Of a stretch of 64,000 nucleotides of DNA, positions 1-64,000 are shown piece after piece. Positions within the stretch are counted from its first letter, which is position 1, and each line of letters starts with the position of its first letter. Below the pieces are notes generated by a model, which saw only the letters and a list, made by a program, of their open reading frames with translations, did no database searches and was not told where the DNA came from. Position numbers and translations under genes: made by a program. Origin of the DNA: Eutreptiella sp. 'Long Island Sound 2002' (lineage: Eukaryota; Protista; Euglenida); NCBI GenBank assembly GCA_964036045.1, contig OZ038378.1, positions 167,772,001-167,836,000 on the forward strand, read 5' to 3'.

Positions 1-572
1 GGGGGGGCGATTCAAAACCTGGTTGCCAGCAGAGGATCCGGCACGTCCACTGCTGTCTGACACTGACACTGTCTGCGGCATGGAATCTACACGTTTTGTG
101 CCCTTGTATGCAAAAGTCTGACAACCCCTGCACATTGCACTCCATGACTTTGGATCTTCGTACTCTAGGGAGATGCATGCATCGGCCACAAAAAACAGTA
201 TCTGGAACACGGACGTATATCGCACATCTATCTGCATTTCCTGCGCCATGGCTCGCCACGCTAGGCCCACCTTTACAATCTGCATTGGCTGTCGCAGAAA
301 TTGCACTGGCCAACCTATACACTAGCGTCATCCTTGGCCTCTCTTTCCTCTCATTGTTCGTCTTTCCACTGTTGTGGGCGGGTCCAGGAAGAAGAGGGTG
401 AAAATCTGACTCCACCTTGCAAAGGCAGACCCTTGGGCAGTATCACAGAGGCTCTTTCTTTGTCAGACCCAGCAGGCGCCGAGCAATTGAAGGGCCCGAC
501 AATCAGGGCACCCGTTGAGTCTCCTGTTGTATTACATGAAAAGTGGAACGGTCTTGTCGAAGGCAGACGCAG

Positions 573-3500
573 ACATACTCCTTCGAGTTGCGGCCGTGGT
601 GCAGATTCGGCAGGTGGTCCAGCATCGAAATCTTTGGGAGTTGGCGCTGCCGCACTTTGAAACACAAACGTTGGTGTCTGCCCAACAGCCGCTGACTCCA
701 CCTGCACAACACGTAAGATCAGGGCTGAGGTCGCATTCCCTCTGCATGGCGATGCCCTGCGGTGTTATGGATGCGGCGTCTCCGGCAGACACTTGTCTTG
801 TGATCGGCCTCGGTCATCTGAGTCGGTCACCAATACCTCATCTTTGGGCAACCCTCCTTTCCTCTTCTACTGGTCTTGAATTTTGTTCCGGCGGGAGGGC
901 ATCCATGCTTATTTGACGTTCCATGGCTTTTCACAGAAGGACGCCAATATGAAGACTGCCACCCACTCAACCAAGCCACCCAAATGCAGCGTGCTACGGT
1001 GCTGTGGTACGGTTTAGAAGGGTAGGGGGTCTTCCACGTGAGATTGTAGGAGTAACACTTCGCACTTGTCTCCGCGCTGCTATAAGGACGCCACAATGGT
1101 GGGTGTGATCCAAAGATGCTTCTACTGTTCCCCGGCTACAGAAAAGACATTGTTGTGTCCCATGACATCAACTGCCTGCGTCTGACCGCCAACGAACTTC
1201 ACTTCCCCGCCAACCGCCAAATCGGGTCCCTAGACTGTCCCTACCCTAAAAGAGACACATATGCATCTTGTTCCTCATGGGAGCCCCTGATGGTCGCCTC
1301 TGCCGAGACACATTAGGCTGTGACACTTGAGAGCCCCTACCAATGCAGCCATCCGACACAGCCACCCAATGCAGAGGGCACGACACTTTGCAGTGGATAA
1401 CTGCAAAACACACGCGACCGGCCCAATACCTCCGCTGCACGCTCTGTGCACGACCCAGTGCTGACGTCCTCCGAGCCGTGCCGTGATAGCACCTCGGCAC
1501 TTTCTGAAGGCGTCGCCGCCTTTGAGACCTCCTTGGGAGCCCGGGAACCCACCTGCAGAACATGGTACGTGCTGGCACCTGCTGCCTCTTGTTGGTGTTC
1601 ATCATCGCTTGGGAAGCTGTCGTTCGGTCAGACCCTTTTCCATGGATCAAAATCGGCAGCATCAGCATCAGCAATGCCCCAGTGCTTGGCTTATCAACGG
1701 AAAGGGGGAAGGCAGAGGGCAAACATGCTTTGGAACAGAGGAAATGGGGCTGGGGGTGTTGGGGGGTGGAGTATCCTGCTTTGAAACGGCACCTGCGCTG
1801 GAGGGCAGAGCAGCCACGGGAGACACGTAATCAAACAAACCTACTGCCATACCAAACAGCATGTCATCAATGGAACTTGAGGGACTGACGACAGAAACTC
1901 AGCGCCTTCGGCACCCATGTGTGTGTACCCATGTCGCATGTAGTGTGGCTGTTGGTTGTTGCTGCACCAGTGGCCTCCTCAAACTCATTAGGGTCATCTT
2001 CGTCATCATCATCATTATCATTATCAACATCAAAATCGTCATCATCATCATCATCCAATTCTCCTCTTCGGGCTCTGGTTAGCAAGTTTTGGCTGCTTTG
2101 GAAGGGGGGGGGGGTTCGGCCAGCATCAGCACCAGGGCAAAATAGGTGTCAAATCAACGACGGTCCCTGTGCCCAACATGGCTTCTAAACAGGCGCAGCT
2201 TCGACATGCGGTGGATCTGTAGCCCGTCACCCACAGACCGTATGTTTCCCTCATCCGCACCCACCATCCAACTACAACGTGTGCATGACGAGAACAACAA
2301 CCTTCCGCAGTTTTATGGCTGAGGCATCCATCATTGGCTTGGCTCCAGGGACACGTCCCAGCGACGCTTTGTACTCTCCTTCGTCCGAGCCTGTGGTGTT
2401 GCTGATGTCGCTCATCAGGCTGTGACGGCTGCAAAAGCTGGTCCTCAGGCTGTTGGGTTCTGCAATCTGCTTTGTCGGCGGTTCTGCAGCCTGATGCACC
2501 GCGAATGGAGGTGCAGGGGGCGTCCACCATTTAGCCATGGGTGGTGACGTGGGGGCGAACGCACCCTTGCACAGCTTGATGGGTCCGTTGCCCCAGTCCT
2601 TCAAATCAGTCGGGGTAAAACTGTGACGCGTCGAAACTCCAGCGAAACCAGACCGAGGACTTCGGATGCAGCATTTACCACCTTTTTCAAGGGCTTCAAC
2701 ACGAAGCGCAGGGCAGATGCCTGGACCCTGCAGCTTTTGTCATATCCATCCCCAATCAACACACTGGTCTAGAAGTGGATGCGGTAAAACCACCACTCTT
2801 GATTACCATCTGCTCCGCCAATGCGGTGGTGAAGCCTTCCAGTTTGGGTGGTGGTGGTCGTATTGGTAGTGGCGGCGGCGGCGGTGGAATATTTCTGACG
2901 ACGCCGAGACTTCCCCGTTCCTCCGATTACCCAGCGCGACATGAGGGGCATCCAGTCGGTAACCTCCGCGACGGCTACAAAGATTCATCGGTCTCCAAGA
3001 AAGCTACCTTGTGACACTTCAGATACGGGCTCTATCCAGCGCACACATGGACGTAGCTCCTCATGCGCTGTCAGCCCCCAGCCCCCACTCTTTCCACCCC
3101 CAACCCCCCAAAACTGTGGTGTCAATTTTCTGGTTTCTAGTGCCAGGGAGGTAGACCCGCTCACGGCACATGTGCTCCGCTTGTGCATTACTGTGCTCCA
3201 CTTTCGCCTGTGCACAAGTAACCACACACAGCCCAAAACCACAGTGCCAATCTAAGCATATGTCCCTCAAAAGGCAAAATCTGTGGAGATGCTGCACACC
3301 CCAGATTGTAACACTTGGCGATCCCGAACCCCTTGGCCCGCTACAATGTCTATGTTAGTGGCGGGGAGCACCCTCCAGGGCCAGAGCCAGAAAATCAAGG
3401 GAGAGTTTTGTTTATGTGTCTACCACATGTACTAAGAGGGACGAAGGGCACATAGTGGGGCATGTTGTGCTGCCCCTACCACGACAGCAGGAAACAGTCA

Positions 3501-5781
3501 ACCCACGTTGTTGTACAGTTGCCTCGAGAACGCTCCCCATTTGGGGGCTGAGGCAGCAACCACTCTTAATTAGTCACATGACCCATCCCCACATGGTCAG
3601 GGCGGTTTTCAAAAGCGTGTATATTGGTGTCTGAAACCCAATACCAAAAGTGCTGGAGCTCTCGAGGCACAGACCGTAGGACTGTGCGGCCGGGGAGGGG
3701 ATGGCATGAACAGTAACAGGAACAAGGCAGATCAGAAATAGACACTACTACCCAACCACAGGAAAAGAAGAGCGGGTTTAACGCCGTCCTTCACGAAACC
3801 AAAATGCCACCGCAAACTTTTGCCAACCGACTACCGTCAGCAGGAATCATCCATTGTGTTGCTGCTGACATAGAAGATGTGTCTACAAGCGGACTGGGTA
3901 CAATATTACAATGCCAACCTTTGCAGCAAAAATTGGCACTCGCGTTGGCCTGGGGACTTCTACAAACCCGCCAGCAGGATGCAAAATATTCTTTGCAGCC
4001 TCTATTCTTGTCTAGGGCCGTCCATGGCTATTTGAAGGACGTTGAAATTACAGTGTGCTCTGAAAGTAGCCTTAAAACTGCTTACGCAGTGTTGCAGTAA
4101 TCACGCGTGCGCATCGCAGATTGCGCCGGAAGTGTATTGCGTGCCACGTTCGTAGTTGCATACACACATTTTCTGTACATGCATAGCCCTGATGCTACTG
4201 CCAACACCCAAATACATTTTTCGATTTAGAGGCCGGTTTAAATCACAGACACTACATTATACCACAGAGGATGTGAGAGGGGCACTCTGCATCCACGGCC
4301 ACCCCTACAGGGTAATATTTTTCTAGAGCCATACTTTCAAAGGTCTTTTGCTGCATTCCCTCACAGGTACGTGAATTTGGTATCAACCACAATCCCTGTC
4401 ATCAATATATCACTGAAGGTCCAGGGCATGTTTGCTCAAGCGGTCTTTTTTTGTAGGCTGGAGCATTTGTCAGGCAGGGAGGGGAGGGAGGGAGGGGAGG
4501 GAGGGAGGGAGGGAGGGAGGGAGGGAGGGAGGGAGGGAGGGAGGGAGGGAGGGAGGGAGGGAGGGAGGGAGCAGAAGTTGTAGCAGCAAAGGCCTCTGCC
4601 CGGCATAGACGGCGGGCTTCTAGCTTCCTGACGCTGGTGCCTTGACTTTGTCAGTGAATCCTTCTCACACGTTGATGTGGACTCCCTGGACCGTCGTATA
4701 CCAGCTTCCCGTTCGCTTTGTATAATGGCATCCTCAGTTGTTGGATCACACTGACGATATTTGATGAGCGATTTAGTGGCTTGAGTGGCACCTGGGGTGC
4801 CACGATAGCGCCCCCGTGGGCTGTGGTCAGGGCTGCGTGACCCGGTACCGGGTGTGTGCAGCGCGCACGGCAGCAGCACCTCATCCACAAAACCCGGGTC
4901 GGGGCCACTGCCTTCAGCTGCGGGGGCCTCGCAGGCCAAAGCTGGGAGACTGTGTGTGCGCGCACGTGCGCGAAGGGGCGGGGTCGGCTTGCTGGGGGAC
5001 CCATAGCTCAGGGCTGTGTGACGTCGTGGTCGCACACCATAAAAATGGGCCCCTGGGCGCCTTCCCCCTCGCCTGAGGAAGAGGTTCGAAAGGGGTTGCT
5101 TAGGTGCATTCCGTTCCTGCGCGGCCATGGTGCTGTGCGTGCGCGTGTGCGCGCGGCAGCGCTGGTGCCACTCGAGCATGAGGCTTCCGGCAGCTTCTGG
5201 CACACCGCCGTCCCTGACATCGGCTTGCGCCTTTCGCGGTCCTACACTATCTCATGCGAGTGGCCATGTACCTGGCCCTCCTCCAGCAGCTTTCGACCTC
5301 CCGGTGGATACCAGAGCTGCCGTGGCCTCCGCCGCCGACTTCACTCGGCAGAACAGCATCCGGAGGGCACGGCTGCCCTCCCACAGACCCGCAGTGGGCC
5401 GCGGGGCTGATGCCAATCCCGAGGGGCTTTATGGAAGGCGAAGGCAGGAGAAATGGTATGTGTTATACCCAATGCCGATCTCGCCGATAGTCCCGGCGCC
5501 CCCCCCCCCCCCCCCCCACACACACTGTACACACAGGCCACGGCATGCCGCCAGGTCTCAAGCAGCATCCAATCAGCACAGAAAGACTGCGGCACCTGCA
5601 GGAAATGTTCAGGGCTGTTGCTGCCGCCTTCTGCGGTGTTGGTGCCTGCCACTGGCGCATCCGCATGTTCTGCAGGGCTTGTGTTTGCATCCGCCGAATC
5701 GGCGGGGGCGATTGATTCGGCACAGTTCCGCAGGACAGGGTCGTTATGACGGTGGGTCTCTTTCTGCGAGTTCGGGGCATC
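573..5781 (-). CDS. Putative multi-exon gene encoding a low-complexity/disordered (Pro-, Asp-rich) protein; partial, structure unresolved
   Basis: Several AG..GT-bounded open blocks on the minus strand. 5781-5596 (DAPNSQKETH...EHFLQ, phase 0/0) and 1552-1430 (VGSRAPKEVS...ERAAE, phase 0/0) are clean. Less well delimited: a poly-Asp block at ~2079-1970, a poly-Pro block at ~2900-2780, ~2610-2294 and ~657-573. No recognisable domain. Confidence 0.35.
4478..4569. repeat. (GGGA)n tetranucleotide microsatellite
   Basis: Directly visible GGGA/GGAG tandem run. Confidence 0.95.
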
Positions 5782-6713
5782 CTGCCGTCAGACACGCGAA
5801 AGTCCCAACAACAGTACACACACGCATACCGCATGCAGTGCAATGCAGGCTTCCCCTTGATCCCCCAAAAAGGGCAATGAAATTCGCGCCAGGTTCGTCT
5901 CGTGCACCGTCAAACGCAATCTGCGCCCCCTCTCTCCCTGTTGGCAAAGGGTCCCAAATTCTTTCGTGAACGTACACACCAGACCAGAATTTGCCTACGT
6001 ATGCGCGCGCGCACGCCTGTGTTGCTGGGTGTCGCGGCGGGCACTTTCCGGGCGGAGCGGAACCCGCAACAAAACTTTGATCAACGTGATAGGGACGATC
6101 CTGTCAGATCTGCACAACCACAAGGGCGGGGGGGGAGGTGGTTTGTCCAAAAACGCTTCAACAAAAGAGTCATGGCACGGCGAGTGGTCGCCATTCGGTC
6201 ACGTCGGAATACCGTTGGGATCGATTCGCCCCGGATCCCGGAGCTGGTACCGCCCTCAATCAATACACACTCATCCATCATGCACCCAGACAATGCACGC
6301 ATTCACTGCGCAATCATCAACTATGCACCCGGGCATCATCCACAGAGCAAGCCCGGGGCCAGCGGCCCCTGACGAGCTACAATGCCAGTCGAGGAAACTC
6401 TGAGAGCCTCTCCTGTCTTCCCCATGGACTTGGACACCACTGCAATCTTCTCTCCAGGGCTCCATCAGTGAATGCTCATCTGTGTTTGTGTGCTCACTGG
6501 CGTTAGGGCTCCAGCCAACGGAGCATGCTGAGAAGAATGTGGGAGCTGCATGCGGCAATGACAATTTGACCTCAAACCTCAGCTCGTGCCTTTGCGTTCC
6601 GGGCTGGGGGCTTCTCGGCGCTGTCCATCTGTTTAGCCCGCCTGTACCTCTGGTTTTCACGTGGCACATTGCTGAAGCGCATGCACAGGCCTCCCCTTCG
6701 CCCTTGTGAACCC

Positions 6714-9700
6714 TCAGACGACCTCTGGGGCCTGCACTTTGTCGAGGAAGAAAAGCTGCCGCAGCGAAGGCTTGTCAAGGGCGTAGATGTGATAGATGCC
6801 GAGGGTCGGGTGCTGTTTGTACTCGTCCAAAAAGTCATCGTAGACAGCCTCCGTCAACGTCTGCGAGTTTGGGGCACGCAGACGATGCTCAGCCGGAGTG
6901 CTGTGTGCTGTGGCTCGGGGATGGAGGACACAATGGCCCATTTGTCACAGTTGCGCCTCCACTGCAATGCTTCGTTCTCATCAGGACCTACCGACGATGC
7001 TCGAAGACCATATGCGCCGTGTAGCCCACACACACTCAATACCGCAGGCCATGCCGCAGTGGCCTATGACCCGCGCCCTGTGCCCCGATGCCCCTACGCC
7101 CTTGCCGCGGTGTGCTCTGCATTATACATGCCTTATGCCCCCTGCCAACACAGCGGGCGTCGCTACACACCCAACCCAACCGCTTGAATGTACTCCGAAT
7201 ACGCCATCGGCCGACCCGTTGCAACACGGCACTGCGCAGCAGCCCACGGGTAGGACCCGCGGAGAGAGGCACCTGCAACTTCTCGTCATCCGCTACCATT
7301 TCGAAGTGTCGCTGCATAAACGTAAGGAAGCGGCCCCTACTGATATCAAAGTCCGTCACGCAGACCTGATTTGGGGCCGGGACCTGCGAGTTCACCCACT
7401 CCAACAGCAGCGCCTCGTTCTCACATACAAACCACAGCTCCTGCGTCCTGAGTCAAAGCGATGCCCCGGGCACAGAAGAAGCAGAGATGGGCACACGTTG
7501 GAGCGGGGGACGGGGGTGGGCGGTTGACCACCGGCCCAGAGGGCTGTCTTTAAGGGCCCATCAAAAGGAAAAAAGCGCCGTTCATCAAAAGGACCGAAAT
7601 GTCGTCGCACGGGGGCGTGCCAGGCAGACAACGAATGACACAGTCGCCAAGAACGACGGCAAGAGACAACGGCAAGAGGCAAAAGAGAAGAGCAGAAAAG
7701 GCGGGAAGGTCTGAGACCCCAGGGTCTGTGTCCGCGGAGAAGGGGAGGGGGACTACTCCTCAACAACTTGTCATTCTAAATTATCATTGAGCAGGGGCAT
7801 GAGCGACTGCAGGGCGCGTGGCGATACGCGGTAAGAGCCGGCTGCACACGCTACAGGGCGGCAGAGCCTTGCCACTGAGAGAAGGGTGTTGGGCGACACC
7901 AGGCGTTTCCACATCAGAAGAATCTGCGGCAGGGGAACCAGCAGAGAAGAACAAGCACGAGATCTGATGTACGATGTTGGCAAGCGTTTTTCTTCCGGTG
8001 CAGCACCTGCGGGGGGGGGGGGGGTCCGAACCTTCCCACAGCCATTTTCAATGCCCCTCGCCTTCCGAACAACTCCGCCATTCCGTCGTGCAACAGCCCC
8101 TATCGTTCCCCGCACTCAGCGATCCGGAGGCCCCTCGCCCTGTACAACAGATGTGGCGGTCAGCAGCGGCCGAATGCTTCGTGGTCATGGATGTGAGGCG
8201 AGCCGGTGCTGGCAGGGGAGTAGTGGATGCCACAGGGGGAGCGGTGCTGCGATGATGCGGAGGGTGATCCACATTCCAGGATGACCCACGCAATTGCCCC
8301 CCCCCCCCCCTCCTAAAGCACGGCGCACACGGTCGGCAGAGCCACGGGGGGAGGGGGGTGGCAACGGGGGCCCCGACACAGGCAGCTTCACTCGTCTATC
8401 GCGAAGACGGCAGTGGCTCCACCGCTGTGGCCTCACGGATCCGAAGAGGCAACCGATGACGACGCAGTCCGGCAGTGACCAGCGAGGAGTCACGGCCCAA
8501 GGGTCCAGCCCATGCCCATGCCCATGCCCCCCCCCCCCCCTCTCGAAAGAGATCCACCATCTCCATCAACAAGAGCAGGTCACACACAAGACGCGGCGTT
8601 GGACACAAGGGGCACTTCCATGGAGCCCCCCTCTACGGCCACTGTCCCGCAGGGTGTCTGCCGCGATGGACTACGGCCACGTACGAACGGGCCACTGCAG
8701 CCGTGCAAGAGCCAAGGTCCCTGCGGTGTGTTTGGTGTTTGCGCCCCTCCTATTACCCCCTGCGCTCGTCGGCCGGGCAGTCCTCAGCAGTTCGGTACTC
8801 GGGCTGCGGGTCGCCCGGGCACCGGGAGGGGTTGGCAATGGGGGGGGGGTGGGGGGCAGTGGCTGGTCCCCTTTTATCAGGCAAACCTCTTCAAAAGGCC
8901 CCCCAAATTCCATTTCCGCCCCCGTAGTTACTAAGACACAGCGTTGTGAGACCCAAGAGACCGCCCCATTCCGACCCCAATGGATCGGAACAGATCACAG
9001 AAGCACATACTGCACACGCGACGCCAGCCGATTGACGCAGCAATGCACGTTCTTCGGTGGATCGAAGTGCACCAGCCAATCCACTTCGTCCATGTGCATG
9101 TTCAGGGGGACCCCTTTGTCCCACAGCAGCACAACCCCTGGCAAGAGAATGAGGTCTTGTGCACTTGTGCTGGGCCGTTGGGCATTCAAAGCCCCGGAAT
9201 ACACACGCGGGCACATTCACAGTGATTGATCAAAGTGGTGCGGGGTGGTCCACAGCCCTTGGCCTCGTATTCCTCCGCATCGGTGGTGGAGGCCATTGTC
9301 CGATGCTTCACAGCGGTACCCTTCGACCTCAACACCGCATGCCCGGTCACGAACTGCGGTTGGTGACCAGCGATTGACCGTCAATTTTCGTCGGCTCGTG
9401 CATCTTGCACAGACGAAGTCTTCTGACACTGTTCCACTCCCTGACGCCCCCCACATGCTCCCAGCAAACACATCACCCACCAACACCAACCACACTACCA
9501 AACACCATACCGTCCAGCACCATACTACGCCACCAGCCAGCTACCCCAACCTCACCAATCCAATCATCCTTACCAATCGACACACCCATACACGCAAAAT
9601 CGGTTCTAAAAATGCGATGACGTGGACCTGACACAGCGACTCGCGTTTCAGTACAAATGGATGCTAAGCCCCGGATGGCAACGTGCTAGTGCAAGCCTGG

Positions 9701-12700
9701 CTGATGTTACAAACCTGCCCCTAACGACCCACAGACAGCACTGAAATGGGCCGGTTCCGGGGTGTCGTCACCCGTAGGCTGCAGGTAACTCGCGCCGCTG
9801 ACACAGACGGAGCGGCCGCGCTTCGTAAACAAATGTTCCAAGAAGAGCACCTGCAACAGTAGGCGGAATTCAGAACATGGCTCGTATCCCATCACACTGA
9901 CAGCACCAATATCGCTACCGACAACACCAGCACGACAACCACAACAATCACAGGAGCAGCAGCAGCAGATATTGTCGTTGTTTGATGTCTGGTGTTGTAA
10001 TTGCTGCTGCCGTTGCTGTTGTTCGTGCTGCTGAAAAACAACAGCAGCAGCAACAACAACAACAGCAGCAGCAGCAGCAGCAGCAGCAGTAGGATCCAAA
10101 CTTTGCGTGAAGGATATTCAGTGGGAGCGACAAAACTCGTCACCTGCTGTTGTTGTTGCGCCGGCTGCTCGCTGCTGCTCGTATTTTTGCTTGTGCTGTT
10201 GCTGTTGTCAGACAAACCAGTAGCAGCAGCAGCAGCAGCAGCAGCAGCACCACCACCACCAAAGCCTGCAGCCATTTCCTGTCCATGCCCCTACACATGC
10301 CGTGCTCACCTGCATTTGCGAGTGCATCATGATAATCACTCGCTGAGTCCTCCACTTGGCCTTCATGAAGCGGTCCAAAAGGAAATACTTCTCGGCGGGG
10401 GCACACAGAACTGCATTGCGTACTGGTGCGGCCTGACCACAGAGACGAAGCCGCCGTATTGAGTACATTGGATATTGGGTGTTGGAAAGGTCTATTGGTT
10501 ACACTACCAGGGTTGGGCGGCGAAAATCAGATTTGGTCAAACTGGTCTATGGACCTTGGAACCCACCTCCCCATTTTGGGCGTGCCGAATCCAGTTCCAG
10601 GTCCAAACTAGGCAGTGGTGGGGCTCTAACAAGAGGTTCACCAGGAACGTTGGGTTTCGCAAATGATGGAGCTGCAGCGCTCGCGTATCGTTATTTCAAC
10701 CAACAGTCAAACAAAATGGATTTAACCGCAGAGGCTATCCTGTGCTGCGCTACGTCATGGTGTGACGTGCTGTGTTGTGCTGTAGCGACGCCTCTCGTCT
10801 CAATATGGTCAGCCTCTCCCAGCGAATAGCATTTTTGTGTCACAGGGTCATTGGATGCGGTCATTTTGACCTACTGGACCAGCAACCACCACCCCTGAAC
10901 TTCCCTAGTGCACACTGCATGCCACTATCCATGTGTTCATGTCTCCTACCCACCTTGCCGCTTGGATGCCCGGGATGCAGGGCTGCTAGAAAGCAGCCAA
11001 TTCCTCCCACTACGCGTGCCCCCAGCTGTTGTGGTTGAATCTCCGACACAATGTATCAGCGTGGCGTGATATTCCTGCGGCTCTAAGACTGCCAAGACAC
11101 ACCTGAATGGGACTCACTGGCTGATCAATGTTGGGGGGTGACTGATCGACGTTGGGGGCTGGCCAGGGGTGTGGCAACTGCCCATACTGTTGGGTGAGCT
11201 GTGCAAGTTGATGCTGCAGCAGTGAAATCTGTTCTTCATGATGTCGAACGAGAGTATCGATGTTACCAGTACTTGAGCTACTGCAATAACAAAGGATAGG
11301 GTGCCTTGTCATGATCGGACGCCGTCACCACAGTGTCTGCGCTCCTGGTGTGTGCGCAGGGCGCCCGTGACCGAGTCCGAGTCAGGGACGACCTAATATA
11401 CCCCCTCCTGCTGTCGTATTGTGTTGCCTTGTTGTGTTGCATGGTGTTGTGTTGTGTTGTGTTGTGTTGTGCTGTGTTGTATTGTGTTGTGTTGTGTTGT
11501 GTTGTGTTGTGTTGTGTTGTGTTGTGTTGTGTTGTGTTGTGTTGTGTTGTGTTGTGTTGTGTTGTGTTGTGTTGTGTTGTGTTGTGTTGTGTTGTGTTGT
11601 GTTGTGTTGTGTTGTGTTGTGTTGTCTCGTGATGATTTGCACTGTGGTGTGGTGTATGGTGGTGTGTTGTTTTGTGTTGTGCTGTGCTGTGCTGTGCCCT
11701 GTATTGTGGTGTGTTGTGGTGTGGTGTAGTGTGGTGTGGTGTGTTGTGTTGCATTGTGTTGTGGTGTGTTGTGTTGTATTGTGTGGTGTTGTGGTGTGGT
11801 GTGTTGTGGTATGGTATGGTGTGGTGTGTCGTGTCGTGTCGGGGCGTGGCGTGGCGTGGCGTGGCGTGGCGTGGCGTGGTGTGGCGTGTGGTGCTGTGGT
11901 ATGTTGTGTGCCAGACCGGAGTTAGCGGCTGAAAACTCAGATAAATGAAGCTTGAGCTGCTGTGGGGTCCAAAGCAGGAGTCAACGCCAAAAATGCAGAA
12001 CTGCCACAGCTACAGCCGCAGCAACAGGAGCCTGGAATTCCCTCCGACAAGTGGGGACTCCTTGGGACACGACATATGGTGGGCATCAGCACATGATGCC
12101 TTTGCGGTTGCCCATGGAACTGAACTGGTTTTCCGTGTTGCGACTCACGTATGCTCGCGGTCTGCTGGTTCCCCAACAAAACCCTCAGGAAGCTAATGCA
12201 TCGATGCCACAGACGCGTGCATATTTGCAGAGAAGGAAGAAATGCGGGTGACCTGGCTGAACTGCGTGCCGTACCTGGAGAGGGTCGGCAGCGTGATCTG
12301 AGAACTCTGAGGCTTCAATGCGGAACCCTGACGATGAGAAACCTCCTATGGAGCACACGAGTATATTGGCAGACACATGGCTGCGAAAAAATCGGTGGGG
12401 TCCATGTGTCAATGCCCGTGCCATGAACTGGTCACCAAAGGCAACATTTAACATTGGTCAAATCTTTGCAGGACACATCGTGTCCCACTTGTTCAGTCTC
12501 AAAAGCGGGGGACGAGTATGTCCACCTTTCCAAGCACTCCCAGCGATTCACAGATGTAACCGTTGCACTGGATACTTCCTTGCGTGCTGAATCCAGGGGA
12601 AAATATCGGTCGGGTGGTCCGTGCAAACCCACGGCTACGGAGCACCTGCCCGGTGAACCATCCCAAGACATAAATTGGATGCTCACGTGTCCCGATCACG

Positions 12701-13577
12701 GCGCCTGCAGCCCAATGTCTGAATGTACCTCTGTCTTCTAATAGCCCTAAGGGCGAGGTCACGAGCTGCACGCGCACGTGTGTGGGAGTAAGTGTGCGCG
12801 GTGCGTGTGTGCGCGCACGCGCCTGTGTGGCCTTGTGCCATGGAACCGCACAAGCCAAAATGTGGAACGGACTGAGCAGTCGAGTGCGCAGAGTAACACT
12901 TGGATTCATGAGAAAAGCGCACCCCCAATCAGTGACATGGGATTCCACACAGCTTTGTATAGCTACGGTCCGCCATTCTGGTGCGGTCAGGGGTGTGGCC
13001 AAGGGGAGGGCGTCAGCGATGCCAAGCTGACTGTGCTTTCGGTCAAGCATGAGGGCCACAATCCCGCCATCCAGCAGCTTCAGCGGGATGTACCTGCGCT
13101 GCAGGCATCCAAAGGCCTCATGGATCAGTGTAAAGCAGACTTGAGCATTCCACAAGGGAAAATACACATTCTACTGACAAAGGCCGATATTGGTGGTTGA
13201 TATGGATTGACGGAGGCTGTTTGAGGTTGCAGGGATTTACCAACGGCGGTGGGGGCTTTACTGAGGGTTCACAGCGCTCAAAAACGGGATTTTCAAGTCA
13301 CATGATCGCGGGAATTTGCCATTCCACAAACTTGCTTCGTCGAGTTCTCTGTAATAACAGCGCGTTGAGCCCTGAAACTTTGCAGGATGCTCCTTTTTCA
13401 TGAGAGCTTCGCATCTGCTTCAGTCGCTTGTGAAGCAAATACCTGTAGCCCTGTTGTGTGCTGTCTGCCCATTTTTGCCCATTTTTTGCTCCGTGTTTCT
13501 CCCAAAATTGACTTGCTCTGCGCCCGTGCGCTTCGGGCGGCTGACAATTTCCGCCAATTCGCCGCTGAGGCCTCTGC
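6714..13577 (-). CDS. DEAD-box (Has1/DDX18-class) pseudohelicase module of the above gene
   Basis: The last five exons (10432-6714) splice in frame and align residue-for-residue in spacing with the Has1/DDX18 RecA2 domain and C-terminal extension. The RecA1 exons (13577-12275) align more weakly. Confidence 0.7.
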
Positions 13578-16500
13578 CTGATGGGGGGAGTTGGATGCAC
13601 GTCGGTGATTGTGGTTTCTGACCAGTGCGTTGATGGAGGTTGGGGAGTGCGAGTACCATTGTGTAAAGCGTTGGAGGCATACCTCGCCCAACACCACTGA
13701 AGCAGGCACCGGTACAAACGCGCCTGCGGGCAGTGCAGCAGATGTAGCAACGGAGGACAACCGCGCGTCCTGCATTAGCGTAGGGGTATGCGGGGTGGCG
13801 CTGCCGTCCGAGTCTTGACTTTGCCAGTCCGCCGCTTTTGCGGAGGTGTGGCCGCTGGAGCCTTTTGCATCTGAGGACACGAACAAGTGCTGGGATTCGC
13901 GTGCAAACCTTGCGGCCCTTCAGCCGCGCGCGCCCCAAGGGCACTCTCGTAACCCCCCGCCCCGTCCAAAGGAGCTCTTGGCCTGGCCGCAACCCGGACG
14001 CCGAGGGTCGTGCGCACTCTATGCCCCCCTCCGCATCACTCCTGCGGCGGATCCCGGAAAACCAGCCCACACACTCCACGAATGCGGTGTACGTGTGTAC
14101 CGGTGTACGCGTGCGCACGCCTCGGTACCTGACCGCTTTACAGCGCCTGTGCGCTTCGGGTTCGTGTTGGGCCTGCGGTCTTTGCTGATAATGTTGAGGC
14201 CGCTGAACGCCTCCAGGGCCCGTTGGACCTCCGGTGCAGTCACCGCCACGCCGTCAATGGACTGGATCGTGGGGATTGCGTGGATGATGAAGTACCTGCA
14301 GTGCAGAGCTCAGGCGCAGGGCACACTCCGCTCATCAGTGTGGCATAGGGCTGGGGTGAGCTGTGGGCCCGACCGGAAGCCATCCGTAAAATGCGATGAC
14401 TGTGAAAATGCTTGTTTCAGGGGACACACTTGGCACGGTGTTGTGGTCATTAGACAAACACTTGAAGCATCGGAAGTGTGGCACTGGAAGCAGGAAACGA
14501 TGGGCTTTAGACGATTGTGAGCACCAGGCCTGGTTGAGAAGAGGAGGGGATCTTGTTTCGCCGGGATCCAAGTGCCTGAAGGCCTTTTGTGACCCAACAT
14601 TTTGCTTTTTCGAATTAGCCGCCTCTCGTCCCCCCCCCCCCCCCTGTGTGACATGAACTCCATCTGTGGTTTCTTTACGGGGCCCTGGACAGTGAACCGT
14701 TTGTTCTTCACTGCATGATGCAGTGTCAATCTTCTCCTGAAGGTCCGCCAAGCCACTGTCTTCACCCCACCATTTCAGGTAGGGTATTGTGGGGTATATT
14801 CAACAAACCCTTGAAAAGGGCTATTGGGAACACCCGGGGTCTGCATGCTGTACTGACGACATGCTTGAGATTTTCGTCTGTTTTGGATGGTGCCTGTGTT
14901 GCTTGCTGCCTCCTTTTGTCAACCTGCAGCTATCATGTCCGCATACAAATTCACATCACGGGCGGTTGCTTCCCCCGATGCATAAAAGCCTTTGGTGCGT
15001 AAAAGGGCTCGCTCTGGGGGTGCAGAGTGGGTGCAGGTGACTTGGCACCGGCCTGGCAGCCAGGCAAAAGAGCCCCATACAGCTGGTTTGCAGCAACCTG
15101 CATGCACCCACAGACCCAGAGGCCGCTTCTTTTGCAAGCCAATTTTAGGGTTGTAAAGTGCACCCCACGAAGGCTTCACAGCATGAGTCCTTGGCTACAT
15201 GCATTGATGTTGATTTGGAGACAAACGTCAAGCATGCACATCGGCACAAGTACACGAGAAAGGGGGCATCAGACAAGTGGTCCCCTGAGCGTTTCTCCAT
15301 CCTGTGCGTCGTCCAATTTCCAGCTCTGTGCTCAAAATGTGACCACCGACCCCTCCCCCCCCCTTAACCCATACAGTTCTGAAACGGCCTTTTCTCACAG
15401 ATTTCAAAAAGTATACACATACCCCATCAAGGGAACGAAATTTTGGCGCATTGGACCAAAAGTTCAGAAATCCCAGGAAAAGTGCCAAAACCCACCGGGT
15501 TGGCATCCACCGAATGTCCCAGAGAGTTATGGCATTAACCTCCGCTCAGCCCCACGACCGTGGTGTGGCACCCATGCTGCAGGCCCCCCGTGGCGGTCGG
15601 CGACCACCCCTGCCGGTTCGCTCAAGCGAAGTCTGGCACTCACCACCTATCTGCTAAGCCCTATCAGCAGGACCCCTGCACGTCGACTCAAATCACCGGC
15701 TCCCGGCCATGGGCAGGAACCATCCCCAACACAGCTCGGGATTTTGCGCGAGTGCCTGTGCTCGACCGGGCCTAGCATCCCCGCGCCTTGGTTTCTTTCT
15801 TCTTCTTTCTTCTTTCTTTTTTTTTTCCTTCTTTCCTTTTCTTTCTTTTCTTTCTTTTCTTTTTCTTGGTTGCAGCATTGCAGCACAGCGCAAAGCAGAG
15901 CGGGGCAGCTAACCTAGAGACTGCCAGGCCCGGGAGCTCCTTCCCATTGATCGTATTGGGGGAGCGCAGTACCGCTTTTTGCATGGACCGTCCTCCATAG
16001 CCGTTGGCACCACATCCAGCGCCGGAGCCATGTCTAGTCCCGTTGCTACCTTGGTGGTAGTACATCAGCTGCTACTGATACAACAGCACTTTTTGTCCCT
16101 CCGTGCGCCGCGCTTTGGGTCTCCCCTCCCACGACTACCTCCCATGCAATTACTTAATCACTTAATTGCTCAATTAAACAAGGCCTGTTGAGCAACCACA
16201 GATTTATCAGTGCCAAAGCCCCCAGACGGTCGACCGTCATATTCTCGGACTTTTCCGGTTGCATGTGCTCTTGTTCTTTGCGTTTCAGTGATACATGCAC
16301 CAACACTCAGCTGAAATTCATTGCAACAGCAGGAACCACCTAGGCCTCTTTCCTATCTTTATGTGCCTCAACACTTCGGGCCCCTGGGTGTACCAGGCAA
16401 AAAAAAAAAGAGTGCTCATAACATCAAAACTGGACCTGTGTGCAAAAAGAGACCGGCATGACCGGTGAATCTGACGCATTAAGGAAGGCATAAGCCACAT

Positions 16501-19500
16501 ATATTTGCAGGGTGACCTGAAAGTAAAGTATCAGTGGGGCACAAAAACTACGCCATAATTCTTCACTTGGTAGAGTGAGTGGATTAGTTTGGACCAGATT
16601 TTGGAGGCCTGTACGGTGGCCTCCTCAATCACATTGGACTCCGGGGAGGCTACACGTGAAAGGGGATCTGCCGGTTGTAGGTGACTAGGCACCCACACGA
16701 CATGGAGAGTTAACTGTGACGTGCGGAGACGGTGTACAACATTCCGAAGAACCTGCTGTTGTTTCCAGTGGCGGGACCTAGCTCGTAGGTTCACTGAACC
16801 CCAAACAGCTTGCATATTATCCTGGAGCATAGCAATCTGGGAGAGCTTGCGATTCGCTGCATATTTCACAAGTATGGATACACCGTACAACTAAGCCATT
16901 TATTGCGTGGAGACCTAGGAAGGGCACTCGTAGACGTGACCTCGACCCGCAGAGAACAACCCGACCCTATAACGCGTGGCACCCTGGGATGTGGTGTATT
17001 CCGCTGCATCCACCGCCACCCACTTAGCTAACATCCAAGACGCTGCAATCACCGACAGAGGCTTGAAGTCGGGCATGGCCACGAGCGCCGCCGAGACCAT
17101 GGACCTCCAAAAGGTGTCCGTGACACGTATATAATCAGACCTATTGTAGGAGATGGCCATCCAGACCCCTGCTAGGAACGGCAAGTGTCCCTTCTTGGGG
17201 GCAGCCAACCAGCCTATGAGACCAAGTATATGTACAATGGTCTTAGCGCACACAACACGTCCATGGACATTAATCAGTGCTGAAAATACGCGGGTGCGTA
17301 GGTGCTAGGCATAGCCGCCCAACAAAGGAACTTCCGTCGTAGTGTATGCAAGTTCGGCAAAGCCATTCCGGGCTTGGGTCCCCTGTGAGCTTGATTGCCT
17401 AGTGTACAATTAACAATAAAAGAACACTTCGTGGGGGGTTTTGGGATGACAAATATGGGCGCACTGGGCGCACGACGGAACCCGCGCATGTCGTCATGAA
17501 TGACAAACACGTGGCCCTGCCGGATTAGGGCCTTGGTCATAGCCAACTCCTCTGGACGTAATTCCCTGCGAAGTACCTCCAGACTGCACATGGCCAAAAG
17601 AGCACGTGGGGTGGCTACGTTGTCCCCTGTGTCCTGGGAAATGTGGACCCGTCTTGCCGGCCCCAGGCCCATCTCAGCCACCTCGGGCGGAACCTGCAGG
17701 TGACCCCGCTGGGTTGTACAACCTGGACCCACCGAAGATCCCTTTTTAGGGCTAGTGGGAGACAAGCCAATACATGTGGCAAGAAGTTCCGCAAACTACA
17801 AGTGCTAGACAGTGGTAAACAGGAATTGAACATATTGAGACGTGCCTAACCGACGAACAAACTCCACCGCCACCATAAAAACAGCAAACAACGGGACCCA
17901 CAGCTGGGCAAACGTCTAGCGTGGTGGGAGCCTGACACGCCGAGCCAGCCGCCAGAGCTTGGACCGCCACTGGTGGATGTGATGTCTGGAGTGCGCATGT
18001 AACGGACGGAGAGAATGGGAATCATCTAACCCCCGCCCCCGAATGGTGCGCTGTCTTGCAGGCCTTGGCTGCAAGCGAGGCTAGCTGCGCGACGTCTTTG
18101 GAGGCCTCTCCTGTGTCTGGACATTTGACTTTGGGCAAAGGTCTCCGTGGCCTGGGTCTCTGGGCGTCAACTGCGAAGTTTTGGACCACGGGTTCCTTGG
18201 TAGTTGGTACAAAGGCAACTGGGTTTGGCCTTGGCTAGTCTCTACCCGTGGCTTTTAGTTTAGCTCCACACGACGGCTCCTGTTTGTGCACGTCTCTTGA
18301 TCCCTTGGCCCGGAACGTCCACGTCGAATTGAACAGCAGGGGCACCAGGCGCTTCGTCCAAGCCCTCAGCTCCTGATTCGTCCGTGACCCATTCCAGCTT
18401 GGAGTCCCTAATAAACTGTCGTGACGGCCAGAGCCTGCTCGCCTTAAACTCCTTCCACTCGTAGTGCCAGTCACCCACGGATCCTAGTATAACGACTAGC
18501 CACGGTACTTGGCCTTTCGTCCATGGTACCCCGACCCACCTGGCAACGCACTTGCGGGCGACCCGGAGAGACTTCCAACGCCCCCTCTGGACCACCATGG
18601 CCAAGCTGCTCGAAGGGACCGAGTATCATGGGATTACGTGGCACGCATGGAGACGAGCAGTGGCCACTATATTCCTCCGCGCAGGCGGCACTATGCCGGA
18701 ACTACTAACTGCCGGTAGGTAGGGGGAACATCCTTGGATGCTGATCTGAAGCGGCACGAATCCAGATACTATGTTTATATAATCCCCAGAGGGCCTCGTG
18801 ACCCACTGCCTTCTGGATTTTTGGTCAAAGAATCGGACCACAGACTTGCTTTGCAGGAGATCGACCGCTCGGATGCTGGCGGCTTCATTGACCCTGAGGC
18901 AATAGGCAATGGATAGGAGAGACAACGCGACGACGATGCGTTCATGTGGTGATTGGGCTTTGCGACCCATCGTTTCGAGGACCTCCAGTGATCCCCAGCG
19001 TTGTGACCTGCCCGTACGAGCGAGTTGTTCTTTACCACGGACAAGGCGCCACACATTCTGCGGTACAAATTGGGGGCAGAGGTCAAGTTCCTCAAGGAGT
19101 CGGCACGCCCCAATTGCCTGTCGCATGCCAGATGCCGTGTCATGTCTTTGGGCCTGGCTGAATGGGTGCTTCCCGAGGATGATCGTAGGGTCACTGGTGT
19201 CGGACGTGAACTGTGTGGTAGCCATAGCCTTGGTGTGGCGGGAGTATGCATCCAGAGTGGACTTGGCCTAGGAGGCCAAGGCGACGGTGCACCAGTTTGA
19301 CGGGCTCTCCCTCTGTCGGAGTTCTTCGAGTCGTTGGGCCCATTGAGAAAATCCGTCTTCCAGCTCTTCAGTGTGGCAGAACTCGTGCCCATGGCTTTGC
19401 CGACGTCCCGAGGAGCTACTTCATCGTCGATGACGTCGTGCGCACTTCCATTCCAAGTGGCAGCCCCCGCAGTGGTCGCAGTCACTAGGCGGGGGCTGGT

Positions 19501-22500
19501 TTGTGCGCCACCGCTTACCGCTTGCTGAGACGACATACTCAATCCCGTCAACTTCACAGAACCGGAATTTTCCGCGGTAATAGTACTTGATGTCAGTGTC
19601 ATCTCCCGAGTCTCTGGTAGATCCGCTGCGCGTGGACACCAAATTGGATCTCGATGCCGACCGGGGCCTCTTGCTCTATCTATCCCTCCTAGATTTGGAC
19701 CTCTTCCGTGACCGGGACCTTGAACGGCGTTTCTTCTTGGACCCCTTAGACCCCTTCCCATAGCGAGCATACTTGCGTTCATATTGCTTTTGGGCTTTGA
19801 CCACCAGGCTCCAGACGCCTAAGACAGGCAGTGTGGGAGGTTCAGCGAGAATGTTTTCGTGAATGGCATGGGATATCATGTCCAAGATGCTGAGCATCCA
19901 TCCTGTCAGCCCTGTAGTAGAGTCTCTGAAGTCCTTGATGGTGTCCACTGTCAATGGCAGGGCCAGCCAGTCGTCCTTAGCAGTATGCGACCTCTCTTTT
20001 TCATCCTTGGCAAGACCCTTTTCCAGCTCCTCAATTTTTGATTCCAAGGCCTTGATAGATGACTTCTTATCCGGGTCATCAGCTGATGACTTGCGTGAAC
20101 CTCCAAGTGATTTCAATGGCATGAATTTGCCTGTCTCAGGCATGTACCGGGACTTGTGAACTTCCTCCCAAGCATAGAGCACATCCATCATTTTTTCCGG
20201 GGGCATCTCGATAGCAAGCTGGGCTTGTCGTGCTGCTGCAATTTGTGGGACATTGTGACCAGCCTGGACCCACCTTACTGACATCTCAGCAACTCCGTTG
20301 GCCAGTTTGTCTGCTGGAGCCCGTGATATCCAAAGTGGAAATGCATGTTCTACGAAGGCTCGCACAGCTGCTAGCTCGGGCTCCTCTTCAGCTAGCCGTT
20401 TCTTATTGTTGTCTGAGGGCATCACTTGGGATTAGTAGATGATGTTCACTGAAGTCGGTCTGTGCAGCGAAGTATGTGCTGGCACTTGTTCCCAACACAG
20501 GAGGTATCAGTGGAGAGAAAAGAAGAAGAGAATAAAACACACACAGGCCACTGGGCTATCTAGCCCTGAGTAAAACAATAAATAAATCTGTGTAACAAAC
20601 ATTCAAGCTAGGCACCCATACAGAAACCACCGTTCACGGAGCAAACGATAGTTTTGTTGTGTTCTGCTTTGTCATCGGCGAGGCCCAGTAGCTCGGTTGG
20701 GCCAGTGCCAGCCGTTCTTCTCCTGGGGTGTACCAGCTACTGCACTGAACGCAGCCCAACACATCTGGAAGAGCAAACACGGGTCGTGAGTTTCCTGGGC
20801 TCGCACTATTTTGTTGCGGTCGCGCGTCTCAAGCACCCGTCTCACTCTGCTGCAAATTTGCCAGCCCCACCCAGCCCCAACCCACCACAAAATTGCACCT
20901 TCTGGTGTTCCCTCTCACTCCCCACTCTGAAGGATGGCATGCAGGACCCCCCCCCCCCCCCCGAGAGCGGCCAGAGAAAAAAAACAATGTGTCGCGACAG
21001 TGAACCGGGTCCTTCAGCTTTTGGCGAACAACTTCATTTAGAAACGTCACTCTTACGGAAAACCCGTCCACACGCTTCGTCTGCCAGCCCAACATGTCGT
21101 ATCCCACTTGAAAACGTGTTTGTGGCTGTAGATGCTGTTGCAATAATGCGTTGCAATGGAGTGTGGAAAACAGCTTTCTGTATGCTCTTGTGGGCCACTC
21201 CAATACATCAGCCGCAATGGTGAGCAGTGGGATCAACACTCCACACAACTGCACCTTTCCTGTCCCCTCTCGAGAAACACACATGACGTCAATCACCAAA
21301 GCAGTTCACACCACACGATACGACACTGGACACCTGGTGCTGCATGGCACCCAACCAACCTTCATGGGGCCCCAGGTCAAATGAGGCCCAAAGATGTCTG
21401 CCACATTTGGGGCACCCGCCAGAAACTGGGGTTAGGCCAGGGTTTGGGGGCCCGCCTGGAATCAGTCCGCCGCCCTGCCATCCTATCTCAAATGGACTAT
21501 AACAGAAGGGAAACGCAGGACAATCTGGACTGAAGGCGGGTGTAATTCTGCACACGACGGTAGGCGGGCCCCAAACCCTGGCCTAACCCCAGTTTCTGGC
21601 GGGCGCCCCAAACGTGGCAGACATCTTTGGGCCTCACTTGACCCACATCGAAGGGGAGAAACGCGCAGCCGAATCACCGAAAGGACGTTTGCCGGCGGTC
21701 ACACTGCGGTACGGCGTCAGGGGGGGGGGATAAAGGCTGAAGGAGTATGCCGGTGATGGGTGGGTGCGTTGCCCACCCGTTAGGTTGGGGGTGAAGAGGG
21801 GCGGGTTCAAACAACTGTGAGAGGTGGGCAGCCCATTGGGCTACCTAACAGCCGGGGAAAAATGTTTTTACGGCATGAGATTGGGAGAGCTGCCCCGCTA
21901 CTCACAAGTGCTGCTTGTGCCCCTTTGCGTCAAGGCCCGGAGGGGGGGGGTCCTCTCGTTTTCCATGTCAGTGGCCATGTCCTCCACAACACAATGCCAC
22001 ACCAAAACCATCGCAGGGTGCTTCAGCCAATACCTTTGAGGTCCTACACTGCCCCCATGCACCCCCATACCCTCCGAACCAAAAGACACACAGACCTGTA
22101 GTGCTGGTAATCCACCTGATCACCGTTGTTCAGATAATTGGGGCAGGCTGCATTGTCCAGCAATGAGATGTGCCGCAACTGAGGGAATGCCCGTGCAACG
22201 CGTTCGACAAACCTAGAGGCAGGTGGTCGATCTCAAGGCATGTATTGGGCGCCAGGGAAACGCAAGAGAGCTGAAGGTTGGCCTTGTGACAATGAGTGAT
22301 CGGTGACTTAAGGGAAGCGGCCTCCGCAATACTGACAGTGGGGGGGGGGGTTTCGCCCGGGGACAATTTTGCCGCGGATAATTTCGCCAGGGGAATTTCG
22401 CTACCCTTGAAATCCCCAAAGCTCCAAGTGTCATACGCCCGAACGACTGCAATAAAAGACACAAGACATGCACCAGACAAAGACTCCCAAATCCCAACAC

Positions 22501-25500
22501 ATTGCCACAACATTGTCACAGAATTGTGTTTTCTGAGAGGGGCCAAGTGCGCCTCCGAACGCGCCTGAGCCAACCGTTTCTTGCACAGATGCATGAGATT
22601 TGGTGCTGTTGATCCTGCAACTGGTGCCAGATTGGCCTCTTTTTCGAAGCATTCAGAATCACTAAGGCATGGCCATCCAAGACACACACTAAGTGCAGCC
22701 ATATTAATAAAGCACGCCTCTTTCAGGGGCCAAGCGCCTACGAGCCTGCCTGAGCCAACTGTTTCTTGCACAGATGCATCAAATCTGGTGATTTGCATGC
22801 ACCAGTTATAGGATCAGCAGCGCCAAATTTCATGCATCACCTCCCCCCTTTTTTCCTTTCGAACACACGCGGACTTGCCCAAGCGGGGTTACAGAATGAC
22901 TGAATAAACCGATCTGCGCAAGAAACGGTTGGCTCAGGCGCGTTCGTAGGCGCGCTTGACTCTTCTCAAAAGACAAAATCCCTGCAGCCCTGGCGAAGTA
23001 TGGACCTGTTCCGCTAAAGTTTCGCGGGCGAAAATTTCGCGACCTTTAATAATGGCGAAATCCCCCCCCCCCTCCCCTGGTAAGCCTCACCATCAACTTG
23101 AACATGCACAGTTCTCGACTTTCCAGAGACCTTGTTCTAACCCGACCCAAGCTTGATCATTTATGTGGTGCCATTCCGTGTCGGAAAATCACAGGGGTCC
23201 GGCGGCGGGTTTCCTTTCAAAAAACAAAAAGCAAGACCTACAAATTGTGCGGAGGAAGATTTGGGGGGGGGGGTTTGTCGGAGGTGGTGAAAGGGGCTCC
23301 ACACACAAACTCCGAGATACTATTTGCCCAAGAGACCCTACTTTCGTGCCCCAAAGAAAAGGAATTCAGAGCCAACAACGGCCAAGGTGTGGTTACCAAG
23401 GGTTGAAAAAGGCAAGCTCAACCTGGATAGATTGTCGATTTGATTGCTGTTGACGTAGAAGAGTTGCAGTTGCGCCTGTTGACGAGGGTGGCAGATGCCA
23501 AGATGGCACATCACCACTCAATGTGGGGACGAAGAGTTGGCAACCATCACATCAAGAGAGTAAGTGTGATAGCTTTGTTTTCCATTGAGAACAACGAACA
23601 GCTTTAAATCATTTCTATCCTCAAACAACATCTTTTGCTAACGCAAGGCAAGATCCAAATGTAGCCCCTCCCTCCTTGCTAGAAAAGCAAGGGGTCTTGG
23701 ATCGCAATAGCAAAGCAATTCCCGACTCCTCTCGCCAATATGGTAAAGTGCAATCCATGGACGCATGGCACTTAAGCGCAATGCCTTCTTGCGAAGCCCT
23801 TCCACGCGAGCCTAGCAATCCACACATTGCCCCTCCATCCTCGGCTTCGCAAGAGGGCCGTCCATGGATTGTCCTTAAAGACGACTGACGAGAGCACAAA
23901 ACAAAAGATGTTCTCAACTGGTCATGGCCTGTAGGTGCATTAACGCGAACGCAAGCGAGGAGATTCAGTTCATGGGGCATGTTTGCTAGAAACTCAATTT
24001 GCCTACAATCTTGCATTGTCACTCAGGCTGTAGTTTTTGTTGCTTTGCCACGAACTTTGCTCTTCTTACATATGCAACACACACTACCACCATCAAAATT
24101 ATTTGTGTTAGCACACCGGCACTTGTGCACGGCAGCAGTGACTTTCTCGATGCTATAGCCCTGATATGGACGGAAAGAGGCTTGCACCCACGCAAGTAGC
24201 CCCCCAATGAACTGCACAGCACTCTCAAAGCGCCGCGGGGTGTGCACCGACGGAACCGAAAACGAACCACACTCCTACTGTCTTGTACTTCGCTGTCAAG
24301 GTTCCCATCAACGGAGGCACACAATTGCAGGGCAAAGGACAACAAAGTAGAGATGCCTTAGCCTGGCCGGGGCGTTCTGGGACACAAGAATGCAGCATTG
24401 CGCACAAGTTGTCAACAAGAGACGGCGGCAAGCACGCAAAGAGAAAGTGATCACACGGCCATTAACTGCATACAGTACACACAGGAGGTGTTTAAATTCT
24501 TCTGAGCATACCAGATCAGTTCGTTTTCGCTTTATCTTACCGTCTCTACACGTAGCAATTACAGGCAGCAACCAAAATCAAGTGCAGGCAAATGCAGTAC
24601 AACAAACTAAAGAAAAGGAGCCTAAAAACAAGAATTTTCACCGCCAGAATCAAAGAGACTCATCTCAAATCCACTTTAGAACAGGCAATTCCACAATCTG
24701 CGGCCCTTTCTCTGCGCGACTGGTCGCGCGCGCCCCACAGTGCCGGTGGCACAAGAGAGGCCACAGGCAATCAATCAAAAAACGAAAAAACGAAAAAAAC
24801 GAAAAAAAGACCGTGGGGGGAGGGCGCGGTGGAGCAGCCTTGTACAACATGGTACAACATGGTGTTCAGCACTTGCATGCCTATTCTACCCAGTAGAATC
24901 ACCACACGCTGTGGTTGACACAGTTCAACAAACAATGGGGCAGGGGGGGGGGGGGCAGGTGCAAAGTCAAACCAAAATGCAATGAAACAGAGAACGTGAC
25001 AGACTATGGGTGGGACGTGCTGAGTGCTGCCGGAGCCTGAGCGGAGGCGGTGGGAAGCGAGGCCCACGCACCCCCCACCCCTTGGGACAGGCTGCTGCAA
25101 GCTTTGGCTGGGCGTGGGGTGTGTGTACGCACAGACATTGGCTTAGCGAAAGCGCGCGGTGAAGCATCCTGGTGGCGGTCTTTGTGTCACACCTTCCAAC
25201 CCCAGAACCAGTACTACACAGTTTTTATGATGGCTGCAGGTGTGCCTCACTTACCAAGACCACCCATTCTCCTTGGACTAGAGTTGGGCTTGTGAGGGTT
25301 CAGGGAAAGGTTGAAAGGCGAGTACCATATAAGGAAGTGCAATAGTGCTTTTGATGCGATTACCGTGTGCTATAAATGACCGGAGATTGGGGAAGTTCGC
25401 AAGGAAGTCCACATTGTCGAAGTAGTTGTATGAGACATCCAAATAAAGTAGGTTGAGCGGTTCCAGAACATACGAGGACGGAAGCTCATGCAAATTGCGG

Positions 25501-25556
25501 AACCCCAACCGTAGTCGTTGATTGTTGTTTTGTACGTCACAAGAAGAACTGGACAT
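6714..25556 (-). CDS. LRR (LRMDA/C10orf11-like) domain fused to a catalytically degenerate Has1/DDX18-like DEAD-box helicase; at least 14 exons, about 670-730 aa
   Basis: Phase-compatible GT-AG exons: 25556-25326, 23475-23423, 22212-22096, 14295-14129, 13870-13683, 13577-13443, 13098-12852, 12586-12526, 12380-12275, [one unresolved exon probably within 11220-11010], 10432-10310, 9850-9715, 9137-9011, 7447-7273, 6860-6714 (TGA). The N-terminus has LRR repeats and an LRR cap (NAACPNY...YQHYRYFIIHAIPTIQSID). The C-terminal part is colinear with Has1/DDX18: KMGRQHTTGLQ, IPLKLLDGGIV, NILVCSIGGF, VLCAPAEKYFLL, VDWLVHFDPPK, and a C-terminal extension (EAVYDDFLDEYKQH...IYHIYALD). The donor at 12852 is inferred from alignment length. 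Confidence 0.75.
9945..10262. repeat. (CAG)/(CAA)/(TGC/TGT)n trinucleotide microsatellite cluster, intronic
   Basis: Visible runs of cagcagcag, caacaacaa and tgttgttgc between exons 10310 and 9850. Confidence 0.9.
11420..11895. repeat. (GTGTT)n pentanucleotide microsatellite grading into GTGGT/GTGGC variants, intronic
   Basis: About 40 near-perfect GTGTT units followed by degenerate pentamers. Confidence 0.95.
14129..25556 (-). CDS. LRR module (exons 1-4) of the above gene; LRMDA/C10orf11-like leucine-rich repeat protein domain
   Basis: The spliced translation reads MSSSSCDVQNNNQRLRLGFRNLHELP...LLYLDVSYNYFDNVDFLANFPNLRSFIAHGNRI...AQLQLFYVNSNQIDNLSRFVERVARAFPQLRHISLLDNAACPNY...YRYFIIHAIPTIQSIDGVAVT. 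All four junctions are GT-AG and in frame. Confidence 0.85.
16531..17990 (-). pseudogene. Reverse transcriptase (central core deleted) plus RNase H of the YR retrotransposon
   Basis: The RT N-terminal motifs APIFVIPK...KCSFIVNC...LPNL are present. RNase H motifs are VAVDAA, a degraded xxLYGV (catalytic Glu position), QDN and WVPSHLQPADPLSR. No LPFGW or YxDD motif lies between them. Confidence 0.8.
18260..19400 (-). pseudogene. Tyrosine recombinase of the retrotransposon; disrupted by a stop, an internal inversion and an apparent catalytic Tyr->Cys change
   Basis: N-terminal AKSTLDAY, box I YCLRVNEAA (catalytic Arg), HAWRR on the opposite strand at ~18640-18655, and GRWKSLRVARKC with C at the catalytic-Tyr position. 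Confidence 0.8.
19421..20425 (-). pseudogene. gag-like ORF of the YR retrotransposon with Ser/Arg-rich linker and C-terminal CCHC-like knuckle; one in-frame TAG at ~19676
   Basis: ORF 20425-19676 continues in the same frame into 19642-19421, which ends in CDHCGGCHLEWKC (C-x2-C-x3-H-x4-C). Confidence 0.7.
21375..21643. mobile_element. Small fold-back (MITE-like) element with ~83-bp inverted arms
   Basis: 21375-~21458 is the near-perfect reverse complement of ~21561-21643, with a ~100-bp spacer. Confidence 0.75.
22290..23075. repeat. Intronic repeat with internal direct and inverted subrepeats (MITE-like)
   Basis: The motif gcctgagccaacYgtttcttgcacagatgcat occurs at ~22563 and ~22748, with an inverted copy at ~22915-22945. 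The AATTTCGC-rich ends at ~22345-22405 and ~23020-23070 are opposed. Confidence 0.55.
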
Positions 25557-25929
25557 GAAAAACCAACCTGCAACCCGACAGCACGGAAAACTAGGCCCCT
25601 CATTTCATTTCGAAAGGGAGACTGCGAGGCTTTGTGCAGCGATACAACCTGTCTGATACATTGCCGTGGTTTTTGGCTAGGTGGCGGAGGACGCCAATGG
25701 ATTGCCAGTGCCGAGCAAGGGGTGGTGGAGGTCCCTTAGTCCTTTAGGGTCTGAGGGGATGGTGATGACGTTTGGTTTGATATTTGGCATCATGTATGCA
25801 AGGAGTAGCATGAGTCGTACAGTGTACTGCAATTGTGGTGTGAGAGGAAGCCAAAAAGCGAGGGCGTGTTGAGGGAGGATGCATAATGACAGGGCAATTG
25901 TTTCTTTGGACTGCCAGTCAAAGTGTCCG

Positions 25930-27127
25930 TACCTTGGGGACTAGGCAATCCGATCCGCGGCGGATCGGAGGTCTGGGAAACCCCCGCCCCCCCCCCCCCC
26001 AAGGATCGGCGCGGATCGTGGATCGGAGGTCCGGCAACCCCCCCCCCCCTTGTTGCCTAGGGGTGTGGATCAAAAATTTCAAAAACCACCAAAACCAGCC
26101 AAAACACATGGGTCGAAGGCATGGAAGGCATAGCAAGCAAACACAACACCAAAACAGTGCAAAACCCTGCTAGTTGCATGGGGAAAAAAAGGGACCCATT
26201 GTACATACACTGTACATGTTAGTTTGGAGTACTCACCTTTCCTTGGTGTTTTAGTTTTGATTTTGTGGGAATAGGGTTAGTGCGAGGCATTCGCCCGATT
26301 CCGTTGTTCATTTCCTAGTGGCACCAAAAGCGATTCCGATTACCTAAAGGATCAGAGTAGGGTATGGGTGTACGGTCAAAGGGAGTTATAGGGTTACGGG
26401 ATCTCACACTCTTCCTCATATAGGTAGTCCGCGGATCATTGATCCGCGGGGGTCCAAACCCCCCCCTTCCGCCCCCCAAAATGATCCGCTGATCTCGGAT
26501 CACCTACCCCATAAACCCAGCCATCCCCCACTGCCAAGCAAACTGATCCACAATTTCCCGGACTATCCATGCACACACATGTGATCCACCAATTCGGTAG
26601 CAAGAAAAATGATCCAACGGGGAGTAAAAGTAATACGTCGTGCAAGTACAAAGCACCACATTGATCCACCAATTTGTGCGAAAAAAAATGTTCCAAAAAT
26701 CTAAGTTCCAAAAAACAAATGATGCACCAATTTGTGTGGAAAAAATATTATCCAAAAATGTAAGTTCCAAATAAATGATCCACCAATTCATGTTCACAAA
26801 AGTGATCCAAAAATTTAAAAAAAGAAAATATGAAGGCACACAAAGGCACACAAAATTAGGCCAACAATCCATCTTCCAACAAAAAACTATCAAGAAAATA
26901 GTTCGCAGTTGAGGCAAGTCACACCAAATTGATCCACAAGTCCAAAAGACCATGGGCATACAGTTGAAAGTACAGTGTGCAAAATGGTCCGAGAATGATC
27001 CACCGATCGCTTTTGGATCACCACCCTTGAAAGCCCCCCCCCCCCCCTGGTGCCTAGTGTTTAGATCAAAAATGATCCGGATCACCTACCCCATACACCC
27101 CCCCCCCCCTGCCTATTGCACTAAGGA
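25930..27127. mobile_element. GATCC-rich non-autonomous DNA element (putative)
   Basis: Many GATCC(G/A)C subrepeats (gatccgcgg, gatccaccaatt x several) and an AT-rich core. The ends are imperfectly inverted (ccttggggactaggca / tgcctattgcactaagg). No coding capacity. Confidence 0.5.
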
Positions 27128-27775
27128 TGCCGCAGCCCTACGTGGAGTCTAAACGGATCTAAGTCATAGTGGAGCAAACAGACCGTGGCAAAGAACAGTC
27201 ACTGTCGAGAGCCTGTGCGTTGCGGGCTCGTGGGGGAAGTGCCTGCTCCGCTTGCCTTGAATGGCCATGTGGGCTGCCACGATAGTCGATGGGGGCATAT
27301 TGAGGCAGCACGAGTGGTCTGCTCCCACTTTTGTAGTCGGTGAGGCCATGGGGCGCATCTCGTGCTAGGTCCACATGACGCGGTTCAGGCACACCTCTAC
27401 TTGCTTGTGTGCCGCAATCCCAATATTGACGCACAACCTCGTCAAGTGGGCTGCCAACCAATGGTGTGCCTAGTCCTACAGGGATGGCAGGCAGAGCCTT
27501 TATAAGACATAATAATTCCTAATCGTTGAATTCGTATTTCGCCAGCCTAAAAACATAAATAAAATCGTCTTTCTTGCCTATTGCGTTCACGTGTCGCGTC
27601 TTTTTTCAAATGAAAAATTGGGGCTCGCGTGTTTTGACGTATTTTTTGCTTCGGGGCCCCCGGGCCCGTGTCTGTATTGTTACCCCCCCGTTCAGGCCAA
27701 TGTGTCCGTCCTTCCATGACAAATAGCGGCACCCAAACATAGCAACGTAGCACAACTCATCATTGATGCACATTC

Positions 27776-28423
27776 ACAATTGGTAAGGGATGTCATCCTT
27801 CATGTCATTGTGGAGATCATCAAACCGAGGGGCCCACTCAGGCTCTTCGGAGTTCAAAGGATCCTCCGCCTGCAAAGCGGCGCCAGCAGAATGCATACCT
27901 TTAGCGGTCACGTAGGCTGCCTTCTCACCCCTCGCATCTCGCACAGTCGCAACTGTTAATAATGTCTCACTACAATAATTACTGTTCCGCCCTCAACTCG
28001 ATAAACCATGCATGCCCCGCCAGAGGCCGCGCGCTCGCGTCTTTAAACCCAACACACCGGTTGTGGAGCCCATGCCCAACACCCGAACCTATGGCAGATT
28101 TTGCCTAGCCCCGCCACCAGCTCCGTTGGAGCTAATTTTTTTTGGGTTGCGGAGCTCGTGTCTGGGGCACGAATACCGTGTCTCAGTTTCTTGTGTTTTT
28201 TCTGTATCTTTTTTGCTACAGCCTTTGGGGGGATACCCATGAAAAACAGTGCAGTCCATCACTCAAACTGTATCTGAGGCTCTACATTAGCAACACCAAT
28301 CCCCAGACACCAGCCACAACCACATCAAATAAGTGCAATATTTTCAATGTGGGTGAACACTGAGTCAAGCACATGTTCCGGGCCAGCTTGTGCATCTTGG
28401 TGGGCCTCGAGGGGAATGTGCAT
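27776..28423 (-). pseudogene. Remnant of a compact, short-intron gene apparently interrupted at 28423 by the TIR element
   Basis: A terminal block ~27953-27776 (VATVRDARGEKAAYV...DDIPYQL*) is phase-compatible with a block at ~28092-28014 (VRVLGMGSTTGVLGLK...). The upstream block ~28423-28240 is protein-like but has stops. Confidence 0.35.
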
Positions 28424-28896
28424 CCTACTATGGTTACAAAGTAATTTACAGTAACAGCGCCCGATTCGGGCTGCATTATTATTTTTTAAATTTACATTTA
28501 CAGTATGCAGTGCATTATTATTTACTTTACATTTACATTAACATTATGGAGATGATGTGCGCGCGGCTTGCGAGAGGGAGCACCCTAACGGCCAGCGCGC
28601 TCGGGTACGACTTGGCAGACATTGGTTCGATTACTGGTACTTGCACGGTAAGCAGGGCTGTTATGCACGGGAATGGCTATGCAGGACTACGGCTTAGGAC
28701 TACGCGTAGGACTAAAGGATCTGCCCACATCTGGCGCCTGCGTTTGAATTAACTGTAAATGGGGAAAAAATGGAATTGATTTTCTGATTTAATTGATTGC
28801 TGGGGCTGAACAGCGTATTTTTATAAATGCCAGCATCAAGCGCATCTGTTCTACTATTTTTCAGACACAAATGTCAGACACATCATCTGAGCTCAA

Positions 28897-31075
28897 CTAC
28901 AGTCCCCTTCCCTTGTCCCCGGCGCCATCGGAGGTCCTCGAAGAAGACCCATATGAAGCGTGCCGATCCGCGACCTTGACGGTCGCAAAGTCAGAAATCC
29001 CGAAAAAAAAATGTTTCGGGTTGGGCCTCCTCCCCCACCCCCGGAACGTTGCGGAATGTTCCTCCCGCTTTTTGGTGTTCTTTTTGGCGTCCCAAAAAGA
29101 ACTAATGGTGACTTGAGGGCAATACCATTCCCCCATGAAGGTATTGCCCTCCTCGTCACCCACAACCACCGCCGGGGGGTCCCATGTGGGGGGCAATGCG
29201 CCACCCTCGCGAACCCCGCGGCGCCACCTCGCGAAGGGGGGTCCCTGGCAGACCCGGCGCACGATGTACATGTCGCGCGGGCCTGTGCTTTGGGGCCGGG
29301 GAACCACGGCCTGCAAGACCTTGACATTGGCGTCGAAGGTCTCCCCCACACTGAACCGCACGAGCTCGCGGTCCTTGGGGTCGGCGATGGCCAGCACCTC
29401 GTCCTTCTGCATGGTGCTGACCAATGCTGCAAAAAGGATACATGCAGTAAAGTGTGCCAACGACAAGAGGCGCGCTCCCAAACCCCACTCCAAGGTTGTG
29501 TCACTTAACCCAAACAAAACCTAAACACGCTTCTATACACATATGGGCCCGTAATGGGCCATTGCTAAGGCCTCAAAGATGAGAGGCGCGCTCCCAAACC
29601 CCACTCCAAGGCCGTGTCACCTAACCCAAACAACACCCAAACACGCTTCTATGCACATATGAGCCCGTAATGGGCCATTGCTAAGGCCTCAAAGACGAGA
29701 GGTGCGCTCCCAAACCCCACTCCAAGGTTGTGTCACCTAACCCAAACAAAACCCAAACACGCTTCTATACACATATGGGCCCGTAATGGGCCATTGCTAA
29801 CGCCTCAAAGACGAGAGGCGCGCTCCCAAACCCCACTCCAAGCTTGTGTCACCTAACCCAAAAAACACCCAAACACGCTTCTATGCACATATGGGCCCGT
29901 AATGGGCCATTGCTAACGCCTCAAAGACGAGAGGCGCGCTCCCAAACCCCACTCCAAGCTTGTGTCACCTAACCCAAACAAAACCCAAACACGCTTCTAT
30001 GCACATATGGGCCTGCAATGGGCCATTGTCACGGCACGGCAAAGAGGATGGGAAAGGCACATACCTGACTCCTTACGTTTCGCTTCTTCCTCACGGTCCT
30101 TGGCTTCCCGGCGCTCCTTCATCCTCCGAATGAGCTCCTCCGCACTGTTTCTCCCTAAACAAACCAACCAACAAATGTACAATGTGCGGGAGAAAAAAGG
30201 GGCAAACAAGAAAAAATGCACAATGAACACAAAAAGGACAAGCAGACAAGTGACGCCACCACGGGGATACCTCGCTCGCTTGGCGTCTTGGGTGCACCCT
30301 CGGCGCGTGGCTCTGGCGAACGGCGTCTCCCCTCCCCATACCCCTCCCAGTCCTTCTTCCTTTGCTCCATTGTTGCTGTAAACAGGGGTTGACGGTGAAG
30401 GAACGGAACCATGTAACACGTGCCATGGTGCAATGGTGCGTAGCGGTGCATACCACGTTCCGCCTCGGTTCGTGGTTCCGGGGAGTGCTTTGGCGTGCCC
30501 GGCGGAGTTGGACTTGGACTTGGACTTGGAGTACGAGCAATGTCAGCCAAGCGCTCAATCTCAATCTCCTTTTGCCGTTGCGCGTGTGGGTCGTCTGGTT
30601 GGGGTCGTTGCGCGTGAAGTTGGTGACGTTGTCGTTCACCAAGGCTGTCATACCAATTGACATGCCACGGTTGGGCCCCATCAAAGGCGACCTCATCCTC
30701 TTCTGCAACACAAAGAATAGGTAGGATGGAGGTAGGATAGGGAAAGCAGGCATTTTGCATGAAAATGACATGAAACACACAACCAAATCGAAATGTTTGC
30801 AACCACATACCATCCGGGTGGGACCACCAATATTCCGTGGGAGTCTCCGCATCCTTCTCGTACGCCTCGTCCGGCAACTCGATTTCCTTGCCTCCCTTCC
30901 CAATTTTTCCCTTCCATGGCTTCTTAAATCCTTTGGGGGGCAGCACATGAGGGTCGTGGGGCGGCGATGGGGGTACTTGGATGGGTGCGCTGATTGGGTG
31001 GGGACCCGGAGCCTGGTTTGCGGCCTCGGGGTCCTTCCAGTCCCAAGCAGCAGTGGCAGTGGCTTTGGCAGACAT
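28897..31075 (-). CDS. Five-exon, 412-aa cargo gene: disordered/charged N-terminal part plus a putative BAH-like C-terminal domain
   Basis: Exons 31075-30811, 30702-30454, 30375-30271, 30154-30065 and 29426-28897 are all GT-AG, all phase 1, and in frame to TAG. The last exon has VRFSVGETF...DMYIVRRV...FMGEWYCPQVT, which resembles the BAH pattern (domain call is inference). Confidence 0.75.
29467..30030. repeat. 116-bp tandem repeat, about 4.8 copies, inside intron 4 of the cargo gene
   Basis: Unit starts (gaggcgcgctcccaaacc) at 29467, 29583, 29699, 29815 and 29931. Confidence 0.95.
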
Positions 31076-31561
31076 AGTTTTGCGAAATGAAGAGCTACAG
31101 AGCGCCAGGAAATGCGCATCCCTCAACCTGGCACGCGATGCATCTGTCCCCCCTGTCAGAAATGTACTGTGATAAAACAAAAAGGTTTTCAGTTCTGTCA
31201 AATTTTGAATGTGGATGCGCGTGCGCAATGTGGGCAGATCCTTTAGTCCTACGCGTAGTCCTAAGCCGTAGTCCTGCATAGCCATTCCCGTTATGCACTT
31301 TCTTTTAAAATTTTCAGCAGCGATCGCCGATCGGCGCCCATTTTCAGCAGCGATCGGCGCAGCGGCCTGCAGGGATCGGAGCGATCGCACAGCACAGTTC
31401 TGCGCATCAACAGACTTCAATTTGCGAATTTCGTGTTTTGGACTATTATTACATTGGGAATGGTATTTCTTATTTTCGTTTTTTAAAGCATTTCACAATG
31501 ATGAGTTTGGGTTCATAATGAAAATAAATCTCCCTCACAGGATGAACCAAGGAATGAACCA

Positions 31562-32059
31562 ATGGAAGAAGATGAGGAATTGTTCAATGTGGGTGTACAA
31601 GAAGAAAAAAAGAAGCCCAAGCAATTGCTTCTCCATTTCTTCCTTGCGCCTATCCCCAAACCGAGGACACCCACTCCAAGCGAAGTTTGTGAAATTAAGA
31701 AGGCTAATGACCGTGAGAGAGTTGAGAGGCAAAAGAGAGAGGCCCAATTTTTGAATCGTTGTGGAGAGCTTGCTTTGAAGTGGGGTTTGCCATGGGGTAA
31801 GGATGTTGAATACAGGGTTTCTTCTAATCCAATTAGAAAGGGAGCTTTTGGCCGCAAGTCTTTGATTTCGAAGCATGAAGATGACCTTTATCAAGCTATT
31901 CGAGCGATTGCTTTAGGTGAGAGTCAGGAGCCGGAGTCCGGCCCTTCTTTAACCCCAAGTCCTACAGTTGTTGTTCCCATTGTGTCCACCATTGCTTCAC
32001 TCGGTCAGGGAGGCGCGTCAAGCGACCCAAGAGGGACTAGCACGGTGACAATGTTTTAG
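31562..32059 (+). CDS. Hypothetical 165-aa protein within the TIR element, divergent from the cargo gene
   Basis: Uninterrupted ATG-initiated ORF with protein-like composition, in an AT-rich context. No recognised domain. Confidence 0.45.
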   Translation: MEEDEELFNVGVQEEKKKPKQLLLHFFLAPIPKPRTPTPSEVCEIKKANDRERVERQKREAQFLNRCGELALKWGLPWGKDVEYRVSSNPIRKGAFGRKSLISKHEDDLYQAIRAIALGESQEPESGPSLTPSPTVVVPIVSTIASLGQGGASSDPRGTSTVTMF

Positions 32060-34404
32060 TCATACTTCAGATCAGTGTTGCTTTGGTGTACTGCTTGTCT
32101 TATGTGCCTTCCAGGGCGTGAGAGGGAGTCCACAAAAAAAAGAAGAAAAAAAGAAAAAAAAAGATAGGAAAAAAAACGGAGGAAGTCCACATGGGGCGCC
32201 GAAGGCGCCGAAGCAAAAAATGAGAAAAACATCCCATTATATTATCCGAGACCACCGTCCATTAAAAAATAACATTTTACATTATCCATTTTTTGGCCAC
32301 GTTATTCTTTTTTAACATTTACACTTTACATTTTCGTTTTTCGTTGACGTTATTATACTGTAAATCACTTTGTAACCACAGTAGGGTTTTGAAGCCGCGA
32401 ATCATGTCCAACTGTACAAAGTTCTATTGATCAATAATTTGATAAGAAATAGACTCAAGAATTCGCCAAAATAGGCAAAAATAAGAAGGCCGGTCGCAAA
32501 AGTCGAATTCGCGAACTGTGGCACCGCGACGCCGCGACGACGCGAAGGATGGGAGCGCTACGACACGGCGACACAATACCTAGATAAGATATTTGAGATC
32601 TGCTTCTTTGGCTACTGCGTGGATTGATGCCCATCTTTTAGGTACAAAGCATCTGAATTCTTCATTGTTCAATGCTCCAGAAAGTCGGTCTTTTTATCAT
32701 CTAATTTCGAATGCTCTAGTGTTTGTATTGATGCTGTCAGAATGTCCGTTATTTACAATGCAAAGCAACATGAACACTTCCCGAAGAAACATCGAAGGCA
32801 AAGACAACAAGCATAACACCTCGTGGCTGTTGCTATAACCGAGTTGGTCTTTACCCGTGCGATTGTGGTTGTAGGCTTCATTTTGGTCGGCACAATTTGA
32901 AGGTTGAAGGTGACTAGACTGACGGAAGCATGCAATCTGCCACCGATGACGTTTTTGTTTGCAAGAAACGGGGACACACAATCCGCAAACAACAAGCAAA
33001 CCAATGACTGAATTGGCATAAACTATTTGGTCCTTTACGGGGGAAGAATCTCTTTGGGCGGCCATTCCTACAAACGAAATACTTCAAACTTTTGAGAACA
33101 AACGAAGTGAACAACACACTATGTTGAACAAACATGTGCCTCCATTGGCCTCAATGGCTTAGAATCTGAAGCCACCATGCTAAGAATGAAGGCGGGAAAC
33201 CCTATATTCATGTTGACTGGCCAAAAAGATTCACGGTCAAAGTCAAATTTGGCTTCAAGGTGTACCATGGCACAAAGGCAGGCACAACCAAGCATCGTCA
33301 CTTCCGACCAGCATGTACCATCTTTGATTTAGCAATGTGCAAGTTCGTCTTTCATTTCTTTTAGAATACAACCCGACAACACCTACCTATTCCACTTGGA
33401 CCGCTTATGGTGTGTGGCTCACCAAGGTATTGTGCAATGGCAATTGTGCCGCAAGTCGTCCGACCGGGGGAACAATTCTGTTTTCAAGGACGCATTGTAG
33501 TCCAAAGATACCTGCAAAACAAATGCGGCCAAAAAATTGTCGGTGAATTGGGAAAATGAAAAAAGGAAAATTATTTCACTTCGTTTTTGTGCCGCACTGG
33601 AAGGTCCAAGTCTCAAGCGCAGGAGGTGCTCATCCGGCCTAAGTGAAGCGGTATGGGGTGCCTCACCCATACCTGCTGGGCTCCCGGTGGGCGCTCTTCG
33701 CATCAGGGATTTTCCTGAGCTGATTCCCAGCCTTATGGCATCCTGATTTCTGTGGAATTTCTGTAAAATACCCCAGAAATCGTCATTTTTCGTCATTTTT
33801 GGGCTGGCGGTGACAGTCGTCGCCTGCGCGACGCAGCTCCAGATCGAAGTTTTATTTCACGATTTCTGGAGATTTTAATCAATTTTATTATTGATTTATC
33901 GTTTTTAGAAATATAGGAATATAGCGTGACCTTTTTCGCGGCGTTCCGCGAAGGTCAATTTTTGCGAAAACATTCACGTTCACGATTTTTTTAAAAAATC
34001 CTGAGGCGATCCCAGGAATCAGCCAGACGCCCATGGTGTGGCCCAGCAGTGGGCCTTTTGATATATAGTTTGAATTGGGACAGAAACGCGTCGTGTCGGC
34101 TACGCGACGCGTTGGGGGGAGACATGCGAAATGAGTGTTTTTGGCTCAAAAATCACTATATTTCACTGTTTTTCGCCCAAAAACCACTGTTTGGCCCAGT
34201 TTGGGCAGGATCTCAGTGGAGATCCTGATGGCGACGACTCGTAGCCGTCAGATTTTCTGATGGCGGCGACGCCGCCGCCTTCATTTCGTCCACTTTTCTA
34301 TACTATTTTATAGTATAAAAGTGTTACATATACATATTACTTGTCTACATGTTTTCTTTGTCTACATATACCTTCATCTCTTGCCTAGGACGCCAGATTG
34401 TGTC

Positions 34405-34770
34405 ATGGCCGAGGCAAGGATCACAGAATTCTTTGGAGAAACCCAAACTGATGGAACATCAGCAAGAAAACAAGAGGAAGTCTTGGATTTCATGGGATTG
34501 GGGTCGTGCATGCCAAGGGATGCTTGGAGGTTGCCCTCCCCCCAACCTCTTCAAAAGAATTCTGCCGACGCCAAGGCCACCAAGGCGATGTGACGGCCTG
34601 CGGACGACGACGACGCCCAGACTGCAGCAGAATTGACGCTTCGTTCCGATTCTGCGTCTGCAGGAGCTAAGGTCCAGGGCATCAACATGATGAAGGAGGA
34701 ATTCCTTGACTCCTACAATGGGTATCACCTTGGCTTCCCCATGGACCCTATGGAGCCCCCAAATGTCTAG
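34405..34770 (+). pseudogene. Short ORF (121 codons) with an N-terminal PIP-box-like motif (EARITEFF), interrupted by one in-frame TGA at 34591
   Basis: MAEARITEFFG...KATKAM*RPADDDDAQ...MEPPNV* reads in a single frame, downstream of an AT-rich promoter-like stretch. Confidence 0.35.
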
Positions 34771-34829
34771 CCCGCCGCCACTAGGCGACGACCACAGCGA
34801 CGACGACGCCATCTGCGAACCGCACAAGC

Positions 34830-35050
34830 AGGCGCGTTAATTCGTCGCCTTGGGTTAGTTGGCCCTCCGGAGGTCGCCACCCTAAATAGGCGCGGGTCGC
34901 CTTGGGTAGGAAATGACCCTAAATCCCCCAAATCAGGCGCGTTAATTCGTCGCCTTGGGTTGGGAATCGACCCTAAACAGGCACGAGGAATTCGTCGCCT
35001 TGGGCAGGAAATGGCCCTAAATTCAGGCGCGAGGAATTGGTTGCCTTGGG
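34830..35050. repeat. Degenerate tandem repeat (ggcgcg..aattcgtcgccttgggt), about 5-6 copies
   Basis: The motif recurs at ~34831, 34888, 34936, 34981 and 35025. Confidence 0.75.
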
Positions 35051-35273
35051 TTTGACCCTGAATATTTTTTTTTCCGCATTTGAATTTATTGAATTATTAT
35101 GTTTCCATGCCCATGGAGAAAAAGGGCCAATATGTGCGCCTCAGCGCCATCAGTCAGGTCGGAAGGACCTGCAGCGCCCCTGGTTTGGTCACCAGAGGCT
35201 AAAGGGAGTGCCAGGGACCAGTGTGGTCGCTTGGGGGCAATTGCCCTATGAACATATCAATTTGCATCAATTG

Positions 35274-35426
35274 ATTTAGGTACATCCTTACTTACCCATT
35301 TAGGTACGTCCTTACTTACCCATTTAGGTATATCCTTACTTACCCATTTAGGTACATCTTTACTTACCCATTTAGGTACATCCTTGCTTACCCATTTAGG
35401 TACGTCCTTACTTACCCATTTAGGTA
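35274..35426. repeat. 24-bp minisatellite (ATTTAGGTACATCCTTACTTACCC), about 6.4 copies
   Basis: Head-to-tail units with no spacers. Confidence 0.95.
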
Positions 35427-35439
35427 AGCAGCCTGGGCC

Positions 35440-37271
35440 TGGGCTGCCCTGACTGTACCCACCTGCACCCATATACCTCGCCACCGGTTCCCTCCACAAC
35501 CTTCAGCACACCCGGTTGCCCTTCAACAACAGGGGGCTGTGTGCACTGCCAAATCACTGTGGTCCAGCTTGGATCTCACCACGCCGTCCCTGGACTCTGC
35601 AGACTCACTTCCGATCAAAGCCCCTGGTTAGCCCTAAAACCTTAACCTCTGCCTACACCAACCGACACCTACAAGACAAACATCCACACCAACACCTACA
35701 TGCACACCTACACCGACAGCCACACCGACACCAACACCAAAACCTACACCTACACACATCAACATCTATACCTGCACCTACACCTACACCTACACCAACA
35801 GCAGCACCAGCAACCTACACCTACACCAATGCCGAAACTTACACCTACACCTCCATCTACACCAACGCCAATACACCATTGTGCCCATTTGACCTACTTC
35901 TTTCACCCCAAATTGAGGAAAATTAATGCGGTGCTAATTACCCCACAGCTAATTACCCTTGCCCTGCGGCGCACCTGTGGCGCGCAGGAAGCATTCCCAT
36001 TGGTAAATTCGGCACGCAAAACGGCAAATTCGGCAGGCAACATGCTTTTCACATCTCCGAAGGGATGACTGTGTGTGCTGCCACTGGAAGCATGGCTTGT
36101 CCCCAGCACTTCAGATTAGAGGTCAGTGCACCCACACTGTCCCAAGTTCTCCCAACGGAAAAACAATGAGACACCGATGCTTGGCACTTAGCGTCCTTTT
36201 CCAAAGATTGTGGCCGCCCTGTTTACTGCTGAACCTCACCTCACGGTGCGCAAAGCACTAGATTGCGAACCCATGGCCGCTGGTGAGCCAGCAACGGCAG
36301 ATGCCGCTGAACAGACAATGGTTGGCCGGCAATCGGAAGCGGTTGGCGGGAACCCGCCCAGAGGCAACCCCCCTCATCCCATTGGGCTGCTCTCAGGGGT
36401 GCATCCCACGCGTCCATGGCAGGGACGGATATTGGATTGATGTTGTACTTATGGTGGGGCTGGGAGGGGGAGGCTACAGCCCGGTGCAGAAATGACAGAA
36501 AAACATTGGCGATGGCGCTGAGGCAATCCCTTTGACTAGGCTCAGGTTTGGCTGACGGCATGAAGTAGGGTCTCCACAGGATACTGCCCTCCCAGGCCAT
36601 TGCGTCGTGAGGCTCGCACCCCCCTTACTGCCAATCCCCCCCCCCCCCCCAAAAGGCTGCCTGTGCCCAAACTGTGCAGCTTCTGGGGCTTCCGGGGGCC
36701 TTTTGGGAGCGTTTCTTGGACACATCGTGGAGTTAGAGGGCACCAAAGGGGTCTTTGACACGAGGAAATCGAGCGGCATGCTGAGTGTAGGGACCTTTTT
36801 CCTTCGTTTGGCCCTTTTGAACGGGTTCTAGGGCCGTTTTGCAGTGAAAATGGCAGTTTGGCCCGGCTCAGACCAGCCCGACCAGCACTCTTCCTGTTCA
36901 CTGACAGTAGATGGCGGCTGCAGGACAGTGTTTGGGGCAGCCGACTGAGGGCAGGCAGTGGCTGCCCCAAAGGGACTCATTAATGTGGGGGGGAAAAAGC
37001 AAGTTCACGGAGCGCCCCGTTGAATATCGTACCCCCTGCCCTCTGCACCCCCGACTCCTCACACACATGAGTACCCTCTGCCCAATCACTTCTGCCTGGG
37101 TTACTTTTCCGCACGAGGATCGGCCGGCAATTGGGAGGTGACCCGTCACCTCAGTCAGAAGAGAAGAGCCCCAATACGGTTCACCGAAAAACGTGCTGAG
37201 GGTGATTCCGCTCTGAGGAACGTGTTTGCACACGTAGAGGCCCCTCGGAGGTCTCGCATCGGCAATCGATG
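35440..37271 (-). CDS. Candidate exons of an unidentified gene immediately downstream of VPS4
   Basis: AG..GT-bounded blocks: ~37271-37138 (…GLYVCKHVPQSGITLSTFFGEPYWGSSLLTE); ~36307-36240 joined in phase to ~36066-35972 (SHPFGDVKSMLPAEFAVLRAEF…PQ); ~35590-35478 (DLAVHTAPVVEGQPGVLKVVEG). Full chain not resolved. Confidence 0.3.
36610..36860. repeat. Dispersed repeat family copy (related copy at ~43700-43930)
   Basis: Shared block ...gacaYatcRtggagttagagggc...ttgacacg...ttcccttcgtttggcc...ttgaa. Confidence 0.75.
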
Positions 37272-37545
37272 GGCAGCCGACGGCTGTTGGAGTGGGATCG
37301 ACAGCGGTTTGACAGTAACCAGACAGTCCCTGGGCGGTCTTTCATGCGAAAAAAATCAAAGGCTCTGAACGTCCGTAAGGGCCGCCTTGACTCAAATCAA
37401 ATGCTGGGGGAAACCCTCGCAACGGCACTCCAGTAGGGGGGGGGGGGGGGCACAGGGCGCAGCCTGGAAAGCAGAATCCAGCCGGTTGAGGGCGTCCCAT
37501 CCACAGAGGACTGCAGCCCCTGAAAAGACAGACCCCTGTCCCCGC

Positions 37546-40500
37546 TCAGGCACGGGGCTTTCCGCTCCCAAACTTGTTCGTGAACTCCTCAAACTTTTGA
37601 ATTTGGTCTGCGGTGACCGAACCCATGCCCTGCACATGCCCCAGGAAATCCTCTTTGGTGACCGGCGGGGGGACCAACCGCCGCAAGTCCGAGGGCGACA
37701 TGTCTGCAAAGTCCATGGGGCTGGCCCCGGGATGGCTTGGGGCACAGGGCTCCAGCAGCGCGCCCTGCCGGTTGGCTGGGTCCTGGGAACGCACTTCACG
37801 GAAATGCGTGGCCGCCTCAATGCTGGCCACGCCCTGCATGAGGGCAGCGCGGCAGAGATTGCGAATGTCTGCACCTGCGGACAAGGCATGGGGTAGGGTG
37901 AGGGTAACACAGAGAAGTATTGAAAGGGGGGGAGGGGGCTTCTGGGACCCAAAAGTTTGTGTACCAAAAATGGCCCGACCAGATTTTCCCTGATGTAAAT
38001 TTCGTTTTCTCTCACGATGGTCACTTTGGTCGGGGGGGGGGGTCCATGGGGGGGGGGGGTAACCTCCCCTCCTTCTATGGTGTACGGCCATTATGATACT
38101 TCCCTGGGGTAACCTCCTGCCCCAGAAGCCCCTTGCACTGTACCCTCCCCCATTTTGTCTACATTGAGAGGGTCTTTTTGCACAACTCCCATGAACTCTT
38201 CTCCACTGTTAGTACTCAAATCCCTTGAACTCTTCTCCAGATACTGTGAGTGAACCTAAGCAGTCTGTTGGCAATTTTCCCTGATATCACTGAAGAAGGC
38301 ATCGATCCTGAAAGCGCACGCGGAGGTCGGCAGGGTCCAAAGCGCCAAGACATAAATTGGGCACCCCTTCTTCCAATGCCAAAACAATGGTCCCGACCCT
38401 TAAAAGGGTACATCAGCCGTGCGAAAACGCCGCACAGAGCACCGCAAGGGCCCATCCTAAAACCAAAAGCTGGCAGTGGATTTGTAGATGATGAGGGCAG
38501 CGAGTGGAAACAGGAGTCGCATGGGAAGTGGGGAAACGGGAAGCCCGTGGAATTGCTGCACACCGGGGCAGGTGCACTGGTGCAAATGGATGATTCCCCA
38601 CAGCGTTTTTTGTGGCATTTCAATTATTTCTGGAGTTCAGTGGTGGAGGGGCCCACTCCTCCATACGTACGGACTTGTCTCTCCCATCGTTGGCATAGCC
38701 ACGTCGCAGGAAGGGGACAACCCGTTTACGTGCATCAACTTCGGTACCTCCAGTGGTCTCCATGGCACTAAATGCCGCTCCGTCGTCTGATTGTGTGACA
38801 ATGTCGATTGCGGCGGGGCTTTGAGTCAGGGCAACGCGGCGGGTGCTCTTGCAACATGAAAATACTGGCGGGCAACGTGCCTTCCATTCAAAATGCAAAA
38901 ATGAAGCATACGCCCCGTCGGACCCCCTCGTGACCAAACCCTTTTGAAAAGATCTCACTTCCCGCACACGCCCTTCTCCCTCGCCCCATGAATAGCGTAG
39001 GTCATGGGGCACAGAAAGGCAGAGGCCCCTGATCACACAGGGCCTTGCACCCAAAAAGGCAGGGCCCTCGAGCAGCACCTGAATATAACTCGGTCCTGGG
39101 CACGAGCTCCTGCCAATCGGCCTCTGTCAAAGTGTGCGGATGGTCTCCCATGTGGATGTCAAACATGCTCCGCCTGCAGCGACACGAATGTGAGTGCAGC
39201 CCAAGGCCACGCGCGAAGTACCACACGAAGGGGCATTCAGTAGCGACCCCAGCAGCTGCAGCAGATCAGAGGGCACAGGGCAAGAGTATGTCGTTTCGCC
39301 GGGGCGCTGGGTGGGCGTTTGCGGTTCGCTGGTGTCAGAGCGACTCTGTAGAGCCACATCTGCTGGGGTTGCAGATGCCTGAGATCCGGTATGCCTACGG
39401 CTGCGGCATATCTGGGAGCGTCGCAAACAACTACAGCTTTCTCAAAGCCCTTGAAACACGCGGACTGTTGTTGCACTGCGTGCACACTGCATCACACTGC
39501 GTCCATATTTGGCAATAGTGACCAGATACCAGATACCAAGCCCTCACCCCCTCTGTACAGCAAGAAAGTGCGGCAACGCAAAACATCCGTACAATTCTGA
39601 TAGTCGTGTACCTGCTGTGATTTCTGCCACAGCCTTGGCATCGTGGGGCATCAGTGACAGAGCTTGGTGCAGCCTGACGCAACGGTCCCCCTTTGAAGAC
39701 ATGGTTGCTGCTGTTTTGCATCAAAAGACACGTGCTGCTCAGTACTGAGTGGGGAGCGGTAACATGCGGGCATGTATGTGGCGGTGGATTGCGCAACATG
39801 AATGTCAACACGTGCGCTGCCCAGAAAGATACGACTCCATCGTGTTTGCATCGCGCACATGAAATCTGCAGCGCTATGGCTGCACCGAAGCAATGTCCTT
39901 GCGCTCGCACGCCGCGTTCTGCCGACGAAGAAGAATTTCTAGCCTTCTGGGACCAACCACACGGCATACCCTCTTGTAGACCAACCATACATGCTACCCT
40001 CCCGGGTTCCCCCTTTCACAGACAACCCACCCGCCCGTATGGACAAGCTGTTTTACAGCTTCCTTTTGGGTGGCCTACAGCCGTCAGTTTATGGCGGTTG
40101 ACAGCTCCCGGTTTACGTTGCGTGTGCTTCACGTTGTGCAAGGCAGTGTGTCCTCCCAACCCCCCCCCTGCCCGAACCCTAGTACTCTTTTTCCAGCACC
40201 TCTACCAGTTCCTTGGGCCAATAACCTCCACCCCCGCCGCACCCTCATACCGGGCTGTAGCGTCAGGCAAAGGGATGTAGATCCGCCTTTCGAAGCGCCG
40301 GCGGATGGCGGGATCCAGAGCCCACGGCAAGTTGGTGGCACCAAGCACGAGCACGCGCTCCCCTTTGTCTTGGCCTACGCCGTCCATCTGGGCCAAGAAT
40401 TCCGTGAGCACGCGGTGTGTGGCATCCGAGCCCCTGAAAGCCAAAAAGCGGGTCCTCAGGAGCCAAAAAAACAAAAACAAAAACTGCCCCGGCGATTAAA

Positions 40501-41970
40501 TTGGGTACAGATTCAGGTTACACCTTGGTGCACTCAGTTGTACTTGATGTCATTATCAAAAACAATAGTATTTGTGATAATGATAATATCATCAAAGACC
40601 TCCTGTTGCAATACTACTTCCCCAGAACAAGAAGAAGCAACGACAACAACAACAACAACAACAAGCAATAACAACAAGTGCTAGCAAAAATCATCTCTCT
40701 GACATTCCCCCCATCCCCTTTCCCCCCATTTCCCCTCGTTTTCCCCCATCTTTCCATGCTACTGGTGGCAAACATGGACGCCTGAAACTTTTGATATGGC
40801 ATTTGGAAGGAGAAAGTTGGGCTGCGGGCCAGCAATTGGGTTGGGGTAGTAGATGTAAGGACGGTGGCCGAAGGAAATGAGCTTTGTGGTAAAACAAATG
40901 GACCCTCCACTTTCGGTTACAGCCAAAAAAAGGCTGTGCACAGCAGCTTCCACCCCACACGTTATGTTGCGGAACACAATCCATGGACGAAGATCTGCTG
41001 GGTTGCAGCCTCTAAGAACTCACGGCTCATGCCAGCTAACACTTTCATGACATCTGCACTGGCATTCCTCACGGTGAACCCTCCAAAGGCCATTGTCGGG
41101 TGACGAGTGAATTGCAAGCCTGCCATCTTGGTGTGGCTGTGGACGAAGGTGTGGATGGGGCTGAGGTTGCTGCAAGGGAGGGGCGGTAGAGGATTGACTT
41201 CCAAAATTGTGATGAATGAGTGGCAGAGGTGGCGGGGTTGATGTGTTTGCACCAGGTGAGGGAGGGGGCATTGCAGGGGAGCTTCTCCATCTACAGCTTG
41301 ACCCCAAGGTGTTTGCAACGCAGCTACAGCAATAGGCATTTGATTTGCATGTGCACTTCTGTGCTAAGCTCAGACACATAGCAGAGCGACCTTGGCCTTG
41401 ACCCATCTTCCATCCTGTGCATTGCCCACAACCCAATGGTAACCGACATTTTGGATGGATTTCACATGCATGTCACAAAGCACCAAAAATGCAAAGGACC
41501 TAAGCAACTTGCACTAGTCGTCAAATCTCTCGCATTTTCCGCGCATTTCCCCCCTTTATCCCCCACGCCGTTTTCTTGGTCACATTGCGGCATTTCCCAC
41601 ACTTTCCTTTCTTTGTTCCTTCAGAAAAAAAACTTTGTGTTCACAATTGCTAGACAGCAGTTGATTGCCCTCGGTTGCCACCGTTTTGGTGCACACGGAC
41701 GACTACAAAAGGGATCGCTACCTGGTTTCACAAACTGAGGGAGCTACAAAGGAGCAGCATTCCAAGCCATGACCACGCCAGAGCCATGTAAGAGGCCGAA
41801 AACAGCTCCTTTCAGCCAGCTTTGTCCTATAAATTCAGGACAAAAGCCGCTATGCCAAATTGGTGCTTCAAAATGAGGCCGCGGTATCCACTGGGTCGGC
41901 TTGGGCCATCAGCGCCCCCTTGGGTTCACCACTCCCGCGCTGCCTGCTATCACACGCCTCGCCTTGGTTT

Positions 41971-42055
<85 letters not shown>

Positions 42056-45000
42056 GCGTGTGTCTGGTCCTGGTCTGCGCTGCAGTTTGCGCTGCAGGAT
42101 CTGAAGATTGCTCTGGCAAATACTCCAAGTGTACACCCACTGTTTGTATTGTACTGTATTGTATGATAAACGAGAGAGAGAGAGTGTGTGTGTGTGCCCA
42201 AGCCAAGACAAAGCGACACACCAAACCAAGGCCCAAGCCAAGACAAAGCGAAGCCGCGGACATAAACTGCGCATCGTTAATCATAACGTCACACACTGCC
42301 TTCTCATGGCGGGATATTTGGGCGCACCACCAATGTAGAACTCAACCAAACGATGAACACCCCGGAGTCAGGGGTGGGGTTGCCGTAAAGACTCAGTAAA
42401 TATGCCCGGCAGGTCCACAACGTACATGCCTCAAATTGATCGCCATGTCGTTTATCATTTTGAGAATTGCATGCTGCGGGTACCGAAAAATGGCAATTCT
42501 TCGACATTCCTGTGGTAGGCCACCGTCGACAGCATTATCCTTCCGGCACCTGTGCGGGTCGCGCACGCCAACCGAGCCCCCCGCCCCCCCCCCCCCCAAG
42601 GCTTGCACCAACTACAGCTCAACAGGCGACAGCTGACCGGTACAGTGGAGCAGGGAATAGGGACACCACCCTAACCCCAGCCATTGACCTCTCGGACAGC
42701 AAACTTGGAGGACTCTGGAACACGGAACCGGAAGCAATGAAGACCGCGGTGGCAGGCGCAGTTGGAGCTAACCGCAGTGAAGCGAACCTGACCCTTTGCC
42801 CCCCTCCCCCAAAACGTGCCATCAGGAGCAGCGATCCCTTACCCCATAGAGTGCCAGGAAGCCCCAGGCCCCAGGCCCCAGGCCAGTGGTGTTCTACGAC
42901 ACATCCCGGGAAATCCCATCGAGTCAACGGGTCCTGCCGCAGCCCTGGGCGTGTGCCATACCCTGAGTCGTCCCGGGCCGAGCACAGCGAGTCCACCTCG
43001 TCCACGAACACGATCGCGGGGGCGCACTCACGGGCCATCTCGAACAGATTGCGCACGAGGCGCTCGGACTCCCCGAGCCACTTCGACATCAGGTTGGAGG
43101 AGGAGATGGAGAAGAACGTGCAGTCGCACTGCGACGCGGCGGCCTTCGCAAGGAAGGTCTTGCCGGTGCCGGGGGGGCCGTACAGCAGGAGCCCCTTCCA
43201 TGGCTCGCGCTTGCCGGTGAAGATGTGGGGGACCATCATTGGCAGCACAACCGCCTGAGGGAGGAGCGCGCGGGCTTTCAACTTGGAGGGGGGGGGGAGT
43301 TCGATACAGCCCTCTGGCTAGCCCCCCCCCTCCCCCCAAAAGGCTCAATTGACGGGCTCCCCAAGATCCTAACGACTAACCCCGGGCCCTGTAGGTGACC
43401 CGGACCCAAATTTCGGCAAAAAAACGAAAATTTTAGCGTCACACGTAGTCTAGGATCATTTTTGAGAAAAGTCATCTTTTTGCCCCTACTGGACCCTGTT
43501 GACCCATTTGGGCACCCACCTGTTTGGGCTTGAGCTTGCAGCTTGCCGCAGCCTAGTGGGCCGAGGTATTGGGGTCTAGGCGTCCGTTTGGGCAATTCTG
43601 AGGGGTGGAAACCACAAAAAGTGGGGGGTTGCGGGTGGAGTAGGTGCCCTCGGAATCGCATTTTGAGCCATGTAGCCAAAGATATGGCCTATTCTTGGTT
43701 TGTGGCTATCGGCATTTGGAGCTTCTGGGGCCTTTTTGGGCCGTTTCCGGGACATATCATGGAGTTAGAGGGCCGCAAAGAGCTCGTTGACACGGGAAAG
43801 TCAAGCCGCACGTGGAGTGTACCCACCGTTTCCCTTCGTTTGGCCGTTTTGAATGTGTTCCGGGGCTTTTTTGGCCCAAAAAGGGCTGCTTTTGGCCCTG
43901 AACTGCAGTTTTTGAAACTGAGGTCCGCCATTTGCGAATCCCGTTCCCGGCCGCCACCGTTGAGTTTCTTGCTCAAACTTTGTGTGATTGTACTTCACAC
44001 CCGTAGGTATCATGCACCAAAATTTCAACCAAATCCAAAGCACCACGACAGAGTTCTGATTTTTACCCATTTCGTGCGTGCTGCTTGCTTGCTTGCTGCT
44101 GCTGCTGCTGCTGCTAAACCTGGTAGGTCCACCCTAGACACTAAAGAGGGTTATAAAACCAAGACTGGTTCCACCAGCTCGGTGACCCAACCTAACCTAA
44201 CCTGCACCCAACACAGTGGCACATGGCATCGGCCGGGCTCGCTCGCCTAAAAGTGTCGTACACCGCAGCAGCCAACTGACGGCAGTTGGCGGCCTGCGGG
44301 TCCACGGGGCCGTTCTTTACGACCATCCGAAAATAAAGAGAAAAACTGGTTCCGTGAGGGCGGCAGTGTCATCCACAAACGCGTGCGGCCCAGTCAAGAC
44401 TGAGCAGACGTACCGACATCGATGCAGCGGGACACAGGCGCGCAGAACACGGTATCTCTGCACTGCCCTCACACCTGTGCCTTGAAATCGGTCCGATCGG
44501 GCCAATGGGGGGGGGGGTCTAGATTCGGGGGGAAAGTCTGATGGACCTACTTCCTAACGAAACTCCGTTCCCCTGCCGAATACAAGCAGCACGTCTGCGC
44601 CGGACCATGCTTCATTGGAGGGCAGGGCATGGGCGTGCGGAGGTCTGTGCGAAATACTGTGCTTCCTGCTCCTTCGTTTGACGCTGGGGTGGGATGAAGC
44701 CCCCCCCCCCCAAAAAAAAACACTGCTGGGCTCTGGTGCGCCCGCAGCTCAGAAAAATGTCACCCCTTCAGCTTGCGATTGCTGTCAGCCTCATGCCAAC
44801 TGCCCGTTCGGACAATACCAACCGCCAAAAACGGGCGGTCCATCCCGAGGACGCACGCATGGCACGCCACGCGCAAGTCTCTGGTCGGGGCTGTCTTCCG
44901 CAAGCGGAGAAAGCAGAGAAAACACAATCACCCCACAATCTCAACTCTCACCCGAGCCCCCAGACCGGCTCTGCTCAGAAGTGCGGGGCGGTGGTTCCAC

Positions 45001-47874
45001 ATGCGCCGGTCTCTCCCGCCTCATCCGCGGAGTTTGTGCCGATCAAGACGGCCCTGCACAGCAGCACGGCGGGGTCAGCCAGACCTGCCGCAGCGCCCGC
45101 TTGGCCTCCTCAAGCCCCGCAATGTCGCTCCACTGCACATTCGGCTTCTCTGAGACAATGGACTCCTGCAGCCCGTCCCTCAGCTTCTGCCGGTCTTCGT
45201 CCACCGCCTTGCGCTTCTTGACAGTGCCCTGCCCTGCAGACATGGCCGGGCATGGGGGGCACCGGCGCACACGTTCACCAGCCGTGCACACAGGCGCCCT
45301 CAGCCTTCTGTTCGTTGGGCGCCGGGTCCCTCCGCGCACGGCGCGCTGTGCGAAAAGGGGGAAGGGGCGCACGGCCGGGCAGTGCCATCTGCAGGAAATC
45401 AGACTCCCACCAACGCCTGCACCGGCACCATCCAACCGCCCGCGGCTCCGACCGCCCTCGGGTACGCCCCGCCCGCAGTCATTGAGGCTTCGAGCGCCGT
45501 CAGTGACGGTACCAACGACGATATGCCGCCAGCTGTCCACACGTGCGGCATGGGGCCCTGCGCTGGTATTGCCTCACGGTGCGCGCGCACCGCGCGGCGT
45601 TCTACAGAGAAATGTCTGGCCCCTGAAAATCTGCCCCCACCCCACCCCCCACCCCAAACAGGTCCAAGGAGGCCCCCCACAACCTTTGGGATGGCTGCTG
45701 TGAATTGCTCATCCATACCCAGGAAGCCATGCCCTTACAGAGCATTGATGGCGGTGTGCCGTACCTCGGGTTCGATTCCAGGACCTCGGCTAGAAGGAGT
45801 CAGGCGCTCGCTCTACTCAACCGGCTGGAGTCTCCAGATGGTCAAAAGGCAACCGGCGGAAACGAGGATCGACGCAAGCTCGTACACGTTGCAATGCAGC
45901 AAATCACCAACCGTTGCCCCCCCCCCCCCCTCGCCAGCGGCCATGTGGACCCTGTCTCCACAGCGCCCCTACAGAGGCAGTCCCCTGAGGAAGACACTCC
46001 GGTGGGTGTGCATTGGTTTTCAAACTGGTTGCTGGGTTGCAGTGTTGCCCCATCATCGGGCCGAGGGGTTCCCTGCAGCCCGAGAGGGGAGTTACGGGGG
46101 GAGAAAGGGGGGGTCTCTCTGTTGGTCTCCCTTGGCGCGTGAACGGGTACCCATTTCTCTCGGGGACGGCGGGTTTTGTGCCAACTCGGCGGGTTTTCGG
46201 GGGTCGGTGCCATTGTTGCTTCATGGTGCCCGCTGAGTGTCCCAGAGGTAGGGTCTGTGGGCTACATTCGGAAAACTCTTGAAAAAGGCTATTTGGAGAT
46301 GCATGGTTCGGGGGGGGGGGGGGGGGCGGTCCGGACCGTATTTTTTTTCGAAAATCTATTCCCGTGGACGGTTTGGGTTTCTTTTGCCGTTCGACAGCCT
46401 GCACTGCACCCCTAACCCCATTACCTGGTGCCCCTCTTTTGGGGGGGGGGGGGGGGGCACCCCCGCCTATTTAGGGGGTGGGAAAATCAAAAAAATATGT
46501 TTCGGACAAGGTTGGGACAGTGGGAGAGCTGTATGAGGGCAAAATTGTGAAAAAATGGGGTACGACATCACCGTTGATGCGATCCGACCCAGAGTGCTAA
46601 AAATAGCCACTTTACCCCTAAAAGGAGCTCATCCCTACCCTTTTGCCCCCCCATACCATGGAAGTTGGAAACATTCCCCTTTCTTTTGCTCGTTTTTCAT
46701 CATTTACAGTCACTTTTAGGGGTAAAGAATGGCTCAGGTCACCAATTTTGTCCCTAAGTTGCCTATTTTTCGCAATCTGCGTAGGATGATGTGGCACCCT
46801 ATTTTTGGCCCTTTCAACCCCTTACTAGGCCCGAAACCCACCCCTGCCCATCTAAATACCTTACAAAATTTTTTTTTGAGTTCTCCACCCTATAGGGAGT
46901 GGTCCTTAATTCCACACATTGAAGGGAAACTTGCAAGGTTTGGCAAAAAGTGCCAAAACCCACCGAGTCGGCACATTTTGAATGTCCCCGAGAGATATGC
47001 CATAGCAATACCAGGGGTTGCAGAGATCCCCGACACGCACGGCGCACGCAATGGTGTATGCATCACCCTCTGCAGGTTCCAGAACAAAAGCACCACGAAT
47101 GACGCCCATTCCCTCCCGGAACCTGCCATCAAGTGCCGCACACCTGCCCCCCCTGCTCCGCCTCCACCTCCACCTGCTCCGCCCCCGCCGCCGCCGTCAG
47201 AGGCGTCTTTTTTGGCATTCTGAGTCTCAAGGTAGTCCTTGATGCGCTCGGCGCGGTCCAGAAGCTCTTTGGTCTTGATCTGCAGCATCATCTTGCGGTT
47301 GGGGTCCCGTTCGTGTTTGATGGCCAAGAGGAATGTCTGGACAGCCTGCGTCAGTAACGGAGGGGGATCGGCAGTGCTGGTGTGGCAAGCAAAGGCGATG
47401 GGAACACTCGGCCCTGAGCACAGTTGGCGACTTGTTGTATGTGCAGACGTAGGCATGGCAGATGAACGCATAGTCAGTGTAGACTGCCTCCGGAAGGCTG
47501 ACCCTGTGGAGCGGGGCCGTCCGCCAGGAGCTTTTGAAACCGGTTCACTCGGAGGCACATAAATAAAGTCCGTCGCTTTGGGGAAGTGGGGGGAGTGGTC
47601 ACGGAAGGCTGGTTGGCTGCCGGTAGCCCTGTGAATGCGTTGCGCCGACCCCCACCCCCAAGCCCAACCCATTCAGAGCTGGGGCTTGTTGTGGCCCCCT
47701 CCCCTAATTAGCAAAGTTGGAGCCACTGTCCCTCTGGTCCTACACGGGCCCCATGCTCCGAACGCAGACCTGTGTGTAGCTTGCCAGTGCCTTCTCGTAC
47801 TCATTCCCCTGGTCGTAAGTGGCGCCCTCCTGCGCGCGCTGGATGGCCAGCGACACAAAGTCCACGTACGACAT
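37546..47874 (-). CDS. VPS4: Vacuolar protein sorting-associated protein 4 (MIT domain + AAA+ ATPase), 7 exons, 451 aa
   Basis: Exons 47874-47770, 47345-47144, 45233-45085, 43254-42962, 40433-40251, 39173-39079 and 37874-37546 are all GT-AG and in frame. Motifs: MIT domain, [17 protein letters not shown], Walker A GPPGTGKT, pore loop SKWLGESE, Walker [27 protein letters not shown], beta-domain, and C-terminal FEEFTNKFG. Confidence 0.95.
41972..42062. repeat. (GT)n dinucleotide microsatellite in VPS4 intron 4
   Basis: About 40 GT units. Confidence 0.95.
46170..47000. repeat. Dispersed repeat family copy (related to ~14780-14830 and ~15390-15540)
   Basis: Shared motifs cttgaaaaRggctatt and aaagtgccaaaacccaccg...gaatgtccc. 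Confidence 0.65.
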
Positions 47875-49225
47875 CGGGTCACAAAGAGCACCTTGAGACG
47901 TGCAACAACAAACGCCACCAGCCGACAAGACCACGCGAACCCCATTGCCAGCGCTGTGCTCGAGGGAGGCGCCCCCATGCCATGACCGTGCCTGGTGTTG
48001 GTGTTTTTGTCTTGCTCTTCCGAGGAGCACTGTGGCACTGAGGGCCATGAATCTTCCCTCCACAAATCAAAGCAAGAACGAGAACATTCCATAGATTGTC
48101 TCGCAAAGCCTTTCTCCCACACTGCGCCTTAGACGGAGGAGTATCCAGCCTATACACGGCAGCTCTGGTCCAGGGCAACCCTCAGCAAGCCCCTGTAGCC
48201 TTCCACACTCGTCCAATCAGGAATGTAACCCTGAACAACCCCAAAACCCTCCACACAAAGGTGTCATGCCACCCTCATTAACTTTGAAAAAGCATAACCT
48301 GTGGCCAGTCAGAGTATCAAATGCCGAGGGCTGCTGAGAGGTGTTGAGTATTGGAGGTGGGGCGGGGGTGTTACCAGGCGGATTGCAAAAGCAATTTGTT
48401 GAGGGTTGCAGGGGGTTGTTCGGATCTTCTGAGGGTTGCATCACTTGGTGTACGATTGTTGTCCTGGCTATCTATCCTGTGGTGTACAATCACCACAAAG
48501 CGGAATCTTGGCTAAGCATCCAACCGGGGCCACAAAGCCTCCCTTGCGCACGCACAGGCAAAATTAGGAAAATGACAGTCAAACAGGCATGCCCCAGCCC
48601 TTCTTTCCTTCTACAATCGGCAAACAACCACGTCATGTTACACGTCTAAGCACAAAAACTGCAGCCAGAAAAAAGGGGAAACGATGGTCAGACGGAGTCG
48701 CTGTGCTTAGACATGGCCATGCATCTGCAAGGGGAGGGGAAGGGAGGGGAGGGGAGGGGAGAGGGTTCCGACGCGGGAGGCGTGTTTCCACCGGCAAATC
48801 AGGGCATTGTCACACAGTTTCAGCTTGACTGCCCTTCGGACCCATGTCCACTTGTGCGCCTTTTGGCTTTTCATACCTCGCAGACGTCATTCACCCTTGA
48901 AACCAAGCAAGGCCTTCACCCCGTGTCCACTATTTTCTCGTTGCTTCCCAGGGCCCTGAACACATCTGTTGGCTCAAGTCGATCCTGTCGTTTGCGCCAC
49001 GCTTGCACTTTCTGAGGTGTTTGGCAGCAACCACAACAGTTCGCCTACGGTGCTGTCTGCTGCTGTGAACTTTCGGCCGCTGTTGGGCCCGAATGCAATC
49101 CAGGCTTTGCAAATCGATGGCCTGGCCCCCGCTCCGGGTGGCAGATGTGTGTGCACGACCATGAACAGAAGTAACACGAAGAGAACACGCAAAGCAAAAG
49201 TCACAGAGAAAAGATCTTGAGTGAC

Positions 49226-50270
49226 ATGTCATGGGTGCCTTTCACTGTAGCAGACCCCCCCCCCAAACACCGCTCCGCAACGCTCGAGCCATTTCGTCGC
49301 AATGTCCCCGATAGACACCGCTTGACAACTTGCGATTCCCAAATTTACATATATTCCCGTACATTCTCGCACAACTTGCGACCTGTTCCTCGCGCCCTCG
49401 AGACTCAAGTCAAGGACTCGGATCACATCCTGCGTTCTATGACGGTGTCCATCACAACGAAGCACATCCATGGATTCACAGCCATTGCTGCAGTTGCGGG
49501 GATGCCTACTGGAGACCTTCAAAAGGGTGATCCCAATGACGGTCCCCTGGGCTGTAGCTTAGTGCACACAAAATTTGACGCATCAGTCCAGTTCAACTCT
49601 TGGGGGCAAATGGCCTCTGAAATGACAATCAGATGATAAGGCACACGTACACTTTACCAAACCATGCCATGCCATGCCATGCCATGCCAGCCATGCCTTG
49701 GCTTGGCTTGGCTTGGCAAGGCGACGTGAGCGAGCACGCGCGTGGGGCAGTGAAGCACTCAGAGACACCATGAAAAAACGGTATTCGATTTTTGTGGAAG
49801 TGCATCGAGATTCATCGCACTCCACTGCTGATGTCACACATGCTGGTACCTGTCACCAATAGGCAGCAATAACCAGCATCAGCCACTATCGGCCAACACT
49901 AGTAGCCACCAGTCATCCGCAAGGCAAAGCGCTGGTTTGAACCCCAAAAGCCCAGTCCGAGGCATTCATGCCTTCGGACAAGCCTGTGCAGACCACTAGG
50001 GGCCAGTTCCCAGACTGCCCCCGTTGTAGATTGCAAATAGCGCTTCGCAAGACAAGCAGAGACAGGCATTCCTGATTTGGGGTATGGGTGGGAATAGCCA
50101 GACCGGAGCACACACATGCGCACGCGCAAAGCAAACAAACAAGCGGTTGTCTGAGTGTGTTTGCCTCGTCAGGCCGCAAACAACCAAAAATATTGCGCCC
50201 CTGGTTGCACTTCTCTGCATGACATGTCATGACAGTGGGAGCATGGGATACACACTCGATTGCGAAAGCA
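49226..50270 (+). CDS. Tentative 5' exons of an Ariadne-type RBR E3 ligase (UBA-like region and first half of RING1)
   Basis: ETQVKDSDHILRSM...TAIAAVAGMP...LVHTKFD (~49395-49580) resembles the ARIH1 pre-RING region. LLCMTCHDSGSMGYTLDC (50173-~50265) resembles the RING1 start. Splice chain not resolved. Confidence 0.4.
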
Positions 50271-50960
50271 CGACAGGCACAATGGACAGTGTCTGATTGG
50301 GGCACCCATGTTGGGAACCGCAAAAACAAGAGCAAAGGCACAAGAAAAGCGGTTGCTAGTTGAAGAGATCAGCGAGAGGAGATGAAGGCATTCGATGAAC
50401 AACATTCAACGGAAGCATGGAAGTCAATGTAAATAATGTGACTACAAGTGTGTATGTAGAAAGGAACACATATACCAACTACAGGCCAAAATTCTGCCAT
50501 TGAATCTAAAAACGAGAAGATATAATTTTGCAAGAGTAATATTTTGGAGGTATATGTCATTTTGCACAATTGGCAGGCTAATGAGGGCCTCTATACTACA
50601 GGGAGTTCTAGACAATGACACGCAGACTGGAAGATCTCGTCAATGGCACGGCAAGCGGAGCATGAACAATAGTGGCTTGCGCCCATAAACTGTGAGCAAG
50701 TGATAGCGTTTTTCAATCAACCAGAATGTATCACGTGTCATACAAAAAGCTAAATGGCTAGATCACTCCTATGGCTTATGCATTACATCCCACTGCATGG
50801 CCCCCACATAAGTGGTGGCCCTGTGGTTCGTCCCGCATTGCATGAGCACCCCAGAGACATGGGGTTGTGGATCACACTTGGCATGCACCGAGTTTCCCGG
50901 GTGTACACGTGGGGGGGGGGGGGGGGGGGACAACAAGGCGAAGAGGAGGTGACGGATGGC

Positions 50961-53900
50961 TCAGTCTGTGGGTGCAATACATGGTGGGTACAGGACACGC
51001 AATATGTCGGATTTCTGGCATCGTCCACTACGTGTGACCCCGACGAGTAGAGGGGCCCGCCACCAGGATCCTGGGTAGCGCTTCGCCTCAAACTCCTGTA
51101 TGCATGCAGACAGATTACACTGTATGTCACCCAGCGAGGAACTATAATCGGAGGATTTCATTCCTAGTTGCACAGCAATGCTTTTGGCAGATCGCTGTGA
51201 CTGCAGAGCGTCCTTATCAGGAAAGCGTGACAACTGTTTGTGAGGGGGGAGGGTGTAGTCCACCTTGGGTTTCAATCGTAGTCCCACCGATCCACTGACT
51301 GTGTTCAGTGATAAGATCGCCTCCAAGGAAGGCAAGACACTTCCCTCCCCTTCTTGTTGGAGCTCCAACCCATAGACAGCATGCAATGCTTTCTGGATGC
51401 GGGACAGTGACACAGACCCACAAATAACACCCACAATGTTATCCATATACCTATATGGATCAATGGGCATGCAACCTTTCGGTAGGCGTCTCATCAAACG
51501 ACAGCCCTTCCCTTTGTTTTGGCGAAACTGCACTTCGTGGTAGAGGCAATAGAGCTGCGCACACTGTGCAGAGCATGGACCACCAATTGCAACTCCGCGG
51601 CGCTGTCGTGCGATCCGGCTTCCAATGACGAAAAGATCATTAGTGTAAATGTCAAACTTCAAATAATTAACCACCTCTTGCATCGTTAAAATATGAAACT
51701 CAGAGGCATAACCCTTACCTAATTTGTCCAGTTTCCGGTTGCGTTTGTGGATGCTGAATATAAGGCCTGATTTGCCAACGCGCAGCCGTGGGGGAAGGTT
51801 AGTGCCTTCGGGGGGGGGGTGTGTTTTCAGAAACAGGGTGAGTTCCGAGGCCAGGCTTGTAATCGCAGAGATCACGCCGTCCCTAGGAAGGCGAGGGAAC
51901 ATTTCCTTCACGTCGAGTTCAAATAAACGTGGACGTTTCTTCGGAGGGATACCATCAGGGTACAGTTTTGACAGGGAGGACTCCACACGACCGGCGAACT
52001 CACGCACATCACCCGTGTTGAGTATGGCCCAGGTATCGAACACTTGTACCACAGCTTTTATTAACAGAGTTAGGGCTCTCCCGACACGCTGTCCATATTT
52101 TTTCAGTGGGTGGTGAAAATGGGAGAAGAGTATGCGCCATTTAAGTTCAGCAATCAATTCATTGCTCTTGTTTTTAACGAAAACAAAAGAGCATGGGACA
52201 CCAAACGACGGACCTCGTTGCAGGAAAGGGGCAAGGCCAGCCTTAGTGGCCGACTGTAGTAACATATCAAGCGCGACTTGCTTGGCAGCCTTCACTGTGG
52301 GGAGGGTATGCAGTGTCTCAAACTGTACATCATCCTGATAGAGAAGGCGCACATAGCGCAAGAAAAGGTGTCGACACATAACCCAGGTTCGGCCACTGTT
52401 TTTATCTACCATCAGAAAGGTATATGTTCCACCCCACTTTCGACGGAAAGCCTGAATCAGGGTCGGGTCAAGATACCATGGAATGGTGGACGCAAGAGTG
52501 GTGTATTCATCCGCGCATCTGGTCATATATGTCTCACGCCATTGCCCTTTCACGTCTTCGGCCATGTGTGACACACGAATAACACTGGATGCGGACCTGT
52601 CGATGCGTGCAGACAGTGACTTCCAAGGCGTGATGGTTCTGTTACCCATATGTTGTTTAAGGATGGTGGCATCTGGACCAAACAGCGTCATCCAATCCGC
52701 ATGTAGTCTGGTACACACACACCCTTGCACCTTGGTAACATCCCTCACATGGGCACAGCCACAGCGTTGGTCAGCTATGTGACACAGGCGTTTCCATGGC
52801 ACATTGATGCGGGTTGTGCATAACAGATCACGGACACGTTTGCCACCAGCAGCCTGTAGGCGTGTCACGGAACACAGATAGTGTCGCAGGGGGAGCGGCA
52901 GGGGCGCTTGCATGATGGTGCTCTTAACAAAATGTGTCAGTGACATGGGGGGGGTTTCATTACTCGCAGCATAGGGTATCGCTAGTTCCCTAGGTATATG
53001 CACACCTGTGCGTTGATGGATTTTTAGTTTCACAATACGCCACAGTTCAATCCAATGGGCACGTGTAACCATGGACTGAGACTCACACATCAAATCGAGC
53101 AGTGCTGGCACCGACATGTTAACTCTCCTGTGATTACTGAGCAGCTGTCCTACAGTAGTTTTCACCCTCTGCCGGTGAAGAACCTCAGAAGAGGCTGGAA
53201 TGCGCTTAAAGAAACGCCACCGTAAGTGGCATGGCTGCGAGACATCACGAGTGTTGTAAACATGCTTCCCAAAAAATTTTATCCATCGTCGCTCAACAGA
53301 TGGGAGTCGTTCAGGGGTAGAAACCTGCAGTGGTAGAATCAGAAAATTTTCGATGCCGTGGCGTGCCATGGCCGCGTATAACTCCAGTCCGTCCAGAAAT
53401 TCTGGTTCCCCTCTGCGCAGATGGAATGCTGCACGGATACCGCCATTCAAATGCTCAATAAACCTCTCTACTATGGATCGCCCCGTGCGCCCAACATACA
53501 CAGTACCATCAATCAGCGAAAAAACCACATACACAACACTCTGTGTTTTATCAAAAGGAGCATACAACGCTTTAGACACACCAATAATCCTTCGGATCCA
53601 TGTGTAGTTGGTGTATTTTAGCAGTGCACGCATTTCATCCAAATGAGCCGACAATTTTTGACCAAGTGTCAAGTTGGAGAGATAATTCGTATCGCGCAAG
53701 TACAGGTGCTGTCGCACCACTTGCAATCTGCGTAGTGATTCAAGTAACATACATTTTATAAGGCCTTTACCCACGGTTTGGTAGCAGTGTTTTGGGGGCA
53801 TGGACCATGTGCCACGGCCATGCTTGGACCTCGTGCTCAGCGAGGCGATATAAAGGTGCATATCAAACGGCGGTGCGTGAAACACAAAACCATTTGGTTG

Positions 53901-54086
53901 TCGTGCGGATTGCAATGTATCTCGAGTAATAAAAAACCAGGAGATGCATGGGGCTCGGAAGCTTCGGCCAAAAGCATGGTACCATAGCAATGATTTGAGA
54001 AGAAAGTCTGAAAAACCGGAACGAAAAACAAGTAGGGCATGGAAGATTCCATGGCAGCTTGACCGGTTTGAACTGGGGAAACTCAC
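50961..54086 (-). mobile_element. Penelope-like retroelement with N-terminal GIY-YIG endonuclease followed by RT (permuted, Naiad/Chlamys-type); single uninterrupted 1041-codon ORF
   Basis: GIY-YIG: VVYVVFSLIDGTVYVGRTGRSIVERFIEH...ERRWIKFFGKHVYN. Cys-rich linker: RCGC...GCVC. RT motifs: FELDVKEMFPRL, RQRRGVAIGGPCSAQCAQLY, YRYMDNIV, then a thumb region. Confidence 0.9.
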
Positions 54087-54345
54087 TATTCGGAATTGGG
54101 AGAAATCTTAAAAACAAGGCAACTTCTATATTTTATTTTTTTCTATATTCCAAACCAGAATCTTGCTAGATTCTTGGTGCCTTGCTCCTTGATGCCAAGA
54201 GCAATATGCTTTCAACACCAAAAAAAAATCGAGCTGGCATTTTAGAGATTACGAACTGCTTTAGATGCATTAAATGGAGTGGCTCATTTGCTCATTTTGC
54301 CAGAACCAGACTCCCGGATGTCGCGGGCTACGCAAATCGGTGCCA

Positions 54346-54416
54346 CACGGCGTGGCCCAATGGCAGGGCAGTCCCTCATTGCGGGACAGCTTCGGGTTCG
54401 ATTCCCGCCGCCGTGC
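54346..54416 (+). tRNA. tRNA-like cloverleaf with intact A and B boxes and an atypical anticodon loop (anticodon ATT); tRNA pseudogene or SINE head
   Basis: Acceptor CACGGCG/CGCCGTG (7/7), D-stem GCCC/GGGC, anticodon stem GTCCC/GGGAC, loop TCATTGC, T-arm TCGGG-TTCGATT-CCCGC. A-box TGGCCCAATGG, B-box GGTTCGATTCC. A T5 run lies at 54589-54593. Confidence 0.7.
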
Positions 54417-56711
54417 CACTGCGGCTGGGCGCAGTGGGGGGGATACTGCTCGCTGCTTAGGCGGATGACTTGCCCGCGGGCAGTGACCAGATGGCCTGCC
54501 TGGGGGCAGTGTCCCGGGCGCACCATGGCATACGACATTCGGGTTACCGGGTACCACCGGATTCTGTCATGTGGCTGTGCATGGTGTCTTTTTGTTTTAC
54601 TGTAACATTCCTAAGTATTGCACTGACATGCTTTCCTTTTTAGTAATACTCCGATTTCAGGCCAACCCCAGTGTGTAATTCGGAATATTGTCCAGGCTTC
54701 AGAACACAGCTGAAATCTTGTCTCTGCGAAGGGTTGGAACACAAGCACGCTTTTGAGGGCTTGGGAAGTTGATTTCCAGCGTTCTCCGGTAGAGGTGGCT
54801 TCTCTAGGCACCCTGTAAACGGACAAAAAAGTTCACAAGGAGGTTTCCTTCCGCGTGCCTTTGTGCGAGAGGGTGCTGAACCGGAGGCCGTGCCGAAGGT
54901 ACCCTGCCAATTAATCATCTTGGGATAGAAACGGAAATCAATTTCAGTGAAACACAGTTTGTCGGTCACAGCAACCACTAGTTTGTCGGTCACAGCAACT
55001 ACTGTAGTAACTTATATTATCAATATCGAAACGGCGAAGAGCAAATTTCAAATTGCACAGTGTAAAGCGCTGGATGGACAGTTGGGTGTGATGAGGCAAA
55101 TGCGATACACAAACTCTCTTACTTTTCTGCAGCTTTGGGCGCAAGCCATTTCCATGAGTTGTCGTGTTGATGGCGAAGAGTTGATGTCGAATGCAGTGCC
55201 ATGATGCCTCCTCCTCCATCCTCCGTGCAGCAGCACTCTCCCATTGCAGGAAAGTGCACGACGGCTCTACAGGTACCGGGCGGATAAGTAGACGAGACAT
55301 ATTCCTGGTGCACCCTGGCCGTGTCCCAGACGATGTTTTGCAGTCGCACCGGCCACCAATGTTGTGCAGCCAACACCTCCGAGGAACCCATGACGAGCAC
55401 TTATACGAGGTGCACGTTCTACGGAAAATTCCAAAGGCGTGCGGCCCTTGAAATGCTCCAAAGACAAGACGGGCCCCGTCACCACCCAACAAACAATCGC
55501 AGTGCGAGATTTGAGGGAAGCGTGCACAGATTTGTGAAGCAGTATCCTCGCTACCTTAGACCGTGCGTCGACGTCAACACCAGGCTACGCCCACCACTGG
55601 CCACGATTGTGCTAGTTCATACCCTACTACACACTGAGAGGGCGTGCAAGTAGCAATATGGCTAGGTCGCGAGACGGAGAACGCGCGAAACTGTCAAAGG
55701 AGAGTGTCAATGAACGTTCGTGAGCGTTCCGTTGTGCGTCGTTTGGCTACGCAAGTGGTCGTGATAGACAACCCAAGGCACGAAAGCACAACATTTTCGA
55801 ACAAGCAAAGAGTTAACTTGTGCTACTTGTGTGTTGTTGCCGTTGCTTGTATGAGAAAAATATGCTGGTGCACGTTGCACACTACTTGCATCCGTTTCCT
55901 ATCCTGAGCGGTGACATTTCGTGCCAGCATGCGAATGCTTAAACTCCCCCCCGTTCCATGGCACTGAAAAAAGTTGTGCCAGTAAGCAACGCCCAGGTCT
56001 CCTTCGGCCGTGCTGACAGCGTGGCGTGAGCGGTGCCTTAAGGGCGCTAGGTCAGTGTGCGAGACCGCGGCTGTGGAGCAAAACGGTGAATAGGTTGTTT
56101 GATGCATGAGTACCATGAATAGAGTGGCAAACGCGTTTGGTATGTGGGAGAGGGCCTTCAAGTAAAGAGGTCACAAATAAGGGGGTTTCGTGCAACTGTC
56201 CATCGTTGCACTTTGGCCCGCCATAAACCTGTGCTTCGGCCGCTTTTTTGTTGTGCCTCGGCGGGAAACCGCCATGCCAAAAATCAAGTGGAGCTCACGC
56301 ATATTGGCCATCGACCGTCTTATATTGTTGCCATCCCGAGGGTCTTGTGTTCGGCACTCTTTCCCTTGCTATCACCCCGATGAGAGCCATCCCTCCGGGG
56401 TAATGTGACATCTTGTCGTGGCCCAGTAGATTTTTTTACAAACAACACGACATGAGACACACTATAATCATACTGACGTCGACCCTCCCCAGATGACGCT
56501 TTTGTCTGCAGGAAGGAAGGACGAAACAGAAAAAGAGTACACGAAGCCACGAGTACACGAGGCCGACCCAAGACCATGGTTGCCCAAAAGCCATCGTATG
56601 CCCCATGCTATCCCTGATTATCCCATCGCACATAGCCCAAAAAGACCAAGAAGAAGGCAAATGAGGACAAAAGCAAGTCCAAAAAAATCATTTTTGCATT
56701 GTGCTGTGCAG

Positions 56712-59700
56712 AAGAAGGAAGCGAGCCCAAACAAAAAGCGCAAGAAGGATGATGCTGATGAAGCCACCGAGGAGGAGGAGAAGCCAAAGAAAGCAGCCAA
56801 GGTCTGATGTTTTGCCGTTTTTCGATATGCGGTGTGTAGAAAACGGATCATACTATGCGGCATTTGCCGTGAAGCCAACTCTCTCGTTGCATGCACAAGA
56901 TAGGTAGGCGAAGAATTTCTGAGCTGCTGTTTGATGCCGGTGCGTCAAGTATTCAGTGCATTAAATCGACTGATCAAAAAATTCTTTTTGGTTCATGAGG
57001 GATGTATTAGACCGGCTGACAACCACAGGAGAAGCCCCCCCCCCCCCCGACCCCCCCCCCCTCCTCCCCTTCCCATGTTTGAGGCTGACAGCCAACATTT
57101 TGCCTTGGCGCATTCGGCGCCAAGAGGATTTAAGCTTATTTTATTTATTTACCAAGCAAAATTTTTGGGGGGAACCATAGGAGGAGGGGTGGTCCGGCCA
57201 AACCCTCCCCCCCCCTCCTCTGTTCCAATACATCCCTGGGCACACTCTTTCAGCCGTTATGGCACACACACACACCCGTTTTGGCGCCCACCACCACTGA
57301 TGGCCAACATGTGGCGTTCCGGAACCTCCTGGCTGTATGTTACATTTGCTACATCAGTGGTGGTGAGCACCCTCCAAACTCCGCTGTATTGGAAAAGGCT
57401 TTGTGTGGGGCATGCCTCCGCCGGTGTGGGAGGGATGCCGAGGGGCAGAAGCAGCACTTGTGAGCAGACGGACAACTGTCCCACTCGCGGCTATCAAATA
57501 TTTTTGCGCGGCGTTAGGGGTTAGCCACACAGAGGATTCCCTCTTCAAAAGGTGAACAAGTACGGACAGCTAGAAGTACCACAAGTACGGACAGCTAGAA
57601 GTACCAACCGGCATTCTCACTCAGCGTTGATGCCCCCCCCCCCCCCTCCAGACCCCCTGGCTCACGCCATGGGTGTTGGGGTCCGGAATTGCACTGAACC
57701 CCCGGAATTGCACTGAACCCCCCCGGTGGTTGAAATCGCCGGGCGCAGGCAACAGATGTTCTGCCCTTGTCCCTCGCACGTTCAGTGCAAGTGAAGGAAT
57801 TGCTTCAATCATTCAGTCTTCTTGTTTCGGCCCAGGTTCCTGACATGATTGAGGCTGAAGTCAACAAGTTGAAGAAAGAGAATGACGAGCTGGCACGGCA
57901 GCTTCAGGAACAGCAGGCCAAAGCCCAGGTTGAACCATTGAAGCCCAGCCCTTCCTGTGTCTCTGAGCCCATGGGGGCGCACCGTGCGCTGTGCCCGCGC
58001 TGTGCGAAAAGTCGGCTGTTTTCCACCACCGGCAGCCATGGGTCCCAGCCGCGCTGCTGCTACACCAGGGATCTTTTTTTTTTTTTCAGTCTGATGCGTG
58101 CCACGGGTCCCAGGGTACTGAATACTGCACTGTCCAAGGGAAAAGAAGGGGAGCGCAGGACTTTCCCATGCGAAAGAAACAATAACAGACCCAGTCCCAG
58201 TGCTCTGCAGTCCCGGAGTCTCTGCAGTCTCTGCAGGCGCCACTCCGGTTCCATGGGCCCCAAGGGCTCGAAAGAATTTGTACAGTACAGATTCCCGTGC
58301 CCTATCTGCCAGATGCTTGCATGCTGCATGCCCAACCCCACGTGTTCCTTGTTTGTTTTGGGCATCGGCTCGTGCATTCAGGGAAACGCAGGCGCGGTGC
58401 GCACGGGATCTGGTGCTATTTCATGAATGCACTGTTTTTTCATCTCGTCAAAATTTAGTAAACACCGCCTGTCAAAAGCATGAGTAGAGCTTGTGGGAGG
58501 GCAGCGGGATCGAGAATTAGCGATCACCCCCGTCCTTCGGCAAGGGGAGGCACACCTGGAGACCGTCGCCCCTGACGATGATGCCAAAAGTGAAGAATGA
58601 TCGCGCGGTGCGTTTCTCACATTGACCCCGTGTTTTTGTATCATGTTGTTGGCCCTTTTTGAAAAAGACACAAAAAAAACGCTCCACTCTCCCCTCGTGA
58701 AGACATTCACGAGCCGCGAACCGTGAACCCTGTGTAAATCCCCCCTCACCCCAACACGCGGGCCCCACGTTCTGCCGAGTTTTGCCGGTTGAAGCCGCGT
58801 TCCTGTGCGCGACGACCAACGGCCGACGGGCACCCGCTGTCGATCAACCGTCGACCGCTGTCGGATGACCGCCGCCCTGTGCCCGCCCCCGCCTGCCCCA
58901 CAGGCGATGGCAATGACACCTGCGGAGCAGTTGAAGGCCGACGGCCTGGAGCAGGCCGAGAGGCCGGCCGAGCAGCTGGAGCAGCGCGTGCAGGAGCTGA
59001 CGACGGCGGTGTCGGAGGAGGCCGACGTCAAGCGCACCCTCGAGCAGCTGCGCGCCGAGGCAAGCGCGAAGGACAACGAGGTCCAGCACCTGCGGGGGCT
59101 CCTGCAGCAGCAGGAGACCAAACTGCACTCGATGGACACGCAGCTCCGGGTCAGCGTGGCGTCGGAGGAGCAGGAGAAGGGGGTGAACGCGCAGCTGCGC
59201 GCCGAGCTGAACGCGCGCGCGGCGGAGCTGGCGGCCGCCGAGCAGGCCCGGGACAGCGGCGACAGGGAGCAGGCGCGGGAGCTGCTGGAGAAGCTGCGCG
59301 TGGCGGAGCTGGACGTGTCCGCAAAGGGCCGGGACCTGGTGTGGCTGACGACGTCGCTGGAAATGAAGCAGGTGGACTTGGCGCAGGCGCAGGAGCGCAT
59401 CACGGCCCTCAGCGGCGAGCTGCAACGCGAGAAGGACGCCTCGCGGGATCACGAGCGCACGATCGCCGACCTGACGAGACACGAGGCGGAGCTCGGCGCG
59501 CAGGTGTGGTGCGCGTGGGGGACCCACCGCCCGCTCTGGCGACGCTGCTGCACGGGTCTTTGGGGGGAGGGGGGGTTGCCGGGGATTCCACCAGGAGAGG
59601 GGCCCTACGATGCCTGATGATACGTGAATCAACAAAGGATTAGTTCGTAAGACTTAGGTGCAGTGGAACCCATTCGCATCTCTCGTGATGTTCCTTCTAC

Positions 59701-61458
59701 TGCAGCGAAAGGCGCCTGTGACCTGTCACTGAAGAGCTTTCTCTTTGACTTTTGGGTTGCACTTCTGCTTTGTGCCTGACGGTACCAGTTGTGCACGCGC
59801 ATCCGCATCCCATGGCGGGGGGTTGCAGTTTTCTAGAGTGGGGTTTGCCATAAGGGCAGAGTAAGTGTGCCCGTTGGTCCTTCCAGTGTACACATGGTTT
59901 GAGTTTTTTGGAAATAAATTGTTTACACCACTTGTTCCAAGCCACTGAGGAAAGCTGCCCTTCTGCTCACAAGTGCTGCTTCTGCCCCTTGGCATCCCTC
60001 CCGTGCCGGCGCCGGCATGCCCTACACAAGGTCTTTCCCAAGACCGTGAAGTGGGTGGAGGATGCTCACCACCGCTGATGGGCCACAGGGACACACTGAG
60101 GCACAGGGGGCACGCTCCACTCGCAACACCACGAGCAGAATGCCCAGAACTGCATTGCCGCACTGATGCTTAACACGTGGTAGTTCGGAATTCTCTGCCC
60201 CTGTCTCACAGTCCCCACGGCAGGTGTGGTGGATCACCCTCCGAATGTTACGTTCTTGGGAAATGACTGAATGTGAGGACCTGTGAACGCTGGCAGGGGA
60301 GTAGACGCATGCGGGAGCTGGCTTTACCGGTCCTTAGGTTGCACCCCCCCCCCCCCAGCCAGGGAAAGAATCATTGTGGTTGTTAGAAGCCCCGGTCAGG
60401 AAAGTGATCCTGCAGATGCACGCACCAGCGTGCACGAGTCAGTGCTGGAGTCGGCAAACTCCCGCATGGACTCGGAGTGTGCATCTGGGTGCACCTGGTC
60501 AACGGCACGGGCAACAGCCCGTCTCCAACCCCCAGAGTAGTCATCCAGGGGTTCTGTTGACACAACCAAAACACGTTCGGACGCACAGAGGGTCAGAACA
60601 AGCAGTGGGGAGAGGCCAATAGGCGCCGCCAAAGGCAAACAACCTGATCCCGAGGCCTTGTGCCAAACCCTCCCCAGCCCCCCCTGGGGGGCCTCTGGCC
60701 ACCATTTAGTTGTCAAAGGTACCTCTGGAGTCCAGGGGCAACAAGGGCGGCCACTTTGATGTCTCCCCACACTGGGGACCCCCCAAAAAAGGCAAGAGTT
60801 ATGCACTCACTCTGGTACCTGGGGCACCTTCCCTTTCGGGAGGGGCGGAGCATTGTGCATTATGTGGGGGAATGCACCTGCCCCCCCCCCCCCCCCAAAA
60901 AAAATGAAGAACGCCTGTCCCGGACCCTACCCCAGCCCCCCAGACCCCCAAAAGGGGCCTGTGGCCAACAGTCAGTTTTTTTTTGCAGGGGGGGCATCGC
61001 GTCATAGCCGACGGGTCGCCCCCTTTCCCCCCTGAGTGGACGCCACAGGGGCAGTGCTGCTGCAATGGTGAGCGGCGGGGCTGCCTCTGCCGGTGCGCCT
61101 TCCTTTCCCCTGCGTTTCTGCCCAGGTCCGGCAATTGGAGAAGGCCCTCGAGAACATGCAGGCGCGGATCGACACCGAGTCGGAGCAGTTCCATCAGCTC
61201 AAGCTCAAGAACGATGAGCTGCTGCACGCCAAAGACGACGAAATCAGGCGTCTGAACGAGGGCGCCCAGACCCTCCAGGGGAAGCTGCAGGAGAAGGCGT
61301 CCGAGACCGCGCAGCTGGAGGCGCGATGCGCCGCGGCTGAAGACCGATTGCAGCAGAAGAACGAGGAGGTGGGGCAGAGGCAGGTCTGTGTTGACTCCCG
61401 TTCCCTGGCGCATGCGTTTCTGCATCATGTTCACAGACCGAAAGCGGCTGGTGGTTAA
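56712..61458 (+). CDS. Long coiled-coil protein, internal exons (5' end unresolved)
   Basis: Phase-0 GT-AG exons at 56712-56801 (KKEASPNKKRKK...), 57836-57928, 58904-59503 and 61126-61368/61383 (or read-through to TAA at 61458). They are E/Q/L/A-rich heptad sequences, and the two long exons are strongly GC3-rich. Membership of the 56712 exon is less certain. Confidence 0.75.
57280..57630 (+). repeat. Dispersed ~300-bp repeat family (other copies ~21800-21930 minus, ~59790-60110 minus, ~62900-63190 plus)
   Basis: Shared core catgcc...gggaggga(t/c)gcc(g/a)aggggcagaagcagcac(t/c)tg...gcag. Confidence 0.8.
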
Positions 61459-61729
61459 CCAAGGCAGACTCCGATTGACTGCCCGTCCCCGGTGACCCTG
61501 TCCCCTGGCACGGGCCATTTCCATTTACATATTCAGATATTTCTGCGGAGCCTGAGGAGGGGGGATGACCCCCCCCCCCAGGACCAGTTTCGCCGGAGCG
61601 TTTTTCATACATCAGTTTGCATCGTCTCTCCTTCCCACTTTCGTGCCTTTGAGTGGTTGCAATGCGGTGGCTCTGGGGAGGTGGCTTTGTTAAACAAGGC
61701 AAGTCCACAGGGCCCACCTGCACTTTCAG

Positions 61730-62766
61730 TTTTGTGAATTCAACTGCATTCGAAAAGTACAAAAAGTTTATGCTTGAGTCATACGTTGAAGACAATTGCA
61801 AAGTGAAATGGTGCCCCAGGTGTGTGCCCCTGCATGTCGGACGCTTGCAGTGTGTGCCCTGTTGCATCGGAAGCCTGCAGTGAGTGCATCTATAGCCCAA
61901 CATCAACAACCATTTTCTAACCAACCTCAACCCATACATTTCAGTTCCCCCCTTTTCACCGACAGGAACTTTTTTTGCGCTGCTTGCATGGGTATGGGCC
62001 CCGTATACCCATGATACCACTTGTGTAGCCCACTGTTGTGTGTTTGCGGATTGCGACCCAGTGCACGTCGGACTTTAACCTGATGAACCCCCTTTGAGCC
62101 CCGAGGAGGGGGTCTCGCACATCGGCCCCATGAAGAGATCTGGGAACACCCATCTTGCTCGCCGTGGCGGCTTCTACAGGGATTATGGCCGCAATCCCTG
62201 TGTTGCTGCATTGTTCACCCCTTCCGTGCAGCCTCAAAACCCATCCTCTCCACGAACTCGCCTCCGCTTTTGTTAAAGTCCCCTGCAGGGGTTTCAATTT
62301 TTGTGTTCGGAGCAGCTGAGAAACCTTCCTGTGATGAGGGTCTTCAGCCCAATCCAACCTCTTGGACCCCCTCCAGCATGATTCATTTCTACATGCTTCC
62401 CGGTCCTCCGCTCTCATCCTTTTTGTAACTGGCTACAACTCTCCTGCACCATGTCAAACACATTTACATCATTCCTCCGACTCTCAGCCAGCCTAGTTTG
62501 CACAGGTGAATAATTCCTTTGGCTGAGCGGGGTTTGTGGGGTGTGGGGAAGCTTTTGAACACATGGAGACAATTAGGCAGACAATTGTGGTGCTGGCATG
62601 CAGTGCTTTTTTTTTTTTGGTCCTCTTTGCAGTATTCCGCACTGCGGCAATGCAGTGCTATGCACGCAAGCCTCGGCCAAGGTGGTGGTGAACGTGGCAT
62701 GCAGTTGTAGCCATGAATTCTGCTTCAATTGTGCTCAGGCGCCACATGGCCCTGCACTTTATGGGT
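61730..62766 (+). CDS. Ariadne-type RBR E3 ubiquitin ligase, IBR-domain exons
   Basis: Exon 61730-61819 (FVNSTAFEKYKKFMLESYVEDNCKVKWCP) joins in phase to exon 62633-~62766 (IPHCGNAV...VACSCSHEFCFNCAQAPHGP). This is the classical IBR pattern. RING2 was not found in the window. Confidence 0.85.
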
Positions 62767-64000
62767 CCAGTCAATGGAGTCTCGTTTCGAAGCGGGGGTG
62801 GGGTTGGAGAAGGGGAAGGAGAAGGGGGGAACCCCCCCGCCGCCAGGCAAAGGCAAAATGCGGGAATTGCTGTGCACCACCGATGTGTAAGACTGGGCAA
62901 TCCGGAACCTGCCCCAGTGTTACATTTCCCACATCAGTGGTGGTGGGAACATATCGCTCTCTTGAGTGCAAAGCATGCCAATGCTGGGATGGGAGGGACG
63001 CCAAGGGGCAGAAGCAGCACCTGGGAGCAGAGGGACGGCCGTCGCCCACTCTCAATTACCAAAAGTACTTTCCCCCCACGGCTTGGGACAAGCAATGCAA
63101 ACAATTCCCTCCAAAAAAATTCAAACCGCTGTGTACACCTGGAAGTGCCAACCGCCACAATTACTCAGCTTCTATGCCCCCTGGCAATTAGAACTCATGG
63201 CAGGTCCCCATGAACGTGACAACCTCTTTTGGACCGTTTCGGGGCGCTGGCGAACTTAACCCGCAGGTCGGAGCCCTCCATTTTGAAATGGAGGTTTGGG
63301 AATCGTTCGCATGCTCCTGATCAATCAACAGGCGTTTTGCGGGTGGTAGAGCTGAGCACGGTGGGTGCAGCAATGCTGAGAGGTTGTGTGCAATATGGTG
63401 CCGTTTGGGACCCTCCGCCACCTCTCTCCCGCCCTCTTTACGGCCATCTTTCGGGGCAGAGCAGAATGGACCTCAATCCTTCTCCGCAGGCATGCGCTTG
63501 AAGGGTGATGGTCAGCCCTGCCAGCCTCTTCTGTTCTCCCCAACAGCCCCAACCGGTTTGCACCTGCCAGAAGTCGCCACCCAACTGCTTGTCCAACCGC
63601 CAGCAACCGCTTTTGCAACAAATCGTGAAATGCCCCTTCAGCCACCCTCTCTCCCGGCCTTCTCCCTCTCTGTCCTGTATTGTCAAGTCATGTCAAGGGA
63701 GGGGGTTACAATGGGTGCATGCCACATGTGGTGGCAACCTGTGTGTGCCATCCTACCATGGCATGCATTGGCATGGCCCGAGCATGCCCTACGTCTGCAT
63801 TCTCACTGGCATCTGCTTCGTTGGTTCGGTGAGAAATATTACCCAAGGGGGGGGGGATTCGAGCCCCCCAAAAGTGGGGGCAGTTTGGAAAAGGGGCTCT
63901 GGTGCCCCAAGGCGTATTTTTTTGACTCAGACAACCTGCTTGAAAAATTTTTGGGCTTTGGCGATCCCCCCCCCCCCCCCAATGCATACCTCAGGACGAT

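Follow-up and report, generated by a model that had tools for sequence, protein, structure and literature searches.

A locus of Eutreptiella sp. that may join an LRMDA-type LRR domain to exons derived from the C-terminal half of Has1/DDX18

Introduction

Has1 (yeast) and DDX18 (human) are DEAD-box helicases that act in ribosome assembly and have a CTE_SPB4 extension. Catalytically dead helicase modules can be used as scaffolds; an example is the inactive C-terminal cassette of Brr2. LRMDA binds GTP-bound RAB32/38 via its LRR. LRMDA/C10orf11 (OCA7) is the adaptor from RAB32 to Commander/Retriever, and its Retriever-binding motif, [IL]x[DE]xx[IL]-COOH, lies at the very C-terminus (PMC12491506).

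The locus described here lies in a window of 64,000 nucleotides, the whole stretch of DNA that was analysed, from Eutreptiella sp. 'Long Island Sound 2002' (contig OZ038378.1, positions 167,772,001 to 167,836,000). The locus spans 25556 to 6714 on the minus strand and holds LRR exons followed by helicase-like exons. Coordinates are those of the window, and all exons given below are on the minus strand. The window is fairly gene-rich, so close neighbour genes are possible.

Results

Exon X1 (25326..25556) carries the start codon (ATG), encodes repeats 1-3 of an LRMDA-type LRR domain and ends at the donor gtactc. Pfam LRR_8 and LRR_4 matches were found in X1, both below the cut-off. LRMDA-like proteins P0032, P0047, P0085 and P0093 aligned to X1 with tblastn E values of 1.8e-10 to 9e-8, and the alignments stopped exactly at the exon edge at 25326. 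The LRMDA/C10orf11-type LRR that the first-pass annotation had placed at the N-terminus is borne out by these matches, insect proteins among them, which end at the exon boundary, and by the NCBI names of two of the four proteins. X2 (23423..23475) encodes a single LRR (LQLFYVNSNQIDNLS), found by motif scan, between the acceptor caacag and the donor gttgag. X3 (22096..22212; sites ctctag and gtctgt) encodes the final LRR and the beginning of the LRR cap, and it aligned to residues 90-128 of P0085 (tblastn E 0.021). Both exons are phase compatible; the codon test was best in-frame for X2 and also favoured X3 as coding. The cap sequence runs across X3 and X4 (14129..14295), the latter encoding the cap (YFIIHAIPTIQSIDGVAV...) and a 30-residue tail before the donor G/gtaccg. 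For coding, X4 ranked at the 99.5th percentile within the window, and its in-frame codon test was +0.43 vs -0.64 and -0.38. Past its donor the read-through to the stop at 14022 scored -0.22 and was not coding-like. With the donor at 14129 unused a 226-aa stand-alone form is possible, the tail of which is this same non-coding-like stretch. The four GT-AG exons X1-X4 encode an LRMDA-type LRR domain with its cap.

Intron 3 (14296..22095, minus strand) is 7.8 kb long and contains long minus-strand ORFs at 16.5-20.4 kb. These ORFs are 119-347 aa in size with some coding signal, and Pfam gave no match to them. They look like a mobile element.

A continuous frame from the LRR exons into the helicase-like exons had been proposed. 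GT-AG junctions are present at 14129 to 13870, 13683 to 13577 and 13443 to 13098 (minus strand), and their phases give a single unbroken frame from the ATG at 25556 into the exon beginning at 13098. To this extent the proposal stands. At about 13.4-13.9 kb all three minus-strand frames are without stops, so an open frame is cheap there and its continuity proves little. An alternative in-phase route leads from the donor at 14129 to an AAG acceptor at about 13143.

The linker exon Y1 (13683..13870) is low-complexity and Ser/Ala-rich, with a good acceptor (tcgtgtcctcag), the donor gtatgc and a fitting phase. It had a weakly positive codon test (+0.11) and a coding score at the 94th percentile, and word search found no relatives of the linker. 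Y1 is doubtful as a real exon. Y2 (13443..13577) has splice sites and contains KMGRQHTTGLQ, previously read as a Q motif. Y2 is supported neither as a Q motif nor as coding sequence: similarity of Y2 to Has1 was at noise level and not above shuffles (p = 0.88), the in-frame codon test was -0.09 and not the best of three frames, and no match was obtained to the RecA1 profile or in Pfam. Z1 (12967..13098) is coding-like (RRYIPLKLLDGGIVALMLD…) with no recognisable family. Its codon test was +0.34 vs -0.66 and -0.57 and its segment score was 15.4 (>95th percentile). Z1 is in phase 0 at both ends and joins Z4 directly in phase. Its helicase similarity was not above chance in shuffles, the RecA1 profile, a PDB search or hhalign.

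At least six exons from about 1 kb beyond X4 have a clear coding signature. Z4, M, Z5, Z6 and Z7 form an in-phase GT-AG chain of about 225 residues. Taken singly, at 33-56 residues, the exons are too short for a fold prediction. The in-frame reading had the best codon score of the three frames in X1-X4, Z1, Z4, M, Z5, Z6 and Z7, and canonical in-phase sites join these exons. A Has1 profile of 120 sequences was searched against 2168 six-frame segments. Six control exons gave hhalign E values of 0.18-0.77, and 170 random segments confirmed the calibration.

Z4 (10310..10432) is a RecA2-like start (…VLCAPAEKYFLLDRFMKAKWRTQRVIIMMHSQMQ) with an eroded motif IV region, and its sites, tctctgtggtcag and gtgagc, are strong. 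Against Has1 it gave a tblastn E of 0.29 and a shuffle z of about 5.8; the hhalign E was 0.034 on Has1 profile columns 148-185 (empirical p 0.04). Z5 (9016..9169, start at 9169 or 9155) is the RecA2 core and retains EVDWLVHFDPP. Motif V reads WDKGVPL (for TDVAARG) and motif VI reads NRLASR (for HRVGRTAR). Z5 gave a tblastn E of 0.13 against Has1, a shuffle z of about 6 and an hhalign E of 6e-6 (probability 85%, columns 244-256), a score that none of the 170 controls reached. On the Has1 profile it was the top segment (E 0.024) and Z4 was second, in the order and on the strand expected from Has1. In the PDB (phmmer) DDX18/Has1 chains were found for Z5 at ranks 2-4 with E about 1, at the homologous position, and were the only helicases matched. 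Z5 is single copy in the genome, so there is no processed copy that could reveal splicing.

Between these two lies the candidate middle exon M (9254..9353; FVTGHAVLRSKGTAVKHRT…), at the position of Has1 'HAELL…HGKQKQQKRT'. It has the acceptor ccgcag in phase 0, connects Z4 and Z5 (start 9155) in phase and had a codon test of +0.49 vs -1.23 and -0.18. Its likeness to Has1 is by eye and was not significant in shuffles or hhalign. Z6 (7273..7440; ELWFVCENEALLLEWVNSQVP…EKLQ) is at the position of Has1 'ALLFL.PEE..FL…'; it follows Z5 in phase 0 through the acceptor gacgcag and has the donor CAG/gtgcct. Z6 had a coding score at the 99th percentile and a codon test of +0.49. Its resemblance is likewise by eye only, and PDB, profile and ESM Atlas gave no match. 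The last exon, Z7 (6714..6860; YDDFLDEYKQHPTLGIYHIYALDKPSLRQLF…APEVV), is CTE-like, with the acceptor ctcgcag in phase 0, coding sequence at 6860-6717 and a TGA stop at 6716-6714. It had the highest coding score of the region and a codon test of +0.75. The hhalign E of Z7 was 0.069 on profile columns 334-364, the CTE (empirical p 0.07), and there was no PF13959 match in the window.

Has1 outscored DDX10 and DDX55 on Z4, Z5 and Z7. These scores and the PDB matches confirm the earlier assignment of the downstream likeness to Has1/DDX18 and not to DDX10 or DDX55, and the collinear hhalign and profile matches (E 0.034, 6e-6 and 0.069) agree with the RecA2- and CTE-like exons recognised in the first pass. 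They support descent of the Z4-Z7 chain from the C-terminal half of Has1/DDX18 (RecA2 and C-terminal extension). An intact Has1 is present in the same genome on C12. Its intron positions mostly differ from those of the helicase-like exons, with one roughly matching, which argues that these exons are not a recent duplicate.

The earlier claim of a complete helicase fold was not sustained, as only RecA2 and the C-terminal extension are traceable. Exon by exon, Pfam gave no DEAD, Helicase_C or CTE_SPB4 match and no helicase-like exon reached any threshold, while the AAA exon of a neighbouring gene matched at 1e-26. PF00270 (DEAD) had no match at E<=10 on any segment, and PF00271 (Helicase_C) was not reached by the RecA2-like exons. 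The RecA1 profile was built from 15 DEAD-box genes of the same genome and a Has1 exon from contig C2091. None of the proposed RecA1-like exons was supported by this profile, by Pfam or by shuffle tests. No coding-like segment that could hold motifs Ia-III was found at 12985-10402. A RecA1 domain, a P-loop and the DEAD and Q motifs were likewise not found at the locus. Given this, and given that other residues stand in place of motifs V and VI, the RecA2/CTE module is predicted to be incapable of ATPase or helicase activity. Nothing relevant was retrieved from the PDB for Z1, Z4, Z6 or the last-exon segment. ESM Atlas searches with Z6 and Z7 gave no usable match and low recognition. A search of the whole genome for Has1 matches at E<=1 did not return the locus.

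By-eye candidates for motifs Ib/II (12457-12330) and III (11324-11230) failed the codon test and were dropped. A dynamic-programming gene model added junk exons through overfitting and was not used as evidence.

Word searches with exon X1 and the linker returned the window's own ORF or nothing. A library-wide search with X1 returned generic LRR and LRMDA-like animal proteins, none of them euglenid, and none of the best 100 LRR matches had a helicase domain. Metagenome scans with X4 and Z6 found nothing, and neither LRMDA nor DDX18 is listed in the supplements of the E. gracilis transcriptome paper. The libraries, metagenomes and own genome searched yielded no transcript, no orthologue and no processed copy. 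The combination of an LRMDA-type LRR with RecA2/CTE was absent from the best 100 LRR relatives and was not found in the literature consulted.

Discussion

The preferred explanation is that the LRR gene and the helicase-derived exons are one minus-strand locus, which would be spliced into one protein; its probability is put at about 0.5. The donor at 14129 would be spliced to the downstream exons via Y1 and Y2 or straight to an exon around 13.1 kb. The product would be a single polypeptide, about 460-570 residues long, with a helicase relic in place of the usual LRMDA tail. It could be a non-enzymatic adaptor, a role suggested with low confidence. The LRR head may bind a partner as LRMDA binds RAB32, and the dead RecA2/CTE module could be a docking surface for RNA, RNP or protein, replacing the Retriever-binding motif. 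A euglenid LRMDA may tentatively be pictured as rebuilt, its LRR head kept and its tail swapped for an ATPase-dead Has1 RecA2+CTE. This would give a single-chain adaptor that links the partner of the LRR, which might be a Rab32-type GTPase, to a surface of RNA, an RNP or a helicase cofactor.

Against the fusion, the searches made returned no transcript or orthologue, no helicase-like exon matched Pfam, the locus was missing from the genome-wide Has1 matches and only one intron position is close to one in the genome's own Has1. Further, Y1 is weak, Y2 is non-coding-like and the stop at 14022 would end a normal-sized LRMDA of 226 aa. The same weak or non-coding-like linker exons would suit two tandem genes, an LRMDA-like gene of ~226 aa that ends at the 14022 stop, or at 13401 if the linker exons are included, and an independently trans-spliced gene from near 13.1 kb encoding a truncated, ATPase-dead Has1-like RecA2/CTE. 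LRMDA relatives are stand-alone proteins of 214-269 aa, with a helicase domain in 0/100 of the best LRR matches. The strong acceptors at 13871 and 13099 are equally usable as spliced-leader sites, and neighbour genes in the window are a few kb apart. The two genes would, however, lie only 0.15-1 kb apart in a genome of 2.28 Gb, and E. gracilis is reported to be sparse. The read-through tail after X4 is not coding-like, an out-of-frame AUG comes first at both candidate 5' ends, and no Met-initiated coding-like first exon was found for the second gene. Two genes are considered somewhat unlikely.

It is improbable that the LRR gene alone is real and that the helicase-like stretch does not function as a gene, being either a decayed unexpressed fragment of a Has1 duplicate or a chance likeness. 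Such a stretch would account for the lack of a Pfam match on any exon, for a PDB E of about 1 for one exon and none for the others, for the lack of genome-wide significance and of relatives or transcripts in the searches made, and for the low ESM Atlas recognition. Decay to about 25-30% identity would, however, erase the strong in-frame codon bias in six exons. Neutral decay would not keep canonical in-phase splice sites or a stop right after the CTE-like end, and three collinear profile matches together are very unlikely by chance. Fusion of the LRR to a Has1/DDX18 core that is eroded yet has all its parts (Q-motif exon, RecA1, RecA2 and CTE) is rated more improbable still. The proposed junctions are present and phase-compatible, and by eye Z1 has 'Q…IP..L' spacing like a RecA1 start and aligns to Euglena Has1 'RCIPLLLSGKDVV', but the score of this alignment is lower than the mean of the shuffles (p = 1.0). 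The RecA1 profile and Pfam DEAD find nothing and Y2 fails the codon test. Z1 joins Z4 in phase, with no coding-like segment at 12985-10402 for motifs Ia-III.

If the locus encodes one protein, it would be one of few documented instances in which half of a DEAD-box helicase has been retained as a non-enzymatic part of an adaptor whose mechanism is known. It would bear on the reuse of helicase domains and on LRMDA-type roles outside animals. If there are two genes, a diverged helicase remnant lies beside an ordinary LRR gene and is of local interest for genome annotation. In that case the locus would also show how easily phase-compatible GT-AG chains are found in GC-rich, stop-poor DNA, which calls for caution.

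Compared with LRMDA, the N-terminal domain of about 190 residues has the same LRR run and cap, and the closest matches over a single stretch are to insect LRMDA-like proteins, up to the end of X1. Unlike in LRMDA, the Retriever-binding tail is absent, and the candidate tail may run on into the helicase-derived module. The pattern [IL].[DE]..[ILMV] followed by a stop had no match in the three minus-strand frames between 14300 and 1, and neither of the candidate C-termini, …APEVV and …MRRGA, fits the Retriever motif. Compared with Has1/DDX18, Z4, Z5 and Z7 correspond in order to the start of RecA2, the 'VDWIVQYDPP' core and the C-terminal extension; the locus differs in its replaced motifs V and VI and in lacking a Lys-rich tail, and RecA1 was not found. 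With dead modules of the Brr2 type the locus shares a RecA-type domain without ATPase motifs in a kept reading frame. Brr2-type modules keep both RecA lobes and adjoin an active cassette, whereas here the RecA2/CTE half alone can be traced, and it may be partnered by an LRR domain.

Gene model

The locus is encoded on the minus strand of the window (C1:167772001-167836000), part of a non-human assembly of 2.28 Gb and 2,317 contigs. Its gene model was searched exon by exon using Pfam, PDB, profiles and alignments. It starts with an LRMDA-type LRR gene. Downstream, probably within one transcription unit, lies a coding, ATPase-dead relic derived from the C-terminal half of a helicase of the Has1/DDX18 type. 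Word, library, metagenome and own-genome searches and the E. gracilis transcriptome supplements yielded no transcript, no orthologue and no processed copy.

LRR exons

The LRR part is encoded by four minus-strand exons, X1 (25556-25326), X2 (23475-23423), X3 (22212-22096) and X4 (14295-14129). X1 begins with a Met start and gave weak Pfam LRR_8 and LRR_4 matches. The AG/GT borders of X2, X3 and X4 were read from the DNA, as were the phases of X1-X4 (0, 2, 2 and 1), which maintain a single frame. The predicted product has about five LRRs and then a typical cap (…DNAACPNY…DYQHYR|YFIIHAIPTIQSIDGVAV…). Coding potential was scored in-frame and out-of-frame for each exon using codon usage trained on 16 long exons of the DEAD-box genes of this genome. 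X1-X4 all scored positive, each highest in its own frame.

LRMDA-like proteins aligned to X1 by tblastn with E values of 1.8e-10 to 9e-8, the alignment stopping exactly at the predicted exon end, and one of them also matched X3 (E 0.021). Two of the four X1 matches looked up are named 'leucine-rich melanocyte differentiation-associated protein-like' at NCBI. The LRMDA/C10orf11 identity proposed in the first-pass annotation is therefore right. Single-stretch library matches to X1 include proteins of 214-269 aa. An all-library search with X1 found no euglenid relative. Intron 3 contains a minus-strand cluster of long ORFs (16534-20431; 119-347 aa) with some coding signal. None of these had a Pfam match and the cluster looks like a mobile element.

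RecA2- and CTE-like exons

Even at E<=10, none of the candidate helicase exons matched the Pfam families DEAD, Helicase_C or CTE_SPB4. Exon-wise Pfam scanning works in the window, as the AAA exon of the neighbouring multi-exon gene (37573-47880, minus strand; MIT domain and AAA ATPase domain of Vps4/katanin/spastin type) was found at E 1e-26. A genome-wide CTE_SPB4 scan gave eight loci, none in the window. A Has1 RecA2 query gave 122 matches across the genome at E<=1, and the locus was not one of them. When PDB sequences were searched with the exon at 9216-8998, DDX18/Has1 chains ranked 2-4 (E about 1), aligned in the homologous place.

Targeted tests drew on Has1 exons of two sources, contig C2091 and the alga's own gene on contig C12, and on a profile of 120 Has1/DDX18 C-terminal sequences. 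Among all 2,168 six-frame segments of the window the profile ranked 9216-8998 first (E 0.024) and 10498-10211 second (E 2.4), the two being collinear on the minus strand. tblastn with Has1 was consistent with this (E 0.13 and 0.29, respectively). Shuffle tests gave z of about 6 for exons Z4 and Z5. Single exons aligned to the profile by hhalign at 6e-6 for Z5 (over EVDWLVHFDPPKN), 0.034 for Z4 (columns 148-185) and 0.069 for the last exon, Z7 (columns 334-364, the CTE), compared to 0.18-0.77 for six control exons. Of 170 random window segments 4% reached the score of Z4, 7% that of Z7 and 0% that of Z5. On each of the three exons Has1 outscored both DDX10 and DDX55. Three ordered same-strand matches are very unlikely to have all arisen by chance, and the suggested Has1/DDX18-type similarity is supported for the RecA2-like and CTE-like exons.

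Z4 (10432-10310) is bordered by tctctgtggtcag| and |gtgagc. The middle exon M (9353-9254), Z5 (9155 or 9169 to 9016), Z6 (7440-7273) and Z7 (6860-6717, stop at 6716-6714) follow on the minus strand by in-phase GT-AG joins. In all five the own frame was strongly best (+0.33 to +0.75), Z6 and Z7 scoring among the highest in the window, and together they look like a working gene. Motif V reads WDKGVPL compared to TDVAARG in Has1, and motif VI reads NRLASR compared to HRVGRTAR. A module with these predicted motifs cannot hydrolyse ATP. The end of Z4 and the Has1 'SACK|E' intron share their phase and lie no more than one codon apart; other intron positions differ from those of Euglena Has1. Z5 is single-copy in its own genome. 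The locus is not a recent Has1 duplicate. Shortly beyond the Z4 donor, two (CAG)n tracts at 10042-10089 and 10218-10249 (CTG on the gene strand) create poly-Leu, poly-Ala and poly-Cys pseudo-ORFs which inflate coding scores.

Linker exons, Q motif and RecA1

The proposed junctions 14129|13870, 13683|13577 and 13443|13098 are present, with GT…AG borders, good pyrimidine tracts and compatible phases. They prove little because all three minus-strand frames are open over 150-277 codons at 13.4-14.25 kb, a second in-phase route joins donor 14129 and an AAG acceptor near 13143 without intermediate exons, and the linker exons are not supported by the codon test. Y1 (13870-13683) was weakly positive (+0.11). 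Y2 (13577-13443) was negative and its own frame was not the highest. The intron between them, 105 nt and in-frame, was also negative, as was read-through beyond donor 14129.

The Q motif assigned to Y2 (KMGRQHTTGLQ) and the RecA1-like exons gained no support. Against Has1, shuffle p was 0.88 for Y2 and 1.0 for Z1 (13098-12967, minus strand), and a RecA1 profile of 15 DEAD-box genes of the genome plus a C2091 Has1 exon had no match in the region. Z1 is coding-like, matches no family and joins Z4 directly in phase 0, with no coding-like segment between 12985 and 10402. Only RecA2 and CTE of the helicase can therefore be traced, about 225 residues in all. The first-pass annotation is supported in part, for the LRR exons, the presence of the junctions and the RecA2/CTE matches and not for the Q motif and RecA1. 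The downstream part is a relic rather than a whole helicase fold. The 2.5-kb Z1-Z4 intron contains a long pentanucleotide array (11430-11899; about 82 copies of TGTTG followed by (TGGCG)n, period 15 nt) in which all three frames are open for >180 codons.

Neighbourhood and other helicase loci

Coding scores in the window peak at the exons of a coiled-coil protein at 56706-61386 (plus strand). A second Has1-like locus spans about 85 kb of the same chromosome as the window (C1:29896339-29981588), with 55-63% identity to Has1 in motif I and RecA2 pieces and a weak CTE match, and is distinct from the intact Has1 on C12. The 55-kb contig C2091 (Has1 locus at 46000-55559) has few short introns and a visibly higher AT content than the window. 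On it are an MTHFR-like gene and a canonical Has1 (DECD replacing DEAD), which shares 88% identity with a JGI-sourced protein and 66% with proteins of brown algae. The contig may derive from a different organism in the culture. Intronless DDX55-like (C2145:1-2292, 660 aa) and DDX10-like (C2010:6689-9838, 492 aa) frames on small contigs could be retrocopies or foreign DNA.

One gene or two

The odds that the LRR and helicase-like exons are fused in one gene are about even. The alternative is a stand-alone LRMDA-like gene beside a separate helicase-like gene. LRMDA relatives are small stand-alone proteins, none of the 100 best LRR matches carried a helicase domain, and a stop at 14022 would yield a normal protein of 226 aa; the weak linker exons and fairly gene-rich window also favor two genes. 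For a single gene, both parts lie on the same strand with an X4-Z1 gap of 1 kb, and the read-through tail beyond donor 14129 looks non-coding. After either possible independent 5' acceptor the first AUG is out of frame, and the AUG following acceptor 13870 opens an ORF of only 31 codons. Fusion is further favored by a difference from animal LRMDA. There the LRR binds RAB32 and a terminal [IL]x[DE]xx[IL]-COOH motif binds Retriever (PMC12491506), whereas the euglenid locus encodes this ending nowhere downstream.
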